A DNA stretch of 64,000 nucleotides. Origin: an uncultured Muribaculaceae bacterium (GTDB lineage: Bacteria; Bacillota_I; Bacilli_A; RF39; UBA660). This document shows positions 1-64,000 of this stretch, piece by piece; within the stretch, counting starts at the first letter, position 1; every line of letters begins with the position of its first letter. Under the pieces are notes generated by a model. The model was not told where the DNA came from. It searched no databases and saw only the letters and a list, made by a program, of their open reading frames with translations. The DNA lies in the NCBI GenBank assembly GCA_964370475.1, contig CAYJJI010000005.1, positions 1,840 to 65,839 of the forward strand, written 5' to 3'. The position numbers and the translations under genes are program-made.

Positions 1-634
1 TGGTAAGAGTACTATAGTTAATTTAGTTCCAAGATTTTATGATGTTAGTGAGGGTGAAGTATTAGTTAATGGAAAGAATGTTAAATCATATACTAAAAAA
101 TCATTAAATAATTTAATTGGATATGTTTCTCAAAAAGCTACATTATTTACTGGAACAATTACATCTAATGTAGCTTTTGGTGATAACAAAGTGATTAAAG
201 ATGATAATAGTGGGTTGATTAGTTCTCTAGATATTGCTCAAGCTTCTGATTTTATTGAAAATTTAGAAGATAAGCATGAGGCTTATGTTGCTCAAGGAGG
301 AAAGAATTTTTCTGGAGGTCAAAAGCAAAGAGTTTCAATAGCTAGAGCAATAATGAGAAATCCGGAAATATTTATATTTGATGATTCTTTTAGTGCTCTT
401 GATTATAAGACTGATAGTAAGTTACGCAAAACTTTAAGTGATGAATGTGGAAATGCTACGATGTTGATTGTTGGTCAAAGAATTGGAACTATAAAGAATG
501 CTGATAAAATCATAGTTTTAGAAGATGGTGAGATTGTTGGAATGGGTAAACACAAAGAATTGTTAAAGAGTTGTGATACTTATAAACAAATAGCTTTATC
601 TCAATTATCGGAGGAGGAACTTAATAATGAATAA
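1..634 (+). CDS. ABC transporter ATP-binding/permease subunit, 5'-truncated at the window edge (first half of a heterodimeric exporter pair)
   Basis: Frame 2 translates continuously from the window start as GKSTIVNLVPRFYDVSEGEVLVNGKNV... The ABC signature LSGGQKQRVSIARA and the Walker B motif IFIFDDSFSALD are present. The stop overlaps the start of the next ABC gene by 8 nt. Confidence 0.85.
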   Translation, partial: GKSTIVNLVPRFYDVSEGEVLVNGKNVKSYTKKSLNNLIGYVSQKATLFTGTITSNVAFGDNKVIKDDNSGLISSLDIAQASDFIENLEDKHEAYVAQGGKNFSGGQKQRVSIARAIMRNPEIFIFDDSFSALDYKTDSKLRKTLSDECGNATMLIVGQRIGTIKNADKIIVLEDGEIVGMGKHKELLKSCDTYKQIALSQLSEEELNNE

Positions 635-2456
635 AAATAATACAAGCGTTAAAAGAGGTCCAGGTCCTGGAATGGGAGCTGGTGGTGAAAAAGCTAAAGA
701 TATGAATGCTGTAATTAAAAATATAATTTTATATATTAGAAAATATAGAATTATAATGATTTTAGCAGTTATCTTTGCAATGTTAGGTTCTATACTTACT
801 TTATTCGGTCCTAGTCAGTTGACTGATTTAACTGATGAAATATTATTAGGTATTAAGAATAGTATGATGGATCCTAATGGTGGAATAAATATGGATGCTA
901 TTTATTCTATAGGATTGTTTTTAGGAATTATTTATGGTGTTAGTTATATTTTATCTATTTTACAAGGTGTTATTATATCTAATGTTATGCAAAGAACATC
1001 TAAAAATTTAAGAAGTGATATTGCTCTTAAGATAAATCGTTTACCAATGAGTTATTTCAGTAAAAATTCTAAAGGAGATATATTATCTAGAGTTACTAAC
1101 GATGTAGATACTGTTGGACAAACTTTGTCACAATCTGTGGGAACTTTTATATCTGCTGTAACGTTATTGATAGGTTCTGTGGTAATGATGCTTATAACTA
1201 ATATACCTTTAACTATAACTGCTATCTTATCAACTATTTTAGGATTTGTAATAATGATGATAGTAATGAAATCTTCGCAAAAATATTTCAAAGAACAACA
1301 AGATTATTTAGGTCAAATAAATGGGCATATTGAAGAGATGTATACTGGACATAATGTTGTTAGAGTGTATAATGGTGAAGATAAAGCTATTGAAGTATTT
1401 GATAATATTAATGAAAAATTAAAAGGTAGTTCTTTTAAAGCTCAAGCTTTATCTGGGTTAATGATGCCAATAATGACATTTATTGGAAATTTTGGATATG
1501 TGGCTGTTTGTATAGTTGGAGCATTACTTGCTGTTGATGGTCATATATCATTTGGTATTATTGTAGCTTTTATGGTTTATATTAGATTGTTTACTCAACC
1601 TTTAGGACAAATAGCTCAAGCAATGCAAAACTTACAATCAGGTACTGCTGCTGCTGAGCGAGTATTTGAATTTTTAGAAGAAGTTGAAATGAGTAATGAA
1701 GAAAGTAAAACTAAAGTACTTGGTAAAGTTGTTGGTAATGTAGAATTTGCTAATGTTCATTTTGGATATGAAAAAGATAAAACAATTATTAATGACTTTA
1801 GCACTAAAGTTAAAAGTGGTCAAAAGATTGCTATAGTAGGTCCTACTGGAGCTGGTAAAACGACAATTGTTAATTTATTAATGAGATTTTACGATGTTAA
1901 TTCTGGAGATATATTAATTGATGGAACTTCTATTTTAGATGTTAAAAGAGATGAAGTTCATTCACAGTTTAGTATGGTTTTACAAGATACATGGATATTT
2001 GAAGGAACTTTAAGAGAAAATTTAGTTTATGCTACTAAGGGAGTTAGTGATAAGGATTTAGATAATGCTGTGATAGCTGTAGGGCTTCATCATTTTGTTA
2101 AAACATTAGAAAACGGTTATGATACTATTTTAAATGATAAATTAGAACTATCACAAGGTCAACGTCAACAAATAACTATTGCTAGAGCAATGTTAGCTGA
2201 TAAACCGATGTTAATATTAGATGAAGCAACTTCTTCTATAGATACAAGAACTGAATTGTTAATTCAAAGTGCTATGGATAAGTTAATGAATGGTAGAACT
2301 TCTTTTGTAATAGCACATCGTTTATCTACAATAAGAAATGCTGATTTGATTTTAGTAATGAAAGATGGAGATGTTATAGAATCAGGTAACCATGTTGAAC
2401 TTTTAAAACAAGGTGGATTTTATTCTGAGTTATATAACTCACAGTTTGAAAATTAA
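627..2456 (+). CDS. ABC transporter ATP-binding/permease subunit (ABCB-type exporter, second half of the heterodimer)
   Basis: 609 aa. An N-terminal six-helix transmembrane domain is followed by Walker A GPTGAGKTT, signature LSQGQRQQITIARA and Walker B LILDEATSSID. It is translationally coupled to the upstream half. Confidence 0.9.
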   Translation: MNKNNTSVKRGPGPGMGAGGEKAKDMNAVIKNIILYIRKYRIIMILAVIFAMLGSILTLFGPSQLTDLTDEILLGIKNSMMDPNGGINMDAIYSIGLFLGIIYGVSYILSILQGVIISNVMQRTSKNLRSDIALKINRLPMSYFSKNSKGDILSRVTNDVDTVGQTLSQSVGTFISAVTLLIGSVVMMLITNIPLTITAILSTILGFVIMMIVMKSSQKYFKEQQDYLGQINGHIEEMYTGHNVVRVYNGEDKAIEVFDNINEKLKGSSFKAQALSGLMMPIMTFIGNFGYVAVCIVGALLAVDGHISFGIIVAFMVYIRLFTQPLGQIAQAMQNLQSGTAAAERVFEFLEEVEMSNEESKTKVLGKVVGNVEFANVHFGYEKDKTIINDFSTKVKSGQKIAIVGPTGAGKTTIVNLLMRFYDVNSGDILIDGTSILDVKRDEVHSQFSMVLQDTWIFEGTLRENLVYATKGVSDKDLDNAVIAVGLHHFVKTLENGYDTILNDKLELSQGQRQQITIARAMLADKPMLILDEATSSIDTRTELLIQSAMDKLMNGRTSFVIAHRLSTIRNADLILVMKDGDVIESGNHVELLKQGGFYSELYNSQFEN

Positions 2457-2502
2457 GAGATTTTATCTCTTTTTTTATGATATAATTTATTTGGTGATTG
2501 AA

Positions 2503-2760
2503 ATGGATATAAATAAAGAATTAGAATTAATAAAGGAAAGAAATGAGAAAGTTTCTAAGGATAAGGCTTGGGAGACTTCTTATACTCGTAAATTTTTAAT
2601 TATTATATTAACTTATATTTTTGCAGTTTTATATTTGAAGATTGCTGATAATACAAATCCTTATTTTGGAGCTGTAGTTCCTTGTGCAGGTTTTTTCTTA
2701 TCTACTTTGTCTTTAGGTTTTGTTAAGAAGTTATGGATAAAGAAAGTTTATAATGAATAA
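2503..2760 (+). CDS. small membrane protein, hypothetical
   Basis: The start is refined to the ATG at 2503 (MDINKELELIKERNEK...), which follows the transcript terminator of the ABC operon. The protein has two predicted TM helices. The stop overlaps the next gene. Confidence 0.5.
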   Translation: MDINKELELIKERNEKVSKDKAWETSYTRKFLIIILTYIFAVLYLKIADNTNPYFGAVVPCAGFFLSTLSLGFVKKLWIKKVYNE

Positions 2761-3514
2761 GGGCTATCCTGCATCTATTTTGAAGATAATTGACAATGCT
2801 CATGTAGAGGAAGTTGTTATTGGGTGTTCAGATTCTAAAGTTTATAAAATAGTAAGTGATAAAGTATACTATCTTAAAATATCTAGTAAAACTTTAATTA
2901 AGGAATATAATGCTTTGAAATGGTTAGATGGAAAATTAAATGTTCCTAGAGTTATAGTATATGAAAGTGTATTTGGAAAAGATTATTTATTAACTAGTGG
3001 TATGAATGGGAAGATGTTATCTTCTTCTGAGTATACTGATAATCCTGATTTAGTTATAAATTCATTAGTGAAAGCTTTTAAGGAAATAAAAGATGTTGAT
3101 ATATCTAATTGTCCTTTTAAAGTAGGGTTAAGTTATAAATTGGAATTAGTTACTAATAATGTTTTAAATGGTTTAATTAGTGATGAATATATACCTAGTG
3201 AAATACTTGATAAATATAATGGTGTTTCTGGTATATTGGATTATTTGTTAGCTAATAGATTTGATGAAGAATTGTGTTTTTCTCATGGAGATGTTAGTTT
3301 TCCTAATATATTTATTGATAAAGATGTTATTGGGTTTATTGACTTAGGTGATTGCGGGATTGCTGATAAGTGGTTTGATTTAGCTTTGTGTGAAAAATCA
3401 CTAATTAGGAACTTAGGGATAGAGTATGTAGATGTTTTTTATAAAAGATTGAATATAGTTCCTGATAGGTTTAAAATAGATTATTATTTACTTATGATGA
3501 ATTTGTATTTATAA
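2753..3514 (+). CDS. aminoglycoside/choline-kinase-type phosphotransferase (APH family)
   Basis: The motif HGDVSFPNIFID...IGFIDLGDCGIADKWFDLA matches the APH/protein-kinase-like Brenner motif HxDxxxxN together with the DxG catalytic loop. Confidence 0.7.
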   Translation: MNKGYPASILKIIDNAHVEEVVIGCSDSKVYKIVSDKVYYLKISSKTLIKEYNALKWLDGKLNVPRVIVYESVFGKDYLLTSGMNGKMLSSSEYTDNPDLVINSLVKAFKEIKDVDISNCPFKVGLSYKLELVTNNVLNGLISDEYIPSEILDKYNGVSGILDYLLANRFDEELCFSHGDVSFPNIFIDKDVIGFIDLGDCGIADKWFDLALCEKSLIRNLGIEYVDVFYKRLNIVPDRFKIDYYLLMMNLYL

Positions 3515-3532
3515 AGATAAGGAGAAAATTTT

Positions 3533-3937
3533 ATGGAAATATTAAATAGATTATTGGAATATGGGATTAGTGAAAGTTCGATTAATCATATGAGAGATAT
3601 TAATTTCTTAATTGATGATGTTACTATTGAAGAATTTGATGATGTGGTTGAGATACTAGAAAAATTAAATTGTAGTAAAAATCAAATAATAAATATTATC
3701 TCTTCTAATTCTTTAATTTTATCTAAAAGTTCTGGAGATTTAATAGAATTAATTGAGTTTTTAAATAGTTGTGGATTTTTAAACTTGAATATACTATTTG
3801 ATTCAAATCCTTACATATTTAATTTAGAAGTATTTGAGATAAGAAAGTATATTGACAATGAGTTAGTTAATAATAAGGTACTTGAAGATATTGTAGATGA
3901 ATTAGAATCGAATGTATTATTATTTAATGAAATGTAG
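3533..3937 (+). CDS. mTERF-like repeat protein, short form
   Basis: 134 aa built from 2-3 helical repeats of the same type as the downstream gene (LEKLNCSKNQIINIISSNSLILSKSSGDLIELIEFLNSCGF). Confidence 0.5.
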   Translation: MEILNRLLEYGISESSINHMRDINFLIDDVTIEEFDDVVEILEKLNCSKNQIINIISSNSLILSKSSGDLIELIEFLNSCGFLNLNILFDSNPYIFNLEVFEIRKYIDNELVNNKVLEDIVDELESNVLLFNEM

Positions 3938-4015
3938 GAAAAGAGTATATCTTTTCTTTATTTTTTTGTACAGTTATGGTATAATCGCTTTTAAACGATT
4001 CTGAGGGGGATTTTT

Positions 4016-6232
4016 ATGGTTAGGGATATATTAAGTAATATGGGATATACAGAGGAAGAGATAGTTGTTATTTTAAGTAAAATTGATATTCAAAAAAGAA
4101 AGAATGGTTTATCTGAAGAACAAATAAAGATTTTTTATAATTATATGAATGAATTTGGTTTTTCTAACAAGGATATTTTAGAGATTATTGTTAAGTGTCC
4201 TTTTATGTTAACTTATTCGATAGATTTATTAACGCAGAAATTTAACAATATATTAGAAGTATGTGGGTTTGGCAATAGTGAACTTATTAACGCTGTTTGT
4301 TCTTTGCCAAGTATTGTAAGTTTAACTGAAGATACTTTGAATAGTAAAATTGATAATTTTTATTCTTTAGGTTATAGTTTGGAAGATATTCAAGAAATAG
4401 CAAAAGAATCGATTGCTGTACTGGCATTGAGTATTGATAATGTTAATAATAAATTAAATTATTTAGCTTCTATTGGTTTGACAAAAAAGCAGATAATAAA
4501 ATTTACAGTAGATTTTCCGCTTATTTTTTTACTTACTGAAAAAAATATTGAAAGCAAGCTTGCTAATATCCTAGAGTTTGGGTTTGCTGTGGAGGATATG
4601 AATGATATTATTAGAAAAATGCCTAATATATTGAGTTTGACTCCTGATAATATGAATAGGAAATTTTCTTTTTTAATTAATCTTGGTCATAGTAAAAATG
4701 AATGTTTAAAGATTTTAAAAAATTCACCAGCATTATTTACTTATGGAACTTTAAATATAGGAGAAAAATTTAATTATTTTTTAGAATGTGGTCATGATAA
4801 GAAAGATATTTGTAAGTTTGTTAATTTTTTTCCGGCGATTTATTTGTTAAGTTTAGAAAAATATAAAACAATTAGAAGTGTTTTATTTAATATTGGTTTT
4901 AAAAATGAGGATATACTTAAAATAGTTAATGTTTATCCTATGATATGTGGTTTATCTGTTGATAATATTAATGAAAAATTAGTGTTATTTAAAACACTTG
5001 GTTATAGTACTAAGGATTTTATATATGTAGTTACTGATTTTCCTGCTATTGTTGGATTTTCTCCAGATAATTTAATAGAAAAAGTGAATTTTTATAAAGA
5101 TGTGGAGTTAGGTTTTGTGATTTTAAATAAACCTAAAAATTTAATTCAAAGTACGGCTTTGTCATATGCAAGATATGAGTTTTTGAAGAATGATTGTAAT
5201 ATCATTATAAATGAAGATAATATTAATAAATTATTTATATCGCAAAATTGTTTTAGTAAACAATTTGGTATTACTACTAGTCAACTTTTGGAAAAATATG
5301 ATATTAATCAACGTAATGATAATGTTGATTGTTCTGTGCTGTTGACTAAGATAGGATTTAGTCAAATACAAATATCGAAAATAATGAAATCAAAGACTTT
5401 GAATTCACTAAAAAGTAGTACTTTACTAAAAAAGATTTATTCAATTCATGAATTTTTGATAAGTTATGGTTATACTAATAGTGAATTTATTAGAATTTGT
5501 TCTAAATATCCTACAATGTTGATTCTTAGTGAAAATGTTGTTAAAGAAAAAATAGATTTTTTCATCTATCTTGGTTTTACTAGGGAGCATATTATGAAGT
5601 TATCTGTTACTTATCCGTTTATCTTATCACTTAGTATTGATAATTTTAAAGTGAAGATTGCGTACTTAAATTCTCTTGGATTTTCAAATAAAGAAGTGTT
5701 AAGAATAATAACAAAATTTATAACTATATTTTGTTATACAGTTGATTTTTTAGAAGTTAAGAGAAAAGAATGGTTTAATATTGGTTATTCTGTAGATCAA
5801 TTTAATAATATATTTTTATCTTTCCCATCTGCTATTGGTTTAAGTATTAATAATGTTATTAAAAAAAGAGATGCTATTTTGGATTTAGGTTATACTAATG
5901 AAGATTTTATTATGATGACTGTTAATTTACCTCAGATGTTTGGTTTGAGTAATGATAGTGTTGTTAATAAAATAAACTTTTATAAAAGTATTGGTTTAGA
6001 TTTTATTCCTATTAGTGATACGAAACAATTGATTCAAAGTATAGGATTATCTTATGCTAGATATATGTTTTTTACTAACGAACTTAATATGGTTTTAGAT
6101 GAGAATAATTATAGATGTTTATTCTTTTCTCGTAGAATTTTTGGACGAAAATATGGTTTATCTAATGAAGAGTTAATCAATAAATATAAATATGATGATA
6201 TAGACGATGTTAGAAAATTAGTTAAAGAGTAG
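4016..6232 (+). CDS. mTERF-domain-like tandem-repeat protein
   Basis: 738 aa made almost entirely of a degenerate ~35-aa repeat with the pattern LG(F/Y)SxxxIxxIxxxxPxILxLSxDNxxxKxxFLxxxG. Examples are GFSNKDILEIIVKCPFMLTYSIDLLTQKFNNILEVCGF and GHSKNECLKILKNSPALFTYGTLNIGEKFNYFLECGH. This pattern is the hallmark of mitochondrial/plastid transcription termination factor (mTERF) motifs. There is a good RBS (GAGGGGGA) and a sigma-A-like promoter directly upstream. Confidence 0.6.
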   Translation: MVRDILSNMGYTEEEIVVILSKIDIQKRKNGLSEEQIKIFYNYMNEFGFSNKDILEIIVKCPFMLTYSIDLLTQKFNNILEVCGFGNSELINAVCSLPSIVSLTEDTLNSKIDNFYSLGYSLEDIQEIAKESIAVLALSIDNVNNKLNYLASIGLTKKQIIKFTVDFPLIFLLTEKNIESKLANILEFGFAVEDMNDIIRKMPNILSLTPDNMNRKFSFLINLGHSKNECLKILKNSPALFTYGTLNIGEKFNYFLECGHDKKDICKFVNFFPAIYLLSLEKYKTIRSVLFNIGFKNEDILKIVNVYPMICGLSVDNINEKLVLFKTLGYSTKDFIYVVTDFPAIVGFSPDNLIEKVNFYKDVELGFVILNKPKNLIQSTALSYARYEFLKNDCNIIINEDNINKLFISQNCFSKQFGITTSQLLEKYDINQRNDNVDCSVLLTKIGFSQIQISKIMKSKTLNSLKSSTLLKKIYSIHEFLISYGYTNSEFIRICSKYPTMLILSENVVKEKIDFFIYLGFTREHIMKLSVTYPFILSLSIDNFKVKIAYLNSLGFSNKEVLRIITKFITIFCYTVDFLEVKRKEWFNIGYSVDQFNNIFLSFPSAIGLSINNVIKKRDAILDLGYTNEDFIMMTVNLPQMFGLSNDSVVNKINFYKSIGLDFIPISDTKQLIQSIGLSYARYMFFTNELNMVLDENNYRCLFFSRRIFGRKYGLSNEELINKYKYDDIDDVRKLVKE

Positions 6233-6272
6233 GAATACTCTTTTTTCATGATATAATTTTTTTGAGGTATTT

Positions 6273-6821
6273 ATGAGTGTGTATTTAAAAGTTCCTTTAA
6301 GGGATGAATTATTTTATAGAAAAATATGGCTGGATGATTGTTTAACTATGGAATATAATTCTGGATATGATTTAGATATTAGTGGTTATAATTATGATGA
6401 TGGTACTATTGTTAAATCAATTGATGAATTAAATGAATGGTATGATGGATGGATTGATAAAGAACCTGACAGATATTTTGCTTATATATATGATACAGAA
6501 ATTAATGAACCTGTTGGAGAAATATATTATTATAAATGTAATGATACTTATGATATGGGGGTTGTAATATCTGATAAATATCGAGGTAGAGGTTATTCAA
6601 CTAAAGCTTTAGTTGAACTAGAAAAGATAGCATTTTTAATTAATGGTATAAGTGAGTTGACTGATTATATACCTGAGGCACGAACAGGTGCGATTAAGAG
6701 TTTTACTAAGGCATCGTTTGTTGTTACTGATGTTGATAGAGTTGTGAAGAAATTTTTAATAGATGAGAGATCTGTTCAGTTAAAAATAACTAAAGAAATG
6801 TTTTTAGAAAGTAATAAGTAG
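6273..6821 (+). CDS. GNAT family N-acetyltransferase
   Basis: The acetyl-CoA binding motif VISDKYRGRGYSTKALVELEKIAF matches the GNAT consensus (Q/R-x-x-G-x-G/A). Confidence 0.6.
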   Translation: MSVYLKVPLRDELFYRKIWLDDCLTMEYNSGYDLDISGYNYDDGTIVKSIDELNEWYDGWIDKEPDRYFAYIYDTEINEPVGEIYYYKCNDTYDMGVVISDKYRGRGYSTKALVELEKIAFLINGISELTDYIPEARTGAIKSFTKASFVVTDVDRVVKKFLIDERSVQLKITKEMFLESNK

Positions 6822-6865
6822 AAATACTTATTTTTTATTGACTGATTTATTATTAGGTGTTAAAA

Positions 6866-6880
6866 TGAAAATGATTTTCA
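6866..6880. promoter_or_regulatory. putative Zur/Fur-family operator (perfect 7-1-7 palindrome) between the -10 region and the RBS of zur
   Basis: TGAAAATGATTTTCA is a perfect inverted repeat. It lies just downstream of TTGACT...TAAAAT promoter elements and immediately upstream of the GGAGG RBS of the Fur-family gene. Confidence 0.45.
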
Positions 6881-6893
6881 TATTGGAGGATTT

Positions 6894-7286
6894 ATGAGAG
6901 AGCATAATTATAATACTAAGCAAAAAGATGATGTATTAAATTTTTTTGTGAATAATTCTAATCAACTATTTTCTATTAAGGAATTAAATGATTTATTTAT
7001 TACTAATAATGTAAAGATTGGTTTAACTACGATATATAGAATATTGAATAAGTTAACGATGGATAATCAAATAATTACTTATTTGGATGATAATGAGAAA
7101 AGGTTTGGGTATTTTAATTGTTGTTGTGATGATTATTATCATTTGATATGTGTTTCATGTGGTAAGGTGGAACACATTGATAAAGATATTTATATAGATT
7201 TTAAAGAAAAAGTTAATTTAATTCATGGTTTTGAATTAAATACTGATGAAAAATTTTTGGAAGGTAGGTGCAGTAAATGCATATAA
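6894..7286 (+). CDS. zur: Fur-family metalloregulator, probable zinc uptake regulator
   Basis: 130 aa. A winged-helix N-terminus is followed by the Cys pairs HLICVSCGKV and GRCSKC, typical of the Fur/Zur/PerR structural Zn site. It sits first in an operon with znuACB-like genes. Confidence 0.7.
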   Translation: MREHNYNTKQKDDVLNFFVNNSNQLFSIKELNDLFITNNVKIGLTTIYRILNKLTMDNQIITYLDDNEKRFGYFNCCCDDYYHLICVSCGKVEHIDKDIYIDFKEKVNLIHGFELNTDEKFLEGRCSKCI

Positions 7287-8323
7287 AAAGATTATTTATT
7301 TTATTACTAATTGTTGTTTTTGTTACAGGATGTGGTTCTTCAAAAGAAGATAAACTTAGTGTAATTACAACTGTTTTTCCATCATATGATTTTGCAAAAG
7401 AAATAGTTGGAGATCAAATGAGTGTTGACTTATTACTTGATCCTGGAACTGATTTTCATACTTTTGATCCTTCTCCTAGTGATATAATAGCTATTCAAGA
7501 AAGTGATGTATTTATATATATTGGAACTGAAGTTTGGGTAGATACTATTTTAGATGGTCTAGATACTAGTAAAGTGAAAGTTATTCGTTTAATGGATTAT
7601 GTTGAGTTAAGTGAAGAACTTATTGTTGAAGGAATGGAACATGATCACGAAGAAGACCACAATCATGAAGAAGAGCATGACCATGAAGAAGACCACGATC
7701 ATGAAGAAGAGCATGACCACGAAGACCACGATCATGAAGAAGAACACAATCATGAACATTTTGATAATAGTGATTTAACTACTACTGAGTTACTTGCTTA
7801 TGATGAACATATATGGACATCTATTTTAAATTCTATTGTCTTTGTTGAAGAAATAACTGAAGCAGTTATAGAAGTTGATGAAACTAATAAAGATTTATAT
7901 ACTGATAATAGTACTTCATATATTAGTGAGTTAGTAGCTTTAGAAAATGAAATAGATACAATGATAGATGAAGCTAGTAGTAATTATTTAATTATTGCTG
8001 ATAGATTTCCCTTTACTTATTTTGCTAATGATTATGATTTAGATATTAGTGCTGCTTTTTCTGGTTGTTCTTCTGCAACTGAGGCGAGTGCACAAACTAT
8101 TGCATTTTTAATTGATAAAGTTAATGATGAATCTATTAGTAATATCTTTTATTTAGATGGGTCTAATGGAAGTGTTGCTGATGCTATAGTATCTGAAACT
8201 GGCGTTTCTAAGTTGCTTTTACATTCAGCTCATCATATTACTTTAGATGAATTTGAAAGTGGTAAAGGTTATATTGATTATATGAGAGATAACCTTGATA
8301 ATTTAAAGGAAGCTCTTAACTAA
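7277..8323 (+). CDS. znuA: metal (zinc) ABC transporter substrate-binding lipoprotein with a His/Asp/Glu-rich loop
   Basis: Signal peptide with lipobox VTGC. TroA/ZnuA-type fold signatures are present. A long HDHEEDHNHEEEHDHEEDHDHEEEHDHEDHDHEEEHNHEH insert matches the His-rich loop of ZnuA/AdcA. Confidence 0.8.
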   Translation: MHIKRLFILLLIVVFVTGCGSSKEDKLSVITTVFPSYDFAKEIVGDQMSVDLLLDPGTDFHTFDPSPSDIIAIQESDVFIYIGTEVWVDTILDGLDTSKVKVIRLMDYVELSEELIVEGMEHDHEEDHNHEEEHDHEEDHDHEEEHDHEDHDHEEEHNHEHFDNSDLTTTELLAYDEHIWTSILNSIVFVEEITEAVIEVDETNKDLYTDNSTSYISELVALENEIDTMIDEASSNYLIIADRFPFTYFANDYDLDISAAFSGCSSATEASAQTIAFLIDKVNDESISNIFYLDGSNGSVADAIVSETGVSKLLLHSAHHITLDEFESGKGYIDYMRDNLDNLKEALN

Positions 8324-9021
8324 TGAAAGTGATAGAATTTAAAAATGTTACTTTAGGATATGGGGCTAAGACAATTATAAATAAGTTGTCTTTTTCTGTT
8401 TTGTCTGGAGAATATATTTATATAGTAGGAGAAAATGGTGTTGGTAAATCCACGTTAGTGAAAGGATTAATTAATTTAATTAAACCTTTTGGTGGTGATA
8501 TTATATTAAATGATATTGAATATCATGATATTGGTTATTTACCTCAATTAAGTACTTCAATGAAGAATTTTCCAGCGTCTGTTTTTGAGGTTTGTTTATC
8601 AGGAATATTAAATCAAAGAGGTATTAAACCTACTTATACTAATGAGAATAAGAATAAAGTCATAGAAGTTTTAAAGGAATTAAATATATTAAATCTTAAG
8701 AATAAATGTTTTAAAGAACTATCAGGTGGTCAACAAAGAAGAGTGTTACTTGCTAGAGCGTTAGTATCTAGTACTAAGGTATTAGTTATGGATGAACCTA
8801 TTACTGGATTAGATCCTAAGGCAGTTAATGATTTTTATAAACTTATTGATAAGTTGAATAAGGATAAGGGAATTACAGTTATAGTTGTGTCTCATGATAT
8901 AAGAGCAGCAGTTAAGTATGCTGATAAAGTTTTGCATTTGAGTGATGCACATTATTGTTTTGGTGATGTAGAAAGTTATAAGAAAAATATGTTGTCTGAA
9001 CTTTTCTTAGAGGGTGAGTAG
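8323..9021 (+). CDS. znuC: metal ABC transporter ATP-binding protein
   Basis: Walker A GENGVGKST, signature LSGGQQRRVLLARA and Walker B LVMDEPITGLD. Confidence 0.85.
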   Translation: MKVIEFKNVTLGYGAKTIINKLSFSVLSGEYIYIVGENGVGKSTLVKGLINLIKPFGGDIILNDIEYHDIGYLPQLSTSMKNFPASVFEVCLSGILNQRGIKPTYTNENKNKVIEVLKELNILNLKNKCFKELSGGQQRRVLLARALVSSTKVLVMDEPITGLDPKAVNDFYKLIDKLNKDKGITVIVVSHDIRAAVKYADKVLHLSDAHYCFGDVESYKKNMLSELFLEGE

Positions 9022-9883
9022 TATGTATATTATTGATGAATTAGTTACAATGTTATCTTATGAATTTATTCAAAGAGCTTTTATAGTCGGTTTGTTAGTA
9101 GCTATATGTTCTGCTTTACTAGGAGTAACTTTAGTTTTAAAAAGATATTCAATGATAGGGGATGGTTTAGGGCATTCTACTTTTGGAATAATTTCTGCTG
9201 TTGCTTTTTTGAATACGTTACCTTTTTTTAAGGATCATTTACCACTTGATCCTTTTGTTACTAGTATGATTGTAGTAATAATTATTGCTATATTTTTGTT
9301 GAGAATGAGTGAGAATAGTAAAATTAATAGTGATTCTGCTATTGCAGTTGTTTCAATAACGTTTTTAACGTTGGGAATATTAGTTGTTTCTTTTTCAAAT
9401 GGGTTGAATACTGATATACATAGTATTTTGTTTGGATCGATTTTGGCTGTTAGTGATTTTGATTTAGTAATAACTATAATGTTATCAATGATAGTAATAT
9501 TGTTATTTGGATATTTTTATAATAAAATATTTTCGATAACTTTTGATGAATCTTTTGCAAGAGCTACTGGGGTAAAGGTTGATTTTTATAATACTTTGTT
9601 AGCTATATTAACTGCTATTACTGTTGTTTTAGGAATGCAGTTAATAGGTACTTTATTAATATCAAGTTTGTTGGTTGTACCTGCTTTAACTTCTATAAGG
9701 CTTTTTAAATCTTTTAAGATGGTTATTATTAGTTCTGTAATAGTTTCTGTTATATCTTTTGTAATAGGAATGTTTTTATCATATTTAATAGATTTACCAA
9801 CGGGTGGAGCTGTTGTTGCAATGAATTTAATATTTTATTTGATAGCTATTATAGTAGAGTTAATTATAAATAGAAAATCATAA
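9014..9883 (+). CDS. znuB: metal ABC transporter permease
   Basis: 289 aa polytopic membrane protein (ABC-3 family) overlapping znuC. It is the last gene of the operon and a terminator follows. Confidence 0.8.
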   Translation: MSSMYIIDELVTMLSYEFIQRAFIVGLLVAICSALLGVTLVLKRYSMIGDGLGHSTFGIISAVAFLNTLPFFKDHLPLDPFVTSMIVVIIIAIFLLRMSENSKINSDSAIAVVSITFLTLGILVVSFSNGLNTDIHSILFGSILAVSDFDLVITIMLSMIVILLFGYFYNKIFSITFDESFARATGVKVDFYNTLLAILTAITVVLGMQLIGTLLISSLLVVPALTSIRLFKSFKMVIISSVIVSVISFVIGMFLSYLIDLPTGGAVVAMNLIFYLIAIIVELIINRKS

Positions 9884-9959
9884 TTTAGATTATGATTTTT
9901 TTTCTTGTATGTATGATTTTCTTTTGATATAATTACTTTATATAGTAGGAGGAATAGCA

Positions 9960-12900
9960 GTGCGAGCAAGTAAGAAAAAAAGCAAACGTAAAAAGATTAT
10001 ATTTTATTTAATATTATTTGTTGTAATATTATTATGTATAACTAGTTATTTTTCTTTTGGAACTAGGTCTGATGTTTTTTATGAAAATCTATATTCTCAT
10101 TTATTTGAAAATGGTTATGAGAATTTGAGTATAAACAAAGAGTTTTTAGAAGACAATAAATTATATGATGATGATTTTACTTGTGAAAGTATTTCTTTTA
10201 ATAATGGTGTTTTAGAGTTTATTGATTGTATTATTGAAGATGAAGCAAAAGATTATTGTGTTTATGATGGTGATGATTTTGAATGTTATTTAAAAGAAGA
10301 GGAAGCTGATTTAAATATTACATTCAACGAAATTGATTTATCTATTAATGATAATGGATATAGTAATGTTGATATTGAGCTTGATTTAAATATAGAAGAA
10401 GCTAGTAGTAATGAAATTAAAAAAGTATTAACTTGTAATACTACTCTTGAAAAGTGTATTCCTGTTGATGAGTTATCTGGTTCAACCGGTATTATTTCTT
10501 TAGAGAGCGATAGTAGTGAATTATGTGCCATGGCAGAATATACTAATGGTTCTGTTAGTGAAATTTTTTGTAGCGATTCTTATAAATTAGATAAAACTGC
10601 ACCGGAAATTTCTTATAATATTAAAGGTGATAAAGGTAAAAATGGGTGGTATTTAAGTGATGTTTCTATTACTAACTATTCTGGTACTGATAGTTTATCT
10701 GGTTTAGATAAGATTAATATTAATAAATCTGTTATTGATTATGAGACTGCTGGTGATAGTGTAGTAATTACTGCTACTGATTTAGCTGGTAATAAATCTG
10801 TTAAAACTTTAAATATTAAAATTGATAAAACTGATCCTGTTGTAGGGGATATGATAATTGATGGAACTGAAGGGTTAAATGGATGGTATACATCTGATGT
10901 TTTAATAAGTGTTTCACAACCTATCGATTCTATGTCAGGTATTGCATCTTCTTCATTAAGTAATGAATTAATTGATTATGATACTGTTTTAGAAAAAGTA
11001 GTTTATGTAGTTTCAGATAATGCTGGTAATACTGTTACTAAAGAAGTTGAGTTAAAAGTAGATAAGAGTGCACCAGATATTAGTTATGTTATACATGGTA
11101 CTAAAGGACTTAATGATTGGTATGTTACTAATGTTGAATTTGATAAGTTTAAGGCTGTTGATGAAATATCGGAAGTAAGTAGTTATGATATTAGTAAATC
11201 TTTAATTGATTATGATACAGTTTTAGAAGAAGTTGTCATTAGTGCTGTTGATAATGCTGGTAATAAAGTTATAGAGACTGTTAAAGTAAAAGTTGATAAA
11301 ACTGCTCCTATAGCTGGTGATATAGTTATTAGTGGTACAGAAGGACTTAATGGATGGTACGTAAGTGATTTAATTATAAGTTCAACTAGTGGAAGTGATT
11401 TAACATCTGGAATTAATGATACTGTTTTGTCTAATAAGAAAATAGATTATGATACTAAGTCTGAGAAAATTACTTTAACTACTACAGATAATGCTGGTAA
11501 TAAGTCGATTAAAGAGATTGATGTAAAAGTAGATACCACAAAGCCGTCAATATCTTATGTAATTGAAGGTGAACAAAAATTAAACGATTGGTATATTGAA
11601 GACGTTTTAATTACTGATTTAAATTATACAGATAGTACTTCTGGAGTTGATTCTCATGATATTAGCAATGACAATATTAATTATGAAACTATTGGTGAAT
11701 TAGTTATCATTACAGCTACTGATGTAGCTGGTAATGTTGCAGTTGAAAATTTAACTATTAAAGTTGATAAGACAGCTCCTGTAGTTGGGGATATAGTAAT
11801 TAAAGGAACTAAGGGATTAAATGATTGGTATATTACTGATTTATTAATTAGTGCTAATGGGGGAAGTGATTCTATATCTGGAATTGCTAGTAATGTTGTT
11901 TCTAATGAATTGATAAATTATGATACGGTGAGAGAAGTATTAGTTATTACTACTACTGATAATGCTGGTCATGTTTCAACTAAGGATTTAGAAGTTAAGG
12001 TTGATAGAACTGGTCCGATTATTAGTTATGATATAGAAGGATCACCTGGAAGTAATGATTGGTTTATATCTAATGTAGCAATACTTGCTCCTAGTGCTAT
12101 TGATAGTATGTCTGGATTTAATAGAATTACAACTTCTAAAAGTAGTTTTACTACTGAAACTGCTGGAACTAATTTAGTTATTACTGCTTATGATAATGCT
12201 GGTAATAGTTCAGTAGTTAATAAATTAATTAAGATAGATAAAACTCTTCCGGTTATTGATGATTATGAGATTGTTGGTACTAAAGGAGATAATGATTGGT
12301 ATATTACACCAGTTGAAGTTAAAAATGTATTAGCTAGTGATAATTTATCTGGTGTAAATAATGATCTTTTAGATGATATTCATATCAATATTGATTATGA
12401 AACAACTGGTAAGAGGATAGAGTTTTTAGTTAGTGATTTAGCTGGAAATGTTACATCAAAGATGTTTGATATTAAGATAGATTTTATTGATCCTTTGGCT
12501 GGCGGTATAATTTTAGATGGTGATCCTGGACTTAATGGATGGTATAACTCTGATGTTACTGTTACTAGTACTAGTGGTAGTGATTCTGTCTCAGGTGTTA
12601 AGGATAATATTTTAAATTTAGATATAGTAACTGGTATACTGCATGAAACAAAGGTTGATTTAACAACGACTGATAATGCTGGCCATAAAAATGTTGAATC
12701 GACTATTGTAAAAATAGATAAAATTGTTCCTGAAGTTGGGACTATGATAGTTGATGGAACTAAAATTATTGAATCATCTGAATGGTATGTAAGTGATGTA
12801 ACAATTAGTAAAACTGATGGGATTGATGATGGTTCTGGCCATGCATTAACTGAAGTTAGTTTAACTGAAATACAAGGAAATACAGTAGGTACTGTAGTTA

Positions 12901-13766
12901 ATATTACTACTACTGATCAATCTGGTCTTAAAGCTATATTTAGTAAAACAATTAGAATTGATAAGGAAACACCTGTTATAACTCAGCTTGAGGATATTGA
13001 AATTAATATGGGTACTAGTGTTGATTTAACTTCTAAATTTAGTGCAACCTATGGTGTATCTGGTGGTAATATTACTTGTGATGTTGTTGATACTTCAGTA
13101 CTTAGTGGTGGAGTGCATAATGTTGTTTGTACTGCTACTTCTAATGCTGGTTTAACTGATTCAATAAATACTACTATTATGGTATCACAAGATTTTGAGG
13201 TTTTGGAGTATTTAGAAAGTAATGGAAATCAATATTTTGATTCTGGAATCATGAATTCTGGAGACTATTTATTTGAAGACTCTATAATGGCTACTAATGT
13301 TGCTTTAAATGGTGGTTCTTGGTTGTTTGGTGGTAGATCTCAAGTACAACACAGTATTGGGATATTCGCTACTACTTCTCAAACTATTATTGCTTATAAC
13401 AGTTCTACCGCTAATATTGGTAATTATATTAGTCAAGGAATTTGGTATACTATTGAGTTTTCGAGAAAAGAACTTGTAGTTAATAGTACAGTTGTGCCTT
13501 TAAATTATACAACTACTATTCCTGAAATGTATCAAGAGGAATTAAGGATTGGTGGTAACACTGTTGGATATGATGATGCTTCTATAGATGATAGATATTT
13601 TGTTGGTAGAAGAAAGTATTTTAAAATAACTGATGTTGTTACTGGAGAATTGTTAAGACATTTTGTTCCAGTTAAGGAAACTAACAGTGGAAAATACGGA
13701 TTCTTAGATTTAGTAGAAAATAAATTTTATGAGAATGAAGGAACTGGTAGTTACATAGCTCCTTAA
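9960..13766 (+). CDS. giant membrane-anchored surface protein with ~12 tandem Ig-like (OmpL47/Big-type beta-sandwich) repeats and a distinct C-terminal domain
   Basis: GTG start after an RBS. N-terminal signal anchor. Repeats of ~85 aa have the form KxDKTAPxIxYxIxGTxGLNxWYxSDVxIS...DSxSGI...IDYDT...TDNAGNxxxKxxxVKVD. The C-terminal ~250 aa (EYLESNGNQYFDSGI...) are unrelated to the repeats. Confidence 0.7.
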   Translation: MRASKKKSKRKKIIFYLILFVVILLCITSYFSFGTRSDVFYENLYSHLFENGYENLSINKEFLEDNKLYDDDFTCESISFNNGVLEFIDCIIEDEAKDYCVYDGDDFECYLKEEEADLNITFNEIDLSINDNGYSNVDIELDLNIEEASSNEIKKVLTCNTTLEKCIPVDELSGSTGIISLESDSSELCAMAEYTNGSVSEIFCSDSYKLDKTAPEISYNIKGDKGKNGWYLSDVSITNYSGTDSLSGLDKININKSVIDYETAGDSVVITATDLAGNKSVKTLNIKIDKTDPVVGDMIIDGTEGLNGWYTSDVLISVSQPIDSMSGIASSSLSNELIDYDTVLEKVVYVVSDNAGNTVTKEVELKVDKSAPDISYVIHGTKGLNDWYVTNVEFDKFKAVDEISEVSSYDISKSLIDYDTVLEEVVISAVDNAGNKVIETVKVKVDKTAPIAGDIVISGTEGLNGWYVSDLIISSTSGSDLTSGINDTVLSNKKIDYDTKSEKITLTTTDNAGNKSIKEIDVKVDTTKPSISYVIEGEQKLNDWYIEDVLITDLNYTDSTSGVDSHDISNDNINYETIGELVIITATDVAGNVAVENLTIKVDKTAPVVGDIVIKGTKGLNDWYITDLLISANGGSDSISGIASNVVSNELINYDTVREVLVITTTDNAGHVSTKDLEVKVDRTGPIISYDIEGSPGSNDWFISNVAILAPSAIDSMSGFNRITTSKSSFTTETAGTNLVITAYDNAGNSSVVNKLIKIDKTLPVIDDYEIVGTKGDNDWYITPVEVKNVLASDNLSGVNNDLLDDIHINIDYETTGKRIEFLVSDLAGNVTSKMFDIKIDFIDPLAGGIILDGDPGLNGWYNSDVTVTSTSGSDSVSGVKDNILNLDIVTGILHETKVDLTTTDNAGHKNVESTIVKIDKIVPEVGTMIVDGTKIIESSEWYVSDVTISKTDGIDDGSGHALTEVSLTEIQGNTVGTVVNITTTDQSGLKAIFSKTIRIDKETPVITQLEDIEINMGTSVDLTSKFSATYGVSGGNITCDVVDTSVLSGGVHNVVCTATSNAGLTDSINTTIMVSQDFEVLEYLESNGNQYFDSGIMNSGDYLFEDSIMATNVALNGGSWLFGGRSQVQHSIGIFATTSQTIIAYNSSTANIGNYISQGIWYTIEFSRKELVVNSTVVPLNYTTTIPEMYQEELRIGGNTVGYDDASIDDRYFVGRRKYFKITDVVTGELLRHFVPVKETNSGKYGFLDLVENKFYENEGTGSYIAP
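10590..12960 (+). repeat. intragenic tandem array of ~255-nt coding repeats (Ig-like domain modules)
   Basis: The protein-level periodicity of the TAP...NGWY...DNAGN modules is visible throughout this span. Confidence 0.6.
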
Positions 13767-13841
13767 AAGTTATCTTTGATAACTTTTTTTATTGCTTTTA
13801 TAGTGTAGTAGTAATATAATTTTTATAAGGAGTATCGTAAT

Positions 13842-14354
13842 ATGAATAAAGTTTGTATATTGTTTTTTAGCTTATTTTTAATTACAGGATGTAGTGAAAG
13901 TGTTGAAAATGTAGATTTGGATGGTAGTTCTCTTGTTGATAAAAATGTTGGTACATTTAATGTTGGAGTTCCAGATGGATGGCTTGCATCTTCACTTTAT
14001 ATGAGCAGGTCTTCAAATGTTGTTGATAATTCTATTACCATCTATAAAAATAGTACTGATTTGAGCGAGGCGATGTTTAGTAGTCCAGGAATAATTATTA
14101 ATTATAGTAATGTTTGTGATTATACTATGGAAATGTATGAAGATGCTTTAGTAGTTGATTCTTTTACTATTGATGATTTTGAATTTGAAGGGTTTTCATC
14201 TCTTGATAATGGGTATCCGTTTACTAGTGTGATGGCTGATTACGAGGGTGGTTGTTTATCTTTGATCTTATTGCAAGATAGAGAAAATGGAACATTAACT
14301 TTTGATGATGAAGATGTAATTGCAATTATAAGAAGTATTAAAATAAATGATTAA
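13842..14354 (+). CDS. lipoprotein, hypothetical
   Basis: Signal peptide plus lipobox LITGCSE. There is no other recognisable domain. Confidence 0.55.
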   Translation: MNKVCILFFSLFLITGCSESVENVDLDGSSLVDKNVGTFNVGVPDGWLASSLYMSRSSNVVDNSITIYKNSTDLSEAMFSSPGIIINYSNVCDYTMEMYEDALVVDSFTIDDFEFEGFSSLDNGYPFTSVMADYEGGCLSLILLQDRENGTLTFDDEDVIAIIRSIKIND

Positions 14355-14423
14355 TACTTTTTTTATTTGGGTAGTTGAAAATATAAATAAATAGTAGTAT
14401 TATGTATTTATAAGGAGTATATT

Positions 14424-15128
14424 ATGAAAAGAACTTATATTTATATATTAATTTTATCTGTTGTATTATTAGGGGTTGCTGCTGTTTTATTAATGATTGT
14501 AAATGATTCAGTAGAAGAACAAAATGTTGACGATGGGATTATTGATATTGTTAATGCCGATGGTGTGGGTATGTGTGTTGATGTAGTTGAATATTTTCAT
14601 GTTGATAGAGAATTGAAATACTATTTTCCTTGTGTTATGGCTGAAGGATTAGAAGTTTTATATGGTAATGGAGAAACTAAGAAGTTTTTGGATGTTTTTC
14701 CTGAAGAAGTAACTTTAGCTGATTTAGATAAGTTTGATATTGATTATTTTTCTGAAGAGACTACTGCTGAGATTGGTGAAGAGAAAAATATTCCTGTTGA
14801 TGATATAGATATTTCTGTATATGTTCATGAAGTTAATGATGGATATTTAAGTGTTGAAATGTCTAATACTACTGATAGAACTTATGTTTATGGAGAAAGT
14901 TATTATTTACAAGTTATGGTAGATGGTAAATGGCATGAATTATCAACTAATTATTCTATGAATTTTCCTTATATTGGTTATGATATTGAACCTCATGAAT
15001 TTGTTGATTTAGAAATAGATTATTATGAAGGATATGGTAAATTAGAGAGTGGTACTTATAGATTAGTTAAAGAGTTTACTTATGAAGGTGGTCTTTATAG
15101 TATTACTGGTGAATTTAATATAGAATAA
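14424..15128 (+). CDS. membrane-anchored hypothetical protein
   Basis: N-terminal TM helix followed by an acidic extracellular domain. Good RBS (AAGGAG). Confidence 0.5.
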   Translation: MKRTYIYILILSVVLLGVAAVLLMIVNDSVEEQNVDDGIIDIVNADGVGMCVDVVEYFHVDRELKYYFPCVMAEGLEVLYGNGETKKFLDVFPEEVTLADLDKFDIDYFSEETTAEIGEEKNIPVDDIDISVYVHEVNDGYLSVEMSNTTDRTYVYGESYYLQVMVDGKWHELSTNYSMNFPYIGYDIEPHEFVDLEIDYYEGYGKLESGTYRLVKEFTYEGGLYSITGEFNIE

Positions 15129-15218
15129 TCAATATGTTAAAAAAGTATCTAGTGATACTTTTTTTCTTGCACTTATAATTGATAAATATTATAATTAGTT
15201 AGGAAAGAAGAGGTATAT

Positions 15219-15773
15219 ATGTTAGTACCAATTGGAATATCAAATAGACATGTACATTTGACTAAGGAAGATTTTAAAGTGTTATTTGGAGATAAAGAGA
15301 TGACTTTAAAAGCTTCGTTAAAACAACCTGGTAATTTTGCTTGTGAAGAAGTAGTTACTATAAAGACTGAAAAAGGTCTTATTGAGAAAGTTAGAGTATT
15401 AGGTGGATATAGAAGTTATACTCAAGTAGAGTTATCTGGAACAGATGCTAGAATTTTAGGAATTAATCCTCCTGTTAGACAATCAGGAGATGTTTTAGGA
15501 GGAGCGGAGGCTGTGATAGTAGGTCCTGTAGGTTCTATTAATACTACCGGATGTATTATTCCTCAAAGACATATTCATATTTTACCTGAGGATAAAATGC
15601 ATCTTGGATTACCTGATGTTGTATCTTTAGTTGTACCTGGTGAAAAAGGTGGCGTTATTGGAGATGTTCATGTTAGAGCTACTGAAAATTCTTATTTTGA
15701 GGCTCATTTAGATACTGATGAAGCTAATGCTTTTAGACTTAATAATAATCAAGAATTAGAAATTAAGTTTTAA
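15219..15773 (+). CDS. pduL: PduL-family phosphate acyltransferase (phosphate propanoyl/acetyltransferase)
   Basis: MLVPIGISNRHVHLTKEDFKVLFG and HLDTDEANAFRL align with the two conserved PTAC-repeat signatures of PduL/EutD-like enzymes (IPLGISNRHIHLS...HIDTDEANA). Confidence 0.8.
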   Translation: MLVPIGISNRHVHLTKEDFKVLFGDKEMTLKASLKQPGNFACEEVVTIKTEKGLIEKVRVLGGYRSYTQVELSGTDARILGINPPVRQSGDVLGGAEAVIVGPVGSINTTGCIIPQRHIHILPEDKMHLGLPDVVSLVVPGEKGGVIGDVHVRATENSYFEAHLDTDEANAFRLNNNQELEIKF

Positions 15774-15836
15774 CAACTTTAGGTTGTTTTTTTTTGTCTA
15801 AATATGGTATATTTATAATAGGAAGGAGAATAGAAA

Positions 15837-16814
15837 ATGAGAAGAAATAAAGACTATATTGACACTCAAAATTTTACTAAAGAAGAAATGCTTAATTTAG
15901 TTGGTTTAGGGTTGTTAATAAAAGATCACCTTAAAAGTGGTAAAAGTTTAGATGTATTACATCATAAAACTTTAGGAATGATATTCCAACAATCATCTAC
16001 GAGAACTAGAGTTTCATTTGAAACTGCTATGACTCAATTAGGAGGTCATGCTCAATATTTGGCTCCTGGTCAAATTCAATTAGGAACTCATGAATCTTTA
16101 AGTGATACTGCTAAAGTATTATCTAGATTAGTTGATATTCTAATGGCTAGAGTTGAAAGACATGTAAATGTTGATGAGTTAGGAAAATTCGCTACTGTTC
16201 CAGTAATTAATGGAATGAGTGATTATAATCATCCTACTCAAGAATTAGGGGATGTTACAACTATGTTTGAACATTTACCTGAAGGTAAGAGTTTTGAAGA
16301 TTTAAAAATAGTTTTTGTTGGTGATGCAACTCAAGTTTGTGCATCATTAATGATGATAACTACAAAATTAGGTGCTAATTTTGTTCAATATGGACCTAAA
16401 GGTTTCCAATTAAAGGAAAATCATTTGGCTATAGCTGAAGAAAATTGTAAGGTTTCTGGTGGAAGTTACTTAGTAACTGAAGATCCAGAAGAAGCACTTA
16501 AAGATGCTGACTTTATTTATACTGATGTTTGGTATGGTTTATATGAAGCTGAATTATCAGAAGAAGAAAGAATGAAGACATTCTATCCTAAATACCAAGT
16601 AAATATGGATATGATTAAGAAAGCATCACCAAACGTTAAATTTATGCATTGTTTACCTGCAACGCGTGGTGAAGAAGTTACTGATGAAGTTTTAGATTCT
16701 GAAATTTCAATTGTAATTGATCAAGCTGAAAATAGATTAACATCTATAAGAGCATTGTTAGTTTACTTTATGGATAAATATGACGAAACAATTAATGTAA
16801 TCAAAAATAGTTAA
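15837..16814 (+). CDS. ptcA: putrescine (or ornithine) carbamoyltransferase
   Basis: Carbamoyl-phosphate binding STRTR and HPTQ motifs with a C-terminal HCLP motif. Its position directly upstream of the agmatine deiminase genes favours the putrescine-specific enzyme. Confidence 0.8.
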
Positions 16815-16835
16815 TAAAAATTTGAAAGGTAGTTT

Positions 16836-18221
16836 ATGAAAAAGAAGAAGTTTAAATTGTTTGATGCAATACTTGCTGCTGTATGTATTACTTTAGTAGC
16901 TGAAGCTGTTGCACCAACTGCTGCTATTGGAAATTCTCAATATTTCTGGTGGATATTTTTAATCATCGCTTTTTGTTTACCTTATGGACTTATTACTGCT
17001 GAGCTTGGATCAACTTTTCCAAGCGAAGGTGGTATGTATACTTGGGTAAAAAAAGCATTTGGACCTAAATGGGCATCAAGAGTTGCATGGAATTATTGGA
17101 TTAATTTCCCATTATGGATTGCATCACTTGCTGTTGCAATGACTGATGTTATTGCTGGTATATTTGAAGTAGAGTTATCAATAGTTTGGTTATTGGTTTT
17201 ACAGCTTGGATATACTTGGTTAGTATCGTTTTTAGGTACGTTAAGAATTGGAGAAAGTAAGTTATTAGTTAACTTAGGGGCAATATTTAAAATTGCGTTT
17301 ATGGTAGGCTTAGGTGTACTTGGAGTATATGTATACTTTTCAACAGGTACTAGTGCTAATCCAATTAATAGTGTTACTGATTTATTACCAACAACTGATT
17401 TAATTAGTTTATCATTTATTTCAGTTATTATATTTAATTTCTTAGGATTGGAAGTTGTAGCAACTTTTGCTGAAGATATGGAAAATCCTAAAAAAGATAT
17501 ACCTAAAGCTGTAATTATAGGAGCATTACTAACAGCAGTGTTCTATTTATTACCTGCTACTGGTATTAATATTGCAATGGATTTATCTACTGCTGAATCT
17601 GCAGGGATTACTGATGCTTTTGCTTCGTTATTAGTTACTTTAGGATGTAATGCTGAAATAACTAGAATTATAGTAATTGCTGTTGGATTAATGTTTATTT
17701 ATACATTAGTTGCTAATATTATTTCTTGGTCATTTGGAGTTAACTCAGTTGCTAAGTTTAGTGCTGATGATAATGGACTTCCAAAATTATTTAGTAAAAC
17801 AAATAAAGCTGGAATACCATATATGGCTTCAATCATGAATGGTGTAGTTGCTTCTTTAATTATTATAGTAGGTGTAATACTTGGAGTAGTAAATGAAAAT
17901 GCTAGTAATTTATTCTGGACGTTTTTCTCACTTAGTTTAGTTACTTTATTAATTGGTTATTTACCTTTATTCTTATCATTTAAGAAATTAAGAAAGACTG
18001 ATAAAACTAAACGTTCTTATAAGATACCTGGTGGAAATTTCGTAGTTAATTTAGTTACTTATGTTCCATTTGTTATTTTATTTGTAAGTGTAATATTTAC
18101 TATATTTATAGATTTCACTTTTGATTCTATGATGGCTAATTTACCTTTAATTATTGGTGTAATTGTTTCATTGATTGTTCAAGAAATTATTGTAGCTGAT
18201 GCTAAAGAAGGGAAAAATTAA
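16836..18221 (+). CDS. aguD: agmatine:putrescine antiporter (APC superfamily), copy 1
   Basis: 461 aa, 12-13 TM helices, embedded in the agmatine deiminase cluster. Its stop overlaps the aguA start (ATGA). Confidence 0.7.
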   Translation: MKKKKFKLFDAILAAVCITLVAEAVAPTAAIGNSQYFWWIFLIIAFCLPYGLITAELGSTFPSEGGMYTWVKKAFGPKWASRVAWNYWINFPLWIASLAVAMTDVIAGIFEVELSIVWLLVLQLGYTWLVSFLGTLRIGESKLLVNLGAIFKIAFMVGLGVLGVYVYFSTGTSANPINSVTDLLPTTDLISLSFISVIIFNFLGLEVVATFAEDMENPKKDIPKAVIIGALLTAVFYLLPATGINIAMDLSTAESAGITDAFASLLVTLGCNAEITRIIVIAVGLMFIYTLVANIISWSFGVNSVAKFSADDNGLPKLFSKTNKAGIPYMASIMNGVVASLIIIVGVILGVVNENASNLFWTFFSLSLVTLLIGYLPLFLSFKKLRKTDKTKRSYKIPGGNFVVNLVTYVPFVILFVSVIFTIFIDFTFDSMMANLPLIIGVIVSLIVQEIIVADAKEGKN

Positions 18222-19315
18222 TGAAGAAATTAAATTCGACACCTAAAGCTGATGGCTTTAGGATGCCTGGAGAATTTGAGCCACATAAGGGAACTTATAT
18301 GATCTGGCCTGAAAGACCAGATAACTGGAGATATGGAGCTAAACCAGCTCAAGAAACTTTTGTTAAAGTTGCTAATGTTATTTCTAAGTATGAACCTATT
18401 ACTATGTTGGTTTCTGCTGCTCAATATTCTAATGCAAGACATTTACTTGATGAAAAAGTAAAAGTTGTAGAAATGAGTAATAATGATTCATGGTTAAGAG
18501 ACTGTGGAGCTACTTTTGTTAAAAATGACAAGGGTGATTTAAGAGCAGTTGATTGGCGTTTTAATGCTTGGGGTGGTCTTGTTGATGGGTTATATTTCCC
18601 ATGGGATCAAGATGATCTTATAGCTGGTAAGATGGCTGAGTTAGAACAAGTTGATAGATATTATCTTGAAGACTTTGTTTTAGAAGGTGGATCTATTCAT
18701 ACTGATGGTGAAGGTACTGCTTTAGTTACTGAAGAGTGTTTATTATCAGAAGGAAGAAATCCTCATTTATCTAAAGAAGAGATTGAAAAATATCTTTGTG
18801 ATTATATGAATGTTGAAAAGGTTTTATGGGTTAAAGAAGGTATTTACAATGATGAAACTAATGGTCATGTAGATAATATGGTAACTTATGTTAAACCTGG
18901 AGTTTTAGCTCTTGCTTGGACTGATGATGAAAAAGATCCTCAATTCAAGAGAAGTACTGAAGCTTTAGAATATTTAAATAGTCAAGTAGATGCTAAAGGA
19001 AGAAAACTTGAGGTGCATAAAATTTATACACCTAAACCAATATTAATTTCTAGAGAAGAAAGTCTAGGAGTTGATGCAGTTGATGGTACATTACCTCGTA
19101 ATGAGGGAGATCGTTTAGCTGCTTCTTATGTAAATTATTATGTAGGTAATGGTTTTGTATTACTTCCAATATTTGGTGATCCTAATGATCAATTGGCTAT
19201 TATGAGCTTATTAAAATTATATCCTGACAGAGTAGTTGAAACTATCTATGCAAGAGAAATTTTATTAGGTGGTGGTAATATTCATTGTATTACTCAACAG
19301 GTTCCTAAAAATTAA
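18221..19315 (+). CDS. aguA: agmatine deiminase
   Basis: 364 aa. The N-terminus is typical of agmatine deiminases (MPGEFEPHKGTYMIWPERPDNWR). A C-terminal Cys in HCITQQ corresponds to the catalytic cysteine position. Confidence 0.85.
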   Translation: MKKLNSTPKADGFRMPGEFEPHKGTYMIWPERPDNWRYGAKPAQETFVKVANVISKYEPITMLVSAAQYSNARHLLDEKVKVVEMSNNDSWLRDCGATFVKNDKGDLRAVDWRFNAWGGLVDGLYFPWDQDDLIAGKMAELEQVDRYYLEDFVLEGGSIHTDGEGTALVTEECLLSEGRNPHLSKEEIEKYLCDYMNVEKVLWVKEGIYNDETNGHVDNMVTYVKPGVLALAWTDDEKDPQFKRSTEALEYLNSQVDAKGRKLEVHKIYTPKPILISREESLGVDAVDGTLPRNEGDRLAASYVNYYVGNGFVLLPIFGDPNDQLAIMSLLKLYPDRVVETIYAREILLGGGNIHCITQQVPKN

Positions 19316-19370
19316 GAAAGTATGTTTACTTTCTTTTTTTGTGGTATAATCAATTTAATAGAGGTGTGTA

Positions 19371-20756
19371 ATGAAAAAGAAAAAGTTTAAGTTATTTGAT
19401 GCTATATTAGCAACTGTATGTATTATCTTAGTGGCTGAGGCAGTTGCTCCTACCGCATCTATTGGGAATTCACAATACTTTTGGTATTTATTTATCATTA
19501 TATTATTTTGTATTCCTTATGGACTTATTACCGCTGAGCTTGGATCAACTTTTCCTAGCGAAGGTGGTATGTATACTTGGGTTAAAAGGGCTTTTGGACC
19601 TAAATGGGCTTCTAGGGTAGCATGGAATTATTGGATTAATTTTCCTTTATGGATGGCTTCTTTAGCTGTTGCTGTAACTGATGTAATAATGGGTATATTT
19701 AATATAGATTTATCTATAATGTGGTTATTATTAATTCAGTTGGGTTATATATGGTTAGTTACTTTTTTTGGAAGTAATAGAATAGGTGAAAATAAGTTTT
19801 TAATTAATATGGGAACTTTCTTTAAAGTCTTATTTATGGTTAGTTTGGGAATTTTAGGAATTTATGTTTATATAGTTACTGGTGAAAGTGCTAATCCTAT
19901 AAATAGTGTTAATGATTTATTACCTACTATGGACTTAGTTAGTTTATCGTTTATTTCGGTTATTATATTTAATTTTTTAGGTTTAGAAGTAGTTACTACT
20001 TTTACTGATGATATGGAGAATCCTAAAAAGGAAATTCCTAAAGCAATTATAATAGCGATATTTTTAATAGCAATATTTTATTTGTTGCCTGCAACAGGTA
20101 TAAATATTGCAATGCCAGCATTAACTGCTGAAACAGCTGGTATTACTGATAGTTTTTCTATATTATTAACTACATTAGGTGTTAATAGTGATATTATTAG
20201 GGTAGTAGTTATTGGAGTAGGTTTAATGTTTATTTATACTCTTATTGCTAATATTGCTTCTTGGTCGTTTGGAGTTAATTCTGTTGCTAAGTTCAGTGCT
20301 GATGATAATGGTTTACCTAAAGCTTTTGGTATTACCAATAAAAAAGGTGTACCTTATATGTCAGCAATCATTAATGGTTTAGTGGCTTCTGGCGTTTTAA
20401 TAATCGGTTTAGTACTTAGTTTAGTTTCGGATAATGTAAGTAATTTATTTTGGACGTTCTTTTCTTTATCGGTAGTTACTCATCAAATAAGTCACGTTCC
20501 TATGTTTTTTGCTTTTTTAAAACTTAGAAAAACTGATAAAACTAAGAGAGCTTATAAAGCTCCTTGTAAGGGATTATTTATGTATTTGTTTGCATTAGTT
20601 CCTTTTGTTATTATTGTTCTTTGTTTAACATTTACTTTATTTATAGATTTTAGCTTAGAATCATTAATTAGTAATTTGCCATTAATATTAGGAGTTATTA
20701 TTTCTTTTATTGTACAAGAAATATTAATAAGAGATGTAAAAGAATCATGTAAATAG
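19371..20756 (+). CDS. aguD: agmatine:putrescine antiporter, paralogous copy 2
   Basis: 461 aa, about 75% identical at the protein level to copy 1 and with the same N-terminus (MKKKKFKLFDAILA). Confidence 0.7.
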   Translation: MKKKKFKLFDAILATVCIILVAEAVAPTASIGNSQYFWYLFIIILFCIPYGLITAELGSTFPSEGGMYTWVKRAFGPKWASRVAWNYWINFPLWMASLAVAVTDVIMGIFNIDLSIMWLLLIQLGYIWLVTFFGSNRIGENKFLINMGTFFKVLFMVSLGILGIYVYIVTGESANPINSVNDLLPTMDLVSLSFISVIIFNFLGLEVVTTFTDDMENPKKEIPKAIIIAIFLIAIFYLLPATGINIAMPALTAETAGITDSFSILLTTLGVNSDIIRVVVIGVGLMFIYTLIANIASWSFGVNSVAKFSADDNGLPKAFGITNKKGVPYMSAIINGLVASGVLIIGLVLSLVSDNVSNLFWTFFSLSVVTHQISHVPMFFAFLKLRKTDKTKRAYKAPCKGLFMYLFALVPFVIIVLCLTFTLFIDFSLESLISNLPLILGVIISFIVQEILIRDVKESCK

Positions 20757-20828
20757 ATAAAAAAAGTTAATTTGAAATGGAATTAACTTTTTTTATTTGG
20801 TATAATTTATATAGTAGGGAGAATAGAT

Positions 20829-21749
20829 ATGAGAATAGTAATAGCATTAGGTGGAAATGCTCTTGGAAATAATCCTAAAGAGCAACAAGAATTAATAGAT
20901 AAAGCAATGGCTAATGTAGTACCTTTAATTAAGGATGGTCATGAAGTAATTATAGGTCATGGAAATGGTCCTCAAGTAGGTGTTATTAATTTAGCTTTTG
21001 AAGATTCTTTTGAGAATAAGGATATTCCATATATGTCTTTTCCTGAGTGTAGTGCAATGAGTCAAGGATATATCGGATATCATATTCAAAAAGGTCTTAG
21101 AGCCTTATTGAAAAAGAGTAATCTTAATAAAAAGATAGCTACTATAGTAACTCAGGTAGTTGTTGATAAAAGCGATTTTGCTTTTGTTAATCTTAGTAAA
21201 CCAGTTGGTCCTTTTTATACTAAAGAAGTTGCTGATAAGTTAGCATTAGCTAGTGGTGAAACATATGTTGAAGATGCTGGCAGAGGGTATAGAAAAGTTG
21301 TTGCTAGTCCTGCACCGGTTTCAATAGTAGAAATAGAAACAATTAAGGATTTAATGAATACTGGTCATGTTGTTATTGCAGGTGGAGGAGGAGGAATTCC
21401 TGTTTATTTACAGGATGAAACTCAAGGAGCTAATGCGGTAATTGATAAGGATAAAGTAGCTTCATTAATGGCTAAAGAGTTAAATGCTGATATATTAGTA
21501 ATTTTAACTAATATTAAACAAGCTCAAATAAATTATGGTAAAGAAAATGCAAGTGGATTGGGTATTATTAGTGTAGATGAAGCAACTAAGTATATAGATG
21601 AAGGGCATTTTGCTAAAGGAAGTATGTTACCTAAGATGGAAGCTGCTTTAGATTTTGCTAAAACAAGTGGTAATAAAGCTATTATTACATCTCTAGATAA
21701 TTTAACTAATGCATTAAATGGTATAGATGCTACAATAATAGGAAAATAG
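20829..21749 (+). CDS. arcC: carbamate kinase
   Basis: The N-terminal MRIVIALGGNAL motif and Gly-rich IAGGGGGIPV loop are typical of carbamate kinase. This is the terminal gene of the agmatine deiminase cluster. Confidence 0.85.
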   Translation: MRIVIALGGNALGNNPKEQQELIDKAMANVVPLIKDGHEVIIGHGNGPQVGVINLAFEDSFENKDIPYMSFPECSAMSQGYIGYHIQKGLRALLKKSNLNKKIATIVTQVVVDKSDFAFVNLSKPVGPFYTKEVADKLALASGETYVEDAGRGYRKVVASPAPVSIVEIETIKDLMNTGHVVIAGGGGGIPVYLQDETQGANAVIDKDKVASLMAKELNADILVILTNIKQAQINYGKENASGLGIISVDEATKYIDEGHFAKGSMLPKMEAALDFAKTSGNKAIITSLDNLTNALNGIDATIIGK

Positions 21750-21861
21750 CTAATGCTATTTTTTTATTATTAATACTTGTTGTTTTTTTATATCTTAGTG
21801 TTATAATTAAATTAGAGAACTTATATTGCTTGTATAAGATCTAAAGTATAGGAGTGATAAT

Positions 21862-22428
21862 ATGAATAAAAGCAAAATGATATTGTTAATAGTAGGAGGT
21901 GCTGTATTACTTATTGCAATGATGTTAATTAGTACTTATAATGGATTAGTTAAAATTAATGAAGAAGTTGAGGCTAAATGGTCTGCTGTTGAGACTGATT
22001 TACAAAGAAGAAATGATTTAATACCTAATTTAGTTAGTACTGTTCAAGGTTATGCTGAACATGAGGCTGAAGTTTATGAGTCAATTACTGATGCTAGAGC
22101 TAAAATGAGTGGAGCTATGACTCCTGAAGAAGCTGCTGCTGCGGATTCTGAGCTATCTGCTGCTTTAGGAAGGTTACTAGCTATTAGTGAATCTAATCCA
22201 GAGTTAAAAGCTAATGAAAACTTTATTCAATTACAAGATGAACTTGCTGGTACTGAAAACAGAATTGCTGTATCTAGAAAAGATTATAATGAGCAAGCAA
22301 AGAGTTATAATACTGAAGTGAAATCTTTTCCTAAAAATATAATTGCTGGAATGTTTGGGTTTGATGAAAAGGAATATTTTGAAGCAGTTGAAGGGGCTGA
22401 AAATGCGCCAGAAGTTAATTTCGAATAG
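21862..22428 (+). CDS. lemA: LemA family protein
   Basis: N-terminal TM helix followed by a LemA-type helical domain (NGLVKINEEVEAKWSAVETDLQRRNDLIPNLV). Confidence 0.75.
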   Translation: MNKSKMILLIVGGAVLLIAMMLISTYNGLVKINEEVEAKWSAVETDLQRRNDLIPNLVSTVQGYAEHEAEVYESITDARAKMSGAMTPEEAAAADSELSAALGRLLAISESNPELKANENFIQLQDELAGTENRIAVSRKDYNEQAKSYNTEVKSFPKNIIAGMFGFDEKEYFEAVEGAENAPEVNFE

Positions 22429-23407
22429 TATATTATTAATTGGATTATTTTTTCTACCTTTTTATGTAAGTGCTTTGGAGCCTACTGAGGAGTTTTATGT
22501 TAATGACTTTGCTAATATATTAAGTGATGAAACAGAATCATATATTATTAAACAAAGTAATGCTATGTATCATGTTGATGGTACTCAAATTGTTGTTGTT
22601 ACTGTTCCAAGTTTGGATGGTGAAATTTTAGAAGAATTTTCTTTAGATTTAGCTAGATCTTTTGGGATAGGTGATGATGAAGCTGATAATGGTTTATTAC
22701 TTCTTTTAGCATTGGAAGAAAGAATGTTTAGAGTTGAAGTAGGTTATGGACTTGAAGGTGTTTTAAATGATGCTAAAACAGGAAGATTTCAAGATGATTA
22801 TATGATCCCTTATTTTAAAGATGATAAATGGGATGAAGGAATTATTAATGGATATAATGCATTTTTTGAAGAAATAGTACTTAAAAATAATTTGGAAATT
22901 GATTATGATGTACCGATTGGTAATAATGAAAATCCTAGTGAAAATGTAGAGAATGCTAATGTTTATTTAGTAATAATATTTGCAGTAATTGCTGGTTTTG
23001 TTGGAAGTAAACTTGGAAAAGAGTTATCTAAAAAGAGTAGAGCTTATCATAAAAATTATAATAAAACACTTGATATAAGATTAGAAAAATTGTTAAAAAA
23101 TGAACCTGTTAATAAGGATTATGCTAATGTAAAAGCTAATATGTATAGTGTTGTATCTTTTATAATAGTTTTTATTATTTTAATGATTATTAGTTATCAT
23201 TTTGCTTCTATTATTAGTAATATAATTAATTTTTTTACTTTTTATATTGCTTGTACTTTACAATTTCCAGGTAATTATTTAAACAGTAATAGAACTGGTG
23301 GAGGTAGTTCCTTTGGCGGTGGATCGTCTGGTGGTTCATCAAGTTTTGGTGGTTCATCTGGTGGTGGTGGATCTTTCGGTGGAGGAGGATCTTCAAGAGG
23401 TTTTTAA
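22403..23407 (+). CDS. TPM-domain (YgcG-like) membrane protein with a Gly/Ser-rich C-terminal tail
   Basis: The start is refined to the ATG at 22403 (MRQKLISNSILLIGLFF signal). The TPM/DUF477 domain (FANILSDETESYII...VVVTVPSLDG...LLLLALEERMFRVEVGYGLEG) is followed by TM helices and a (GGSS)n tail. This gene pairs with lemA, as is commonly seen. Confidence 0.7.
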   Translation: MRQKLISNSILLIGLFFLPFYVSALEPTEEFYVNDFANILSDETESYIIKQSNAMYHVDGTQIVVVTVPSLDGEILEEFSLDLARSFGIGDDEADNGLLLLLALEERMFRVEVGYGLEGVLNDAKTGRFQDDYMIPYFKDDKWDEGIINGYNAFFEEIVLKNNLEIDYDVPIGNNENPSENVENANVYLVIIFAVIAGFVGSKLGKELSKKSRAYHKNYNKTLDIRLEKLLKNEPVNKDYANVKANMYSVVSFIIVFIILMIISYHFASIISNIINFFTFYIACTLQFPGNYLNSNRTGGGSSFGGGSSGGSSSFGGSSGGGGSFGGGGSSRGF

Positions 23408-23423
23408 TATAAGGAGGTGGGTT

Positions 23424-23834
23424 ATGAAAAAAATAAATAGTATTTTATTTATATTTTTAATGGTATTAGTTTTAACAGGGTGTTCGAGTGAAAAGTCGTT
23501 AGTGTGTATTAATGATGAAAGTGAATTAGGTGAAGCTAAAGTCGATATGTTATTTAAAAGTGATGAATTAGTAAGTTATGAAATGTCTATGAAAATGAAT
23601 ATGGCAGTGAAACTTAATGAGGATGAAGCTTCGATGTTTTGTGATGAATATGAAAATGTAGAAGGTATTAAATGTAGTGTTAGTGTTGATGAAAGAGTTG
23701 TTACTTCTATAATTGAAGTTGACTTGGATAAAGTAACAGATAAACAAATAGAAAATATAGGTTTTTCTACTGATACGTATGATAATATATTGGATAGTGC
23801 AACTGAAGAGGGATTTACTTGTGAATCTAAATAA
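23424..23834 (+). CDS. small lipoprotein, hypothetical
   Basis: The start is refined to the ATG at 23424 after an AAGGAGG RBS. Signal peptide with lipobox LTGCSSE. Confidence 0.55.
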   Translation: MKKINSILFIFLMVLVLTGCSSEKSLVCINDESELGEAKVDMLFKSDELVSYEMSMKMNMAVKLNEDEASMFCDEYENVEGIKCSVSVDERVVTSIIEVDLDKVTDKQIENIGFSTDTYDNILDSATEEGFTCESK

Positions 23835-23900
23835 GAAGGTTAATTATTATCTTTTTTTTATGAATTTATGGTAATATAGTTATATAGAGTAGGTAATGTA

Positions 23901-24737
23901 ATGATTAGAGCAATGTTTGTTAGTTTTTGGGTTAATTTATTTTTAACTATTGGTAAAGTTGTAGTAGGATTTTTTGGAAATAGTTCTGTATTAGTAGCTG
24001 ATGGGGTATCTTCTTTTAGTGATTTAATAACTGATATATTTGCAATAATAGGAGGAGTTTTATCTAAGAAGTCTGCCGATAAAACTCATCCATTTGGGTA
24101 TGGTAAGTTAGAATATGTATTTAGTTTATTTATTTCTTTAATCATTATTAGCTTGGGTGTTTTTGTAATATTACATAATTCTTATAATGAAGTTATATAT
24201 CCAAAGTATTTTGTTTTGATATTTGTTGTTATTGCAGTAGTAGTTAAAATATTATTAGTGAAATTTTTATATGATAAATCTAAGTTACTTAATAGTGATA
24301 TTTTACTTTATTCATCTTTAGAAAGTAAGTTAGATGTTTATGGAACTATTATTGTATTTTTCACTTCAATTTGTATGTTATTATCTAAGTATATAGATTT
24401 TTTAAAGTATACTAATCTTATTTCTACAATAGTTATTGGTATTTTAATACTTGTTGGGGGGATAAGAATATTTATATATAATGTTAAAGAGTTGAGTATT
24501 AAGAAGTTTTCTGGAGATTTAAATAAAGAAGTTAGAGATATTATATTGGCTCATAAGGAAATTGAATCAATAAATAAGATGTATATTTTCAAGTATGGAG
24601 AATATTATCAATTATTTGCAGAGTTTATTTTTGTAGATGATATAAAGTTGAGTAAAGCTCATGATATCGTTGAAAATATTAAACATCAATTATATGTAAA
24701 AAAAATTAGACATATTTATATAGAAATGGATAGTTAA
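23901..24737 (+). CDS. cation diffusion facilitator (CDF) family metal efflux transporter
   Basis: The six-TM N-terminus has the CDF signature (GNSSVLVADGVSSFSDLITDIF...HPFGYGKLE). A cytoplasmic C-terminal domain follows. Confidence 0.7.
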   Translation: MIRAMFVSFWVNLFLTIGKVVVGFFGNSSVLVADGVSSFSDLITDIFAIIGGVLSKKSADKTHPFGYGKLEYVFSLFISLIIISLGVFVILHNSYNEVIYPKYFVLIFVVIAVVVKILLVKFLYDKSKLLNSDILLYSSLESKLDVYGTIIVFFTSICMLLSKYIDFLKYTNLISTIVIGILILVGGIRIFIYNVKELSIKKFSGDLNKEVRDIILAHKEIESINKMYIFKYGEYYQLFAEFIFVDDIKLSKAHDIVENIKHQLYVKKIRHIYIEMDS

Positions 24738-24740
24738 TAA

Positions 24741-24767
24741 AAAAGGATTACTACAGTAATCCTTTTT
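24741..24767. terminator. bidirectional rho-independent terminator
   Basis: AAAAAGGATTACTACAGTAATCCTTTTT is a perfect hairpin flanked by an A-run and a T-run, between convergent genes. Confidence 0.7.
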
Positions 24768-25023
24768 AATATAATGTTCTTTTTCTTTTTGCACTTTCTT
24801 CTTCGATGAAATCTGGAAAAATTTCCAGAAATTTTTGTCTCCATACTGGGTCGCATAATAGTTTACTTAATATTCTTTTTTTAATCCATTCATTAGTTTT
24901 TAAAGTTTCTTTTATTTCTGCTATTGATTCAGGATGGTTAATTATATATTCAAAGTTTAATATACATCCAATATTAGGATTATTTATTGTTTTTTCATAA
25001 GTTATATACCAGTCTTTATTCAT
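24766..25023 (-). CDS. hypothetical small protein (85 aa)
   Basis: The RBS AAAGGTGG is 6 nt upstream of the ATG on the minus strand. The protein-like sequence ends at the bidirectional terminator. The overlapping + strand ORF (24806..25000) looks non-coding. Confidence 0.5.
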   Translation of the reverse strand: MNKDWYITYEKTINNPNIGCILNFEYIINHPESIAEIKETLKTNEWIKKRILSKLLCDPVWRQKFLEIFPDFIEEESAKRKRTLY

Positions 25024-25103
25024 AATGCCACCTTTTATTTAATTATACTACTAATAATGTATTTTACAACAATTATTTGATATAATGGATTTGGAGTGGT
25101 TAT

Positions 25104-25430
25104 ATGAATGAATTTGCTAGATTTACAATGATTGATGAAGAGTTTATTTGTAGGAATTGTGGTAATGAAGTTAAACCACTTGGTTATACTGCTAGAGATC
25201 ATTGTCCTAATTGTCTTTGTTCAATACATATTGATAATAATCCTGGGGATAGAGCTTGTGAATGTTTTGGAACATTAAAACCTGTAGGTATTGATAAGGG
25301 TAAGAAGGATGATTTTAAAATCGTTTATAAATGTGATAAATGTGGTATGATAAAACGTAATAAATCTGCTAGAGATGATAATATGGATTTAATTATTGAT
25401 ATTATGAGTAATCCTAGAGATATAAAATAG
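25104..25430 (+). CDS. RNHCP-domain zinc-ribbon protein
   Basis: CRNCGN...RDHCPNCLCSIH...CECFG...CDKCG contains four Cys pairs including the RNHCP signature. Confidence 0.6.
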   Translation: MNEFARFTMIDEEFICRNCGNEVKPLGYTARDHCPNCLCSIHIDNNPGDRACECFGTLKPVGIDKGKKDDFKIVYKCDKCGMIKRNKSARDDNMDLIIDIMSNPRDIK

Positions 25431-25443
25431 AAAGAGTGATAAG

Positions 25444-26124
25444 ATGTTATTAGAATTAATTGATATATCTTATGAAATAGATGGTAAGAAAATTTTAGAT
25501 AAGATAAATCTAAAAATAGAGTTAGGGAAGTTTATAGTTATAACTGGACCTAATGGATCTGGTAAATCTACGTTAGCTAAAATAGTTGCTGGAGTTTTAA
25601 AAGAAACTTCTGGTAAGATAATTTATGATGGAGTGGATATTACGGATTATGATTTAACTAAGAGAGCTAATATGGGAATTTCTTTTGCTTTTCAACATCC
25701 TGTTAAGTTTAAAGGATTAACTGTCTTTGATATATTAAATATTGCGAATGGTTTTTTCCTAGATAGAGATGTTGCTTGTGAGAGATTACAAGAAGTTGGA
25801 CTGGAAGCTCATTTATATATAGATAGGGAACTTGATAGTACTTTATCTGGTGGAGAGCTTAAAAGAATAGAAATAGCTACTATAGTGTTAAGGGAATCAA
25901 AATTAACGATATTTGATGAACCAGAAGCAGGTATTGATTTATGGAGTTTTAATGAGTTAATTGATTTATTTAAAGATATTAGAGAATATGTATTTGGTAC
26001 TACTTTAATTATTTCTCATCAAGATAAAATTATTAGAATTGCTGATTCGGTAGTAATGATTAAGAATGGTAAAGTTTTTAAAGTAGATAGTTATTCTAAT
26101 TTAGTAGAGAGTGGTGATTTGTAA
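25444..26124 (+). CDS. sufC: SufC-like Fe-S cluster assembly ATPase
   Basis: Walker A GPNGSGKST, ABC signature LSGGELKRIEIATI and Walker B IFDEPEAGID. Its size and N-terminus are typical of SufC. Confidence 0.75.
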   Translation: MLLELIDISYEIDGKKILDKINLKIELGKFIVITGPNGSGKSTLAKIVAGVLKETSGKIIYDGVDITDYDLTKRANMGISFAFQHPVKFKGLTVFDILNIANGFFLDRDVACERLQEVGLEAHLYIDRELDSTLSGGELKRIEIATIVLRESKLTIFDEPEAGIDLWSFNELIDLFKDIREYVFGTTLIISHQDKIIRIADSVVMIKNGKVFKVDSYSNLVESGDL

Positions 26125-27056
26125 TGGATTTTAATGAGTTAAATGATATTGAAAAATCATTACTTAATGAAGTAAATGATTTGAATTCTATTACTGATGG
26201 AGCTTATAATATTAGAAGAAACGGAAAATTATTTGCTAAGTATTCTACTGATGAAGTAGAGATTAGAGGTAAGAGTGATTGTGAAGGTATTGATATTATT
26301 GTTGCTGATAATGTTAAAGTATCTGCTGTAAACATTCCTGTTATTTTAACTAATAGTGGTTTGAACGATATGGTTTATAATGATTTTTATATTGGTGATA
26401 ATAGTGAAGTTGTTATTAAAGCTGGGTGTGCTATTCATAATGATGAAGGACACCAAACTGAACATTCCGGTATTCACCGTTTTCATGTAGGAGTTAATAG
26501 TAAAGTCAAATATATAGAAAAGCATTTTGGTTGCGGAGAAGGTACTGGAGATAATATTTTAAATCCTGTTACTGAAGTTTATTTAAAAGAAAATAGTATT
26601 CTTGAAATGGAGACTACTCAAATAAGTGGTGTAGATCATACTATTAGAACTACTAGTGGTAAAATTGGTAAGGGTGCAAGTTTAACTATTAGAGAGAATA
26701 TTCTTACTCACGGAAATCAATTTGCTAAAACTATATTTGATGTTACTTTAGATGAAGAAAATAGTAGTTGTCATTTAATTTCTCGTGCTGTAGCTAAAGA
26801 CGATTCTAAGCAAGAATTTATATCAAGTTTGGTTGGAAATCATAAAAGTTATGCACATAGTGAATGTGATGCTATCTTAGAAGGTAATGGAAAAGTTAGT
26901 GCTGATCCTAAGATCGTTGCTAATCACAATGAAGCTACATTAATACATGAAGCTACTATAGGTAAAATTGCTGGAGAGCAATTAATTAAATTAATGAGTC
27001 TTGGTCTTAGCGAAGAAGATGCTGTTAATGTAATTATCAGTGGATTTTTAAAATAA
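26124..27056 (+). CDS. SufB/SufD-family Fe-S assembly protein (short, SufD-like)
   Basis: 310 aa predicted beta-helix. The C-terminal motif HEATIGKIAGEQLIKLMSLGLSEEDAVNVIISGF matches the conserved SufB/D C-terminus. It is coupled to sufC through an ATGA overlap. Confidence 0.65.
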   Translation: MDFNELNDIEKSLLNEVNDLNSITDGAYNIRRNGKLFAKYSTDEVEIRGKSDCEGIDIIVADNVKVSAVNIPVILTNSGLNDMVYNDFYIGDNSEVVIKAGCAIHNDEGHQTEHSGIHRFHVGVNSKVKYIEKHFGCGEGTGDNILNPVTEVYLKENSILEMETTQISGVDHTIRTTSGKIGKGASLTIRENILTHGNQFAKTIFDVTLDEENSSCHLISRAVAKDDSKQEFISSLVGNHKSYAHSECDAILEGNGKVSADPKIVANHNEATLIHEATIGKIAGEQLIKLMSLGLSEEDAVNVIISGFLK

Positions 27057-27092
27057 AAAATACAGTTAAATAGTTTAACTGTATTTTTTTTA
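27055..27092. terminator. bidirectional rho-independent terminator
   Basis: AAAAAATACAGTTAAATAGTTTAACTGTATTTTTTTT is a hairpin flanked by A and T runs, between convergent genes. Confidence 0.7.
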
Positions 27093-27947
27093 GTTGTCGA
27101 TTGTAGCTTTTGCTTTAACAACCCATTTACCTTCAGGAACTACTCCGAAGAAGTATCTTCCTTCTGAATTAGTTTTACATGTTTTTCTTAGTTTAAGAGA
27201 TTTGTTTTCTCCTTCACCAACTGATTCATATAAACCAACTGTTGCATTAGGAATTGGTGTTCTACTTGAATTATAAACAATACCATTGATTGTACCTTCT
27301 TTTGCTGCTGCAACTTTAATCATGTGAATGTTTTCTTCTGTATTAGCACTATCTACTACTTCAATTGTTATAGGAGTATATACTGTATAATCATCAGCTT
27401 GCGCTGTTAGAGTATATGTACCGGCGTCTATTTTATTAAATACGTATTCTCCATCTGTAGCTGAAATAGTTTCTGCTACTGTTACGTTTCCTGTATTTAC
27501 TAATTTTACTATTGCTTTTCCAAATGCGTTTCCGTGGTCATCGTAAACGTAACCAAAGACATTACCTTTTACATAAGTAGTATCTTGAGTAATAATGAAT
27601 TCATTTAATACTACATCTGTTCCTGTGTATGTAAGTGGTCTTTTTACTGACATTGAATATCCATCTTTTACGGCATAAACGATGTAGTCTCCTCTTGGAA
27701 CGTTTTGGAATGTATAATTACCATTTTCATTAGTCATTGTATGTTTGATTGGATTAAATTCAGTGTCGAATAATTTAACTGTAGCATTTGGAACATCTGT
27801 TCCAGAATTGTCTTCTACTTTACCACTTATGGTACTGGTGTTAATCTCGGGTGTTTCTTCAAGTTCTATCTCTTGATAGTGTTCTTGTAATTCCGCTAAA
27901 CTAATTTCTTCCGAAAAGTTTAACGTATATATATCTTTTTGATTCAA
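27090..27947 (-). CDS. protein with three carboxypeptidase-regulatory-like / Cna-B-type beta-sandwich domains and no signal peptide
   Basis: TTG start with a strong RBS (AAGGGGGGA, 7 nt spacing). Three repeats of the type GKVEDNSGTDVPNATVKLFD...NGNYTFQNVPRGDYIVYAVKDGY are present. It lies downstream of the 189-aa gene on the same strand. Confidence 0.55.
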   Translation of the reverse strand: MNQKDIYTLNFSEEISLAELQEHYQEIELEETPEINTSTISGKVEDNSGTDVPNATVKLFDTEFNPIKHTMTNENGNYTFQNVPRGDYIVYAVKDGYSMSVKRPLTYTGTDVVLNEFIITQDTTYVKGNVFGYVYDDHGNAFGKAIVKLVNTGNVTVAETISATDGEYVFNKIDAGTYTLTAQADDYTVYTPITIEVVDSANTEENIHMIKVAAAKEGTINGIVYNSSRTPIPNATVGLYESVGEGENKSLKLRKTCKTNSEGRYFFGVVPEGKWVVKAKATIDN

Positions 27948-27982
27948 AATTTGTCCCCCCTTATTTTGTTAATTTTTGAATC

Positions 27983-28552
27983 TTACATTATATTTAGTAA
28001 TGTTATTTCATATGCTGTATCATTTTCACCTACTGTGAAAATCATATTAAAAGTTTGAGTCCAGTTATATCCGTTTGGGATAACTAGTGTGTTTTCTTTG
28101 AATACTAATCCTGAAGGTAGTGCTGTTTTTGGAATGATAGGGCATGTAGGTTCAGTAATAAATTTTATTTCTGTACCTGTTGTTCCTGGATAGTATCTAA
28201 ATGTTTTTAAATTGTCATCTCTTTCAATTCTTCCGCCATTTTCACTTCCAACTACCATAGATAAAACAGAGTATCCTCCTTTAGTTTCTTCACATCCTGT
28301 ACATAGACAGTCTGAGAATATTTCTAATTTACTTGCTAGTATTACTTCTAACTTAGTAATAGCGTTGACCATTTTTTCTACTGATTTATTGGCTGCTAAA
28401 ATTTCTTGTGGGTCTTTAGAAACGCTAGTGAAATATTTTATTTTTTCAGCTTCTACATTTAAGATGTTAGCAAGTCCTGATTGTTCGTGTGCTACTGAAG
28501 AAATAATTTCTGAAATCGCTTCGCAACGATTTGTGCTTGTTGTTTCGTACAT
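27983..28552 (-). CDS. hypothetical Cys-containing protein with an N-terminal helical domain that is paralogous to the C-terminus of the divergent neighbour
   Basis: 189 aa with no signal peptide. The N-terminal ~75 aa (CEAISEIISSVAHEQSGLANILNVEAEKIKY...ITKLEVILASKLE) align with the C-terminal ~75 aa of the 28659..29699 product. CLCTGCEE follows, then a beta-rich C-terminal domain. Confidence 0.5.
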   Translation of the reverse strand: MYETTSTNRCEAISEIISSVAHEQSGLANILNVEAEKIKYFTSVSKDPQEILAANKSVEKMVNAITKLEVILASKLEIFSDCLCTGCEETKGGYSVLSMVVGSENGGRIERDDNLKTFRYYPGTTGTEIKFITEPTCPIIPKTALPSGLVFKENTLVIPNGYNWTQTFNMIFTVGENDTAYEITLLNIM

Positions 28553-28658
28553 ATTATCTCCTTTCTCTTTATTGTATGAGTGTTTTATTATTTTGTTTGT
28601 GTTTTTGTTTATAAACTTTATTAGATTATTGTCATATATTGATATAAAGAGGTTTAAT

Positions 28659-29699
28659 ATGAGTGAAAAAAATAATTGTTCTTATACTGATAGGAACTCT
28701 GAATTTAATGCAATGGCTAATAAGCTTTATTCTCCTAAAAAAGAGTTATTTTCTAATATGTGTTCTACTACTACTGATTGTGAATTAAGTGATATTTGTA
28801 GTAATCCTTTATTAGATACTTATTCTAGTTTTACTAGTTGTGGGAATGAAGGCTATTTTGTTACTAAGGATGGAGATAATCAAAATTTATATGTGCTTGA
28901 TTCTAATTTAAATGAAGTAGATCAAGTTAATATGGCACTACCAAATACTTCTTATAATAAAGATATTCAAGGAATTGCTTATGACCCTGATTTAGCTAAG
29001 ATGTATGTTGCGCATAATAATAGAATTTTTTCTGTCAATAATCAAGGTGATTTTATTAAAGATGAAGTTAATTTGAGTAGTACTAATACTACTAGAAGTA
29101 GTTGTTGTACTTCTATAACTTCAACTGCTACAAGTAGTCCAGCCAATATATCTGCTATTGGAATTGCGGATAATAATTTATTAACTACTTATGATAGAAA
29201 TGGTTCTAGTTTTGTTGCGAAAGTAACTAGTAGTGGTAATTTAGTTAATGAGACTCATTTGGATGATTCAATAGAACCTTCTTCGATATTAGAAACCTCT
29301 TCTGGTATACATGTTTTAGCTAAGAAAAATGGTCAATATAATTATATATATACTTTTGATAAGCAGAGTAGTAATTGTAAGAAGAGTAATTGTTGTAAAA
29401 TTATTATGGATGGAGAGTGTAGAGTGGATATAGAGTGCCCTGATTTACCTTGTGATTTAGAGGGAAGTTTATGTGAAGTGGTTAGAAGTATTGCTTTAAT
29501 TGAAAATGCTATTGCTAAACTTATTGACAGTGAAAGTTGTAAGATTAAAGCTGCTATTGATAATACTTCTTGTAATAAAGAATTAATTGATATAAATAAT
29601 TCTGTTTCTAAAACTATTATGAATATTACTTTATTAGAGCAGATATTAAAAGATAAGCTAGAAAAAGCAATTGAATTACATGAAAAAACAAGCTCTTAA
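28659..29699 (+). CDS. cysteine-rich hypothetical protein (346 aa) with a C-terminal helical domain shared with the 27983..28552 product
   Basis: The start is refined to the ATG at 28659 (RBS AAGAGG, 7 nt spacing). It has 20+ Cys residues in clusters (SCC, NCCK, ECRVDIECPDLPCDLEGSLC) and a beta-rich middle region. The C-terminus reads CEVVRSIALIENAIAKLIDSESCKIKAAI...ITLLEQILKDKLE. Confidence 0.55.
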   Translation: MSEKNNCSYTDRNSEFNAMANKLYSPKKELFSNMCSTTTDCELSDICSNPLLDTYSSFTSCGNEGYFVTKDGDNQNLYVLDSNLNEVDQVNMALPNTSYNKDIQGIAYDPDLAKMYVAHNNRIFSVNNQGDFIKDEVNLSSTNTTRSSCCTSITSTATSSPANISAIGIADNNLLTTYDRNGSSFVAKVTSSGNLVNETHLDDSIEPSSILETSSGIHVLAKKNGQYNYIYTFDKQSSNCKKSNCCKIIMDGECRVDIECPDLPCDLEGSLCEVVRSIALIENAIAKLIDSESCKIKAAIDNTSCNKELIDINNSVSKTIMNITLLEQILKDKLEKAIELHEKTSS

Positions 29700-30103
29700 C
29701 TGGCTTGTTTTTTTGTTTTAATCAATTTTTTTTGATTTTTTAGTTTATCTAAAAGTTCTTCGCTTGTATATTCTTCTTCTCCAGAAGATATAGCTAGAGA
29801 ATAATCATCATTTTTATTTAATAAATCTGATAATTGTGAATATTGGTTTGATGGTATTTCTTCGATGTCTGATGTGAACAATATTTTTTGTTTTAGAATT
29901 TCTAATTCTATATATATACTGTGGTGTTCATTAGTTAATTGATGTATTAAATCGATAAATGAATGATTTGTTAAGTACATATCAGTATGAAAATAATCAT
30001 TTAGATAATCAGCTAGTGCTTCGCCATGTGGCTCACCAAATATTACTATTTCACCATTTGGTTTTATTATTTTGTTTGTGTTATTAATATATATCTCTTC
30101 CTT
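29696..30103 (-). CDS. hypothetical protein whose reading frame extends ~40 codons upstream of the first ATG with no canonical start (possible ATT start or pseudogene)
   Basis: The open frame runs from the stop-flanked codon at 30103 down to 29696. The upstream part reads KEEIYINNTNKIIKPNGEIVIFGEPHGEALADYLNDYFHTD before the first Met. A strong RBS (AAAGGAAGAG) sits 8 nt before an in-frame ATT, and a hairpin terminator of the upstream gene precedes it. Confidence 0.4.
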   Translation of the reverse strand, partial: KEEIYINNTNKIIKPNGEIVIFGEPHGEALADYLNDYFHTDMYLTNHSFIDLIHQLTNEHHSIYIELEILKQKILFTSDIEEIPSNQYSQLSDLLNKNDDYSLAISSGEEEYTSEELLDKLKNQKKLIKTKKQAS

Positions 30104-30194
30104 TCATGAGTTGTAATCATAACATAATAATATGAAAATTGGAAGAAATATTTATGTTTTCTATGTGAAGTAGATAAAAAGCACTATATAGTGC

Positions 30195-30635
30195 TTAAAT
30201 AATGTAGATTAGTAGAGCTGTTGCAAACATAGTAATAAATACTGTAATCATGATAAATAAAGATTTTGAGTATCCTTTAGGAGTTATCATGTTGTTGTTA
30301 TCTAGTTTTTTAATAATTGGATGGAGCTTAATGTAGTATGTAGATATAGATAATATTAACATTGGCATTGTATATAATTTTAATTCATCATTACCAAATA
30401 ATAATATTAATATTAATAGTCCTACAAATATTAGTTTTGATCCAGCTACCCAGTTTTTCATATATTTAGCATATAATTTAGAGTTTTTATCATTTTTTGA
30501 TAAATGCCAGTTATTAAAAATTGCTATTCCATTACCATATTTAGAATCTGGAAAAAAATATAGAATTATGATATTAGTTGTTTCTAATATTATAAATATA
30601 AGTATTGCTATTTCTATTATATTCATTGTTATCAC
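30195..30635 (-). CDS. hypothetical integral membrane protein (4 TM helices)
   Basis: RBS AAGGTGA on the minus strand. Hydrophobic segments are present. A terminator hairpin (AAGCACTATATAGTGCTTTTT) follows the gene. Confidence 0.5.
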   Translation of the reverse strand: MITMNIIEIAILIFIILETTNIIILYFFPDSKYGNGIAIFNNWHLSKNDKNSKLYAKYMKNWVAGSKLIFVGLLILILLFGNDELKLYTMPMLILSISTYYIKLHPIIKKLDNNNMITPKGYSKSLFIMITVFITMFATALLIYII

Positions 30636-30727
30636 CTTGTTTATTATATCATATTTGTTAAATAATTCTAATACTATTGTATACTTTTTTGTTAGTAGAT
30701 TAAACTAATAGAGAAAGTGGTGATAAG

Positions 30728-32503
30728 ATGGGTAAAAGTATATATTTATTGTATATATTTGTTTTGTTGTTTTTAGTTTCTATTATCTCTATTGGATATG
30801 CTGCTTTAAATACTAATTTAAATATTAGTGGTGAGGCTGTTGTTAATACTACTGATGATATTTTTGTATCTAGTATTTCTTTAATTGAGAGTACTGATGT
30901 TACTGAAATTTATGACCCTAAGATTACTTATAATACTACTAATATTGGAATGAATTTATCAAGTGCTAGTTCTTTTTTTACTTATGAGGTTGTTATAATT
31001 AATAATAGTTCTAGCGATTATTATTTGTGGGAGATCAGAGAATTAATAAATTCTAGTGATATGTTATATTTTGTTACTGATTTATATAAGTATGATGAGT
31101 TTGAACCTGGTAGTGAAACTGTTTTTAGAATTACTTATATGGCGGATGGTGCTCCTGCTAATAATGAATTTATTTTGGAACTTGAATATGTTTTTAAGAA
31201 AGGTGAAAGATATAATGATGCTGTATTAGCAGGTTCAGATCCTGAATTGATTGATGGTTTAATACCTATTATTTATAATGAATCTAATAAAACTTGGGAG
31301 AAAGCTGATGTAATAAATAGTAATTGGTATGATTATACAAATGGTAAATGGGCTAACTCAGCTTCTGTTATTTCTTCTATGAAGGATTATTATGTTGATG
31401 CTTTGCCTGGTACTATTATTTCTATGGAACATATGACTTCTATGTTAGTATGGATTCCTAGGTTTTCATATACTATTAAGGATACTTTAGGTTATCAAGG
31501 ATTAAACGCTTCTTTAGTTTCTTTAAGTACTCCTGGTGGAATAGATATTAAATTTATGTCTAGTGAAGAAATTGATATGGGTAGTGCTAAATATAGTGGA
31601 GACACACCTAGTAATTATTTTACTTCATCTGCTTTTTGTTGGGGAGATACTTGTGATAATCCTGATACTAGATTTGATGAAGGTAATAAAGAAATATCTG
31701 GTTTTTGGATTGCAAAGTTTGAAGCTTCTTGGCATGATGGTTTGCTTTATTCTAAACCTAATGAAACTCCTGCTACTAATTTAACTATTTCAAGTACATT
31801 TAATTTAGTTCAGAATTTAATGAATGGAATAAATGGTTATAATAATTATGGTTATATAGGATATGTTAATGCTCATTTAATTAAAAATACTGAATGGGGT
31901 GCTATTGCATATTTAAGTCAATCTGAATATGGCAAATATGGTAATCCTGATTATGTGGGAATTAATAAGGAAATTTATCTTAATAATTGTAGTTTGTATA
32001 TAACTGGTATTGGTGGTGATTCTCCTGGTGATGGTAGAACTGAAGAAAGTTGTTATACTAATACATATGATACTTATAATGGAATGGGAGCTTCTACTAC
32101 AGGTAATATATATGGAGTTTATGATATGGTTGGTGGAACATTTGATAGAGTTATGGGTATTATATTAGATGCTAATGGAAATTTTGATTCTGATTTAGCG
32201 GGATTTAGTGAACTTCCTGAAGGAAGGTATATAAATATATATCCTTATGGTACTTATACACAGGGAGATATTTCTCCTATTAAAGGTGATGCTCTTACTG
32301 AAACTTTACTTTTTTATGACGATAGATACCTAGGAGATCCTAGATTTTCAACTACTAATTATTATGATTATCATTGGTTATATAGGGGAGGAAGTTTATT
32401 CTTTTCTAATACTGAGGCAAATGGGGTATTTTCTTATACTTTGTTTAATGGCCAAGCTGATTTACATCATTCTTCAAGATTTACTATTACAATGTATAGA
32501 TAA
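30728..32503 (+). CDS. membrane-anchored protein with a divergent FGE-sulfatase (SUMF1/DUF323)-like domain; paralogue 1 of 3
   Basis: N-terminal signal anchor. FGE-like signature blocks are present: hydrophobic-x-(I/V)-x-KFE (GFWIAKFEASWHDG), TEW-x-A-x-AY (IKNTEWGAIAYLSQSEYG), G-x-YDM-x-G (YGVYDMVGGTFDRVMG) and C-terminal LRGG (WLYRGGSLFF). The same blocks occur in the proteins at 46540 and 48053. Confidence 0.5.
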   Translation: MGKSIYLLYIFVLLFLVSIISIGYAALNTNLNISGEAVVNTTDDIFVSSISLIESTDVTEIYDPKITYNTTNIGMNLSSASSFFTYEVVIINNSSSDYYLWEIRELINSSDMLYFVTDLYKYDEFEPGSETVFRITYMADGAPANNEFILELEYVFKKGERYNDAVLAGSDPELIDGLIPIIYNESNKTWEKADVINSNWYDYTNGKWANSASVISSMKDYYVDALPGTIISMEHMTSMLVWIPRFSYTIKDTLGYQGLNASLVSLSTPGGIDIKFMSSEEIDMGSAKYSGDTPSNYFTSSAFCWGDTCDNPDTRFDEGNKEISGFWIAKFEASWHDGLLYSKPNETPATNLTISSTFNLVQNLMNGINGYNNYGYIGYVNAHLIKNTEWGAIAYLSQSEYGKYGNPDYVGINKEIYLNNCSLYITGIGGDSPGDGRTEESCYTNTYDTYNGMGASTTGNIYGVYDMVGGTFDRVMGIILDANGNFDSDLAGFSELPEGRYINIYPYGTYTQGDISPIKGDALTETLLFYDDRYLGDPRFSTTNYYDYHWLYRGGSLFFSNTEANGVFSYTLFNGQADLHHSSRFTITMYR

Positions 32504-32553
32504 ATATTTACATATATATAAAAGGTGTTATAATAACATTATAAGGAAGTGTA

Positions 32554-33756
32554 ATGATGGTTAAAAAAATTAGGGAACTGTTATTTAATGTTTACACTAT
32601 ACCTGCTTTATTAATTACTGTAATGAATATATTAGTTTTATTAACTGGTAGTGTAACATTTACTTGGTATATAATTGTAATGAATATATTCTTTTGGATA
32701 ACTGGTATTATGTTAAAAAATGGGGATAATTTATATAGTATTATTTCTATAGCTATATTGTGGGTTTCTTTAAAAGAAAGTGTTGCTTCTGTAAACAATA
32801 TAATTGATCCTTATTTTATTCATTTTATATTAATAGTTTATTTTATTACTTGTGACATTATTGTATTTATTAATAAGGATGTTAAAAAAATATATAAAAT
32901 TATTTTATATGTAGTTTGTGGTTTATTATTTATATTTAGTATGGTTTCTGGATTAATTGATTATAATAGAGTTAAAAATGATCAAATACCTTTATTTATG
33001 ATTATGATAGATGATACTAATGATTATGAATATATTGGATTAGGATATAGAATGACTTTAAATAAAGAACCTGTAACTGATTTAGAAAATATTGATGTTA
33101 ATTTTGGTAGTTGGTTTTATTTATTTGAAGTGAAATCTCCTTTTATAGAAGATTATACTTATCCTGTTGGAATTGTTGAAGATAATAATAGTCTTTTAAA
33201 AAGTTATTATGTAAATGATGAATATATTGTTTATGGAGTAGGTACTGGTGATATTTATTCTTATATAAATGGTAAAGAGTCAATTAGTTATTATTTAAGT
33301 AATAATTCTATTGTTGATTTTGAAGGATCACTAGATGGTTATAATATAATTAAAGAAGAGTATAGATTATATGAGATGGGTGATACTAGAGTATTGTTCT
33401 GTGATTCTGATGGAGTTAAAGATGTATACATTGGAACTAGTGAACTATCTTATAAGGAGAGTTATTGTCAAAAAAGGAATATTATTACAGGACGTTTGTT
33501 GGTTGTTAATGAAGATCAATATATGTTGATAAGTGATGAAGGACCTATAATGTTAAGTAATAATAATTATGAAGATATATTTTATGAATATGGTAATGGA
33601 GATAATGTAGAAGTTATATATGATGGTATTAATGAATCTTACCCGATGCAAATGGGAGTTTATGGTATTAATTTAATAAGTGATGGAACTCTTAAAGATG
33701 TTGATCAAGATATGATTGATGAGCTTATAGATTTAGGGTTTAAAATAGTAGAATAG
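32554..33756 (+). CDS. hypothetical membrane protein (4 TM helices) with a C-terminal soluble domain
   Basis: RBS AAGGAAG. No recognisable motifs. Confidence 0.45.
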   Translation: MMVKKIRELLFNVYTIPALLITVMNILVLLTGSVTFTWYIIVMNIFFWITGIMLKNGDNLYSIISIAILWVSLKESVASVNNIIDPYFIHFILIVYFITCDIIVFINKDVKKIYKIILYVVCGLLFIFSMVSGLIDYNRVKNDQIPLFMIMIDDTNDYEYIGLGYRMTLNKEPVTDLENIDVNFGSWFYLFEVKSPFIEDYTYPVGIVEDNNSLLKSYYVNDEYIVYGVGTGDIYSYINGKESISYYLSNNSIVDFEGSLDGYNIIKEEYRLYEMGDTRVLFCDSDGVKDVYIGTSELSYKESYCQKRNIITGRLLVVNEDQYMLISDEGPIMLSNNNYEDIFYEYGNGDNVEVIYDGINESYPMQMGVYGINLISDGTLKDVDQDMIDELIDLGFKIVE

Positions 33757-33814
33757 TTTGACTTTTCTTTTTTTTATGCTATTATATCTATTAGTTGTTG
33801 GAGGGTGTATAAAT

Positions 33815-34381
33815 ATGGAAAGCGATAAAGTAAAGTTATATAATCTTATATATGAGGGTAGGGGTGATTATGTTCCAAAAAACGTCGAGGTTTGCAGATA
33901 TTCAGATGGAACTAAATATAAGATAAAATCAATTTTACTTAAAGAAGGGAATTTTTTTAATAAATCTATAAGATATGATAGATTATTAGTGTTCTTAAGT
34001 GAAGGAAGATTATATGAGTATTTTTCCGGATATGAGTTGGAATTGGAACCAATTCGTTATGGTCATTTAGTTAAAAATACTTGTTGGAAATTATATTCAT
34101 ATGAACCTAGAGATTGTTATGATGAGTATATATTTGTAAATATGCATGAATTAACTGTAGAAGAGTTTCAAAAGCTAGTAGATTGTTATAGTTTTTTTGA
34201 AGATATTATTAAAGAGGAAGTACCTAAATTTATGGAAGGGTTATATAGTCAAAGAATTAGAGTTGATAAAGAAAAAGCTGAAAAAGAATTTCAAGCTAAG
34301 AAGAAAGAACAAGAAAAATTAGATGCAGAAAACAATTTTTTTGATCAATTACGTTTAAGAAGAGATCTTAATAATAAATAG
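33815..34381 (+). CDS. hypothetical cytoplasmic protein
   Basis: The start is refined to the ATG at 33815, 9 nt after a GGAGGG RBS (MESDKVKLYNL...). The TTG-initiated extension back to 33758 would add a lipoprotein-like LVVGGC leader but has no RBS. The C-terminus is a charged coiled-coil-like tail. Confidence 0.45.
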   Translation: MESDKVKLYNLIYEGRGDYVPKNVEVCRYSDGTKYKIKSILLKEGNFFNKSIRYDRLLVFLSEGRLYEYFSGYELELEPIRYGHLVKNTCWKLYSYEPRDCYDEYIFVNMHELTVEEFQKLVDCYSFFEDIIKEEVPKFMEGLYSQRIRVDKEKAEKEFQAKKKEQEKLDAENNFFDQLRLRRDLNNK

Positions 34382-34517
34382 AGACTATATAGTCTTTTTT
34401 TTTATTTCTTTGTTTGTGTTATTTTACTTTTTTAAGTTTTACTACTCTCTATATTAAGTTATATCTTGTTTATGTATTAATTATATAATATAATTATTAT
34501 GAGAGTAGGGGTATATA

Positions 34518-36074
34518 ATGAATGAACAAAAGAATACTTATGAACAATTAAATAATAATGCTGCTAAACCTGATAATAATGGTTTAGCAGATAATGGATT
34601 ACAATCATTAACACCGGAACAGCCGGTGATGGCAGAGCAACCTCTTATGGTTGAACAACCAATTGCTGCTGAGCAACCAATTGTGGTCGAGCAGCCGGTT
34701 GTGTTTGAACAACCTGTTATGGTGGAACAACCAATTGTGACTGAACAATCTGCTGTAGTTGAAGAACCGGTTGTTAATATGAGTGATAATGGATTAGGAT
34801 CTTCTAGTTTTAATAATAGTCCTAAAAAGAAAAAAGTGTCAGTTACATTTATAATTATTATAATTCTTCTTATATTGAATGTTTGTGCTGCGGGATATTT
34901 ATTTTTATCTAATGATGATGAAAATATTAAAAATAACGATTCAGATACTACAATATCTGATGATGAATCTGATGATGAATCTGATGATAAAACTGATGAT
35001 GAAACTGATGATGAAACTGATGATACTAACGATTTTGTTAAAAATTCATTAGGTGATTTAGGTGGTTATTCTAGTATCTTTGAAGATATTGAAGATGATG
35101 TTATAAACTTAGTTATTGAGTCTAAAAAAGATATGAATGCTTATGAAGATGCTGAATTTAAGTGGGATATTTCTGCTAATGAAGGTAGTGAAGAAGTTAT
35201 TGCTTATTATGAAGGGGATACACTATATTTTCAAGCTGATGGAAAAATAATTGCTCGTGAATATATGGGTGGAAGTGCTGGAGATAATGCTTATTCGACT
35301 TTTGGAGATTTTTATTATTTAGAAACTTTAGATCTTAGCGGATTAGATACATCAAATACAGTTGGTATGTCTGCAATGTTTGCAGGATTATCTAGTCTTA
35401 TTGATATTGAATTTGGTGATTTTGATACTAGTAATGTTACTGACATGTCTAATATGTTTTATGAAACTAGTAGTTTATCTAATATTGACTTATCAGGATT
35501 TGATACTTCAAAAGTAACTGATATGAGTTATATGTTTGAAGATTTTGGTCGTTATAATTCAGTTGGTATATTTGGTGATGATGAGGATTTTGTATATGTT
35601 AATACTCATTTAGATTTGTCTAGTTTTGATACTAGTAATACTTCTGATATGAAGGGAATGTTTAAAAATTCAGCATTTACTACTATTGATTTAAGTAGTT
35701 TTGATACTAGTCTTATTTCTAGTATGATGAATATGTTTTATGGAGTTGATAATGCGGATCATATTGATTTAACTTCTTTTGATACTAGAAATGTTACTAG
35801 TATGTATAATATGTTTTCAGACAGTTCTTTAAAGACTGTTGATTTATCAAGTTTTGATACAACTAGTGTTAGTGATTTTGTGTGGATGTTTTCTTCTTGT
35901 GAGTTTGATTCACTTGATTTGAGTAACTTTACTTTTAATGATAATGCTTCTGTTTCTGGAATGTTTAGTGCTGCTAAAACTACTGTGTATGTAGGTTCTC
36001 AAGATCATTATAGTTTATTAACAGATGAAAGTACTACTAATAGCTTGAGTGATGTTACTATAAAAATTAAATAA
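34518..36074 (+). CDS. DUF285/PARCEL-repeat (Mycoplasma-type BspA-like) surface protein with an N-terminal (V/M)xEQP pentapeptide repeat region
   Basis: The cytoplasmic N-terminus carries about 10 copies of EQP(V/I)(M/V)x. It is followed by a TM helix, an Asp/Glu/Thr-rich linker (DDESDDESDDKTDDETDDETDD), and at least 8 repeats of the DUF285 type (LSGFDTSKVTDMSYMF). Confidence 0.65.
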   Translation: MNEQKNTYEQLNNNAAKPDNNGLADNGLQSLTPEQPVMAEQPLMVEQPIAAEQPIVVEQPVVFEQPVMVEQPIVTEQSAVVEEPVVNMSDNGLGSSSFNNSPKKKKVSVTFIIIIILLILNVCAAGYLFLSNDDENIKNNDSDTTISDDESDDESDDKTDDETDDETDDTNDFVKNSLGDLGGYSSIFEDIEDDVINLVIESKKDMNAYEDAEFKWDISANEGSEEVIAYYEGDTLYFQADGKIIAREYMGGSAGDNAYSTFGDFYYLETLDLSGLDTSNTVGMSAMFAGLSSLIDIEFGDFDTSNVTDMSNMFYETSSLSNIDLSGFDTSKVTDMSYMFEDFGRYNSVGIFGDDEDFVYVNTHLDLSSFDTSNTSDMKGMFKNSAFTTIDLSSFDTSLISSMMNMFYGVDNADHIDLTSFDTRNVTSMYNMFSDSSLKTVDLSSFDTTSVSDFVWMFSSCEFDSLDLSNFTFNDNASVSGMFSAAKTTVYVGSQDHYSLLTDESTTNSLSDVTIKIK

Positions 36075-36094
36075 TATAGAAATGAGAGATAGTT

Positions 36095-37087
36095 ATGTAT
36101 AATGATAATAATATTGAACAGTTAAATTTACAAGGAGATAATGGTGATTCTAATTTATCTGGTATGAATGTTAATGAACCAAATAAATCTTCTAAAAGAA
36201 ATATAATAATAATTATTATATTATCTTTAACATTAGCTGGTTTAGGGTATGCTATTTTTACTCGTGAAAATGATAAGAGTTTTAATGATTCAAATAGCGA
36301 AGATAAAGATGTAGTTGATGATGATGTTGAAGAAGAAGTTGATTATGTTTGGGAAGCTTCAACATTTCTTGATGAATATAGAGCTAGTGGTAAAGAATTA
36401 ACAATAGATACTAATTTGATTTCTGGACAAACGTTGCCTTTATCTTTAGAAACTATTAGTACTTTTGTTGGACCTGTAAAAGCATGGGGTATCGGGTCTA
36501 GTAATCTTGAGGCGAATAGTTTGATGGAATTATTAGATAATTCTTATTTACTTGTTACTGGTACATCTATGGGACATGGTGCAAGTATTAGTTTATATGA
36601 TTATGATGAAACTCCTACTGATGAAGACTATAGAGAGTATGCTTCTAATATATATTTTGATGATGATTTAGTAAAATATTCTAATGATACTAAATTAAGT
36701 CAGTATATTGAAGATAATAATTGGAGTTTGCATTTAAATTTACCTAGAACTGAATATACTACTAAAGATAAAGAACGTTTATTTGAAATTGTTGATATGT
36801 TTGGAGATCCAACTGAAATATATATGTTTCAATCTAGTGATGTAGAATATGATTCTAATGGATGGATTAAAAGATCGGAAGTTATTTTAGATAATGGATT
36901 TATTATAAATTTTTATAATATGATTTGGAGAGGTGAAGGTTATACTGTTAGTTTAATGGTTACGGAAACTGCTTATGATACTGTTTATAGTTCTAATAAA
37001 TTAGAATGGTTTTCATATTATCCAAGTGAAGATTTTGATATTTGGTCAGATTCTACTAGTTATAGTAAAGTAGATATTAATAGATAA
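36095..37087 (+). CDS. hypothetical single-pass membrane protein with an acidic juxtamembrane linker
   Basis: It has the same architecture as the upstream gene (cytoplasmic N-terminus, one TM helix, acidic linker, extracellular domain). No known motifs. Confidence 0.45.
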   Translation: MYNDNNIEQLNLQGDNGDSNLSGMNVNEPNKSSKRNIIIIIILSLTLAGLGYAIFTRENDKSFNDSNSEDKDVVDDDVEEEVDYVWEASTFLDEYRASGKELTIDTNLISGQTLPLSLETISTFVGPVKAWGIGSSNLEANSLMELLDNSYLLVTGTSMGHGASISLYDYDETPTDEDYREYASNIYFDDDLVKYSNDTKLSQYIEDNNWSLHLNLPRTEYTTKDKERLFEIVDMFGDPTEIYMFQSSDVEYDSNGWIKRSEVILDNGFIINFYNMIWRGEGYTVSLMVTETAYDTVYSSNKLEWFSYYPSEDFDIWSDSTSYSKVDINR

Positions 37088-37159
37088 AATATAAAATGTA
37101 CGATTTATCGTGCTTTTTTTCAATATATGTAGTATAATCAATGAGCGAAAGAAGGAAGA

Positions 37160-38743
37160 ATGAAAAAATTTAGCGAATTAGGTCTTAGTAAAGAGGTATT
37201 AAGATCGATAGAAAAAATGGGTTATGAAAATCCAAGCCCAATACAAGAATTATTAATACCTGAAGTGTTATCTGGAAAAGATGCAATTGGTCAAGCTCAG
37301 ACTGGAACTGGAAAAACTTTGGCTTATGCTGCTAGTATTTTAAGTGCTATTGATGTTAGTACTAAATATGTTCAAGCTATTATTTTAGTTCCTACAAGAG
37401 AATTAGCTTTACAAGTTAAAGAAGAGTTTTTATTGCTTAATAAAGATTCGAATTTTGATGTAGTAGCTTTATATGGAGGTTCTAGCGTTGGTGTTCAAAG
37501 TAAAGAATTATCACGTGGAGCTGATATAGTTGTTGGTACTCCTGGTAGAGTAATTGATTTTATTAAAAGAGGAAAGTTAAAAATTAATAATATTAAGTAT
37601 TTTGTTTTAGACGAAGCAGATATTATGTTAGATATGGGATTTTTAGAAGATATTGAAATGGTATTTAAGAAATCTAATGATTCTAAACAAGTATTATTAT
37701 TAAGTGCTACTATGGCTAAAGAGATTAAAGGTTTAGCAAGTAAGTATATGAAAAGTGATTATGATCACTTAGAAGTTAAGTCTGATACTAAGACTAGTGA
37801 TAATGTAGAGCAAAGTTATTATTTAGTTAGTGATAAGACTAGAGTAGAAGTTTTATGTAGAATTCTTGATTTAAAGAACTCTAAAAGAACTATTATATTT
37901 TGTGAAACTAAAAGGGAAGTTGATCAATTAAATACTGAGTTAGCTATTAGAGGTTATAACAGTGAAGTAATGCATGGTGATGTTTCTCAAGATATGAGAA
38001 TTAAAACTTTAGATAAGTTTAAAAATGGTGCGTTTAAGTTCTTAATTGCTACAGATGTAGCAGCAAGAGGAATACATGTTAATGATATTGAATGTGTTAT
38101 TAATTATAAATTACCTTTTGATAAGGAAACTTATGTACATAGAATTGGACGTACTGGTAGAGCTTCTTCTAAGGGTGAGGCAATCAGTTTAGTTGCTCAT
38201 AAGAGTATGAGATTTTTAGATGCTATTGTTAAATTTACTAAGAGTAATATTACTAGGTGTGAATTACCAAGTAGTGAGGAAATAGTTAAATTAAAATATC
38301 AACAAGTTATTGATGAAGCTAATGCTTATACTAAAGAAGATTTAGTAGATGCATATAATTATGTAAGAGATTTATCTAAACATGATTTAATGAATGTAGC
38401 AGCTGCGCTACTTAAAGTGACTGTTGATAAACAAATTGGTCATAATTCTCGTAAGAGTGTTGAAGTTAAGGAAAATATTTATAAACAATTAAATAAAGGT
38501 AGTGTAAGGCTATTTGTTAATATTGGTTCTAAGGATAGACTTAAAAAGGGAAGTTTATTAGATTTTCTTAAAGAAAAAACTAAAATAGATAAAGATAATT
38601 TTACTAATATAGAAATTTTATCGACATTTACATTTGTTGATGTTAATTCTAAAGTAGTAGATGAATTTATGAGAAAAATTCAAAATACGAAATATAATGA
38701 TCGTAAAGTAAGAGTTGAAAAGGGTAAAAAGCAAGGGAAGTAA
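37160..38743 (+). CDS. cshA: DEAD-box ATP-dependent RNA helicase
   Basis: Q-motif, Walker A AQTGTGKT, DEAD box (VLDEAD), SAT, HRIGRTGR and a C-terminal DbpA-like RNA-binding extension. Confidence 0.85.
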   Translation: MKKFSELGLSKEVLRSIEKMGYENPSPIQELLIPEVLSGKDAIGQAQTGTGKTLAYAASILSAIDVSTKYVQAIILVPTRELALQVKEEFLLLNKDSNFDVVALYGGSSVGVQSKELSRGADIVVGTPGRVIDFIKRGKLKINNIKYFVLDEADIMLDMGFLEDIEMVFKKSNDSKQVLLLSATMAKEIKGLASKYMKSDYDHLEVKSDTKTSDNVEQSYYLVSDKTRVEVLCRILDLKNSKRTIIFCETKREVDQLNTELAIRGYNSEVMHGDVSQDMRIKTLDKFKNGAFKFLIATDVAARGIHVNDIECVINYKLPFDKETYVHRIGRTGRASSKGEAISLVAHKSMRFLDAIVKFTKSNITRCELPSSEEIVKLKYQQVIDEANAYTKEDLVDAYNYVRDLSKHDLMNVAAALLKVTVDKQIGHNSRKSVEVKENIYKQLNKGSVRLFVNIGSKDRLKKGSLLDFLKEKTKIDKDNFTNIEILSTFTFVDVNSKVVDEFMRKIQNTKYNDRKVRVEKGKKQGK

Positions 38744-38744
38744 T

Positions 38745-38799
38745 CTTAATTAAATCTTAATAAATATTAAATTATTTATTAAGATTTTTTTGTTATAAT
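38745..38799 (+). promoter_or_regulatory. conserved cassette: 11-bp direct repeats (CTTAATtAAAT CTTAATaAATA) overlapping a terminator hairpin with T-run, then an extended -10 (TGTTATAAT); copy 1
   Basis: It is nearly identical to 39963..40018. The hairpin TCTTAATAAATA/TATTTATTAAGA plus T7 terminates cshA. The TATAAT lies 15 nt upstream of the vanY-like gene's RBS. Confidence 0.55.
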
Positions 38800-38814
38800 T
38801 GATGTGGTGATGTC

Positions 38815-39912
38815 ATGAAGAAGAAAAAATTAAAGTTAAGTGTTCTAGTAATAACTGTGCTTGTTATAGTTGTAATTGTTAATTTAGGAAAAAATATTTT
38901 AGGAGATAGTAGTTTAAATAGGGATTTAATTAATTTAGATAATTTTAAACATAATGAATTAGTAGCAATTATAGATGATACTAAGTTATATAATTATACT
39001 GAGGAGTATTTCGGAGATTATTATGAAACTTATAATTTTCAATTGGAAGAAAATGATTATAGCTTAAGATTATTTTATGATGTTTATGAAACTAATATAG
39101 ATGATTTTACTTTATCAATAAATAAAGATGAGTTTATCGATAATAAAGATAATATTATAGATACATTGAATAGTTTTAATGATTATTTTGGGATTAGTGA
39201 TGAGTTAATAGTTGATAGAATTATTGATATATATAATTCTGATGATGAAATATTTGAGTTGGGTAATGAGTATGTAATTTATGATAATGTTAAACATAAT
39301 ATTATGATATTTTGTTATGATTTAAATGAACATATTCAAATTGATTATCGTTTTAAGGAAGAAATGATTGAGTTATCAGATACTAGTGTATTACTTATTA
39401 ATAATGATAATCCTTTAAGTAATACTTATGAACCTAGTTTATCTTTATTTAATGGTTTTATGGTTAATGATACTATTGTAAGTATATTAGATGTAATGTT
39501 TGAAGATGCAATTAATGAAGGAATTGATTTAAGTATTACTAGTGCTTATAGATCTGTTAGTGATCAACAAATAATATTTGATTCTAATATGAATAGATAT
39601 ATGAGTGAAGGATTTAGCTATGAAGAAGCTGTTTTAAAAACTAATGAATATGTTAATAATCCTGGAGCTTCTGAACATCATACTGGTTTAGCAATAGATT
39701 TTGCAAGTGGTGTTGGTAGATCATCTTGGATATGGCTTGATAATAATGCGTATAAGTATGGATTTATTAAAAGATATGAAGATGATAAAGTAGCAGTAAC
39801 AGGTGTTAATTATGAAGCTTGGCATTATTATTATGTAGGTGAAAGTATTGCAAAATATATTTATTTTAATAGATTGTCTTTAGAAGAGTTTGAACAAGTT
39901 ACTTTAAAATAA
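38815..39912 (+). CDS. membrane-anchored D-alanyl-D-alanine carboxypeptidase (peptidase M15B, VanY-like)
   Basis: N-terminal TM helix. The M15 motifs SAYRSVSDQQ, EHHTGLAIDF and EAWHYYYVG match the VanY/DacA-type Zn-carboxypeptidase H-x6-D...H active site. Confidence 0.7.
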   Translation: MKKKKLKLSVLVITVLVIVVIVNLGKNILGDSSLNRDLINLDNFKHNELVAIIDDTKLYNYTEEYFGDYYETYNFQLEENDYSLRLFYDVYETNIDDFTLSINKDEFIDNKDNIIDTLNSFNDYFGISDELIVDRIIDIYNSDDEIFELGNEYVIYDNVKHNIMIFCYDLNEHIQIDYRFKEEMIELSDTSVLLINNDNPLSNTYEPSLSLFNGFMVNDTIVSILDVMFEDAINEGIDLSITSAYRSVSDQQIIFDSNMNRYMSEGFSYEEAVLKTNEYVNNPGASEHHTGLAIDFASGVGRSSWIWLDNNAYKYGFIKRYEDDKVAVTGVNYEAWHYYYVGESIAKYIYFNRLSLEEFEQVTLK

Positions 39913-39962
39913 GCGAATATGAAGTAGGATGTTAGATAAATTTTGAATTTTTTTTGTATAGT

Positions 39963-40018
39963 CTTAATTAAATCTTAATAAATATAAAGGTATTTATTAA
40001 GTTTTTTTTTGTTATAAT
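39963..40018 (+). promoter_or_regulatory. conserved cassette (direct repeats, terminator, extended -10); copy 2, upstream of the two-component system
   Basis: CTTAATTAAATCTTAATAAATA, a loop, TATTTATTAAG, T9, then GTTATAAT. It shares 22 identical nt and the same architecture with copy 1. Confidence 0.55.
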
Positions 40019-40038
40019 GTTATTAGAGAGGTGTAGTT

Positions 40039-40746
40039 ATGAGTAAAATTTTAGTAGTTGATGATGATAAAGAAATAGTTAAAGCTATTGATATTTATTT
40101 AAGTGGTGAAGGTTTTAATATTGTTAGTGCTTATGATGGTGAGGTTGCTATCAAGTTAGTTGATGATAGTATAGATTTAATACTTATGGATATAATGATG
40201 CCTAATATGGATGGAATTAGTGCAGTTAAAAAAATTAGGGAAAATTATAATATTCCAATTATTTTCTTATCTGCTAAGAGTGAGGATTATGACAAAATAG
40301 AAGGCTTAAATATTGGAGCTGATGATTATGTTACTAAACCTTTTAATCCTTTAGAATTAATAGCTAGAGTTAATTCACAACTTCGTAGATACAATAATTT
40401 TTATAAAAAAGATTTGATTGATGTATATAGAAGTGGTGACTTGGTAGTAGATGACTCTAAGAAGAAAGTAACTATAATGGATAAGTTGATTAAATTAACT
40501 CCTACTGAGTATAATGTTTTGTTGTTTTTGTTAAAAAATAAAGGTAGAGTTTATTCCATTGAAGAGATTTATAATAATACTAATTCTGGAGACAGTTATG
40601 ATGTCTCTAACATTATGGCTGTTCATATACGACATATAAGAGAAAAGATAGAGATAAATCCTAAGGATCCTAAATATTTAAAAGTTATTTGGGGTGTTGG
40701 ATATAAGTTAGAAGATATTAAGGAGGATAACAATGAAAAAGAATAG
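40039..40746 (+). CDS. OmpR/PhoB-family response regulator
   Basis: The receiver domain has D10/D11 and the phospho-acceptor D in LILMDIMMP. A winged-helix C-terminus follows. Confidence 0.85.
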   Translation: MSKILVVDDDKEIVKAIDIYLSGEGFNIVSAYDGEVAIKLVDDSIDLILMDIMMPNMDGISAVKKIRENYNIPIIFLSAKSEDYDKIEGLNIGADDYVTKPFNPLELIARVNSQLRRYNNFYKKDLIDVYRSGDLVVDDSKKKVTIMDKLIKLTPTEYNVLLFLLKNKGRVYSIEEIYNNTNSGDSYDVSNIMAVHIRHIREKIEINPKDPKYLKVIWGVGYKLEDIKEDNNEKE

Positions 40747-42649
40747 TTTATATATTATTGGAAGAAGACTTGCTTATATATTTATTCCTATATTAGTTGT
40801 TGTTTTATTAGCTTGTGCTGTTGTTTTTAAAATTGTTGAGGATGATGGATCGCAAGCATATTTGGAAAATAGTTATTATGATAGTGAATTGTTTATGGAT
40901 GTTAATCAATCAATGATGCAGGAGTTTTTACATTATGTATATTATAATAATAGTGACTCTGGTGAAGTATTTGAAATGGGTGATATTATATACCATTATA
41001 TATCAGTACCGCTTTATAATCCTAATTTAGTTGAATTTTATTTAATAAATAAAGAGAATTTAACTATATATAGTAATGTTAGTGATATGGGTTCTATTGC
41101 TAGTCAATTAGATGGAATTAGACAAAGTAAGTATTACTATGTAATGGAGAATGGTAAAGTAGAATCTACTTTAGGTGATATGTATTTAAGTAGCAATATG
41201 TCGTATGAAAATATAGATGTTTATTATAAGCTTGGTAATACACAATATATTGATAGTGAGTTTTATTTTATAAATATTGGGTATCAAATAATAGAAAGTA
41301 CTCATCAACATATTTTAGTTATTGCTTTAAGTGCTTTAATTTTATTAATATTCTTTATAGTTGTAATGTTTAGAGGAATGGGTAGAATAAAAGATAGTGA
41401 TGAAATCAGTTTGAATTTCATTGATGATTGGCCTTTAGAAATAGTATTAGCTGGTTTATGGGCAGTATTATATGCATTTTCTTCCTTAATGATGAATTTT
41501 TATTATGTTAGTTATGATTTAGGAGCTATTGTTACTTATGGACTTTGTTATTTCTTGTTATTGGTGTTTTTGAATACTGTTACTAAGAGATGTAAAATAG
41601 GTATGGTATTTGAAAATACTATTACTTATAAGTTATTTAAGTTATTAATAAAATTTATTAAAAGTATTCCAGAGAATTTTAAATTTTATTTAATACTTAC
41701 TTGTTTGATATTTATTAATTTATTAATTTTAGTTTTTAGATTTAATAATATTTTAGTGACTACTATTTTCTTTGTTACATGGATAGTATTAGGTATTTGG
41801 TTTATTAAGCATATTAAAAGTATTTATAGAATAGAAGAAGTTATTGATGATATTTATAATAATGGAGTTAGTGATATTGATTTTACTTTATATAATGATA
41901 ATTATTTGGATGTAGTTAAACAATTATCTAAGATTAGTAGTGGTTATAATGAAGCTATAGAAGCTAAGATAAGTAGTGAGAGAATGAAGAGTGAATTAAT
42001 TACTAATGTTTCTCATGATATTAAAACTCCGTTAACTTCTATTATTAATTATGTAGATTTACTTAGTAAGGAAGATATTAAAAATAAGAAGGTTTTAGAA
42101 TATATTGATATTCTTAAGGCTAAATCTGATAGATTAAAGAAGTTAACTGAGGATTTAGTGGAAGTTTCTAAGGCTAGTAGTGGGAATTTGAAGATAGATT
42201 TTAATAAGATTAATGTTTTAGAATTACTTAATCAATTAAATGGTGAATATTCTAATAAATTTAGAGACAGTAATTTGATATTAGATTGTGATAAGATTGA
42301 TAAGAAGTTAAATATTAGTGCTGATAGCAAATATATTTACCGTGTTTTTGATAATTTATATGGAAATGTAGTTAAATATTCAATGAGTAATACAAATGTG
42401 TATATTAGCGTTTTAGAAGATGAAGATAATGTTAGTGTTATGATTAAGAATATTTCAGCTAATAAACTAAACATTAGTAAGGAAGAATTGATCCAAAGAT
42501 TTGTTAGGGGAGATGAGTCTCGTAATGATGGTGGTAGTGGACTTGGGTTGTCAATAGTTGAAAATTTGGTAAAACTTCAGAATGGAAACTTTGATATAAT
42601 TATAGATGGAGATTTGTTTAAGGTAGTTGTTACTTTTAGAAAGTGGTAG
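40733..42649 (+). CDS. sensor histidine kinase with a large extracytoplasmic sensor domain
   Basis: Two TM helices flank a sensor domain of about 150 aa, with further TM segments downstream. H-box ITNVSHDIKTPLTSI, and the N and G boxes of HATPase_c (GGSGLGLSIVENLV). It overlaps the response-regulator gene by 14 nt. Confidence 0.85.
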   Translation: MKKNSLYIIGRRLAYIFIPILVVVLLACAVVFKIVEDDGSQAYLENSYYDSELFMDVNQSMMQEFLHYVYYNNSDSGEVFEMGDIIYHYISVPLYNPNLVEFYLINKENLTIYSNVSDMGSIASQLDGIRQSKYYYVMENGKVESTLGDMYLSSNMSYENIDVYYKLGNTQYIDSEFYFINIGYQIIESTHQHILVIALSALILLIFFIVVMFRGMGRIKDSDEISLNFIDDWPLEIVLAGLWAVLYAFSSLMMNFYYVSYDLGAIVTYGLCYFLLLVFLNTVTKRCKIGMVFENTITYKLFKLLIKFIKSIPENFKFYLILTCLIFINLLILVFRFNNILVTTIFFVTWIVLGIWFIKHIKSIYRIEEVIDDIYNNGVSDIDFTLYNDNYLDVVKQLSKISSGYNEAIEAKISSERMKSELITNVSHDIKTPLTSIINYVDLLSKEDIKNKKVLEYIDILKAKSDRLKKLTEDLVEVSKASSGNLKIDFNKINVLELLNQLNGEYSNKFRDSNLILDCDKIDKKLNISADSKYIYRVFDNLYGNVVKYSMSNTNVYISVLEDEDNVSVMIKNISANKLNISKEELIQRFVRGDESRNDGGSGLGLSIVENLVKLQNGNFDIIIDGDLFKVVVTFRKW

Positions 42650-42652
42650 TGT

Positions 42653-44953
42653 ATGTTTAGTAAAAGAGATATTATATGGATTAGTTTAATAGTAGTTTTA
42701 GTACTTAGTATGGTTTATATACTAACAGGTAGTGAGTATTTATTTGGTTCTACAACTGATTACATTAATCAACATATAGTATTTGCTGATTATTTTAGAG
42801 AATTATTTTATGAAACAGGGAATTTATTCCCTGATTTCATGCCACATATTGGAAGTGGTCAAAATATTTATTATGCATCTTATTATGGGTTGTTAAATCC
42901 TTTAGTAATGATATCTTATTTAGTGCCTTTTGTTTCTATGGTGAATTATTTTATGATATTATCTATTTTATTGTTGATTAGTAGTGGAGTATTATTTTAT
43001 ATATATTTAAAGAGTCATGATTATAGTAGATTTACTTCTTTTATTGGTTCTTTTTTACTTATTACTTCTTCACCTATATTTTTTCATGCTCATAGACATA
43101 TTATGTTTATGAATTATATACCTTTTTTAATAATAGGATTATTTGGAGTAGATAAATTTTTAGAAAAGAGAGATATTAAGTTATTAGTATTTTCTTTAGT
43201 AATGATGATATTTACAAGTTATTATTATAGTGTAGGTGGGTTTATTTGTTTAATTGTTTATATGTTTTATAGATATAGTAAATTAAATGAATTTAGTTTT
43301 ATTGATTTTTTTAAAACTTGTTTGAGGATTTGTGTTCCTTATATATTGAGTATTATGATTGGAATGGTTTTATTACTTCCTACTATATATACTTTAATTA
43401 ATGGGAGAATGGATTCTAATGTTAGTGTATCTTTTAGTGATATGTTAGTAATTAATGAATTACCTTTATATGCTCATTATTCGATGGGAATGTCTTTAAT
43501 TAGTTTAATAGCTTTGATTTATTTAGTAGTATTTAAAAAGTTGGAAGATAAAGTAATAGGAGTATTTTTATTATTTATTAATTTTTTTCCGATATTTAAT
43601 TATGTATTAAATGGTTTTATGTATATAAATTATAAATCTTTAATACCTTTTATTCCTTTACTTATATTAGTCACTATGATATTCATTAAAGATATAATTA
43701 AATACAGAATTACTAAGTGGATAGTTATTCCTATAGTTATATTAACTCAATTAGGAATTTGTATAGGTATTAGTTATAGTGATAGTTTAATTACTAGGGA
43801 GTTTTATAATAATAATTATGATGATGTAATAAGTGTCAATGAATATTTGAAATCTTTAGATGATAGTTACTATAGAGTTAATAATATAGTTAATACTCAT
43901 GCTAATATGAATTTCTCTGGTGGAGCTTTTATTGGTACTATATATTCTTCTACAAGTAATAATAATTATTATAATTTATATACAAATGTTTTAGAAAATA
44001 ATTTAACTCATAGAAATATGTTTATGTTATCTGGTAGTAGTAATATTATTTCTCAAATATTACTTGGTGAAAAATATATTATAAGTTCTTATAATATAGA
44101 GAATTATGAGTTAGTTGATAAAGTTAATGGTCAATATGTTAGTGAGAATATATATGCATTACCAATTGCTTATGCTACTAATAGTTATATTAATATTAAT
44201 GATTATAATGAACTTGATACTTATTCTAAGATGGTTAATTTAATTGGTAATGTTGTAAGTAGTGATGATACTAATACTGATTTAGTTACTTTAAATACGT
44301 TGGAATATGAAATAGTAAAAGAGGAAAATATTGAAGTAGAGTATATTGATGATAAAATGTTAGTTAATGCTAGTAGTAATAATTATTTAAAAATGGAAGT
44401 GGATAGTGATAATTATTTAGTTGTTTCTTTTAAAGTTAAGAATAAGAGTAGTGATATTAATATAGTGGTTAATAGAATTAATAATAAGTTAACTAGTAAT
44501 GAATGGAAATATTATAATAACAATGAATTATTTACTTATGTTGTTAAAGGAGATATTAATTTATTTTTTAATAGTGGTAAGTATGAGTTAAGTGATTTTG
44601 TGATTTATGAAATTGAAGAAGAAATGTTGGAATCAGGTGTAATTCCTATGGATATTAGTGAATTTTCTGGAGATAATTTAAATGGTAGTATTTCTTTGGA
44701 AGATGATTCAATGATGGTTTTATCTATACCTTATGATGATGGATTTGTTGTTAAAGTTGATGATGTAGTTGTTGATTATGAAATGGTTAATGACGGACTT
44801 ATTGGTTTTTATGTAGATAAAGGAAATCATAATATAGATATAGAATTTGTAGCACCTTATAAAAATATTTCTTTGGTAATTAGTAGTGTGGGTGTTATAA
44901 TGTTTTTGTTATTTATTATATACAGTAAAAGGAGTAAGTTATGGGTAAGTTAG
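42653..44953 (+). CDS. yfhO: YfhO-family GT-C membrane glycosyltransferase (teichoic acid glycosylation)
   Basis: 766 aa. Roughly 12 N-terminal TM helices are followed by a large extracellular domain and a final TM helix. The N-terminus resembles YfhO (...YINQHIVFADYFRELFYETGNLFPDFMPHIGSGQN...). A polyprenol-phosphate GT2 gene lies immediately downstream. Confidence 0.6.
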   Translation: MFSKRDIIWISLIVVLVLSMVYILTGSEYLFGSTTDYINQHIVFADYFRELFYETGNLFPDFMPHIGSGQNIYYASYYGLLNPLVMISYLVPFVSMVNYFMILSILLLISSGVLFYIYLKSHDYSRFTSFIGSFLLITSSPIFFHAHRHIMFMNYIPFLIIGLFGVDKFLEKRDIKLLVFSLVMMIFTSYYYSVGGFICLIVYMFYRYSKLNEFSFIDFFKTCLRICVPYILSIMIGMVLLLPTIYTLINGRMDSNVSVSFSDMLVINELPLYAHYSMGMSLISLIALIYLVVFKKLEDKVIGVFLLFINFFPIFNYVLNGFMYINYKSLIPFIPLLILVTMIFIKDIIKYRITKWIVIPIVILTQLGICIGISYSDSLITREFYNNNYDDVISVNEYLKSLDDSYYRVNNIVNTHANMNFSGGAFIGTIYSSTSNNNYYNLYTNVLENNLTHRNMFMLSGSSNIISQILLGEKYIISSYNIENYELVDKVNGQYVSENIYALPIAYATNSYININDYNELDTYSKMVNLIGNVVSSDDTNTDLVTLNTLEYEIVKEENIEVEYIDDKMLVNASSNNYLKMEVDSDNYLVVSFKVKNKSSDINIVVNRINNKLTSNEWKYYNNNELFTYVVKGDINLFFNSGKYELSDFVIYEIEEEMLESGVIPMDISEFSGDNLNGSISLEDDSMMVLSIPYDDGFVVKVDDVVVDYEMVNDGLIGFYVDKGNHNIDIEFVAPYKNISLVISSVGVIMFLLFIIYSKRSKLWVS

Positions 44954-45885
44954 TTTCGGTAATTGTTTCTTGTTTTAATGAGGAAGAATCACTTCCTTTG
45001 TTTTACAAGGAAATGGATAAAATTTCAAGAAAGATGGACTATTTGAATTTTGAGTTTATTTTTATAAATGATGGTTCTTCTGATAGGACTTTAGAGGTCT
45101 TGAAAAAATTAGCATTAAAAGACAATAGGGTTAGGTATATATCATTTTCTAGGAATTTTGGTAAGGAAGCTGCGATGTTTGCTGGTTTGGAAGCGTCTTT
45201 GGGTGATTACGTAACTCTTATGGATGCGGATTTACAAGATCCTCCGTATATGTTGGAAGAAATGTATAATTACATATTAAATGAAAAATTTGATAGTGTA
45301 GGTACTAGAAGAGTTACTAGAAAAGGTGAACCTGTTATTAGAAGTTTCTTTGCTAGAATGTTTTATAAATTAATTAATAAAATGAGTAAAGTAGAGATGG
45401 TTGATGGTGCTAGAGATTATCGTTTAATGACTAGACAAGTAGTTAATGAAATTATAAAATTAAAGGAATATAATAGATATTCTAAAGGGTTATTTAGTTT
45501 TGTAGGATTTGATACTAAGTGGATTGAGTATGAGAATGTTGAGAGAGTAGCTGGAGAGACAAAATGGTCTTTTTGGAAATTGTTTAAGTATGCTATAGAA
45601 GGTATTATTGCTTTTTCGACAGCTCCTTTATCATTAGCTTCTATATTTGGGATTATTTCTTGTATAGTTTCATTTATCTTTATATTCATTATAATACTTA
45701 GAACTTTAATATTTGGTGACCCTGTTAGTGGATGGCCTTCAACTATATGTGTTATTTTATTTATAGGTGGTATTCAATTATTTTGTATGGGAATCATGGG
45801 TCAGTATATTGCTAAAACTTATAATGAAGTTAAGAATAGATCTATTTATATAGTGAAAGAGACTGAGAAATGTTTGAAAAAGTAA
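44941..45885 (+). CDS. csbB: polyprenol-phosphate glycosyltransferase (GT2, CsbB/GtrB-like)
   Basis: VSVIVSCFNEEESLP, a DxD-containing LMDADLQDPP, and two C-terminal TM helices. The architecture matches GtrB/CsbB/ArnC. Confidence 0.75.
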   Translation: MGKLVSVIVSCFNEEESLPLFYKEMDKISRKMDYLNFEFIFINDGSSDRTLEVLKKLALKDNRVRYISFSRNFGKEAAMFAGLEASLGDYVTLMDADLQDPPYMLEEMYNYILNEKFDSVGTRRVTRKGEPVIRSFFARMFYKLINKMSKVEMVDGARDYRLMTRQVVNEIIKLKEYNRYSKGLFSFVGFDTKWIEYENVERVAGETKWSFWKLFKYAIEGIIAFSTAPLSLASIFGIISCIVSFIFIFIIILRTLIFGDPVSGWPSTICVILFIGGIQLFCMGIMGQYIAKTYNEVKNRSIYIVKETEKCLKK

Positions 45886-46268
45886 TGAAGTATAAAGAGA
45901 TTATATATTATTTAATCTTTGGTGGTTTAACTACGTTAATAAATATTATTGTATTTTATTTGTTTAATGATTTATTTAATGTTTATTATCTTGTATCTAA
46001 TGTTATAGCTTGGGTTGTATCTGTTTTATTTGCTTATATAACAAATAAAACAGTAGTATTTAAATCTGATAATAAAGTTTTTAAAGAAAGTGTTACTTTC
46101 TTTATATTTAGAGTTATATCGTTAGGTATAGATATGTTATTTATGTATTTATTAATAGATATAATTTCTATTGATAGTTTAATAGCTAAAATAATTGTTA
46201 ATGTTATTGTTGTAATATTAAATTATGTATTTAGTAAATTATTTATATTTAAAAAGAAGAACAAGTAG
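45870..46268 (+). CDS. gtrA: GtrA-family small membrane protein (putative glycolipid flippase component)
   Basis: 132 aa with four TM helices. It overlaps the GT2 gene and a terminator hairpin follows. Confidence 0.65.
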   Translation: MFEKVMKYKEIIYYLIFGGLTTLINIIVFYLFNDLFNVYYLVSNVIAWVVSVLFAYITNKTVVFKSDNKVFKESVTFFIFRVISLGIDMLFMYLLIDIISIDSLIAKIIVNVIVVILNYVFSKLFIFKKKNK

Positions 46269-46285
46269 TCGTTCTTCTTTTTGTC

Positions 46286-46399
46286 TTATCTATTATCGTT
46301 ATCTTTATCTTTGCCATTATGTTTTGAGTTAGCAACATGTGCGTTTATGGCTTTTTTGATGTTTTTTCTTGATGCTTTTGATTGTTTTTGAGTAGTCAT
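46286..46399 (-). CDS. small basic protein (37 aa), unannotated in the ORF track
   Basis: The minus strand reads MTTQKQSKASRKNIKKAINAHVANSKHNGKDKDNDNR. RBS GGGAGG is 8 nt upstream. The gene ends at the bidirectional terminator shared with gtrA. Confidence 0.45.
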   Translation of the reverse strand: MTTQKQSKASRKNIKKAINAHVANSKHNGKDKDNDNR

Positions 46400-46539
46400 A
46401 TCTATTACCTCCCATTTATATTATTTGCATTATATAAGTAATAATAATGGTAATTAATGGTAATACTATTTAGTGATATTATATGACATTGAGTTTTTAT
46501 TTATTTTATTATATAATGGATATATCATAGGAGAGATAG

Positions 46540-48039
46540 ATGAAGAGATTTAACCCTGAAAAAGAATTAAAAAAGCAGAATAAAAAGTATACAAAAAAAC
46601 ATTTAGTTTTTTCTTTATTGGGTTTAATATGTTTTACTATCTTAGGTATTTCTTTTGCTTATTATGAAGTTAGTGGAAGTTCTTTAGTAATAGATACATC
46701 TGTTGATGCACCAATAAAGTTAGTGGTTTATTTAGAAGGTGAAGAAGTTAGTGATTTTCCTTCTAAAAGTTCTGGGTTTGGATTTGATTCTATGAATTGT
46801 GTTAATGGTAGTAATGGATTTTGGAATGAAGATACGTGGAAGTTAACTATTGATTTTTTTAGTAATGATGTTTGTAGTGTTTATTTTGAACCAGTTCCTT
46901 ATACTGAGAAGATATTAGTGGGATCAGATCCAGTTCTTGATTCTAAAATGTTACCTGTTAATATTTCAGATGCTGGAGTAGTTACTATAGCTGATGAGTA
47001 TTTAGAGTGGTATTCTTATGCCAATAAAGAATGGGCGAATGCTGTAATAGTTGATACTTCTTTTACTAATAATACTCCTGGAACTGTTATTCCGATGGAT
47101 AAGATAGAGCAGATGTATGTGTGGATACCAAGGTATTCTTATGATTTAGCAAGTATTGTATCTGCTTATGAAGCTATCGATGTTACATTTGTTAATAATA
47201 CTCAAGAAGCTCATCCTGCTTTTACGTTTGGTGATGCTGAATTGGATGGTTTGTGGGTAGGTAAGTTTGAACAGGGAGAAGATAATAGAATTATACCTAA
47301 TGTGAATTCTATGCACGAAAAAAATATTTATACATTATATGATACTATTAATAATGCAATGAATACTCATTCTTTAGATGTATCAACTGATGTTCATATG
47401 ATGAAAAATACTGAATGGGGACTTGTAGCTTATTTTTCGCAATCAAAATATGGTGTTTGTAATAGTGATGGAACTTGTAGTAATAAAGTAGCTAATAACA
47501 ATTATTTTAATGATAATATTGAATTTGATATTGTTACTGGTTGTGGTGGTATTGATACTGCTGTTGCAAATAATAATACGGGAATTGATATTTGTCCTAG
47601 TACTAATAGGTGGAATACTGTCAATGGTATGGGTGCTAGTACAACTAATAATATTACTGGTATATATGATATGGCTGGTGGAAGATATGAATTTGTTATG
47701 GGTACTATGTTGAGTGCTTCTTCTAGTTTTGATACTACTTATTCTGGATTTTCTTCTGTTCCTGATAGTAAGTATTATGATGCTTATGTATATGGTACTT
47801 CTTCGGAAGATTATTCTAGAGGTATTGTAGGTGATGGAGTTTTAGATATAAATCCTACTGCTATTGCAATGCCAACTTGGCATTATGATTATTTCTTCTT
47901 TTTAAATAACGACCTTAATTGGGTTTTAAGAGGGGGAATGGCAGAAGTTTCTGAGTTTTCAGGTATTTGGAATTATTATGCTTTTTATGGTGTTCCTTAT
48001 GCTAGTGCATCAGCGAGGTCTGTTGCAGTAATAAAATAA
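46540..48039 (+). CDS. membrane-anchored FGE-sulfatase-like domain protein; paralogue 2
   Basis: Signal anchor. Blocks LWVGKFEQGEDN, MKNTEWGLVAYFSQSKYG, TGIYDMAGGRYEFVMG and WVLRGG. Confidence 0.5.
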   Translation: MKRFNPEKELKKQNKKYTKKHLVFSLLGLICFTILGISFAYYEVSGSSLVIDTSVDAPIKLVVYLEGEEVSDFPSKSSGFGFDSMNCVNGSNGFWNEDTWKLTIDFFSNDVCSVYFEPVPYTEKILVGSDPVLDSKMLPVNISDAGVVTIADEYLEWYSYANKEWANAVIVDTSFTNNTPGTVIPMDKIEQMYVWIPRYSYDLASIVSAYEAIDVTFVNNTQEAHPAFTFGDAELDGLWVGKFEQGEDNRIIPNVNSMHEKNIYTLYDTINNAMNTHSLDVSTDVHMMKNTEWGLVAYFSQSKYGVCNSDGTCSNKVANNNYFNDNIEFDIVTGCGGIDTAVANNNTGIDICPSTNRWNTVNGMGASTTNNITGIYDMAGGRYEFVMGTMLSASSSFDTTYSGFSSVPDSKYYDAYVYGTSSEDYSRGIVGDGVLDINPTAIAMPTWHYDYFFFLNNDLNWVLRGGMAEVSEFSGIWNYYAFYGVPYASASARSVAVIK

Positions 48040-48052
48040 TTATGGAGGTTTT

Positions 48053-49534
48053 ATGAAGATTAATGAAAAAAATAAATTGAAACAAGTTCAAAAGAAAGTT
48101 AGAGAACGCTTAGTTACTTCTTTGTGTTGTTTAATATTTTTATCAATACTAGGTATTAGTTATATATTATTAAACTCTAATACTAATGAGATTTATTCTG
48201 TAGAGGAAAGCACTAATGAATTACTTGTATATGTTGATGGTGAACAAGTGTCTGAATTTCCGTCTAAAGCAGCAGGTTATCTATATGAGACTATAACTTG
48301 TAAGAATAATTCTGTTGGTACGTGGGATGATACTACTTGGAGTCTTAGTATTGAGTTTTCAAAGAATGATGCTTGTATTGTATATTTTGTTAAACCTTAT
48401 ACAGAAACATTACTAGCTGGGTCTGATCCAGTATTAGATAGTAAAATGGTACCAGTTAATATTTCTGATACTGGAGTTGTAACGGTTGCTGATATTTTTA
48501 AAGAGTGGTATAACTATAATAATAAAGAATGGGCGAATGCTGTAATAGTAGATCCAACATTTACAACATTAGATTCAGGTACTACAATACCAATGGATAA
48601 AATAGAGCAGATGTATGTATGGATACCGAGATATGAATATGATGCAGCAAGTATTGAAAGTGCTGCTCATGCAATAGATGTAACTTTTGTTGATAAAACA
48701 CAGGATGCTCATCCAGCATTCACTTTTGGTACTGATGAATTATCGGGCATATGGGTAGGTAAGTTTGAACAAGGTGAAGATAATACAATAAGACCAAATC
48801 AAAATTCAATACATCTGATGAATGTATCAACTTTATATGATAATGTAAATAATGCAATGACTACATACTCATTAGATGCAACTACAGATGTACATATGAT
48901 AAAAAATACTGAATGGGGAGCTGTGGCATATTTATCACAATCAAAATATGGAGTATGTAATAGTGATGGAACATGTAGTGCAAAAATAGAAAATAATAAT
49001 TATTATAATAATACTTCATGGGATGTGGTGACAGGATGTGGCGGAACTGATGTAAACCAACCTTCTTCTGAATCAGGAATTGCCATTTGTCCAGTAGAAA
49101 ATAGATGGACGACAGAAAACGGAGTAGAAGCAAGTACAACGCATAATATAACAGGAATATATGATATGGCTGGAGGAAGAAATGAATATGTAATGGGAAA
49201 TATGCAAGATAGTAGCGGTAATTTCTATTCAAGAAACTCAGGATTTACAACAGCACCAGATTCAAAGTACTATGACTCATATGCATATGGAACTTCTGAT
49301 ACTGATTATAATAGAGGCCTTCCAGGAGATGCAACGATAGAGTTAAATCCTTCAGGCGTTGATATGTCCAACTGGAACAATGATACTGCTGCTTTCTTGA
49401 ACTCGATCACTTCTTGGTTCTTGCGAGGAGGACCTTATCTTGGTAGTTATGGTGGAATTTGGTACTTCAACGATAATGATGGTTATGCGGGCAGTATTGA
49501 TTCAACCCGCTCGGTTCTTTCTTCTGTATATTAA
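48053..49534 (+). CDS. membrane-anchored FGE-sulfatase-like domain protein; paralogue 3 (3' half compositionally distinct)
   Basis: It is about 60% identical to paralogue 2 and shares identical 28-nt stretches with it (AATAAAGAATGGGCGAATGCTGTAATAGT). Synonymous positions switch from T-ending to A-ending codons (GCA/ACA/GGA/GTA) and GC rises from about 48600 onward. Confidence 0.5.
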   Translation: MKINEKNKLKQVQKKVRERLVTSLCCLIFLSILGISYILLNSNTNEIYSVEESTNELLVYVDGEQVSEFPSKAAGYLYETITCKNNSVGTWDDTTWSLSIEFSKNDACIVYFVKPYTETLLAGSDPVLDSKMVPVNISDTGVVTVADIFKEWYNYNNKEWANAVIVDPTFTTLDSGTTIPMDKIEQMYVWIPRYEYDAASIESAAHAIDVTFVDKTQDAHPAFTFGTDELSGIWVGKFEQGEDNTIRPNQNSIHLMNVSTLYDNVNNAMTTYSLDATTDVHMIKNTEWGAVAYLSQSKYGVCNSDGTCSAKIENNNYYNNTSWDVVTGCGGTDVNQPSSESGIAICPVENRWTTENGVEASTTHNITGIYDMAGGRNEYVMGNMQDSSGNFYSRNSGFTTAPDSKYYDSYAYGTSDTDYNRGLPGDATIELNPSGVDMSNWNNDTAAFLNSITSWFLRGGPYLGSYGGIWYFNDNDGYAGSIDSTRSVLSSVY

Positions 49535-49808
49535 TAAAACGAACATTCATTTATTATAAAGTACATTCCCAATAGAAATCGAATGTGAAAGTCCTAAAAA
49601 TAGCATGAGCTTTGAACGTTACTACCTATACTTACCATTCCGATGAATGTAGCAATAATCAGGGCGGGTAATAAATAGGTGTGATGTGTAATGGAATAAT
49701 TAGTACTTATTAAGTGCTTGAATACTTAAAGAAATGGAACTTATCTGTTTCTTTTTTTGTTGATTGATAAGATATTAGATACATGATATTATTGTAATAG
49801 GTGAAATT

Positions 49809-50495
49809 ATGAATCAAGATAAAGTTGGTAAATATATATATAATTTAAGAAGTAAGAATAAAATGACTCAGGGAGAATTTGCTACTAAGATAGGTGTTAC
49901 TGCACAAGCTGTATCTAAATGGGAAAATGGAAGAGGGATTCCTGACATTGAGATTCTTAAGATAATTAGTAATGAATTTAATGTTTCTATAGATAGTATT
50001 TTAGGTAATAAAAAGAAGTCTTATATATGGATTGTTATTTTTGGAATTGTTCTTGTTTTAGGAATTATTATTATGTTGTTTTTATTTAAAAATGAAGAAT
50101 ATAATTTAGGAGTTATTAAATCTGGTAATGATGAGTTTATAATTACTGGAGCAGCTTCTTATAGTAGTGATAAGAAATCTATACATATTACTGATATTAA
50201 TTATATAAGGGAAGATGAGAATTTGTATGAGTTACTTGAATTTTCTTTGTATGAAACTGAAGGGGATATTACTAAGAAATTAATTGATGGTAGAAATGTA
50301 GATATAAGTGTTGATTTTAAAGATGGATTATTAATTAATGAATTAATAGATAGTGCTGATTTATATATTGATAATTATAATTCTATTTGTTCTGATTTAG
50401 AAAATCCTAATTTATTTATTAGAATTAGTTTATTAAGTGAAAGTGGTTTAATAATTAATCATGAAGTACCTTTGGTATTTGATTATACATGTTAA
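49809..50495 (+). CDS. membrane-anchored XRE-family (Cro/C1 HTH) transcriptional regulator
   Basis: The HTH QGEFATKIGVTAQAVSKWENGRGIPD is followed by one TM helix and an extracellular domain of about 130 aa. Confidence 0.7.
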   Translation: MNQDKVGKYIYNLRSKNKMTQGEFATKIGVTAQAVSKWENGRGIPDIEILKIISNEFNVSIDSILGNKKKSYIWIVIFGIVLVLGIIIMLFLFKNEEYNLGVIKSGNDEFIITGAASYSSDKKSIHITDINYIREDENLYELLEFSLYETEGDITKKLIDGRNVDISVDFKDGLLINELIDSADLYIDNYNSICSDLENPNLFIRISLLSESGLIINHEVPLVFDYTC

Positions 50496-50576
50496 CGTAT
50501 CGTTTAGTTGTTTAAACAAGAAGTTTATTTAACTTTTTGTTTTTTTATGGAATAATGTTTATGAGGTGGAAAAAAT

Positions 50577-51167
50577 ATGAAAAAATTTGTTTGGTTAATC
50601 TTGGGGGTTGGGGTTGTATTAATAAGTGTTGGGGTATACTTTTTATTTAAAGATGAAGAAGTGGTTTATGTTGATGAGTTCTTAAATGCTTATACTGAAG
50701 TTAATTCGGGACATAAGTTTTCAATTACGGGAATTAATGATGTTATTAATATTTTAGAAAATGGTAGTGGAGTTGTATTTATTGGTTTTCCTGAGTGTAA
50801 ATGGTGTCAGGCTTATGCTCCAATATTAGATGAAGTTGGTAGAGAGTTAAATATTAATACTATTTATTATTTAGATATTAGAGAAGATAGAGCTGATAAT
50901 AGTTCGGAATATTTAAAGATAGTAGAAATTTTAAAAGAATACTTAGAGCTTGATGACGAGGGGAATCCTCGTATATATGTTCCTACAGTAGTTGGAGTAA
51001 TTGATGGAGAAATAGTTGGTTTTGATGATGAGACTAGTTTAGATACTGGAGGATTTACTGAAACTAGTGATTATTGGAGTGATGAAGAAGTATCTGAGCT
51101 TAAAGAAAATTTAAGACTGTTCATGAGTGATGTTGTTGATAGTGGTTGTTCTAGTTGTGATTTTTAA
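50577..51167 (+). CDS. membrane-anchored thioredoxin-fold protein (CxxC)
   Basis: N-terminal TM helix. The CKWC motif occurs in a thioredoxin-like context (VVFIGFPECKWCQAYAPIL) and there is a CSSC at the C-terminus. Confidence 0.55.
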   Translation: MKKFVWLILGVGVVLISVGVYFLFKDEEVVYVDEFLNAYTEVNSGHKFSITGINDVINILENGSGVVFIGFPECKWCQAYAPILDEVGRELNINTIYYLDIREDRADNSSEYLKIVEILKEYLELDDEGNPRIYVPTVVGVIDGEIVGFDDETSLDTGGFTETSDYWSDEEVSELKENLRLFMSDVVDSGCSSCDF

Positions 51168-51205
51168 TATATTTCGATATAATATATTTTATATGGAGGA
51201 TTGAA

Positions 51206-51550
51206 ATGATACATAAAATGAATTTACAAAACGGACCTTTTAATAAAATAATGGAAGGTAGTAAGACAATAGAGATGAGACTTAATGATGAGAAACGTCA
51301 GTTACTTAGTGTAGGAGATTTTATTGAATTTAATAATTCTGATACTGATATATTATTGATGGGTGAAGTAATAGGTTTACATAAATTTAGAAATTTTGAA
51401 GAAATGTATGATGCATTTGATAAAATTAGTGTTGGATACGAAGAGTGGGAAGATGCAATACCTAGTGATATGTCACAATATTATTCAGAAGATGATATTT
51501 TGAAATATGGGGTACTTGGAATAGAATTAAAGTTAGTTAAGGAAGTATAA
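51206..51550 (+). CDS. ASCH-domain protein
   Basis: Small beta-barrel pattern with GSKTIEMRLNDEKRQLLSVGDFIEF. Confidence 0.5.
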   Translation: MIHKMNLQNGPFNKIMEGSKTIEMRLNDEKRQLLSVGDFIEFNNSDTDILLMGEVIGLHKFRNFEEMYDAFDKISVGYEEWEDAIPSDMSQYYSEDDILKYGVLGIELKLVKEV

Positions 51551-51551
51551 G

Positions 51552-53489
51552 ATGTTAAATAGTAGAACAAAAAAATTATTACTTGGTGTAGGAGCTTTTA
51601 TATTAGCTTTTATGTTATTTGTAGGAGCTAGACAAAATACTAATGATGAAGTTTTAATAGAGGATAGTATTATTGCTTCTCAAAGTAAGATAGATGATAG
51701 TTTAAAGAGTAGAGGTTATACAATAGATGATCCTAATGTAGTTGTAAATCCTTATGGAATTTCTCCTTTAAGTGCTCTTGTAATATTTGAAACTGAGGAG
51801 AATGTTACACCAGTTGTTGTGATTGAAGGAAAAGATGAGTTAAGTACATATACTCATGAATTTAGTTCTGGTAAAGAACATTATTTACCAATATATGGAT
51901 TGTATCCTGATACTGAGAATGTTGTTACAATAAGTTTCGGTTATGAAGAAAAGGAAATAATAATTAAAACAGATCCGTTACCTAATGATTTTCCAACTAC
52001 TGAAATTGTTAAAAGTGATGAAAGTAAGTTGAGTAATGATTTATACTTTTTTACACCAGCTATGCAAAGTTATACGTTTGCAGCTGATGTAAATGGTGAT
52101 ATTCGTTGGTATTTAGATACTATTGCTATATGGAAGATTGATAGATTAGAAAATGGTCGTTTATTACTTAGCAGTGATAGACCTATAAATCCGCCATATT
52201 ATAATACTGGCTTAGTAGAAATGGATATGTTGGGTAAAGTATATACAGAGTTTGCCTTGCCTGGTGGATATCATCATGATTACTTTGAACTAGAAAATGG
52301 TAATTTAATAGTTGCAAGTGATGATTTTTCTGGTGATACTGTTGAAGATATAATAGTAGAAGTTGATCGTTCTTCAGGTGATATTGTTAAAACAATAGAT
52401 TTAAAGGATATATTGCCAATGCATTCTGGTAAATCAGAGCAATGGATTGATTATGATTGGTTTCATAATAATAGTACTTGGTATGATGAGGAAACTGATC
52501 AATTAATTTTATCTGGTCGTCATCAAGATGCTGTTGTAAGTATTGATTATTCATCTACCCAATTAAATTGGATCATAGGTGATCCTACTAATTGGGATGA
52601 AGAATATTTAGAATATTTCTTTGAACCTATAGGAGGAGAATTTGAGTGGCAATGGTCTCAACATGCTGCAATGATTACTCCAGAAGGTTATATATTTATA
52701 TTAGATAATGGAAATAATAAGAGTAAAATAGAAGAGGATTATGTACCAGCTACTGATAGTTATACTAGAGGTGTTATGTATGAAATTAATACTGATGAAA
52801 TGACTATTGAACAAGTATGGGAATATGGTAAAGATCGTGGAAGTGATTTTTATTCACCTTATATTTCAGATGTTGATTATATAGATGAAGATCATTATAT
52901 AGTTCATTCTGGTGGTGTAGTGTTAGTTGATGGAGTTATTCAAAATGCTCCTGCTGGATTAACTGAAAATACTGAAATGGAATCTTATACTGTTGAATTA
53001 TTAAATAATAAAGTTATTTTTGAGATTAATGTTAATACTAACTTATATAGAGTTGAAAAAATGTCTTTATATGGTAATGATGAATTTGAATTAGTTACAG
53101 GTAAATATAGGGGGTCACTTGGTGAAACTGTTAAAGATGATGTTAAGGTTGGAATACATCCGTTAATTAATAGTATTGATGATACTTATGAATCTCATAA
53201 TATTAGTTTTGTTAAAGAGTCGGATAGATTAGTCTTTGAAGGTCAATTTTTACAAGGAACTAATGTTCAGATTGTATTAAATAAAGGTTTTGTATCTAGT
53301 TATTATAATTTAAAGGTTTCTAAGAAACCATATACTGCTTTATGTGTAGATGTTTATACTGAAGAAGAAACTGAAAATGGAATAGTTGTTAATAAGTATA
53401 TTAATGATGAAGGTTTAGATGGTAAATATGATATTTACTTAATGATTAATGATACTTTGTATAATACTAATGAATATGTAGTGTTTTAG
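51552..53489 (+). CDS. membrane-anchored beta-propeller protein, possibly arylsulfate sulfotransferase (ASST)-like
   Basis: N-terminal anchor. Repeated blade-like segments and an HHD motif (LPGGYHHDYFELENGNLIV). The family assignment is tentative. Confidence 0.35.
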   Translation: MLNSRTKKLLLGVGAFILAFMLFVGARQNTNDEVLIEDSIIASQSKIDDSLKSRGYTIDDPNVVVNPYGISPLSALVIFETEENVTPVVVIEGKDELSTYTHEFSSGKEHYLPIYGLYPDTENVVTISFGYEEKEIIIKTDPLPNDFPTTEIVKSDESKLSNDLYFFTPAMQSYTFAADVNGDIRWYLDTIAIWKIDRLENGRLLLSSDRPINPPYYNTGLVEMDMLGKVYTEFALPGGYHHDYFELENGNLIVASDDFSGDTVEDIIVEVDRSSGDIVKTIDLKDILPMHSGKSEQWIDYDWFHNNSTWYDEETDQLILSGRHQDAVVSIDYSSTQLNWIIGDPTNWDEEYLEYFFEPIGGEFEWQWSQHAAMITPEGYIFILDNGNNKSKIEEDYVPATDSYTRGVMYEINTDEMTIEQVWEYGKDRGSDFYSPYISDVDYIDEDHYIVHSGGVVLVDGVIQNAPAGLTENTEMESYTVELLNNKVIFEINVNTNLYRVEKMSLYGNDEFELVTGKYRGSLGETVKDDVKVGIHPLINSIDDTYESHNISFVKESDRLVFEGQFLQGTNVQIVLNKGFVSSYYNLKVSKKPYTALCVDVYTEEETENGIVVNKYINDEGLDGKYDIYLMINDTLYNTNEYVVF

Positions 53490-53507
53490 AAATGAAAAAA
53501 GAAATAC

Positions 53508-54425
53508 TTAGGATTTCATTCCTTGATAAGTATTTCTTTTTTTCATTTCTTTATCGATGTCATTTAAGACAACGAATTTTTTTAATAACCATGATGGTTC
53601 TATAAGATCTTCTAATTTTGGGTCACCTGTTATTCGATTTATAATGATTGTATCTTTTAAATGTTCTAGTTGTTCTACAACTATGTCTATGTATTCGTCT
53701 TTTGATAAAATTTTAAATTTATCTTTGTTATATATATCTGCTAATTCAGTGTTTTTAATTACATGTAACATATGAATTTTCAACCCCCATATAGGAAGGG
53801 TATTTAAGTATTTAGCGGTATCTATCATCATTTCTTTTGTTTCATATGGTAAACCATTTATTATATGAACTAATACTTTAATGTTTCTCTTATGGAGTTC
53901 GTAAACCATTTCTTCGAAATTTTGTAAGTCATGACCTCTTTTAATAAATTTTAATGTTCTATCATGCATTGATTGAAGTCCTAGTTCTATAGTTAAATCT
54001 GTTCTTTTATTTAGTTCTTCTAAATAGTCTAGAACTTCATTACTTATTGAATCACTTCTTGTACTTATGTTTAATCCAACAACGTTATCTAGTTTTAAGA
54101 TAGATTCATAGTAGTTTTTTAATGTTTTTAAATCTGCATAGGTGTTTGTGTTTGCTTGAAAGTAACCGATGTAGTATCCATCTTTCCATTTTTTTTCCAT
54201 CATTACTTTTATATCATTGAATTGTTTTATTAAATCATCTTTGACATTACCTGCAAAATCTCCTGAACCTGATGGAGAACAATAAATACATCCTTTGTTA
54301 TTTACTTTATTTGGACATGAAAAATTAGCATTAAGAGAAATTTTAAATACCTTTTTGCCATATTTGTTTTTATAATAATAGTCTAAAGTATGATATCTTT
54401 TGTTGTCGATTGCGTATTTGAACAT
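53508..54425 (-). CDS. radical SAM protein, TIGR01212 (YhcC-like) family
   Basis: The start is refined to the ATG at 54425 (MFKYAIDN) with RBS GGTGAT. The CxxxCxxC-like cluster FSCPNKVNNKGCIYCSP is typical of this family. Confidence 0.7.
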   Translation of the reverse strand: MFKYAIDNKRYHTLDYYYKNKYGKKVFKISLNANFSCPNKVNNKGCIYCSPSGSGDFAGNVKDDLIKQFNDIKVMMEKKWKDGYYIGYFQANTNTYADLKTLKNYYESILKLDNVVGLNISTRSDSISNEVLDYLEELNKRTDLTIELGLQSMHDRTLKFIKRGHDLQNFEEMVYELHKRNIKVLVHIINGLPYETKEMMIDTAKYLNTLPIWGLKIHMLHVIKNTELADIYNKDKFKILSKDEYIDIVVEQLEHLKDTIIINRITGDPKLEDLIEPSWLLKKFVVLNDIDKEMKKRNTYQGMKS

Positions 54426-54560
54426 TTTTATCACCAATGTTATTTTATCATGATAATAATTTTAGTCAATAGTGTATTTTTTTTATCATTATTATATAAA
54501 ATGTTACTCTTTTATTTTGTTATAACTTGTGATATATTGTTATTAGAATAGGTGATTAGT

Positions 54561-56498
54561 ATGGGTTATTTAAGAGAAAAATTTTGTAATAATAAAATGT
54601 TATTTATTACTTTAGGAGTGGTACTTTCTATCGCTGTTGCTGTTGGGATATCTTATGCAATATGGATTTTAACAAATACTCAAACGAGTAAAAATATAGT
54701 ACAAACAGGTTGTTTTGATATTACATTTGTTGAAGATACAGATGGTATAGAGTTAAGGAATGCGTATCCAATCACTGATGAGGCAGGTGTAAAATTATCA
54801 CCATATACTTTTACAATTACAAATACTTGTGATATTGCTGCTGGATATCAAGTTAATATTGAAATGTTAAATACAACAACACTTGATCATTCATTATTAA
54901 AAACTGTTCTTGATACTGGTACACCTACTATATTAAACACAAATAGCATAGTAGTGGAAACAATAGCTGATGCTACATCATATATGATTTATCAAGGTAT
55001 CTTAGAAAAAGATCAGTCAGTTACTCATAATTTAAGAATGTGGTTGGATGAATCGGCTACTTTAGAAAATTCGCAGAAAAAATTAGCTGAATCAAAAGTT
55101 GTTATAATTGCAACTCCTACAAAAGTTCCTGGTGCTGCGGATGAAATTCAACTTTGTAAAGATGAATATGCTATGCGAGGTTATACTGCAACATCTGGAT
55201 CGGAATTTAATTATATTTACGGTGATGATGGTGTAGTTATTCATAAATATACTGGTACTTCAACAGATTTAGTAATACCTTGTGAAATAGATAACAAACC
55301 TGTTGTTGAAGTAGGTGGAGATGCAATTGTATGTGGTGGTGAAGGTTGTTTAAATAAAGTGACGATTTCTCAATCGATTGATAGTGTTGTGATTCCTTCA
55401 ACGGTTAATGTTATTAAAGAATATGCTTTCTATGATACTTGGGCTTTAAATGAGTTGATTATATTAGATGGAGTAGAGATTATTGGAAATAATATATATA
55501 ATAACCCTCCAGCTAGTGTTGAAATTGGATTTGATAATATTTTACATATTTCAGAAAATATATATAATAGTCTTTTAGCAAATTATTCTAGTCAATTTTC
55601 TGATGTTTTAGTAAAAAATACTGATGCAAATGGATTTGAATATTTAAGTGTTAAAGATAATAATACTTTTAAGCAACTAATATCTTATAGTGGAAGTAGT
55701 GAGAATATAACTATACCTGATGGAGTGACATCTATATCTGGTAATGCTTTAAATCGTACATGGTCATCTGTATATCCGTCATTAAAAAATATATTTATAC
55801 CAGATAGTGTTGTGTTTATTGAAGATATTACTTCTGGGTATGAAGGCTCGCCGTTTGGAACTAATGAACTTACAGTAAATGCTGATGGTTTTGTTTATAC
55901 ATTAAACGCAGATGGAACTCCGCATACAATATATGATTATTATGGAACTGACAAAGATATTGTGATTCCAGAAGGTACTTTATATATTGATGAGTATGCA
56001 TTTCAATATGCTGATTTAACTAGTGTAGTAATACCTGCGAGTGTTAAGACAATTGGACATTATGCATTTGATTATAATCAACTTACTAATGTAGTTATTC
56101 CTAATGATATTGTTGAAGTATCAAGTAGAGCATTTACTAATAATCCTTTTCAAACAACTGCAGAAGGGTTTAATTGTACATATAATGCTGATGGATCTCC
56201 TCATACTATATATGGTTATAGTGGTTCTGAGACTGATTTAGAACTACCTGAGGGAACTAAATACTTGAATAAGTTTGGAGTTTATAATTTAAATTCATTA
56301 TATTTGCCGGATAGTTTTATTAGTTTAGATAATACTTTTTACGGATTGCCAAATGATGTATATGTAGCAGGAAGATCGTCTAGTGGCTTTTCGATAGTTC
56401 CTCCTCAAATAGCTGATAATTTTACATCTAATACTTTTACATATGAATTAGATAGTAACATTAGTAAAGAAGATTGGTTGGCAAGTTTACAACCATAA
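54561..56498 (+). CDS. surface protein with BspA-type leucine-rich repeats
   Basis: ATG at 54561 after a GGTGAT RBS. Signal anchor. An N-terminal beta-rich domain is followed by LRR_5-type repeats (VIPEGTLYIDEYAFQYADLTSVVIPASVKTIGHYAFDYNQLTNVVIP). Confidence 0.6.
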   Translation: MGYLREKFCNNKMLFITLGVVLSIAVAVGISYAIWILTNTQTSKNIVQTGCFDITFVEDTDGIELRNAYPITDEAGVKLSPYTFTITNTCDIAAGYQVNIEMLNTTTLDHSLLKTVLDTGTPTILNTNSIVVETIADATSYMIYQGILEKDQSVTHNLRMWLDESATLENSQKKLAESKVVIIATPTKVPGAADEIQLCKDEYAMRGYTATSGSEFNYIYGDDGVVIHKYTGTSTDLVIPCEIDNKPVVEVGGDAIVCGGEGCLNKVTISQSIDSVVIPSTVNVIKEYAFYDTWALNELIILDGVEIIGNNIYNNPPASVEIGFDNILHISENIYNSLLANYSSQFSDVLVKNTDANGFEYLSVKDNNTFKQLISYSGSSENITIPDGVTSISGNALNRTWSSVYPSLKNIFIPDSVVFIEDITSGYEGSPFGTNELTVNADGFVYTLNADGTPHTIYDYYGTDKDIVIPEGTLYIDEYAFQYADLTSVVIPASVKTIGHYAFDYNQLTNVVIPNDIVEVSSRAFTNNPFQTTAEGFNCTYNADGSPHTIYGYSGSETDLELPEGTKYLNKFGVYNLNSLYLPDSFISLDNTFYGLPNDVYVAGRSSSGFSIVPPQIADNFTSNTFTYELDSNISKEDWLASLQP

Positions 56499-56588
56499 TT
56501 AAAGATGTCGGATTCTTCTGATGTTTTTTTTATTGTTTTTCTTGTTTTCTTTATTCATGTATTGTAGAATAGCTTAATGAGGTTTTTT

Positions 56589-57338
56589 ATGGAATATGAG
56601 TTAAGATTTTTAGAATTATTTGGTTTTAAATTAGTAGAAAAAAGTGATATAAGTTGGTCTATAGTTGATTCTAATGATGAATTAGTAGGTAGTATAACTT
56701 ATGTTAGAGATGGTAAGTTATTTAAGTATATTACTATTATTAACAGTGAAAAAATAACTTTTTATAAAGACAGAGTTGATAGTAGTAGTGTTACAAGTTA
56801 TTTTTTCACTGTTAAAGGTTTGGAAGATAAGAATGTTGAATTAGATGTTAATGATGGATTATATGTTAAAGTAGTAGATAATACTAATTTCTTATGTATT
56901 AGTTTTTGTTTGAGAACTTTAAATGTTAGATGTGGTAGTGAAGTTTTAATGTTTAGTCAGGATGAGGCGAACTATAATAGTTCTTATACTTGTAATTATG
57001 AGACTGAATCGAAAATAATTAATATAGATGCTATAAGTAATAATAATTCTTTTAAAGTTACTGTTAGTAATACGGATAATCAATTACCATATAAGTGGAC
57101 TACACGTATTTTATTACCTTCATCTTTAGATGAAGTTATTGATAATGAAGAGAGTGGAGTTTTATTAGTTGATAAGGTTTATAATTCTATTGATGAAATA
57201 ATTCCTTTTAGTGATGGTTGTTTTGAACGTTTAGTTAAAAGAGAGCTTAATGAATTTGATGCAGGAGCTTGTGCTTTATTTAAGAGTATAAGTAGTAAAA
57301 GAAAAAATATGAGGTTGCTAGCAAGCAAGGAGAAGTAA
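56589..57338 (+). CDS. hypothetical protein, tandem paralogue A
   Basis: The start is refined to MEYELRFLELFGF, which matches the paralogue's N-terminus. No signal peptide and no known motifs. Confidence 0.5.
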   Translation: MEYELRFLELFGFKLVEKSDISWSIVDSNDELVGSITYVRDGKLFKYITIINSEKITFYKDRVDSSSVTSYFFTVKGLEDKNVELDVNDGLYVKVVDNTNFLCISFCLRTLNVRCGSEVLMFSQDEANYNSSYTCNYETESKIINIDAISNNNSFKVTVSNTDNQLPYKWTTRILLPSSLDEVIDNEESGVLLVDKVYNSIDEIIPFSDGCFERLVKRELNEFDAGACALFKSISSKRKNMRLLASKEK

Positions 57339-57345
57339 GATAATT

Positions 57346-58098
57346 ATGGAATATGAATTAAGATTATTTGGAATGTTTGGTTATACCATTGTTCCAAATG
57401 GTCATATTGAATGGTTTGTTTTTGATAATAAAGGTAATCATGTTGGAAGAATTGAGTATGTTAATATTTCTAATAATAAATATGGGTATAAAGTAGATGT
57501 TAATAGTAATGATTTATTAATATCTTATACTAGAGATGAAGTTGATACTGATTTATTTTTTAAGTATATATGTATTAAGAGAAGTAATAAGCTATGTGGA
57601 TTTAGCATTAAGTTAGATAAAACTTTAGGTATTTGTTATAGTAGTGAAAGTGGGAGTTATATTAATTTAATTATTAATCCTGGAAAAGAAATCAAAGTTA
57701 GTATTGATAATGAATTAGTAGAACTTAATGAGGCTTTAGTTAATAATATTAATTATTTAAAGTATAAATATTCTAAAGATAGTAATAGTTTTTCTTTATA
57801 TAATGATAGAGAATATTTAGGATATAGAGTTTGTAGATGTGTTGAGACTAAGAGTATTAAGAATTATTCTAAGTGTGATGATATCAATGATGAAATCATT
57901 AAACATAATAAGGGAATTAGTATTGTAGAGAGAGTATATAATATATTAAATGATGAGATTCCTTTTATTAGTGAATATTTATTTTCTTTATTAGATTTAA
58001 AACTTAATTGTTTTAATACTGATACGGTTCATTTATTATTTAATTCTTTGAGTGAGAAGAAAAATTTAATGAGAAATCTTAGTGGGAGATTTGAATAA
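57346..58098 (+). CDS. hypothetical protein, tandem paralogue B
   Basis: It begins MEYELRLFGMFGYTIV after an AGGAGAAG RBS. Its length, the ...YV(R/N) block and the C-terminal ...LxSKxKNxxRxLxx motif are shared with paralogue A. Confidence 0.5.
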   Translation: MEYELRLFGMFGYTIVPNGHIEWFVFDNKGNHVGRIEYVNISNNKYGYKVDVNSNDLLISYTRDEVDTDLFFKYICIKRSNKLCGFSIKLDKTLGICYSSESGSYINLIINPGKEIKVSIDNELVELNEALVNNINYLKYKYSKDSNSFSLYNDREYLGYRVCRCVETKSIKNYSKCDDINDEIIKHNKGISIVERVYNILNDEIPFISEYLFSLLDLKLNCFNTDTVHLLFNSLSEKKNLMRNLSGRFE

Positions 58099-58154
58099 CT
58101 TATTGTTAAGTTATTCTTTTTTTGGTATTATATTAATAATAAAGGGTGATTATA

Positions 58155-60614
58155 ATGGCTAATGTGGAGAAACATTTTCAAATAAATTTTCAAGCTGGGG
58201 TAGCTAAAGAAGGATGTATTATTAAAGGTGATAAGTTTAGAATCACTGTTTTAAGTGAAATATTAATTCGTCTTGAATATAGTGAGGATAATACTTTTTT
58301 AGATAAACCAACTGAATTTGCTTTATCTCGTGATTTTGAAGTACCTAAATTTAGAGTTGATGAAGATAATAAGTTTATTGTAATTACTACTAGTTACTTT
58401 ACTTTAGAGTATGTAAAAGGTAAACCGTTTATTGGTCCTAAGTATGCTCCTGATGCTAATTTGAAAATTAGTTTAAATGATACTGATAAACAATGGTATT
58501 TTGGTCACCCAGAAGCTAGGAATTTTTATGGAGTATTAAATCATTTAGATAAGACTCCTAACCCTAATGATCAACTTAATGTGGAAAATTTAAAAAATAA
58601 AGTTAAGGAAGTAGTTGTTAAAAATAAAGGGTTATATTCTACTGATGGGTTTGTATCTTTTGATGATTCTAAATCTTTTGTTATAGAAGAAGATGGTTCT
58701 TTAAATAGAGATAGGCTTAATAATTTAGATACTTATGTATTTCTATATAAAAGGGATTTTGGTTTATGTTTGAGAGATTATTTTAAATTAACTGGTTCTC
58801 CAGCTATGATACCTAGATATGCTCTTGGGATTTGGTGGCAAAAGAATGAGATGTATTCTTTTAATGATATTAAAAATTTAATTAATGATTTTTCTAAAAA
58901 TGATATTCCTCTTAGTACTTTGTTATTAGGAGAGTATTGGCATCAAAAAGATAAAACTAATTTAAGTAGATATCGTAGTGGTTTTGCTTTTAATGGGGAA
59001 TTATTTGCTGATCCAAGAGCTTTTAGTACTTATTTGCATGATAGAGGAATTAAATTGGGAGTTAATATTGATCCTCATGAAGGAGTTTTTACTCATGAAC
59101 CTAAGTATAATGAGATGGCTTTGGAACTGGGAATTAATACTAAGATGACTATTCCTTTTAATATGTATGATTTGAATTTTGTTAATTTGTATTTTCAAAA
59201 ACTTATTATACCTTTATATAATTATGGAGTAGATATGTTTTGGATAGATTATTATAATCCTAAAGATAAGATGACTATGGATTTACTTAATTATTATCAT
59301 TTTAATGATTATAAGAGATTTAATAATCAAAGGGGTTTAATACTTAGTAGACCTAATGATTTAGCTCCTCATAGATATCCTATTCATTTTTCTGGTGAAA
59401 CTGTTGTTAGTTGGAATACTTTAGCTAGTTTACCTTTTTATAACAATACTAGTTGTAATATAGGACTATCTTGGTGGAGTCATGATATTGGTGGATTTAA
59501 AGATGGGGTTGAAGATTCTGAGTTATATACTAGATATGTTCAATTAGGAACATTTAGTCCAATATTTAGATTTGCATCGGATATGGGTAAATACTATAAG
59601 AGGGAACCATGGAGATGGGATAGTAAGACTTTAAATATAGTTAAGGGTTATTGTCTTTTAAGACATCGTTTAATCCCTTATTTATATAGTGAAGGGTATA
59701 AGTATCATAAAGCTCATATACCTGTTGTTAAGCCTTTATATTATAGTGTTCCTGATTTATATGATGAACCAATATATCGTAATGAGTATTTTTTTGGTAG
59801 TGAGTTATTAGTAGCTCCTATAACTGTACCTAATGATATTGTAATGAATCGTTCTATTCATAGATTGTATCTTCCTGAAGGTACTTGGTATGATTTTAAT
59901 ACTGGTAAGAAATTTCAAGGAAATAAAAGATTTATAGCTTTTTATAAACATGATGAATATCCTGTTTTTGCTAAGAGTGGTTCTATAATACCTTTAGCTA
60001 TTAACGATAATATAAATAGTACTAGTGTGCCTAAAGATATGGAAGTTCATGTATTTCCTGGAAAGAGTAATGTTTATAATTTGTATGAGGATGATGGTAA
60101 TAGCAAATTGTTTAATGAAGGATATTATATTGTTACTAGATTTGATTATAATTACTTAGCTAATAATTATACATTGATTATTCGTCCTGTTGAAGGTAAG
60201 AGTGGAATAATTCCTGAATTTAGAAATTACAAAATAAGATTTAGAAATACTAGAATGGCGCAAGATGTTATTGCAATGGTGCAAGAAGTTAAATATGAAG
60301 TTAAGTCTTATGTAGATAATAATGATTTTATAGTTGAGGTTAGTAATGTACCTACAATTTCTCAGTTAACGATAAATTGTAAGGGTACTGATATTGAAAT
60401 AGATGCTATTAGAATTATAAATGAAGATATAGATGGAATATTAAATGACTTAAAGATTAAAACTACTTTAAAAGAAGAGATTGCTAGTATTATATATAGT
60501 GATATGAATTTTAATAAGAAAAAGGTTGAGATTAGAAAGTTAAGTAAGAAGGGATTAGATTCTATATTTATTAGAATGTTTATTAGATTGATAGAGTTTA
60601 TATCAGGAATTTGA
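58155..60614 (+). CDS. glycoside hydrolase family 31 (alpha-glucosidase/alpha-xylosidase-like)
   Basis: GH31 signatures YGVDMFWIDY (nucleophile region) and LSWWSHDIGGF (acid/base region). ATG at 58155 after an AAAGGGTGA RBS. Confidence 0.75.
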   Translation: MANVEKHFQINFQAGVAKEGCIIKGDKFRITVLSEILIRLEYSEDNTFLDKPTEFALSRDFEVPKFRVDEDNKFIVITTSYFTLEYVKGKPFIGPKYAPDANLKISLNDTDKQWYFGHPEARNFYGVLNHLDKTPNPNDQLNVENLKNKVKEVVVKNKGLYSTDGFVSFDDSKSFVIEEDGSLNRDRLNNLDTYVFLYKRDFGLCLRDYFKLTGSPAMIPRYALGIWWQKNEMYSFNDIKNLINDFSKNDIPLSTLLLGEYWHQKDKTNLSRYRSGFAFNGELFADPRAFSTYLHDRGIKLGVNIDPHEGVFTHEPKYNEMALELGINTKMTIPFNMYDLNFVNLYFQKLIIPLYNYGVDMFWIDYYNPKDKMTMDLLNYYHFNDYKRFNNQRGLILSRPNDLAPHRYPIHFSGETVVSWNTLASLPFYNNTSCNIGLSWWSHDIGGFKDGVEDSELYTRYVQLGTFSPIFRFASDMGKYYKREPWRWDSKTLNIVKGYCLLRHRLIPYLYSEGYKYHKAHIPVVKPLYYSVPDLYDEPIYRNEYFFGSELLVAPITVPNDIVMNRSIHRLYLPEGTWYDFNTGKKFQGNKRFIAFYKHDEYPVFAKSGSIIPLAINDNINSTSVPKDMEVHVFPGKSNVYNLYEDDGNSKLFNEGYYIVTRFDYNYLANNYTLIIRPVEGKSGIIPEFRNYKIRFRNTRMAQDVIAMVQEVKYEVKSYVDNNDFIVEVSNVPTISQLTINCKGTDIEIDAIRIINEDIDGILNDLKIKTTLKEEIASIIYSDMNFNKKKVEIRKLSKKGLDSIFIRMFIRLIEFISGI

Positions 60615-60666
60615 CAATTAGTTTTATTTATGATATTATTTTCTTCGGCTTTTTAAGGGGGAAAAA

Positions 60667-61113
60667 ATGAAAAGTTTTAAAAAATTAGGGATTAAGGAAT
60701 TTGGTTCTTTAATTACAGCTGCTTCGATAGTATTTACTATGAGTGGTTGTAGTTTAAATAAAAATGATAATTTATTAGAAGGTACAGTTTTAGATGATAC
60801 TAAAATTATTACAATGAGTGGTAAAACTGCTGTATTTGAAAAAGTATATTGTGATGGAGTAGATTGTGGTAATGGTTTTGGTCATGATCACTATATTGAA
60901 TTTTATTCTAGATATGAAATGACAAATAGTGAAAAATGTGATGATGAATCGGTTTTTAAAACTGATGAATTAAATATACATAATTTGTATTCATGGCTTA
61001 CTGAAGCACAATTAATAGAGTTATACTCTGGATCTTTTGATAATGATGATGCTTTAGATGTTATAAGTGCAGTGTATGATTCTAATAAAGCTAAATCATT
61101 AACATTAGGTTAA
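60667..61113 (+). CDS. lipoprotein, hypothetical
   Basis: Strong RBS (AAGGGGGA). Signal peptide with lipobox MSGCSLN. Confidence 0.55.
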   Translation: MKSFKKLGIKEFGSLITAASIVFTMSGCSLNKNDNLLEGTVLDDTKIITMSGKTAVFEKVYCDGVDCGNGFGHDHYIEFYSRYEMTNSEKCDDESVFKTDELNIHNLYSWLTEAQLIELYSGSFDNDDALDVISAVYDSNKAKSLTLG

Positions 61114-61155
61114 TAAATACTTGATTATTTAATTATTATTATGTATAATCTTATT

Positions 61156-61338
61156 AACGAAGAAGAAAGAGTAGTAATTAGTGAATTTTTAAAGAGAGAT
61201 AGTGGTGGTGTGAACTATTAAATGAAGCTAATGAATTAACTTTTGGAGTTTAAGAGGGTAATTCCTATATAGATTAAGAGTTATAATTAAGGTGGTACCA
61301 CGGCAATTTCGTCCTTAGCGAAATTGTCGTTTTATTTT
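61156..61338 (+). ncRNA. T-box leader (tRNA-sensing riboswitch) preceding a small ORF and leuS
   Basis: Promoter TTGATT, 17 nt spacing, then TATAAT at 61121..61149. The leader contains AGAGAGATAGTGGTGGTG and the conserved T-box sequence AATTAAGGTGGTACCACGG. A terminator stem CGGCAATTTCG...CGAAATTGTCG plus T-run follows immediately. Confidence 0.65.
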
Positions 61339-61348
61339 GGAGGTTTTT

Positions 61349-61717
61349 ATGGAATATATGGTTATGTTTGCAGTGATATTTTTTATAGTTTCTATTTTGT
61401 ATTATATTTTACTTAGAGTATTAAATAAGAAAAAGAAATTAAAAGATATTAAGGAGATTATGTTTTTAGTACTTAAGTATAATCTTGATATTAAAAAATT
61501 AAAAAAGAATAATATATTTTTTGTGATGGCGTTAATTAATAGTTTTATTATATCGTTAGTTTCAATGATTATTATGTTAGTTCCTTTTGATAATTATATA
61601 TTTATATTATTAGGTTTTTCATTAGGATTTGTAATATTGTTATTAATGATATATGCGTGTTATGAAATATATGGAAGATTTTTAAATGAAAGATATGGAG
61701 TGGATAAGAATGAATGA
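61349..61717 (+). CDS. small membrane protein encoded between the T-box leader and leuS
   Basis: ATG 5 nt after GGAGG. It has three hydrophobic helices and its stop overlaps the leuS start. Confidence 0.45.
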   Translation: MEYMVMFAVIFFIVSILYYILLRVLNKKKKLKDIKEIMFLVLKYNLDIKKLKKNNIFFVMALINSFIISLVSMIIMLVPFDNYIFILLGFSLGFVILLLMIYACYEIYGRFLNERYGVDKNE

Positions 61718-64000
61718 GAATTATGTAAGTAAGTGGCAAGGTATTTGGAAGAATGGTAAATACTTTAATGCACTTAATGAAAGTGATAAAGAAAAATATT
61801 ATATATTAGTAGAATTCCCATATCCTAGTGGATCTGGATTACATGTTGGACATGTTAGAAGTTATACCGCTTTAGATGCTATGGCTCGTTTGAAGAGAGC
61901 TATGGGATTTAATGTTTTATTTCCTATGGGATGGGATGCTTTTGGTGCTCCTGCGGAGCAATATGCCATTAAGAATAAAATTCATCCTAAGGATGCTGTT
62001 GTTGAAAATATTAAGACTTTTAAAGGTCAAATAGAGAGTTTAGGACTTAGTTTTGATTGGAGTAGAGAATTTTCAACAACTGATCCTGAATATTATAAAT
62101 GGACACAATGGCAATTTTTGAAGTTTTATGAAGCTGATATGGCTTATAAGGCGATGAAGGAAATAAATTGGTGTGATACTTGTAAGACTGGGTTATCTAA
62201 TGAAGATGCTGAGGGTGGAGTATGTGAGAGATGTGGTAGTAAAACTACTAAAGTGGAAAAGTCTCAATGGATGCTTAGAATGAAGGATTATGCTGAAGAG
62301 CTACTTGATGGATTAGATGATACTGATTTTATGGAGAAAATAAAAGTAGCTCAAGTTAATTGGATTGGTAAGAGTGCTGGTGCTGAAGTTGATTTTTCTA
62401 TTAAAGGTACTAATGATTATTTGAAAGTTTTTACTACTAGAGCAGATACTTTGTATGGTGTAACTTTTATGGTTATATCACCTGAACACAGTTATTTAGA
62501 TAAGTATAAGGATTCTATTAACAATTATGATGAAATTGTTAGTTATCAAAATCTTGCTAAGAGTAAGACTGAAATTGAAAGAACTGATGCTACTCGTGAG
62601 AAGAGTGGTGTATTAATTGATGGATTGGTTGCAATCAATCCGATTAATGGGGTAGAGATTCCAATATTTGTTAGTGATTATGTACTTATTAATTATGGTA
62701 CTGGAGCTATTATGGCGGTTCCTGCTCATGATACTAGAGACTATGAATTTGCTACTAAGTATAATATAGATATAATACCTGTTATAGATAACGGGGATAA
62801 TGAATTACCATATGTTGGGGATGGATTACATATCAATAGTGACATAATTAATGGTTTTGGTAAGGAAGATGGAATTAATAAAATTATTGAGTTTTTAGAG
62901 TCTAAATCTATTGGAAAGAAAACTGTTAATTATAAGTTACAAGATTGGGTTTTTTCTCGTCAAAGATTCTGGGGAGAACCTATTCCAATAATTGATTGTC
63001 CTCATTGTGGATATGTTCCTGTTCCTGAGAATGAATTACCAGTGGTATTACCAGATGTAGCTAAATATGAACCTACTGATAATGGTGAGAGTCCTTTAGC
63101 TAATATAGATGAATGGGTTAATGTAACATGTCCTAAATGTGGAATGGATGCTAAGAGGGAAACTGATACAATGCCTAACTGGGCTGGTTCTAGTTGGTAT
63201 TGGTTACGTTATATGGATCCTCATAATGATAAAGAATTTGTATCAATGGATGCTCTTAAATATTTTGGAATGGTAGATTACTATAATGGTGGTATGGAAC
63301 ATGCTACTAGACATTTATTATATGCAAGATTTTGGAATCAATTTTTATATAAACAAGGATTAGTACCTAATAGTGAACCGTTCAAAAAACGTGTTGCTCA
63401 TGGAATGATTCTTGGAGATAATGGCGAAAAGATGAGTAAGAGTCGTGGAAATGTTATTAATCCTGATGATATGGTACGTGAATATGGTGCTGATGCACTT
63501 CGTGTATATGAAATGTTTATTGGTGATTATGAAGCTGATGTTTCTTGGAGTGAGAATGGTCTAAAGGGATGTAAAAGATTTTTAGATAGAGTTACTCGTT
63601 TAGGAGCTAAGCTTAATGATAAAAGTGGATATTCTAATGAAATAATTATTAATCAAACTATTAAAAAAGTAACTAATGATATATTAGTTATGAAGTATAA
63701 TACTGCAGTATCTGCATTAATGATATTACTTAATGAGTTAGATAAGTTAGAATCAGTTACTAGAGAAGATTATAGATGTTTGTTACAATTACTTAATCCT
63801 ATTGCTCCTCACATAACTGAGGAATTGAACGAAATTTATGGACTTGGTAAGATGTTTGTTGAAAGTGAATGGATTTCTTGGGATGAATCAAAGACTGTTT
63901 TAGATACTAAAGAAATAGGTGTTCAAGTAAATGGTAAGTTAAGAGCTAGTATAGTAATTAATATTAATGATTCTGAGGATACAATAAAAGAGATGGCTTT
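61710..64000 (+). CDS. leuS: leucyl-tRNA synthetase, 3'-truncated at the window edge
   Basis: The class I HIGH motif reads PYPSGSGLHVGH. A Zn-binding CDTC...CERCGS cluster, a CP1-like region and a KMSKS-like MSKSRGN motif are present. Confidence 0.9.
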   Translation, partial: MNENYVSKWQGIWKNGKYFNALNESDKEKYYILVEFPYPSGSGLHVGHVRSYTALDAMARLKRAMGFNVLFPMGWDAFGAPAEQYAIKNKIHPKDAVVENIKTFKGQIESLGLSFDWSREFSTTDPEYYKWTQWQFLKFYEADMAYKAMKEINWCDTCKTGLSNEDAEGGVCERCGSKTTKVEKSQWMLRMKDYAEELLDGLDDTDFMEKIKVAQVNWIGKSAGAEVDFSIKGTNDYLKVFTTRADTLYGVTFMVISPEHSYLDKYKDSINNYDEIVSYQNLAKSKTEIERTDATREKSGVLIDGLVAINPINGVEIPIFVSDYVLINYGTGAIMAVPAHDTRDYEFATKYNIDIIPVIDNGDNELPYVGDGLHINSDIINGFGKEDGINKIIEFLESKSIGKKTVNYKLQDWVFSRQRFWGEPIPIIDCPHCGYVPVPENELPVVLPDVAKYEPTDNGESPLANIDEWVNVTCPKCGMDAKRETDTMPNWAGSSWYWLRYMDPHNDKEFVSMDALKYFGMVDYYNGGMEHATRHLLYARFWNQFLYKQGLVPNSEPFKKRVAHGMILGDNGEKMSKSRGNVINPDDMVREYGADALRVYEMFIGDYEADVSWSENGLKGCKRFLDRVTRLGAKLNDKSGYSNEIIINQTIKKVTNDILVMKYNTAVSALMILLNELDKLESVTREDYRCLLQLLNPIAPHITEELNEIYGLGKMFVESEWISWDESKTVLDTKEIGVQVNGKLRASIVININDSEDTIKEMA

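What the first reader, a model, noticed from the sequence alone, without database searches (positions are those of the whole stretch)
3533..6232. Two adjacent bacterial proteins built from mTERF-like 35-aa helical repeats
The 738-aa product is composed of about 18 degenerate repeats with the spacing and residue pattern of mitochondrial/plastid transcription termination factor motifs (LG(F/Y)S-x3-I-x2-I-x4-P-x-(I/L)L-x-(L/Y)S-x-(D/E)N-x3-K-x2-(F/Y)L-x3-G). A 134-aa protein of the same repeat type lies immediately upstream. mTERF proteins are nucleic-acid-binding solenoids known almost exclusively from eukaryotic organelles, so an intact, well-expressed pair in a bacterium suggests either an ancient horizontal acquisition or a new family of programmable DNA/RNA-binding solenoids. 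Neither protein has a signal peptide or TM helix, and both have plausible promoters. The neighbours, an APH-like kinase and a GNAT acetyltransferase, are modification enzymes that could form a functional module with them.
Basis: partly seen in the sequence, partly recalled or inferred. Interest (0 to 1): 0.78.

Follow-up and report, generated by a model that had tools for sequence, protein, structure and literature searches.

The report
Bacterial mTERF-like (pTERF) protein pair
Two adjacent genes in this low-GC gut-type bacterium encode genuine mTERF-fold helical-repeat proteins, which belong to the "pTERF" family of prokaryotic mTERF-like DNA binders first described in 2024, so the pair is real and moderately interesting but not a new kind of system.

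Summary
ORFs 3533-3937 (134 aa) and 4016-6232 (738 aa) are intact. The large protein scores 251.7 bits (E 1e-74) on Pfam mTERF and has 16 full plus 2 partial 35-aa repeats. AlphaFold models (pLDDT 94-95) match only MTERF1/3/4 structures.

The large protein is a fusion of two complete modules, each with an N-cap, repeats and a C-cap carrying L(I/M)QSxxLSYAR. The small protein is a four-repeat, very acidic mini-mTERF (pI 4.05).

Relatives are abundant. I confirmed 76 loci in 66 low-GC uncultured gut Bacillota assemblies. They carry tandem arrays of up to 12 diverged, mostly basic large paralogs, and never more than one small partner per assembly.

A 2024 NAR paper (PMC11417379) already named this kind "pTERF" and showed nanomolar, sequence-specific dsDNA binding. 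The window pair is therefore a new, divergent member of a known kind. The conserved acidic partner, the gene arrays, the cap and the two-module fusion are not mentioned in that paper's pTERF section.

The APH and GNAT neighbours are not conserved partners, and promoter-like sites occur at chance level.

The likeliest function is sequence-specific DNA binding that controls transcription, with the small protein as a shared subunit or regulator.

The parts
3520..3524 (+). Shine-Dalgarno AGGAG, 8 nt upstream of the small gene's ATG
   Evidence: Read directly from the sequence. The upstream APH-like gene stops at 3514, leaving only 18 nt of spacer.
3533..3937 (+). Small partner gene: a 134-aa, four-repeat, strongly acidic mini-mTERF (pI 4.05, net charge -18) with neither an N-cap nor a C-cap
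   Evidence: ORF. Pfam mTERF 22.5 bits. AF2 pLDDT 95.4 and pTM 0.87. Foldseek PDB top 16 are all mTERFs, TMq 0.75-0.81. 50% identical to L001:3140-3538. Its family has 493 clusters at 90% identity, nearly all 131 aa. hhalign places it on internal repeats of the large family at 96% probability. Charge figures.
3977..3985 (+). Extended -10-like element TGGTATAAT in the 78-nt spacer before the large gene (a consensus match only)
   Evidence: Read from the sequence. The promoter scan shows such matches are not above chance in this AT-rich DNA.
4003..4009 (+). Shine-Dalgarno GAGGGGG upstream of the large gene's ATG at 4016
   Evidence: Read from the sequence.
4016..6232 (+). Large gene: a 738-aa mTERF/pTERF-type protein formed by tandem fusion of two complete modules
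   Evidence: Pfam mTERF 251.7 bits, E 1.1e-74. A2-family HMM 688 bits. The halves align at E 4e-42. 1580 representative homologs at E<=1e-3.
4016..5335 (+). Module A (aa 1-440): N-cap repeat, 9 further 35-aa repeats and a C-cap; acidic overall (pI 5.25, net -7), with several family-conserved lysines lost
   Evidence: Repeat anchors, charge, comparison with the family logo.
5138..5305 (+). C-terminal cap of module A (aa 375-430: NLIQSTALSYARYEFL ... FGITTSQLLEKY)
   Evidence: Alignments A1 and A2. The cap DNA pattern matches at 5141-5182, with 0 matches expected by chance.
5336..6229 (+). Module B (aa 441-738): N-cap repeat, 5 further repeats and a C-cap; basic (pI 9.21, net +9); collinear end to end with the typical 264-300-aa single-module family proteins
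   Evidence: Alignment A2. AF2 pLDDT 94.5 and pTM 0.85. Foldseek gives MTERF3 3m66 at TM 0.70/0.76 and DNA-bound MTERF1 3mva at 0.67. Charge.
6029..6196 (+). C-terminal cap of module B (aa 672-727: LIQSIGLSYARYMFF ... YGLSNEELINKY)
   Evidence: Alignment A2. The cap DNA pattern matches at 6029-6070.

Best explanation
The two genes encode a cytoplasmic two-component set of mTERF-fold helical-repeat proteins. By all testable descriptors they belong to the prokaryotic mTERF-like (pTERF) family of uncultured low-GC gut Bacillota.

The large protein is a covalent fusion of two complete pTERF modules. Each module is an N-cap, 35-aa three-helix repeats, and a C-cap with the signature L(I/M)QSxxLSYAR. 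By analogy with pTERF1/2 and MTERF1, I infer that at least the basic module B wraps double-stranded DNA and reads a specific site. It would then act as a transcriptional regulator or roadblock (pausing or termination). The fusion of two modules could create a bipartite, heterodimer-like binder.

The 134-aa protein is a separate, much better conserved, strongly acidic four-repeat mini-mTERF that has lost the family's conserved lysines. It is usually encoded against or overlapping a large gene, and I never saw more than one copy per assembly. I infer that it does not bind nucleic acid itself. It more likely acts as a common subunit, cap or antagonist (groove-occupying regulator) of the variable, mostly basic large paralogs.

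Shown here: family membership, fold, architecture, charge pattern, gene-order conservation and taxonomic distribution. Inferred: DNA binding by this particular protein, a physical small-large complex, and the regulatory role.
For: - **mTERF identity:** Pfam 251.7 bits. PDB phmmer finds MTERF1 at E 4e-8. AF2 models reach pLDDT 94.5 and 95.4, and their top 16 PDB neighbours are all mTERFs, including DNA-bound MTERF1.
- **Bacterial family:** 1580 representatives at E<=1e-3, 96 at E<=1e-30. About 130 of the best 150 are low-GC-type proteins carrying the cap signature.
- **Genomic distribution:** 76 of 84 pattern-selected GTDB loci were confirmed by HMM, all at 22-31% GC.
- **Chromosomal housekeeping context:** cmk, alaS, ruvAB, pheST. 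No phage, plasmid, PADLOC or PHROG link.
- **Published biochemistry on pTERF:** 35-aa period, ruminant-gut Bacillota MAGs; pTERF1 binds ACTNNNAGTC with Kd 1.87 nM and pTERF2 binds a different motif (PMC11417379).
- **Charge:** large proteins have median pI 8.8 (72% above 8). Small partners have median pI 4.4 and are always acidic.
- **Small partner conservation:** found in 43 of 66 assemblies and never twice, against 127 large genes. In 31 of 38 cases a large gene lies immediately upstream, commonly overlapping by 16-17 nt. Small partners are 48% identical between loci, and alignment A4 has 64% mean column identity against 40% for the large-family alignment A2.
- **Pair conserved elsewhere:** the same small-then-large order occurs in L001.
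Against: - No experiment or expression data exist for this protein.
Identity of the two families therefore rests on shared descriptors, not on an alignment.
- Module A is acidic and its repeats are degenerate, so half of the protein may not bind DNA.
- Eukaryotic mTERFs also bind RNA or act in ribosome assembly (MTERF4-NSUN4 on the mitoribosome), and the arrays often sit next to aminoacyl-tRNA synthetase and RNA-modification genes. An RNA role is therefore not excluded.
- The small-large interaction is inferred only from gene order and charge; no complex was modelled.
- In the window the small gene precedes the large one with a 78-nt spacer, unlike the commoner overlapping large-then-small order.
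Confidence: 0.68

Rival explanations
1. The proteins bind RNA rather than DNA. They would act in rRNA or tRNA maturation or ribosome assembly, as MTERF3, MTERF4 and several plant mTERFs do, with the small protein as an assembly cofactor.
For: Structural neighbours include MTERF4 on mitoribosome assembly intermediates and a Tetrahymena mitoribosomal mTERF protein. Arrays lie beside rsmE, a miaB-like gene, alaS, pheST, queA and tgt. The pTERF paper reports predicted targets enriched for RNA metabolic processes. The closest named eukaryote hit is a moss 'MTERF4, chloroplastic-like' protein.
Against: The only biochemistry on prokaryotic members shows nanomolar, sequence-specific dsDNA binding. The best global structural matches are MTERF3 and DNA-bound MTERF1. 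Neighbour enrichment is confounded by shared ancestry of the loci, and the neighbours are otherwise diverse.
Confidence: 0.2
2. The repeats serve as a protein-protein interaction scaffold with no nucleic-acid role. The diversifying paralog arrays would reflect changing protein partners.
For: Alpha-solenoids commonly bind proteins. Module A and the small protein are acidic. MTERF4 uses its C-terminal part to hold NSUN4 (PDB 4fp9 among the hits). L001's large protein carries an extra C-terminal region sharing a motif with neighbouring unknown proteins.
Against: Most large family members are basic (median pI 8.8), with conserved lysines at repeat positions 6, 11, 14, 28 and 30. pTERF1/2 bind DNA. 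Every characterised mTERF I know of binds nucleic acid.
Confidence: 0.08
3. The genes are not bacterial (eukaryotic contamination or a recent inert transfer), or the repeats belong to a different solenoid class and the mTERF match is an artefact of composition.
For: The mTERF literature states that the family is absent from prokaryotes. The proteins are rich in N, I, K, Y and F, which can inflate scores.
Against: - The genes sit in a dense, co-oriented bacterial gene array at 24-27% GC, with Shine-Dalgarno sites.
- Homologs occur in 66 bacterial assemblies in housekeeping contexts.
- The fold match is specific to mTERFs at TM 0.67-0.76.
- Arrays of paralogs only 28-88% identical point to long residence and selection.
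Confidence: 0.01

Closest known systems
pTERF (prokaryotic mTERF-like protein) family, pTERF1 = MBQ3414883.1 and pTERF2 (Nucleic Acids Res 2024;52:10464, PMC11417379)
   Same: Both have tandem 35-aa repeats (pTERF1's cluster is named TR_35_C32) annotated with mTERF motifs, three helices per unit and 3-11 units. All come from MAGs, mostly gut Bacillota. One member of my family, L050:5879-6673, is MBQ3475117.1, from the same ruminant MAG collection and accession block. pTERF1/2 bind dsDNA sequence-specifically at nanomolar affinity, which is the function I infer here.
   Different: - A direct sequence comparison was not possible.
- The paper lists about 46 homologs and calls them distant homologs with no obvious sequence similarity to mTERFs. 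The window protein scores 251.7 bits on Pfam mTERF, and the family has hundreds to thousands of clusters.
- The paper's pTERF section does not mention the conserved acidic small partner, tandem gene arrays, the C-cap signature or two-module fusions.
- The window protein's repeats are much more degenerate than those of regular members such as L066.
Eukaryotic organellar mTERF proteins (human MTERF1, MTERF3; Pfam PF02536)
   Same: The fold matches (TM 0.70/0.76 to MTERF3 and 0.67 to DNA-bound MTERF1). The Pfam family is the same. Repeats have three helices and a conserved proline. The concave-surface nucleic-acid binding mode is presumed.
   Different: These proteins are encoded in a bacterial chromosome, with no transit peptide. 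Repeats are strictly tandem with a 35-aa period. They carry a specific C-cap motif, are organised in multi-paralog operons with a small acidic partner, and share only 17-20% identity with human proteins in structural alignments.
MTERF4-NSUN4 heterodimer
   Same: It is an mTERF-fold protein that works with a dedicated partner protein. It ranks among the top structural hits for both models.
   Different: The partner here is itself a mini-mTERF, not a methyltransferase. No methyltransferase is conserved next to the arrays.
TALE / BurrH-type bacterial modular DNA-binding repeat proteins
   Same: Both are bacterial tandem helical repeats of about 33-35 aa, each paralog or repeat arrangement giving a different DNA specificity. 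TALE and BurrH structures appear as weak hits.
   Different: They are not homologous: TM 0.31 for the TALE 4hpz against module B and TMq 0.42 for BurrH 4cj9 against the small protein, with no sequence match. TALEs have two-helix units with a one-repeat-one-base code. No such code is known for pTERF.

Membership tests
mTERF (Pfam PF02536) | Whole-protein score above the Pfam gathering threshold (23.1 bits) | tested here: met
   The large protein scores 251.7 bits at E 1.1e-74.
mTERF (Pfam PF02536) | The same threshold applied to the small 134-aa protein | tested here: inconclusive
   It scores 22.5 bits against the 23.1 cutoff. Support comes from hhalign to the large family (96% probability), from precomputed PF02536 hits on most of its orthologs, and from the fold.
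mTERF (Pfam PF02536) | Superhelical array of three-helix repeats of about 30-35 aa, superposable on solved mTERF structures | tested here: met
   AF2 models have pLDDT 94.5 and 95.4. The top 16 Foldseek PDB hits for each model are all mTERFs, at TM up to 0.76 and 0.81.
mTERF (Pfam PF02536) | Conserved proline and periodic hydrophobic positions in each repeat | tested here: met
   P17 is present in 93% of repeats, with conserved L2, V/I9, I10, M12, L/I19, I27, I31 and L34. Most window repeats keep the proline.
mTERF (Pfam PF02536) | Binds DNA or RNA | not testable with these tools
   Indirect evidence only: basic module B, a mostly basic family, and the published pTERF data.
mTERF (Pfam PF02536) | Nucleus-encoded and organelle-targeted (the classical description) | tested here: not met
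   The genes lie in a bacterial chromosomal context, have Shine-Dalgarno sites and carry no presequence. This is a feature of the eukaryotic members rather than of the fold family.
pTERF (PMC11417379) | Tandem repeats of 35-aa period annotated as mTERF motifs, 3-11 units | tested here: met
   The period is 35 aa. Module A has 10 units, module B has 6, and the small protein about 4. pTERF1's cluster is TR_35_C32.
pTERF (PMC11417379) | Encoded by (mostly gut) Bacillota known from MAGs | tested here: inconclusive
   Relatives come from 66 low-GC gut MAG assemblies labelled Bacilli, Clostridia, Tenericutes or Erysipelotrichaceae, including RGIG ruminant MAGs. The window's own organism could not be named; it has 27% GC and Bacillota-type gene content.
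pTERF (PMC11417379) | Significant sequence similarity to pTERF1 (MBQ3414883.1) or pTERF2 | not testable with these tools
   The sequences are not in the held text (Table S11 truncated). pTERF1 is not among the fetched loci.
pTERF (PMC11417379) | Sequence-specific dsDNA binding | not testable with these tools
   Requires SELEX, EMSA or BLI as.

The most novel reading that the evidence does not exclude
pTERF loci may be two-component systems. One conserved, acidic, lysine-less mini-mTERF per genome would serve as the common subunit or DNA-mimicking antagonist for a diversifying repertoire of up to a dozen basic, sequence-specific DNA-binding paralogs. That would form a private transcription-control network in reduced-genome gut Bacillota, built like the nuclear-encoded mTERF repertoires of plant organelles. 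A corollary is that the mTERF fold may have a deep history in bacteria, or was captured once from a eukaryote and then greatly expanded. The window's two-module fusion would be a natural single-chain 'heterodimer'.
Probability: 0.3. Interest if true: 0.7.

Novelty: new member of a known kind. Interest (0 to 1): 0.45.

Why it matters
Most of the mTERF literature still states that the family is absent from prokaryotes (PMC12977773; bioRxiv 10.1101/2022.01.18.476766). One 2024 screen reported a handful of prokaryotic members that bind DNA specifically.

This window, together with the comparative data gathered here, shows three things:
- The bacterial family is large and unmistakably homologous to Pfam mTERF.
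- It is chromosomal and organised in arrays.
- It comes with a conserved acidic partner that the 2024 paper's pTERF section does not mention.

If the partner regulates or caps the DNA-binding paralogs, that would explain how these proteins are controlled and would matter for any attempt to engineer them as programmable DNA binders. The family also gives a concrete data set for testing whether mTERFs originated in bacteria or were transferred from eukaryotes.

Tried and rejected
- **Homolog-locus tool:** I replaced it with a hand-written degenerate DNA pattern for the cap. The first version had too few fixed bases. The final scan gave 84 loci, of which 7 Vibrio and 1 Flavobacteriaceae were false positives.
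- **Word-indexed homolog searches:** these saturate on this low-complexity family, giving 3 and 15 hits. The exhaustive search was needed.
- **AFDB:** the afdb50 fold library was unavailable.
- **Small-protein model:** I rebuilt it from database proteins as A4.
- **Defence or mobile-element idea:** rejected. There are no PADLOC or PHROG hits, no phage or plasmid tblastn hits, and no meaningful viral structural neighbour.
- **APH/GNAT functional module:** rejected, because neither family recurs among the neighbours.
- **Promoters and terminators:** promoter-like sites are at chance level and no terminator was found.
- **Spread to other phyla:** the apparent spread to Bacteroidota and Actinomycetota is probably mis-binning, since those contigs have 24-27% GC.
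- **Non-coding RNA:** no Rfam family or tRNA was found in the window.
- **pTERF1 sequence:** attempts to obtain it through the supplements and through accession look-up failed.
Full report
**Observation.** The window is 24-32% GC with strong positive GC skew, and nearly all its genes lie on the + strand. ORFs 3533-3937 (134 aa) and 4016-6232 (738 aa) exist as reported. Each is preceded by a Shine-Dalgarno sequence: AGGAG at 3520-3524 and GAGGGGG at 4003-4009. The 738-aa protein matches Pfam mTERF (PF02536) at E 1.1e-74 and 251.7 bits, against a cutoff of 23.1. The 134-aa protein scores 22.5 bits on the same model, just below the cutoff. NCBIfam has no model for either protein. phmmer against PDB sequences finds human MTERF1, then MTERF3, MTERF2 and MTERF4 (best E 4e-8). 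Repeat anchors lie at a strict 35-residue spacing, giving 16 full and 2 partial units.

The large protein is an internal duplication. Residues 441-738 align with residues 150-435 at E 4e-42, including a non-repeat C-terminal segment. Each half is a complete module:
- an N-terminal repeat of the type M..(Y)L..LGY(T/S)..EI;
- canonical 35-aa repeats (9 more in module A, 5 more in module B);
- a cap of about 55 aa that begins inside a last partial repeat and carries L(I/M)QSxxL(S/T)YAR(Y/F)x(F/Y) ... (Y/F)G(I/L)(S/T)xxELLxKY.

Module B is collinear from end to end with the commonest family architecture, single-module proteins of 264-300 aa. The 738-aa protein is therefore best read as a fusion of two adjacent paralogs. 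Other double-cap proteins exist, such as P0007 and the 682-aa protein in L025. Module A is acidic (pI 5.25, net -7) and has lost several lysines conserved in the family. Module B is basic (pI 9.21, net +9).

**Structure.** With a 40-sequence family alignment, AlphaFold2 models module B at mean pLDDT 94.5 and pTM 0.85 as an all-helical solenoid. Foldseek against the PDB returns only mTERF proteins in the first 16 places. These include MTERF3 (3m66, TM 0.70/0.76), MTERF1 bound to its termination DNA (3mva, TM 0.67), MTERF4 and a Tetrahymena mitoribosomal mTERF protein. A TALE and designed left-handed toroids follow at much weaker scores, and no HEAT, TPR or PPR structure appears among the significant hits. 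The small protein, modelled with 36 orthologs, reaches pLDDT 95.4 and pTM 0.87. Its first 16 PDB neighbours are again all mTERFs, at TMq 0.75-0.81. Profile-profile comparison places it on about four internal repeats of the large family (probability 96%, E 2e-9), with no cap at either end.

**Relatives.** An exhaustive phmmer search of 1.84 billion representative proteins finds 1580 hits at E<=1e-3, 516 at E<=1e-10 and 96 at E<=1e-30. About 130 of the best 150 are proteins rich in N, I, K, Y and F that carry the cap signature. The few long hits with ordinary composition are eukaryotic, for example Rhamnella, Turnera and a Physcomitrium 'MTERF4, chloroplastic-like' protein. The close relatives come almost only from metagenome assemblies and are unnamed or called 'hypothetical protein'.

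A degenerate DNA pattern for the cap hits the window only at the two caps and 84 stretches of GTDB species-representative genomes. A family HMM confirms 76 of them; 7 Vibrio and 1 Flavobacteriaceae hits are false. The confirmed loci belong to 66 assemblies labelled uncultured Bacilli, 'Clostridia', Tenericutes, Mycoplasmatota, Erysipelotrichaceae or Clostridium sp. CAG:433, from human, goat, rabbit, deer, buffalo and mouse guts. All have 21.6-30.5% GC. That includes three contigs binned as Muribaculaceae or Paratractidigestivibacter, which are therefore probably mis-binned.

The window's own species is not among these loci, and its 738-aa protein is not on record. A related organism is represented by L002. 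Its flanking genes are 65-85% identical at the protein level to window 59592-60614 and 61797-62117. Between those flanks L002 carries three tandem mTERF genes, where the window has only a 148-aa lipoprotein ORF. Arrays are therefore gained, lost or relocated among related genomes.

**Gene organisation.** Large genes form tandem arrays. Twelve were seen in one water-deer MAG across three fetched stretches, seven of them in a single 8-kb stretch. Paralogs within a locus are only 28-88% identical (median 44%), no closer than proteins from different genomes, so the arrays are old and diverged.

The small protein defines its own family of 493 clusters at 90% identity, nearly all 131 aa. It has motifs such as NILFDSNPYILNL and an acidic tail EDI(V/I)DDLDSNPYLFxEI. 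It appears in 43 of the 66 assemblies within the stretches fetched, and never twice, against 127 large genes. In 31 of 38 cases a large gene lies directly upstream, typically overlapping by 16-17 nt. In 17 of 38 cases another large gene follows. The window's order, small then large, recurs in L001, where a 132-aa ortholog (50% identical, E 1e-38) directly precedes a 607-aa mTERF protein.

Small partners are uniformly acidic (median pI 4.4, net about -12; window pI 4.05, net -18). Large proteins are mostly basic (median pI 8.8, 72% above pI 8). The conserved lysines of the large-family repeat (positions 6, 11, 14, 28, 30; K30 in 96%) are replaced in the small protein (replacements read from the window sequence).

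**Context.** Arrays lie in core chromosomal neighbourhoods. In 100-350-kb contigs of an abundant gut bacterium, a large-small-large trio sits between cmk and alaS, with rsmE, a miaB-like gene, recD2, mltG, ruvAB, queA and tgt around it. Among 99 ORFs immediately flanking arrays, the recurrent families are pheS (8), rubrerythrin (5), Spo0A (4), other class II aminoacyl-tRNA synthetases, polA, dnaE/polC, ssb and recO. APH and GNAT families do not recur. An unannotated protein of 150-180 aa accompanies the arrays in 12 loci. There is no hit in PADLOC or PHROGs, no tblastn hit in phage or plasmid collections, and no real viral structural neighbour. In the window, promoter-like sites are no more frequent than in shuffled sequence (45 against 44.6) and no intrinsic terminator is predicted. 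A perfect extended -10 (TGGTATAAT, 3977-3985) precedes the large gene, but it is only a consensus match. Neither protein has a TM segment or signal peptide.

**What is already known.** Plant-centred mTERF papers state that the family is missing from fungi and prokaryotes (PMC12977773; bioRxiv 10.1101/2022.01.18.476766). However, Nucleic Acids Res 2024;52:10464 (PMC11417379) screened tandem-repeat proteins and described 'pTERF, prokaryotic mTERF-like protein':
- pTERF1 (MBQ3414883.1, cluster TR_35_C32, so a 35-aa period) comes from a ruminant-gut 'Clostridia bacterium' MAG.
- It binds ACTNNNAGTC with Kd 1.87 nM, shown by EMSA, BLI and a GFP reporter. pTERF2 binds a different motif.
- Members have 3-11 units, and about 46 homologs were listed, all from MAGs and mostly Bacillota.
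- The authors call them the first distant prokaryotic mTERF homologs and suggest reprogrammability.

No later paper on pTERF is in the library. One member of my family, L050:5879-6673, is MBQ3475117.1, from the same MAG collection. L066 carries a 459-aa protein with about ten near-perfect 35-aa repeats, the kind such a screen would select. I could not obtain the pTERF1 sequence because Table S11 is truncated. Identity of the two families is therefore very likely but rests on shared descriptors.

**Interpretation.** The pair is a bona fide bacterial member of the mTERF fold family and, in all likelihood, of the published pTERF family. By analogy with pTERF1/2 and MTERF1, the large protein most likely binds a specific dsDNA site through its basic module and modulates transcription. 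The fusion of two modules could provide a bipartite recognition surface. pTERF1's motif contains an inverted repeat (ACT/AGT), which hints at paired binding, but this is my inference.

The small acidic, lysine-less, single-copy and better conserved mini-mTERF, often translationally coupled to a large gene, is best explained as a common protein partner of the variable paralogs. It could act as a cap, a bridging subunit or a groove-occupying antagonist. This is inferred from gene order, copy number and charge only. An RNA or ribosome-assembly role is the main rival, given MTERF3/4 and plant precedents and the translation-related neighbours.

**Verdict.** The kind of protein is already described, so I rate it as a new and divergent member of a known kind. 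It has several undescribed features: the partner protein, the arrays, the cap and the module fusion. Those features merit follow-up.

Noticed in passing
window 58146-62117 compared with L002:1-5717: The blocks are syntenic (GH31 glycosidase ... small membrane protein ... conserved gene, 65-85% aa identity). L002 carries three tandem mTERF genes exactly where the window has only a 148-aa lipoprotein ORF (60667-61113, lipobox TMSGC, no Pfam hit). mTERF arrays therefore move or are lost between related genomes.
   Followed up: yes
L001:5386-5838, L001:11587-12060, L029:652-1197 and 9 further loci: An unannotated protein family of 150-180 aa (motif YAEILEILKYIP..DYDKIP ... RAKAIIxILFRDYW) sits next to the mTERF genes in 12 loci. 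It has no Pfam, PADLOC or PHROG hit and is absent from the window. It may be a third component in one sub-lineage.
   Followed up: partly
L001:5200-5372, L001:5883-6000, L001:8150-8250 (approximate): The motif LGKET(L/I)(E/D)EQxDTxYINETE occurs at the C-terminus of L001's 607-aa mTERF protein and again in two neighbouring large unknown proteins, one of which is weakly S8-peptidase-like. The same mTERF protein also has a repeated WFEKNG(K/E)TR(L/W)PS segment. Neither is explained.
   Followed up: no
L026, L041, L072: Contigs binned as Paratractidigestivibacter (Actinomycetota) and Muribaculaceae (Bacteroidota) carry family members but have only 24-27% GC. They are most likely mis-binned Bacillota contigs in public MAGs.
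   Followed up: partly
window 2753-3514: An APH(3')-family aminoglycoside phosphotransferase-like gene scores 194.7 bits on NCBIfam NF033068, just under its 205-bit cutoff. It ends 18 nt before the small mTERF gene but is not a conserved neighbour elsewhere.
   Followed up: partly
window 6894-9883: A Fur-family regulator (Pfam FUR 63 bits) overlaps the start of a lipoprotein that contains a long His/Asp/Glu-rich tract (HDHEEDHNHEEEHDHEEDHDHEEEHDHEDHDHEEEHNHEH). An ABC ATPase and a permease follow. By sequence reading this looks like a Zur-controlled zinc-uptake operon; only the Fur domain was tested.
   Followed up: no
window 9960-13766: A 1268-aa protein has an N-terminal hydrophobic segment and about ten repeats of roughly 110 aa (…SGxxxxxxSxxxIDYxT…VxxxDxAGN…). 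It has no Pfam hit at E<=1e-5 and is presumably a surface adhesin with an undescribed repeat.
   Followed up: no
window, whole: Nearly all genes are on the + strand and GC skew is strongly positive throughout. Stop codons in 37 ORFs are TAA 25, TAG 11 and TGA 1. No tRNA or Rfam family was found in 64 kb. Gene content includes a DUF285 'Mycoplasma' protein (34518-36074), a BspA-type LRR protein (54552-56498), an arylsulfotransferase (51552-53489), YfhO (42653-44953) and a DbpA-type DEAD helicase (37160-38743).
   Followed up: partly
L066:5497-6876: A 459-aa family member from 'Clostridia bacterium RGIG2387' has about ten nearly identical 35-aa repeats (KLGYSREDVIKMTKSLPxIYSLSIxNMQEKIEDMQ), with variation confined to a few positions (6, 7, 15, 18, 21, 22, 25, 26). 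It is a good candidate for working out which repeat positions set specificity.
   Followed up: no

Follow-up and report, generated by a model that had tools for sequence, protein, structure and literature searches.

A-ENA (alpha-helical endospore appendage, 'sporesilk') fibres are spore appendages described in B. thuringiensis sv. israelensis, whose A-ENA and A-ENA1 subunits (Q8KNV8/Q8KNV7) are 101-aa single-domain proteins encoded on a toxin plasmid (Sleutel, Sogues & Remaut, Nat Commun 2026, PMC13111695). The founding member self-polymerises into fibres, of which PDB 9ihh is an ex vivo sporesilk example from bacterial spores, and the recombinant protein polymerises and cross-links by itself (PMC13111695). 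A-ENA fibres are double-helical cross-alpha assemblies that resist SDS and heat. The bonds listed for these fibres are IPB1 (free N-terminus-Q44), IPB2 (K42-N64/E39), IPB3 (K84-E29/E28), IPB4 (K77-E78) and the inter-protofilament IPB5 (K76-Q82/E86), and a reporter of the B. thuringiensis a-ena promoter is sporulation-specific. [quoted passage not shown]

The S- and L-ENA of the Bacillus cereus group (Ena1A/B/C, Ena3A; DUF3992) are likewise mother-cell spore-surface fibres whose subunits have no secretion signals, and are cross-linked by disulfides via N-terminal connectors. CotY and ExsY of Bacillus and CdeC and CdeM of C. difficile are cysteine-rich proteins without signal peptides that are made late in the mother cell and self-assemble into spore-surface layers.

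Here we describe a chromosomal locus from a low-GC uncultured lineage, found in a 64-kb stretch of DNA (the window). As the first-pass annotation had placed them, three genes lie around a 106-bp divergent spacer; A and B form one operon (co-transcribed, B-A), opposite to C. The features of the locus are as follows.

27055..27089, minus strand: intrinsic terminator of gene A (16-bp stem, then a U-run)
27090..27947, minus strand: gene A, 285 aa, TTG start
27983..28552, minus strand: gene B, 189 aa, an A-ENA fusion protein
27992..28267, minus strand: C-terminal Ig-like beta-sandwich passenger of B (aa 96-187; AF2 pLDDT 86-94)
28304..28540, minus strand: A-ENA alpha-helical hairpin of B (aa 5-83; AF2 helices 5-44 and 48-83)
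28553..28658: divergent spacer between B and C, 106 bp
28570..28596, minus strand: putative sigma-K-type promoter for B-A (AC-N16-CATACAATA; 17 nt between its end and the ATG)
28615..28641, plus strand: putative sigma-K-type promoter for C (AC-N16-CATATATTG; 17 nt between its end and the ATG)
28659..29699, plus strand: gene C, 346 aa, A-ENA at the C-terminus, 16 Cys
28728..29363, plus strand: N-terminal beta-propeller passenger of C (aa 24-235; AF2 pLDDT 85-92)
29364..29468, plus strand: Cys-rich linker of C (aa 236-270, contains CKKSNCCKIIMDGECRVDIECPDLPCDLEG), predicted disordered
29469..29690, plus strand: A-ENA alpha-helical hairpin of C (aa 271-344; AF2 helices 271-302 and 306-344)
29680..29720, plus strand: intrinsic terminator of gene C, a hairpin across the stop codon followed by a U-run

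Terminators close both transcription units (C and B-A), with RNA folds of -14.1 kcal/mol (z -6.5) after gene A and -13.9 kcal/mol (z -4.2) after gene C, and in both cases 0 of 200 shuffles were equally good; the former is common to gene A and a convergent SufB/D-like gene that it meets head-to-head. A Kyte-Doolittle scan of the first 60 aa detected no hydrophobic segment at the N-terminus of any of the three proteins (maximum 11-residue means of 0.35, 1.15 and 0.43, compared with 3.46 for the signal-anchored neighbour at 30728), bearing out the earlier statement that secretion signals are absent, and no LPxTG motif is present in A, B or C.

The first-pass annotation had also noted a helical module shared by the C-terminus of C and the N-terminus of B. 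Residues 12-77 of B align without gaps to residues 270-335 of C, with 33% identity over 66 aa and a pairwise E of 1e-7, so that the similarity is well beyond chance. Judged from sequence, this ~70-aa module is the A-ENA domain, Pfam PF26595: in precomputed annotations of identical database proteins, 'A_ENA' is assigned to P0001 (identical to B) and P0012 (identical to C), and it is also annotated on all of their orthologues, with no other Pfam or NCBIfam match for either B or C. Direct phmmer searches recover PDB 9ihh_A with B (E 3e-6) and with C (E 0.024), and a profile built from 14 sequences of the module finds 9ihh as its sole match in the PDB (E 1.1e-9). AF2 predicts a helical hairpin for the module in both proteins, which fits the ~75-90-residue A-ENA fold, although Foldseek with the B and C models did not retrieve 9ihh itself from the PDB. 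The module had been called novel and unassignable to any family, a claim said to fall if the module matched a well-characterised domain; the PF26595 annotation and the 9ihh match provide exactly that, and the claim is refuted. Its proposed role as an oligomerisation element is supported by the self-polymerisation of the founding member (PMC13111695).

The residues of B and C were mapped by alignment onto the isopeptide table of PMC13111695. The IPB2 triad is present in both proteins (K37, N55 and E34 in B; K295, N313 and E292 in C), as are the Lys donor and Glu/Gln acceptor of IPB3, with donor K75, acceptor Q24 and catalyst E23 in B, and donor K333 and acceptor E282 in C, whose catalyst position is Ile281, such that C has no equivalent of Glu28. 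Among 148 family representatives these positions are nearly universal, both for IPB2 (E39 in 148, K42 in 147 and N64 in 144) and for IPB3 (donor K84 in 143, acceptor E/Q29 in all 148). Within the cassette family, E23/Q24, E34/E36/K37, N55, K67, E69, K75 and E77 of the B hairpin are invariant in 11 orthologues, and E282, E292/K295, N313, E327, K333 and E335 of the C hairpin in 14 homologues.

The remaining bonds of the B. thuringiensis fibre have no counterpart here. The N-terminal latch (MGMPxIxP...) and IPB1 are absent, as B begins MYETTSTNRC and the hairpin of C is internal, and the Q44 position is Lys in both; relatives such as P0116-P0118 retain the latch (MSMPII/MGMPII). IPB4 is missing (K77 is Leu in B, C and 137 of the 148 representatives), as is IPB5 (Q82 is Ala in B and Lys in C), and both appear to be specific to the Bacillus subgroup. 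With the latch, K77 and Q82 missing and Lys at Q44, only two of the five bond types are possible in B and C. Fibres of recombinant A-ENA1 are reported to do without IPB1 and IPB5 as well and to lose no stability (PMC13111695), and the latch and IPB1 are thus not essential to A-ENA membership.

Whereas the B. thuringiensis subunits consist of the hairpin domain alone, B and C each carry a folded passenger. In B (AF2 pLDDT 80.8 overall, ~80 in the hairpin helices), the A-ENA domain is followed by a C82-L-C84-x-x-C87 motif with invariant cysteines and then by the Ig-like domain, for which Foldseek returned only weak Ig-domain matches in the PDB (E >= 2e-3). This polarity is that of the published A-ENA fusions, but the passenger is a single Ig-like domain recognised by no library, unlike theirs. 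C (pLDDT 72.4 overall, ~70 in the hairpin helices, < 50 over aa 237-269) is arranged in the opposite polarity, as a small beta-propeller, a Cys-rich linker and a C-terminal A-ENA domain, an order not described in the main text of PMC13111695 but found, passenger first and A-ENA last, in 72 of the 148 best family representatives. The propeller is predicted to have four four-stranded blades (16 strands), and its top Foldseek matches in the PDB are NHL-domain and other beta-propellers (E ~1e-6, ~190 aligned columns).

Both hairpins are flanked by conserved cysteines; B. thuringiensis A-ENA is cysteine-free over its aligned residues 12-95. C has 16 cysteines, and not more than 20 as first counted; its homologues contain 14-28. 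They had been described as clustered, which is only partly so: seven lie in the linker (240-272), five within the first 61 aa, two at 149/150 and two within the helical domain. Around the linker, C246, C254 and C260 are invariant and C265 and C272 more than 90% conserved among 14 homologues. The position of these cysteines beside a polymerisation domain suggests disulfides, as in S- and L-ENA, but the S-/L-ENA fold is a beta jellyroll unrelated to the alpha hairpin of B and C. Membership in S-/L-ENA was ruled out, as A, B and C have no DUF3992 match at Pfam E <= 1.

Gene A has no A-ENA domain. Its product opens with a conserved, acidic peptide of ~38 aa and continues with three transthyretin-like beta-sandwich domains of the CarboxypepD_reg type, confirming an earlier assignment: Pfam PF13620 matches three stretches (E 3.8e-35), with overlapping SpaA and SdrD_B matches. 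Beta-sandwiches of the SdrD_B/CarboxypepD_reg type thus occur both in published A-ENA fusions and in this cassette, here as a separate polypeptide without A-ENA; the cassette also lacks the amidase gene of the B. thuringiensis cluster, having the CarboxypepD_reg protein instead. The same domain matches recall the CnaB/SpaA proteins of sortase-assembled Gram-positive pili, with which the cassette would have covalent Lys-Asn isopeptide chemistry in common, except that its bonds are expected to be intermolecular and autocatalytic within the A-ENA domain. A sortase-dependent pilin or MSCRAMM was ruled out: there is no hydrophobic N-terminus and no LPxTG, the beta-sandwich fold alone is shared, and no sortase gene was seen among the annotated neighbours. 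A is 75-86% identical across 11 related loci, which keep the TTG start and N-peptide, and its family comprises 87 clusters (281-305 aa) with the N-terminal motif in common; distant homologues (32% identity) occur without A-ENA neighbours.

A search of 28553..28658 for sigma-E/K-type promoters had been suggested, and we found a conserved sigma-K-type motif on both sides of the spacer, the same promoter form as in B. thuringiensis a-ena, whose genes are likewise clustered and free of signal peptides. The consensus -35 element is AC for sigma-K as opposed to ATA for sigma-E, with a -10 CATA common to both (PMC3789822). An exact AC-N16/17-CATAnnnTA occurs before a gene start only once in the window, as the B promoter, and is followed by the ribosome-binding site AAAGGAG; the gene C promoter has one mismatch in this window, at its last base, and is followed by AAAGAGG. 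The B-side -10 element is exact in 13 of 14 loci, 17-23 nt from the ATG, with a -35 element that is mostly TCA, not ACA; on the C side, 12 of 14 related loci have an exact CATAnnnTA preceded by AAC at a spacing of 16-17 nt. While the remainder of the spacer is not conserved, the -10 elements keep a fixed distance to the start codon, and two loci with only 35-45% protein identity (L021 and L022) retain the motif on both sides. As background, 26 of 243 upstream regions contained the -10 element and four the full AC-N16/17-CATAnnnTA. No sigma-70-type promoter scored above chance. We infer from these motifs that the B and C promoters are probably sigma-K-dependent and act late in sporulation.

Combined, the A-ENA identity and the sigma-K-type motifs support the earlier suggestion, made from the missing signal peptides, of spore-surface proteins synthesised in the mother cell, and make its alternative, an undescribed intracellular assembly, unlikely. 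On balance, the locus is probably a sporulation-specific three-gene A-ENA ('sporesilk') cassette that builds a decorated spore-surface structure, representing a new architectural variant of an already known family. In the model we propose, two divergent sigma-K-type promoters would switch on C and B-A late, in the mother cell, and A, B and C would assemble in its cytoplasm on or around the maturing spore, to be exposed at mother-cell lysis; no secretion signal would be needed because assembly is cytoplasmic and release is by lysis. The hairpins of B and C would stack cross-alpha, knobs-in-holes, as homotypic polymers or a B/C co-polymer. Lys37 of B or Lys295 of C would thereby meet a neighbour's Asn55 or Asn313, with Glu34 or Glu292 as catalyst (type 2 bond), and Lys75 or Lys333 would meet Gln24 or Glu282 (type 3 bond), such that the stack would lock itself through autocatalytic intermolecular isopeptide bonds. 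The conserved cysteines at the open end of the hairpins (C10 and CxCxxC in B; the Cys-rich linker in C) probably add disulfide cross-links in place of the missing bond types 1, 4 and 5. The Ig-like domain and the beta-propeller would lie outside the polymer as structural or adhesive decoration, and A is probably a third, non-polymerising component of the B/C structure that docks via its conserved N-peptide.

The gene order C<-->B-A recurs in ~15 distinct related low-GC metagenome loci with unrelated flanks. A more speculative extension, which we put forward tentatively as a possibility, is that this is a widespread self-contained cassette for an appendage without a plain major subunit, in which each hairpin carries a folded passenger (Ig-like or beta-propeller, at opposite hairpin ends), two isopeptide bonds and disulfides hold the polymer, A is recruited via its N-peptide, and the host lineage is a cryptic endospore former. 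Alternatively, B and C may be accessory proteins (tip, anchor or decoration) that dock covalently via the A-ENA hairpin onto a major subunit encoded elsewhere, a role already proposed for A-ENA fusions such as the Bacillus A-ENA plus collagen/C1q 'ruffle' proteins (PMC13111695). The lack of a latch and of the inter-protofilament IPB5 in B and C is in line with such a role, 43 of the 148 family representatives are stand-alone proteins, and an analogous cluster in a Cellulosilyticaceae MAG encodes a 106-aa stand-alone A-ENA beside a C-like protein and a 584-aa protein with a C-terminal A-ENA. However, a six-frame search with a domain HMM detected no stand-alone A-ENA ORF in the window or in the ~15 related loci (covering ~10 kb to either side, or less where contigs are short), and the cassette is kept as a self-contained unit in differing genomic contexts; we consider an accessory role unlikely. 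The absence of a stand-alone subunit also weighs against the fibre model that we favour, as do the missing bond types and the missing catalyst of C.

Still less likely than an accessory role is that the hairpins act as short-range covalent oligomerisers in a two-dimensional coat or exosporium lattice with cysteine-rich contacts, and not in a filament. The many conserved cysteines flanking the hairpins recall the cysteine-rich proteins of coat and exosporium lattices, B and C have lost the inter-protofilament bond, and bulky passengers on each subunit could hinder a compact double-helical fibre. Yet the residues that are kept (IPB2 and IPB3) are exactly those that stitch consecutive protofilament subunits together, and the cysteines lie in a short linker and around the A-ENA hairpin, unlike in CotY/ExsY/CdeC-type proteins. 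B and C have no sequence similarity to these families and no Pfam or NCBIfam match other than A_ENA.

In the speculative extension above, the cryptic endospore former would be an uncultured low-GC lineage of the gut whose records carry the labels Muribaculaceae or Mycoplasmatota. Record titles name Muribaculaceae, one homologue is labelled Mycoplasmatota, and to our knowledge neither group sporulates. No sporulation gene was found in the 64-kb window, and SspA, SpoIIID and Spo0A probes had no match in the 376 kb examined. These observations would agree with a non-sporulating host, in which the cassette is a vegetative structure, intracellular or released by lysis, or a remnant, and the CATA-type motif serves another sigma factor. 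However, the Muribaculaceae label is at odds with a GC content of 24-29%, with genes of Firmicute type and with genes lying almost entirely on one strand, and clear purifying selection on the proteins across ~15 species shows that the cassette is not a remnant. Moreover, relatives carry SpoVD-, SpoVE- and CwlD-like genes, all of which score just below the curated cut-offs: a penicillin-binding protein reaches 679 bits against the SpoVD equivalog (cutoff 688; the other PBP of that locus, 332), a SpoVE match 430 bits (cutoff 449), and two amidases, with CwlD as their sole match, 177 and 170 bits (cutoff 222). One of these CwlD-like amidases (L016) is encoded in a gene cluster located downstream of rplM-rpsI, an arrangement that resembles the rplM-rpsI-ybaJ-ybaK-cwlD region of B. 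subtilis. Together with the occurrence of A-ENA homologues across Clostridia, Bacillales and Pasteuria (PMC13111695), this makes a non-sporulating host very improbable.

That the cassette is phage or defence-island cargo is hardly credible: its flanks are variable, with Abi_2, type I restriction HsdR, AAA_13 and SNF2 helicase genes at several loci, and the A beta-sandwich has weak PHROG matches, but B and C have none, PADLOC returned no match, no relative was found among 2.9 million viral contigs, and other loci hold the cassette amid housekeeping genes (dcw cluster, mutS/mutL, proS).

The genes encoding A, B and C lie in a window with a GC content of about 27%, a strong positive GC skew and genes nearly all on the plus strand, and are arranged around a short divergent spacer as follows:

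27090..27947, minus strand: gene A, 285 aa, beginning 35 nt downstream of B
27983..28552, minus strand: gene B, 189 aa
28553..28658: 106-bp divergent spacer between C and B
28659..29699, plus strand: gene C, 346 aa
29696..29980, minus strand: ORF D, 94 aa, convergent on C, with a 4-nt overlap with the C stop codon

RNA folding placed a strong hairpin followed by a U-run 3' of A (-14.1 kcal/mol, z -6.5) and a second hairpin across the C stop codon (-13.9 kcal/mol, z -4.2), and the locus is therefore divided into two transcription units, C and B-A. Both hairpins are AT-rich and were missed by a generic terminator scan before folding confirmed them. Within the B-A unit, A starts at a TTG codon (27945..27947, minus strand) that is kept in 11/12 related loci and lies behind an unusually strong GGGGGG ribosome-binding site, a combination that may set how much A is made relative to B from the operon. 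ORF D, which contains the terminator hairpin of C and has no family hits, was rejected as a fourth cassette member since no related locus carries a homologue, and it may not be a real gene. Small unannotated convergent ORFs (137-141 aa) were seen at its position in three of the related loci (L015, L016 and L017).

The helical module that the first-pass annotation had described as common to B and C is indeed shared, with residues 12-77 of B aligning without gaps to residues 270-335 of C (33% identity, E 1e-7). It is not novel, as had been proposed, being the recently published, Pfam-listed A-ENA domain (PF26595; PDB 9ihh). Against the PDB, B gave one significant sequence match, 9ihh_A, "Ex vivo spore-silk A-ENA fibers" (E 3e-6), which was also the top match of C (E 0.024), and a profile built from 14 B-type and C-type modules matched 9ihh only (E 1.1e-9). 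Scanning B and C against Pfam-A and NCBIfam gave no hits, which is misleading because the Pfam release used predates PF26595; the precomputed A_ENA assignment is present on database proteins 100% identical to B and C (P0001 and P0012) and on all their homologues. An exact look-up of the B protein, made with the window sequence and with P0001, gave no record. A Foldseek search with the B model returned weak Ig matches, and 9ihh was not among them. Sleutel, Sogues and Remaut described the family (Nat Commun 2026; PMC13111695), whose founding member is a 101-aa helical hairpin that stacks into an 8-nm double-helical cross-alpha fibre around Bacillus thuringiensis israelensis spores, where up to 10 autocatalytic intermolecular isopeptide bonds per subunit lock the fibre. 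The same study reports that A-ENA self-assembles in E. coli, that it is expressed solely when cells sporulate, under a promoter containing a putative SigK site, and, in a survey, that homologues occur across Clostridia and Bacillales clades of Firmicutes and in Pasteuria (PMC13111695).

Alignment-based AF2 models of B and C place different passenger domains at opposite ends of the hairpin. In B, the hairpin (residues 5-83) is followed by a short low-confidence linker, which holds the invariant motif C82-L-C84-x-x-C87, and by a confident beta-sandwich (96-187) that Foldseek relates weakly to Ig domains. C begins with a confident beta domain (24-235) of sixteen strands in four sheets, whose best Foldseek matches are NHL-type and other beta-propellers (E ~1e-6 over ~190 columns), and continues through a disordered Cys-rich linker (237-269) into the hairpin (271-344). 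C contains 16 cysteines, fewer than the more than 20 first claimed. No A-ENA domain was found in A, where the three CarboxypepD_reg domains recognised earlier were recovered by Pfam (E 3.8e-35; SpaA and SdrD_B matches overlap them). They lie behind an acidic peptide of ~38 aa that is conserved at the N-terminus and recognisable across a family of 87 clusters of near-constant length. All three proteins lack a hydrophobic N-terminus, in agreement with the missing secretion signals noted at first, and no LPxTG motif was found in any of them.

To compare the cross-linking residues, we mapped the isopeptide table of PMC13111695 onto B and C through HMMER alignments (B. thuringiensis numbering and bond types IPB1-IPB5). 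B keeps E23/Q24 (E28/E29), E34 (E39), E36 (E41), K37 (K42), N55 (N64), K67 (K76), E69 (E78), K75 (K84) and E77 (E86), positions with little or no variation among 11 orthologues, and C keeps E282, E292, K295, N313, E327, K333 and E335, invariant in 14 homologues. At the E28 position C has Ile; both proteins have Lys at Q44 and Leu at K77, neither has Gln at Q82, and the N-terminal latch MGMPxIxP is absent from both. Across the best 148 family representatives, hardly any variation is seen in the IPB2 triad or in the donor and acceptor of IPB3, and it is these two bond types that link consecutive subunits within one protofilament. Since the IPB2 and IPB3 residues are kept, the conserved core of the cross-linking chemistry is retained in B and C. 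The IPB4 donor K77 is replaced by Leu in 137/148 of these representatives, and IPB4 looks Bacillus-specific for this reason; the IPB5 positions vary. Compared with B. thuringiensis A-ENA, B and C thus lack the Bacillus-specific extras.

In a search of 1.84 billion representatives (clusters at 50% identity), the module profile matched 2128 clusters when the limit was E <= 1e-3 and 759 when it was E <= 1e-10, and we counted architectures in the best 148 of these matches (P0113-P0260). The commonest, in 72/148, is an N-terminal passenger with a C-terminal A-ENA domain (19 of the 72 with a detectable C-type propeller), followed by stand-alone A-ENA (43/148), N-terminal A-ENA with a C-terminal passenger (18/148, 3 of them with a B-type Ig domain), tandem arrays of 2-4 hairpins (11/148) and A-ENA at an internal position (4/148). 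Cysteine occurs at the start of helix 1 in 102 of the best 148 and a CxC/CxxC-type motif follows helix 2 in 80, unlike in B. thuringiensis A-ENA, where aligned residues 12-95 contain no Cys. As the main text of PMC13111695 reports N-terminal A-ENA fusions only and does not mention cysteines, the C-terminal placement and the flanking cysteines add to what has been published. Tandem proteins with 2-4 hairpins, mostly Cys-free, include P0113, P0153, P0156, P0247, P0114, P0121 and P0122; they look like genetically pre-stacked subunits, an architecture of which we found no mention in the A-ENA paper (PMC13111695).

The C<->B-A gene order recurs in about 15 distinct loci of metagenome-assembled genomes with a GC content of 21-29%. 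Identity to the window proteins in the closest group is 75-86% for A, 58-68% for B and 38-64% for C, and falls to 46% for A (L018, L022), 43% for B and 35% for C (both L022). The flanks differ (SNF2 helicases, restriction genes, the dcw cluster, mutS/mutL, proS), and the three genes therefore move together, or stay retained, as one unit. In L014 (3545..17117), the cassette is inserted in the middle of a rearranged dcw region, where it separates mraZ-rsmH-ftsL-pbp from spoVE/ftsW-mraY-AAA-spoVD-like. In the more distant version of L022-L024, B still carries an MSMPII latch. Elsewhere, an A homologue at 32% identity stands alone. An analogous divergent A-ENA cluster is found in a Cellulosilyticaceae MAG (L012, 782..4089; GC 39.5%), encoding a 584-aa protein with C-terminal A-ENA, a 106-aa stand-alone A-ENA with the latch-like start MSMPSITP, and a 337-aa C-like protein with an extremely Cys-rich linker, CCVCPDTCTCCCSSPEHTPCCPC.

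When the spacers of 12 loci were aligned, four elements stood out from an otherwise little conserved sequence, namely two motifs resembling promoters and two ribosome-binding sites. On the B side, 13/14 loci have an exact CATAnnnTA at 17-23 nt from the ATG, preceded by a conserved (T/A)CA with its C 16 nt upstream; on the C side, 12/14 loci have an exact CATAnnnTA at 7-29 nt from the ATG, preceded by AAC at 16-17 nt (in the window, CATATATTG). This layout is kept in L021 and L022. Of 243 other upstream regions, 26 contain the -10 motif by itself and 4 the full motif, and the only full motif before a gene start in the whole window is that of B. The sigma-K consensus has AC at -35 (ATA for sigma-E) and a CATA-type -10 common to both factors (PMC3789822), so that the spacer motifs, judged on sequence, read as putative sigma-K promoters on both sides, where a look for sigma-E/K-type promoters had been advised. 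The site reported 5' of B. thuringiensis a-ena, CAC-N17-CATATAATA, is built in the same way (PMC13111695). A sigma-70 scan brought out no promoter, with scores no better than those of shuffled sequences.

The best-supported reading is that the cassette is a late-mother-cell (sigma-K-type) one for a spore-surface A-ENA-type polymer, and the initial observation is real and its spore-surface intuition a good one. In such a polymer, the hairpins of B and C would stack and auto-crosslink through IPB2 and IPB3, disulfides between their flanking cysteines would probably form as well, and the Ig-like and propeller domains would serve as decoration. A would be a third constituent, attached by its conserved N-peptide. 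As the main rival, B and C would be accessory to a fibre with its plain subunit encoded elsewhere; no plain subunit was found in the flanks searched (up to 10 kb on each side) at any locus. A lattice-type assembly is less likely.

Less likely, too, is a non-sporulating host. No sporulation gene was recognisable among the ~55 ORFs annotated in the window (transporters, the agmatine deiminase pathway, a two-component system, glycosyltransferases), and SspA, SpoIIID and Spo0A probes had no match in 376 kb, a sample too small to be informative. Related records (L002-L011, L013-L017) are titled "uncultured Muribaculaceae bacterium", yet they have a GC content of 24-29%, genes nearly all on one strand and Firmicute-like content (SpoVD/SpoVE/CwlD-like proteins, DUF285, YfhO, DHHW/MBOAT). 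These features conflict with the label, which is probably a blanket mislabel; one A-family homologue is labelled "Mycoplasmatota bacterium". In L014, a class-B PBP scores 679 bits on the SpoVD equivalog (cutoff 688; its paralogue, 332) and an FtsW/SpoVE protein 430 bits on SpoVE (cutoff 449), and the sole NCBIfam match of an amidase in L016 and L017 is CwlD (177 and 170 bits; cutoff 222). The L016 amidase lies in a cluster downstream of rplM-rpsI, an arrangement we take to resemble the rplM-rpsI-ybaJ-ybaK-cwlD region of B. subtilis. Together with the spread of A-ENA in Firmicutes, these genes in relatives provide some evidence favouring sporulation. Phage or defence cargo was rejected: PADLOC gave no hits, PHROG gave none for B or C, and no relatives were found on viral contigs.

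What is new here is the architecture and the conserved cassette; the module itself is already known, and the cassette reveals no new principle. A-ENA fibres were first described in 2026, for single-domain Bacillus subunits and N-terminal A-ENA fusions only. The locus shows that A-ENA is commonly placed C-terminally behind a beta-propeller, and that a fixed cassette (propeller-A-ENA, A-ENA-Ig and a three-sandwich protein) with two sigma-K-type promoters is conserved across many uncultured low-GC gut bacteria. The conserved family core comprises two of the five isopeptide types, and in most members outside Bacillus the hairpin is bordered by Cys motifs. The cassette offers a concrete target for testing passenger display on auto-crosslinking fibres, of interest for protein-material engineering, and makes concrete the questions of combined disulfide and isopeptide locking and of sporulation in these uncultured lineages.

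Scans of the window for tRNAs and Rfam families gave no hits and hence no taxonomic anchor, and its other features include:

2753..3514: APH(3')-family aminoglycoside phosphotransferase-like gene (194.7 bits, slightly below the curated cutoff of 205)
15837..21749: complete agmatine deiminase pathway cluster, with putrescine carbamoyltransferase (550 bits, cutoff 500), agmatine deiminase (593 bits), two amino-acid/polyamine antiporters and carbamate kinase
30728..32503, 34518..36074 and 54552..56498: large predicted surface proteins near the cassette, namely a 591-aa signal-anchor protein with no family hit, a protein carrying DUF285 ("Mycoplasma") repeats and a BspA-type LRR protein

Gut lineages of low-GC Bacilli or related to Mollicutes typically carry surface proteins of this kind.
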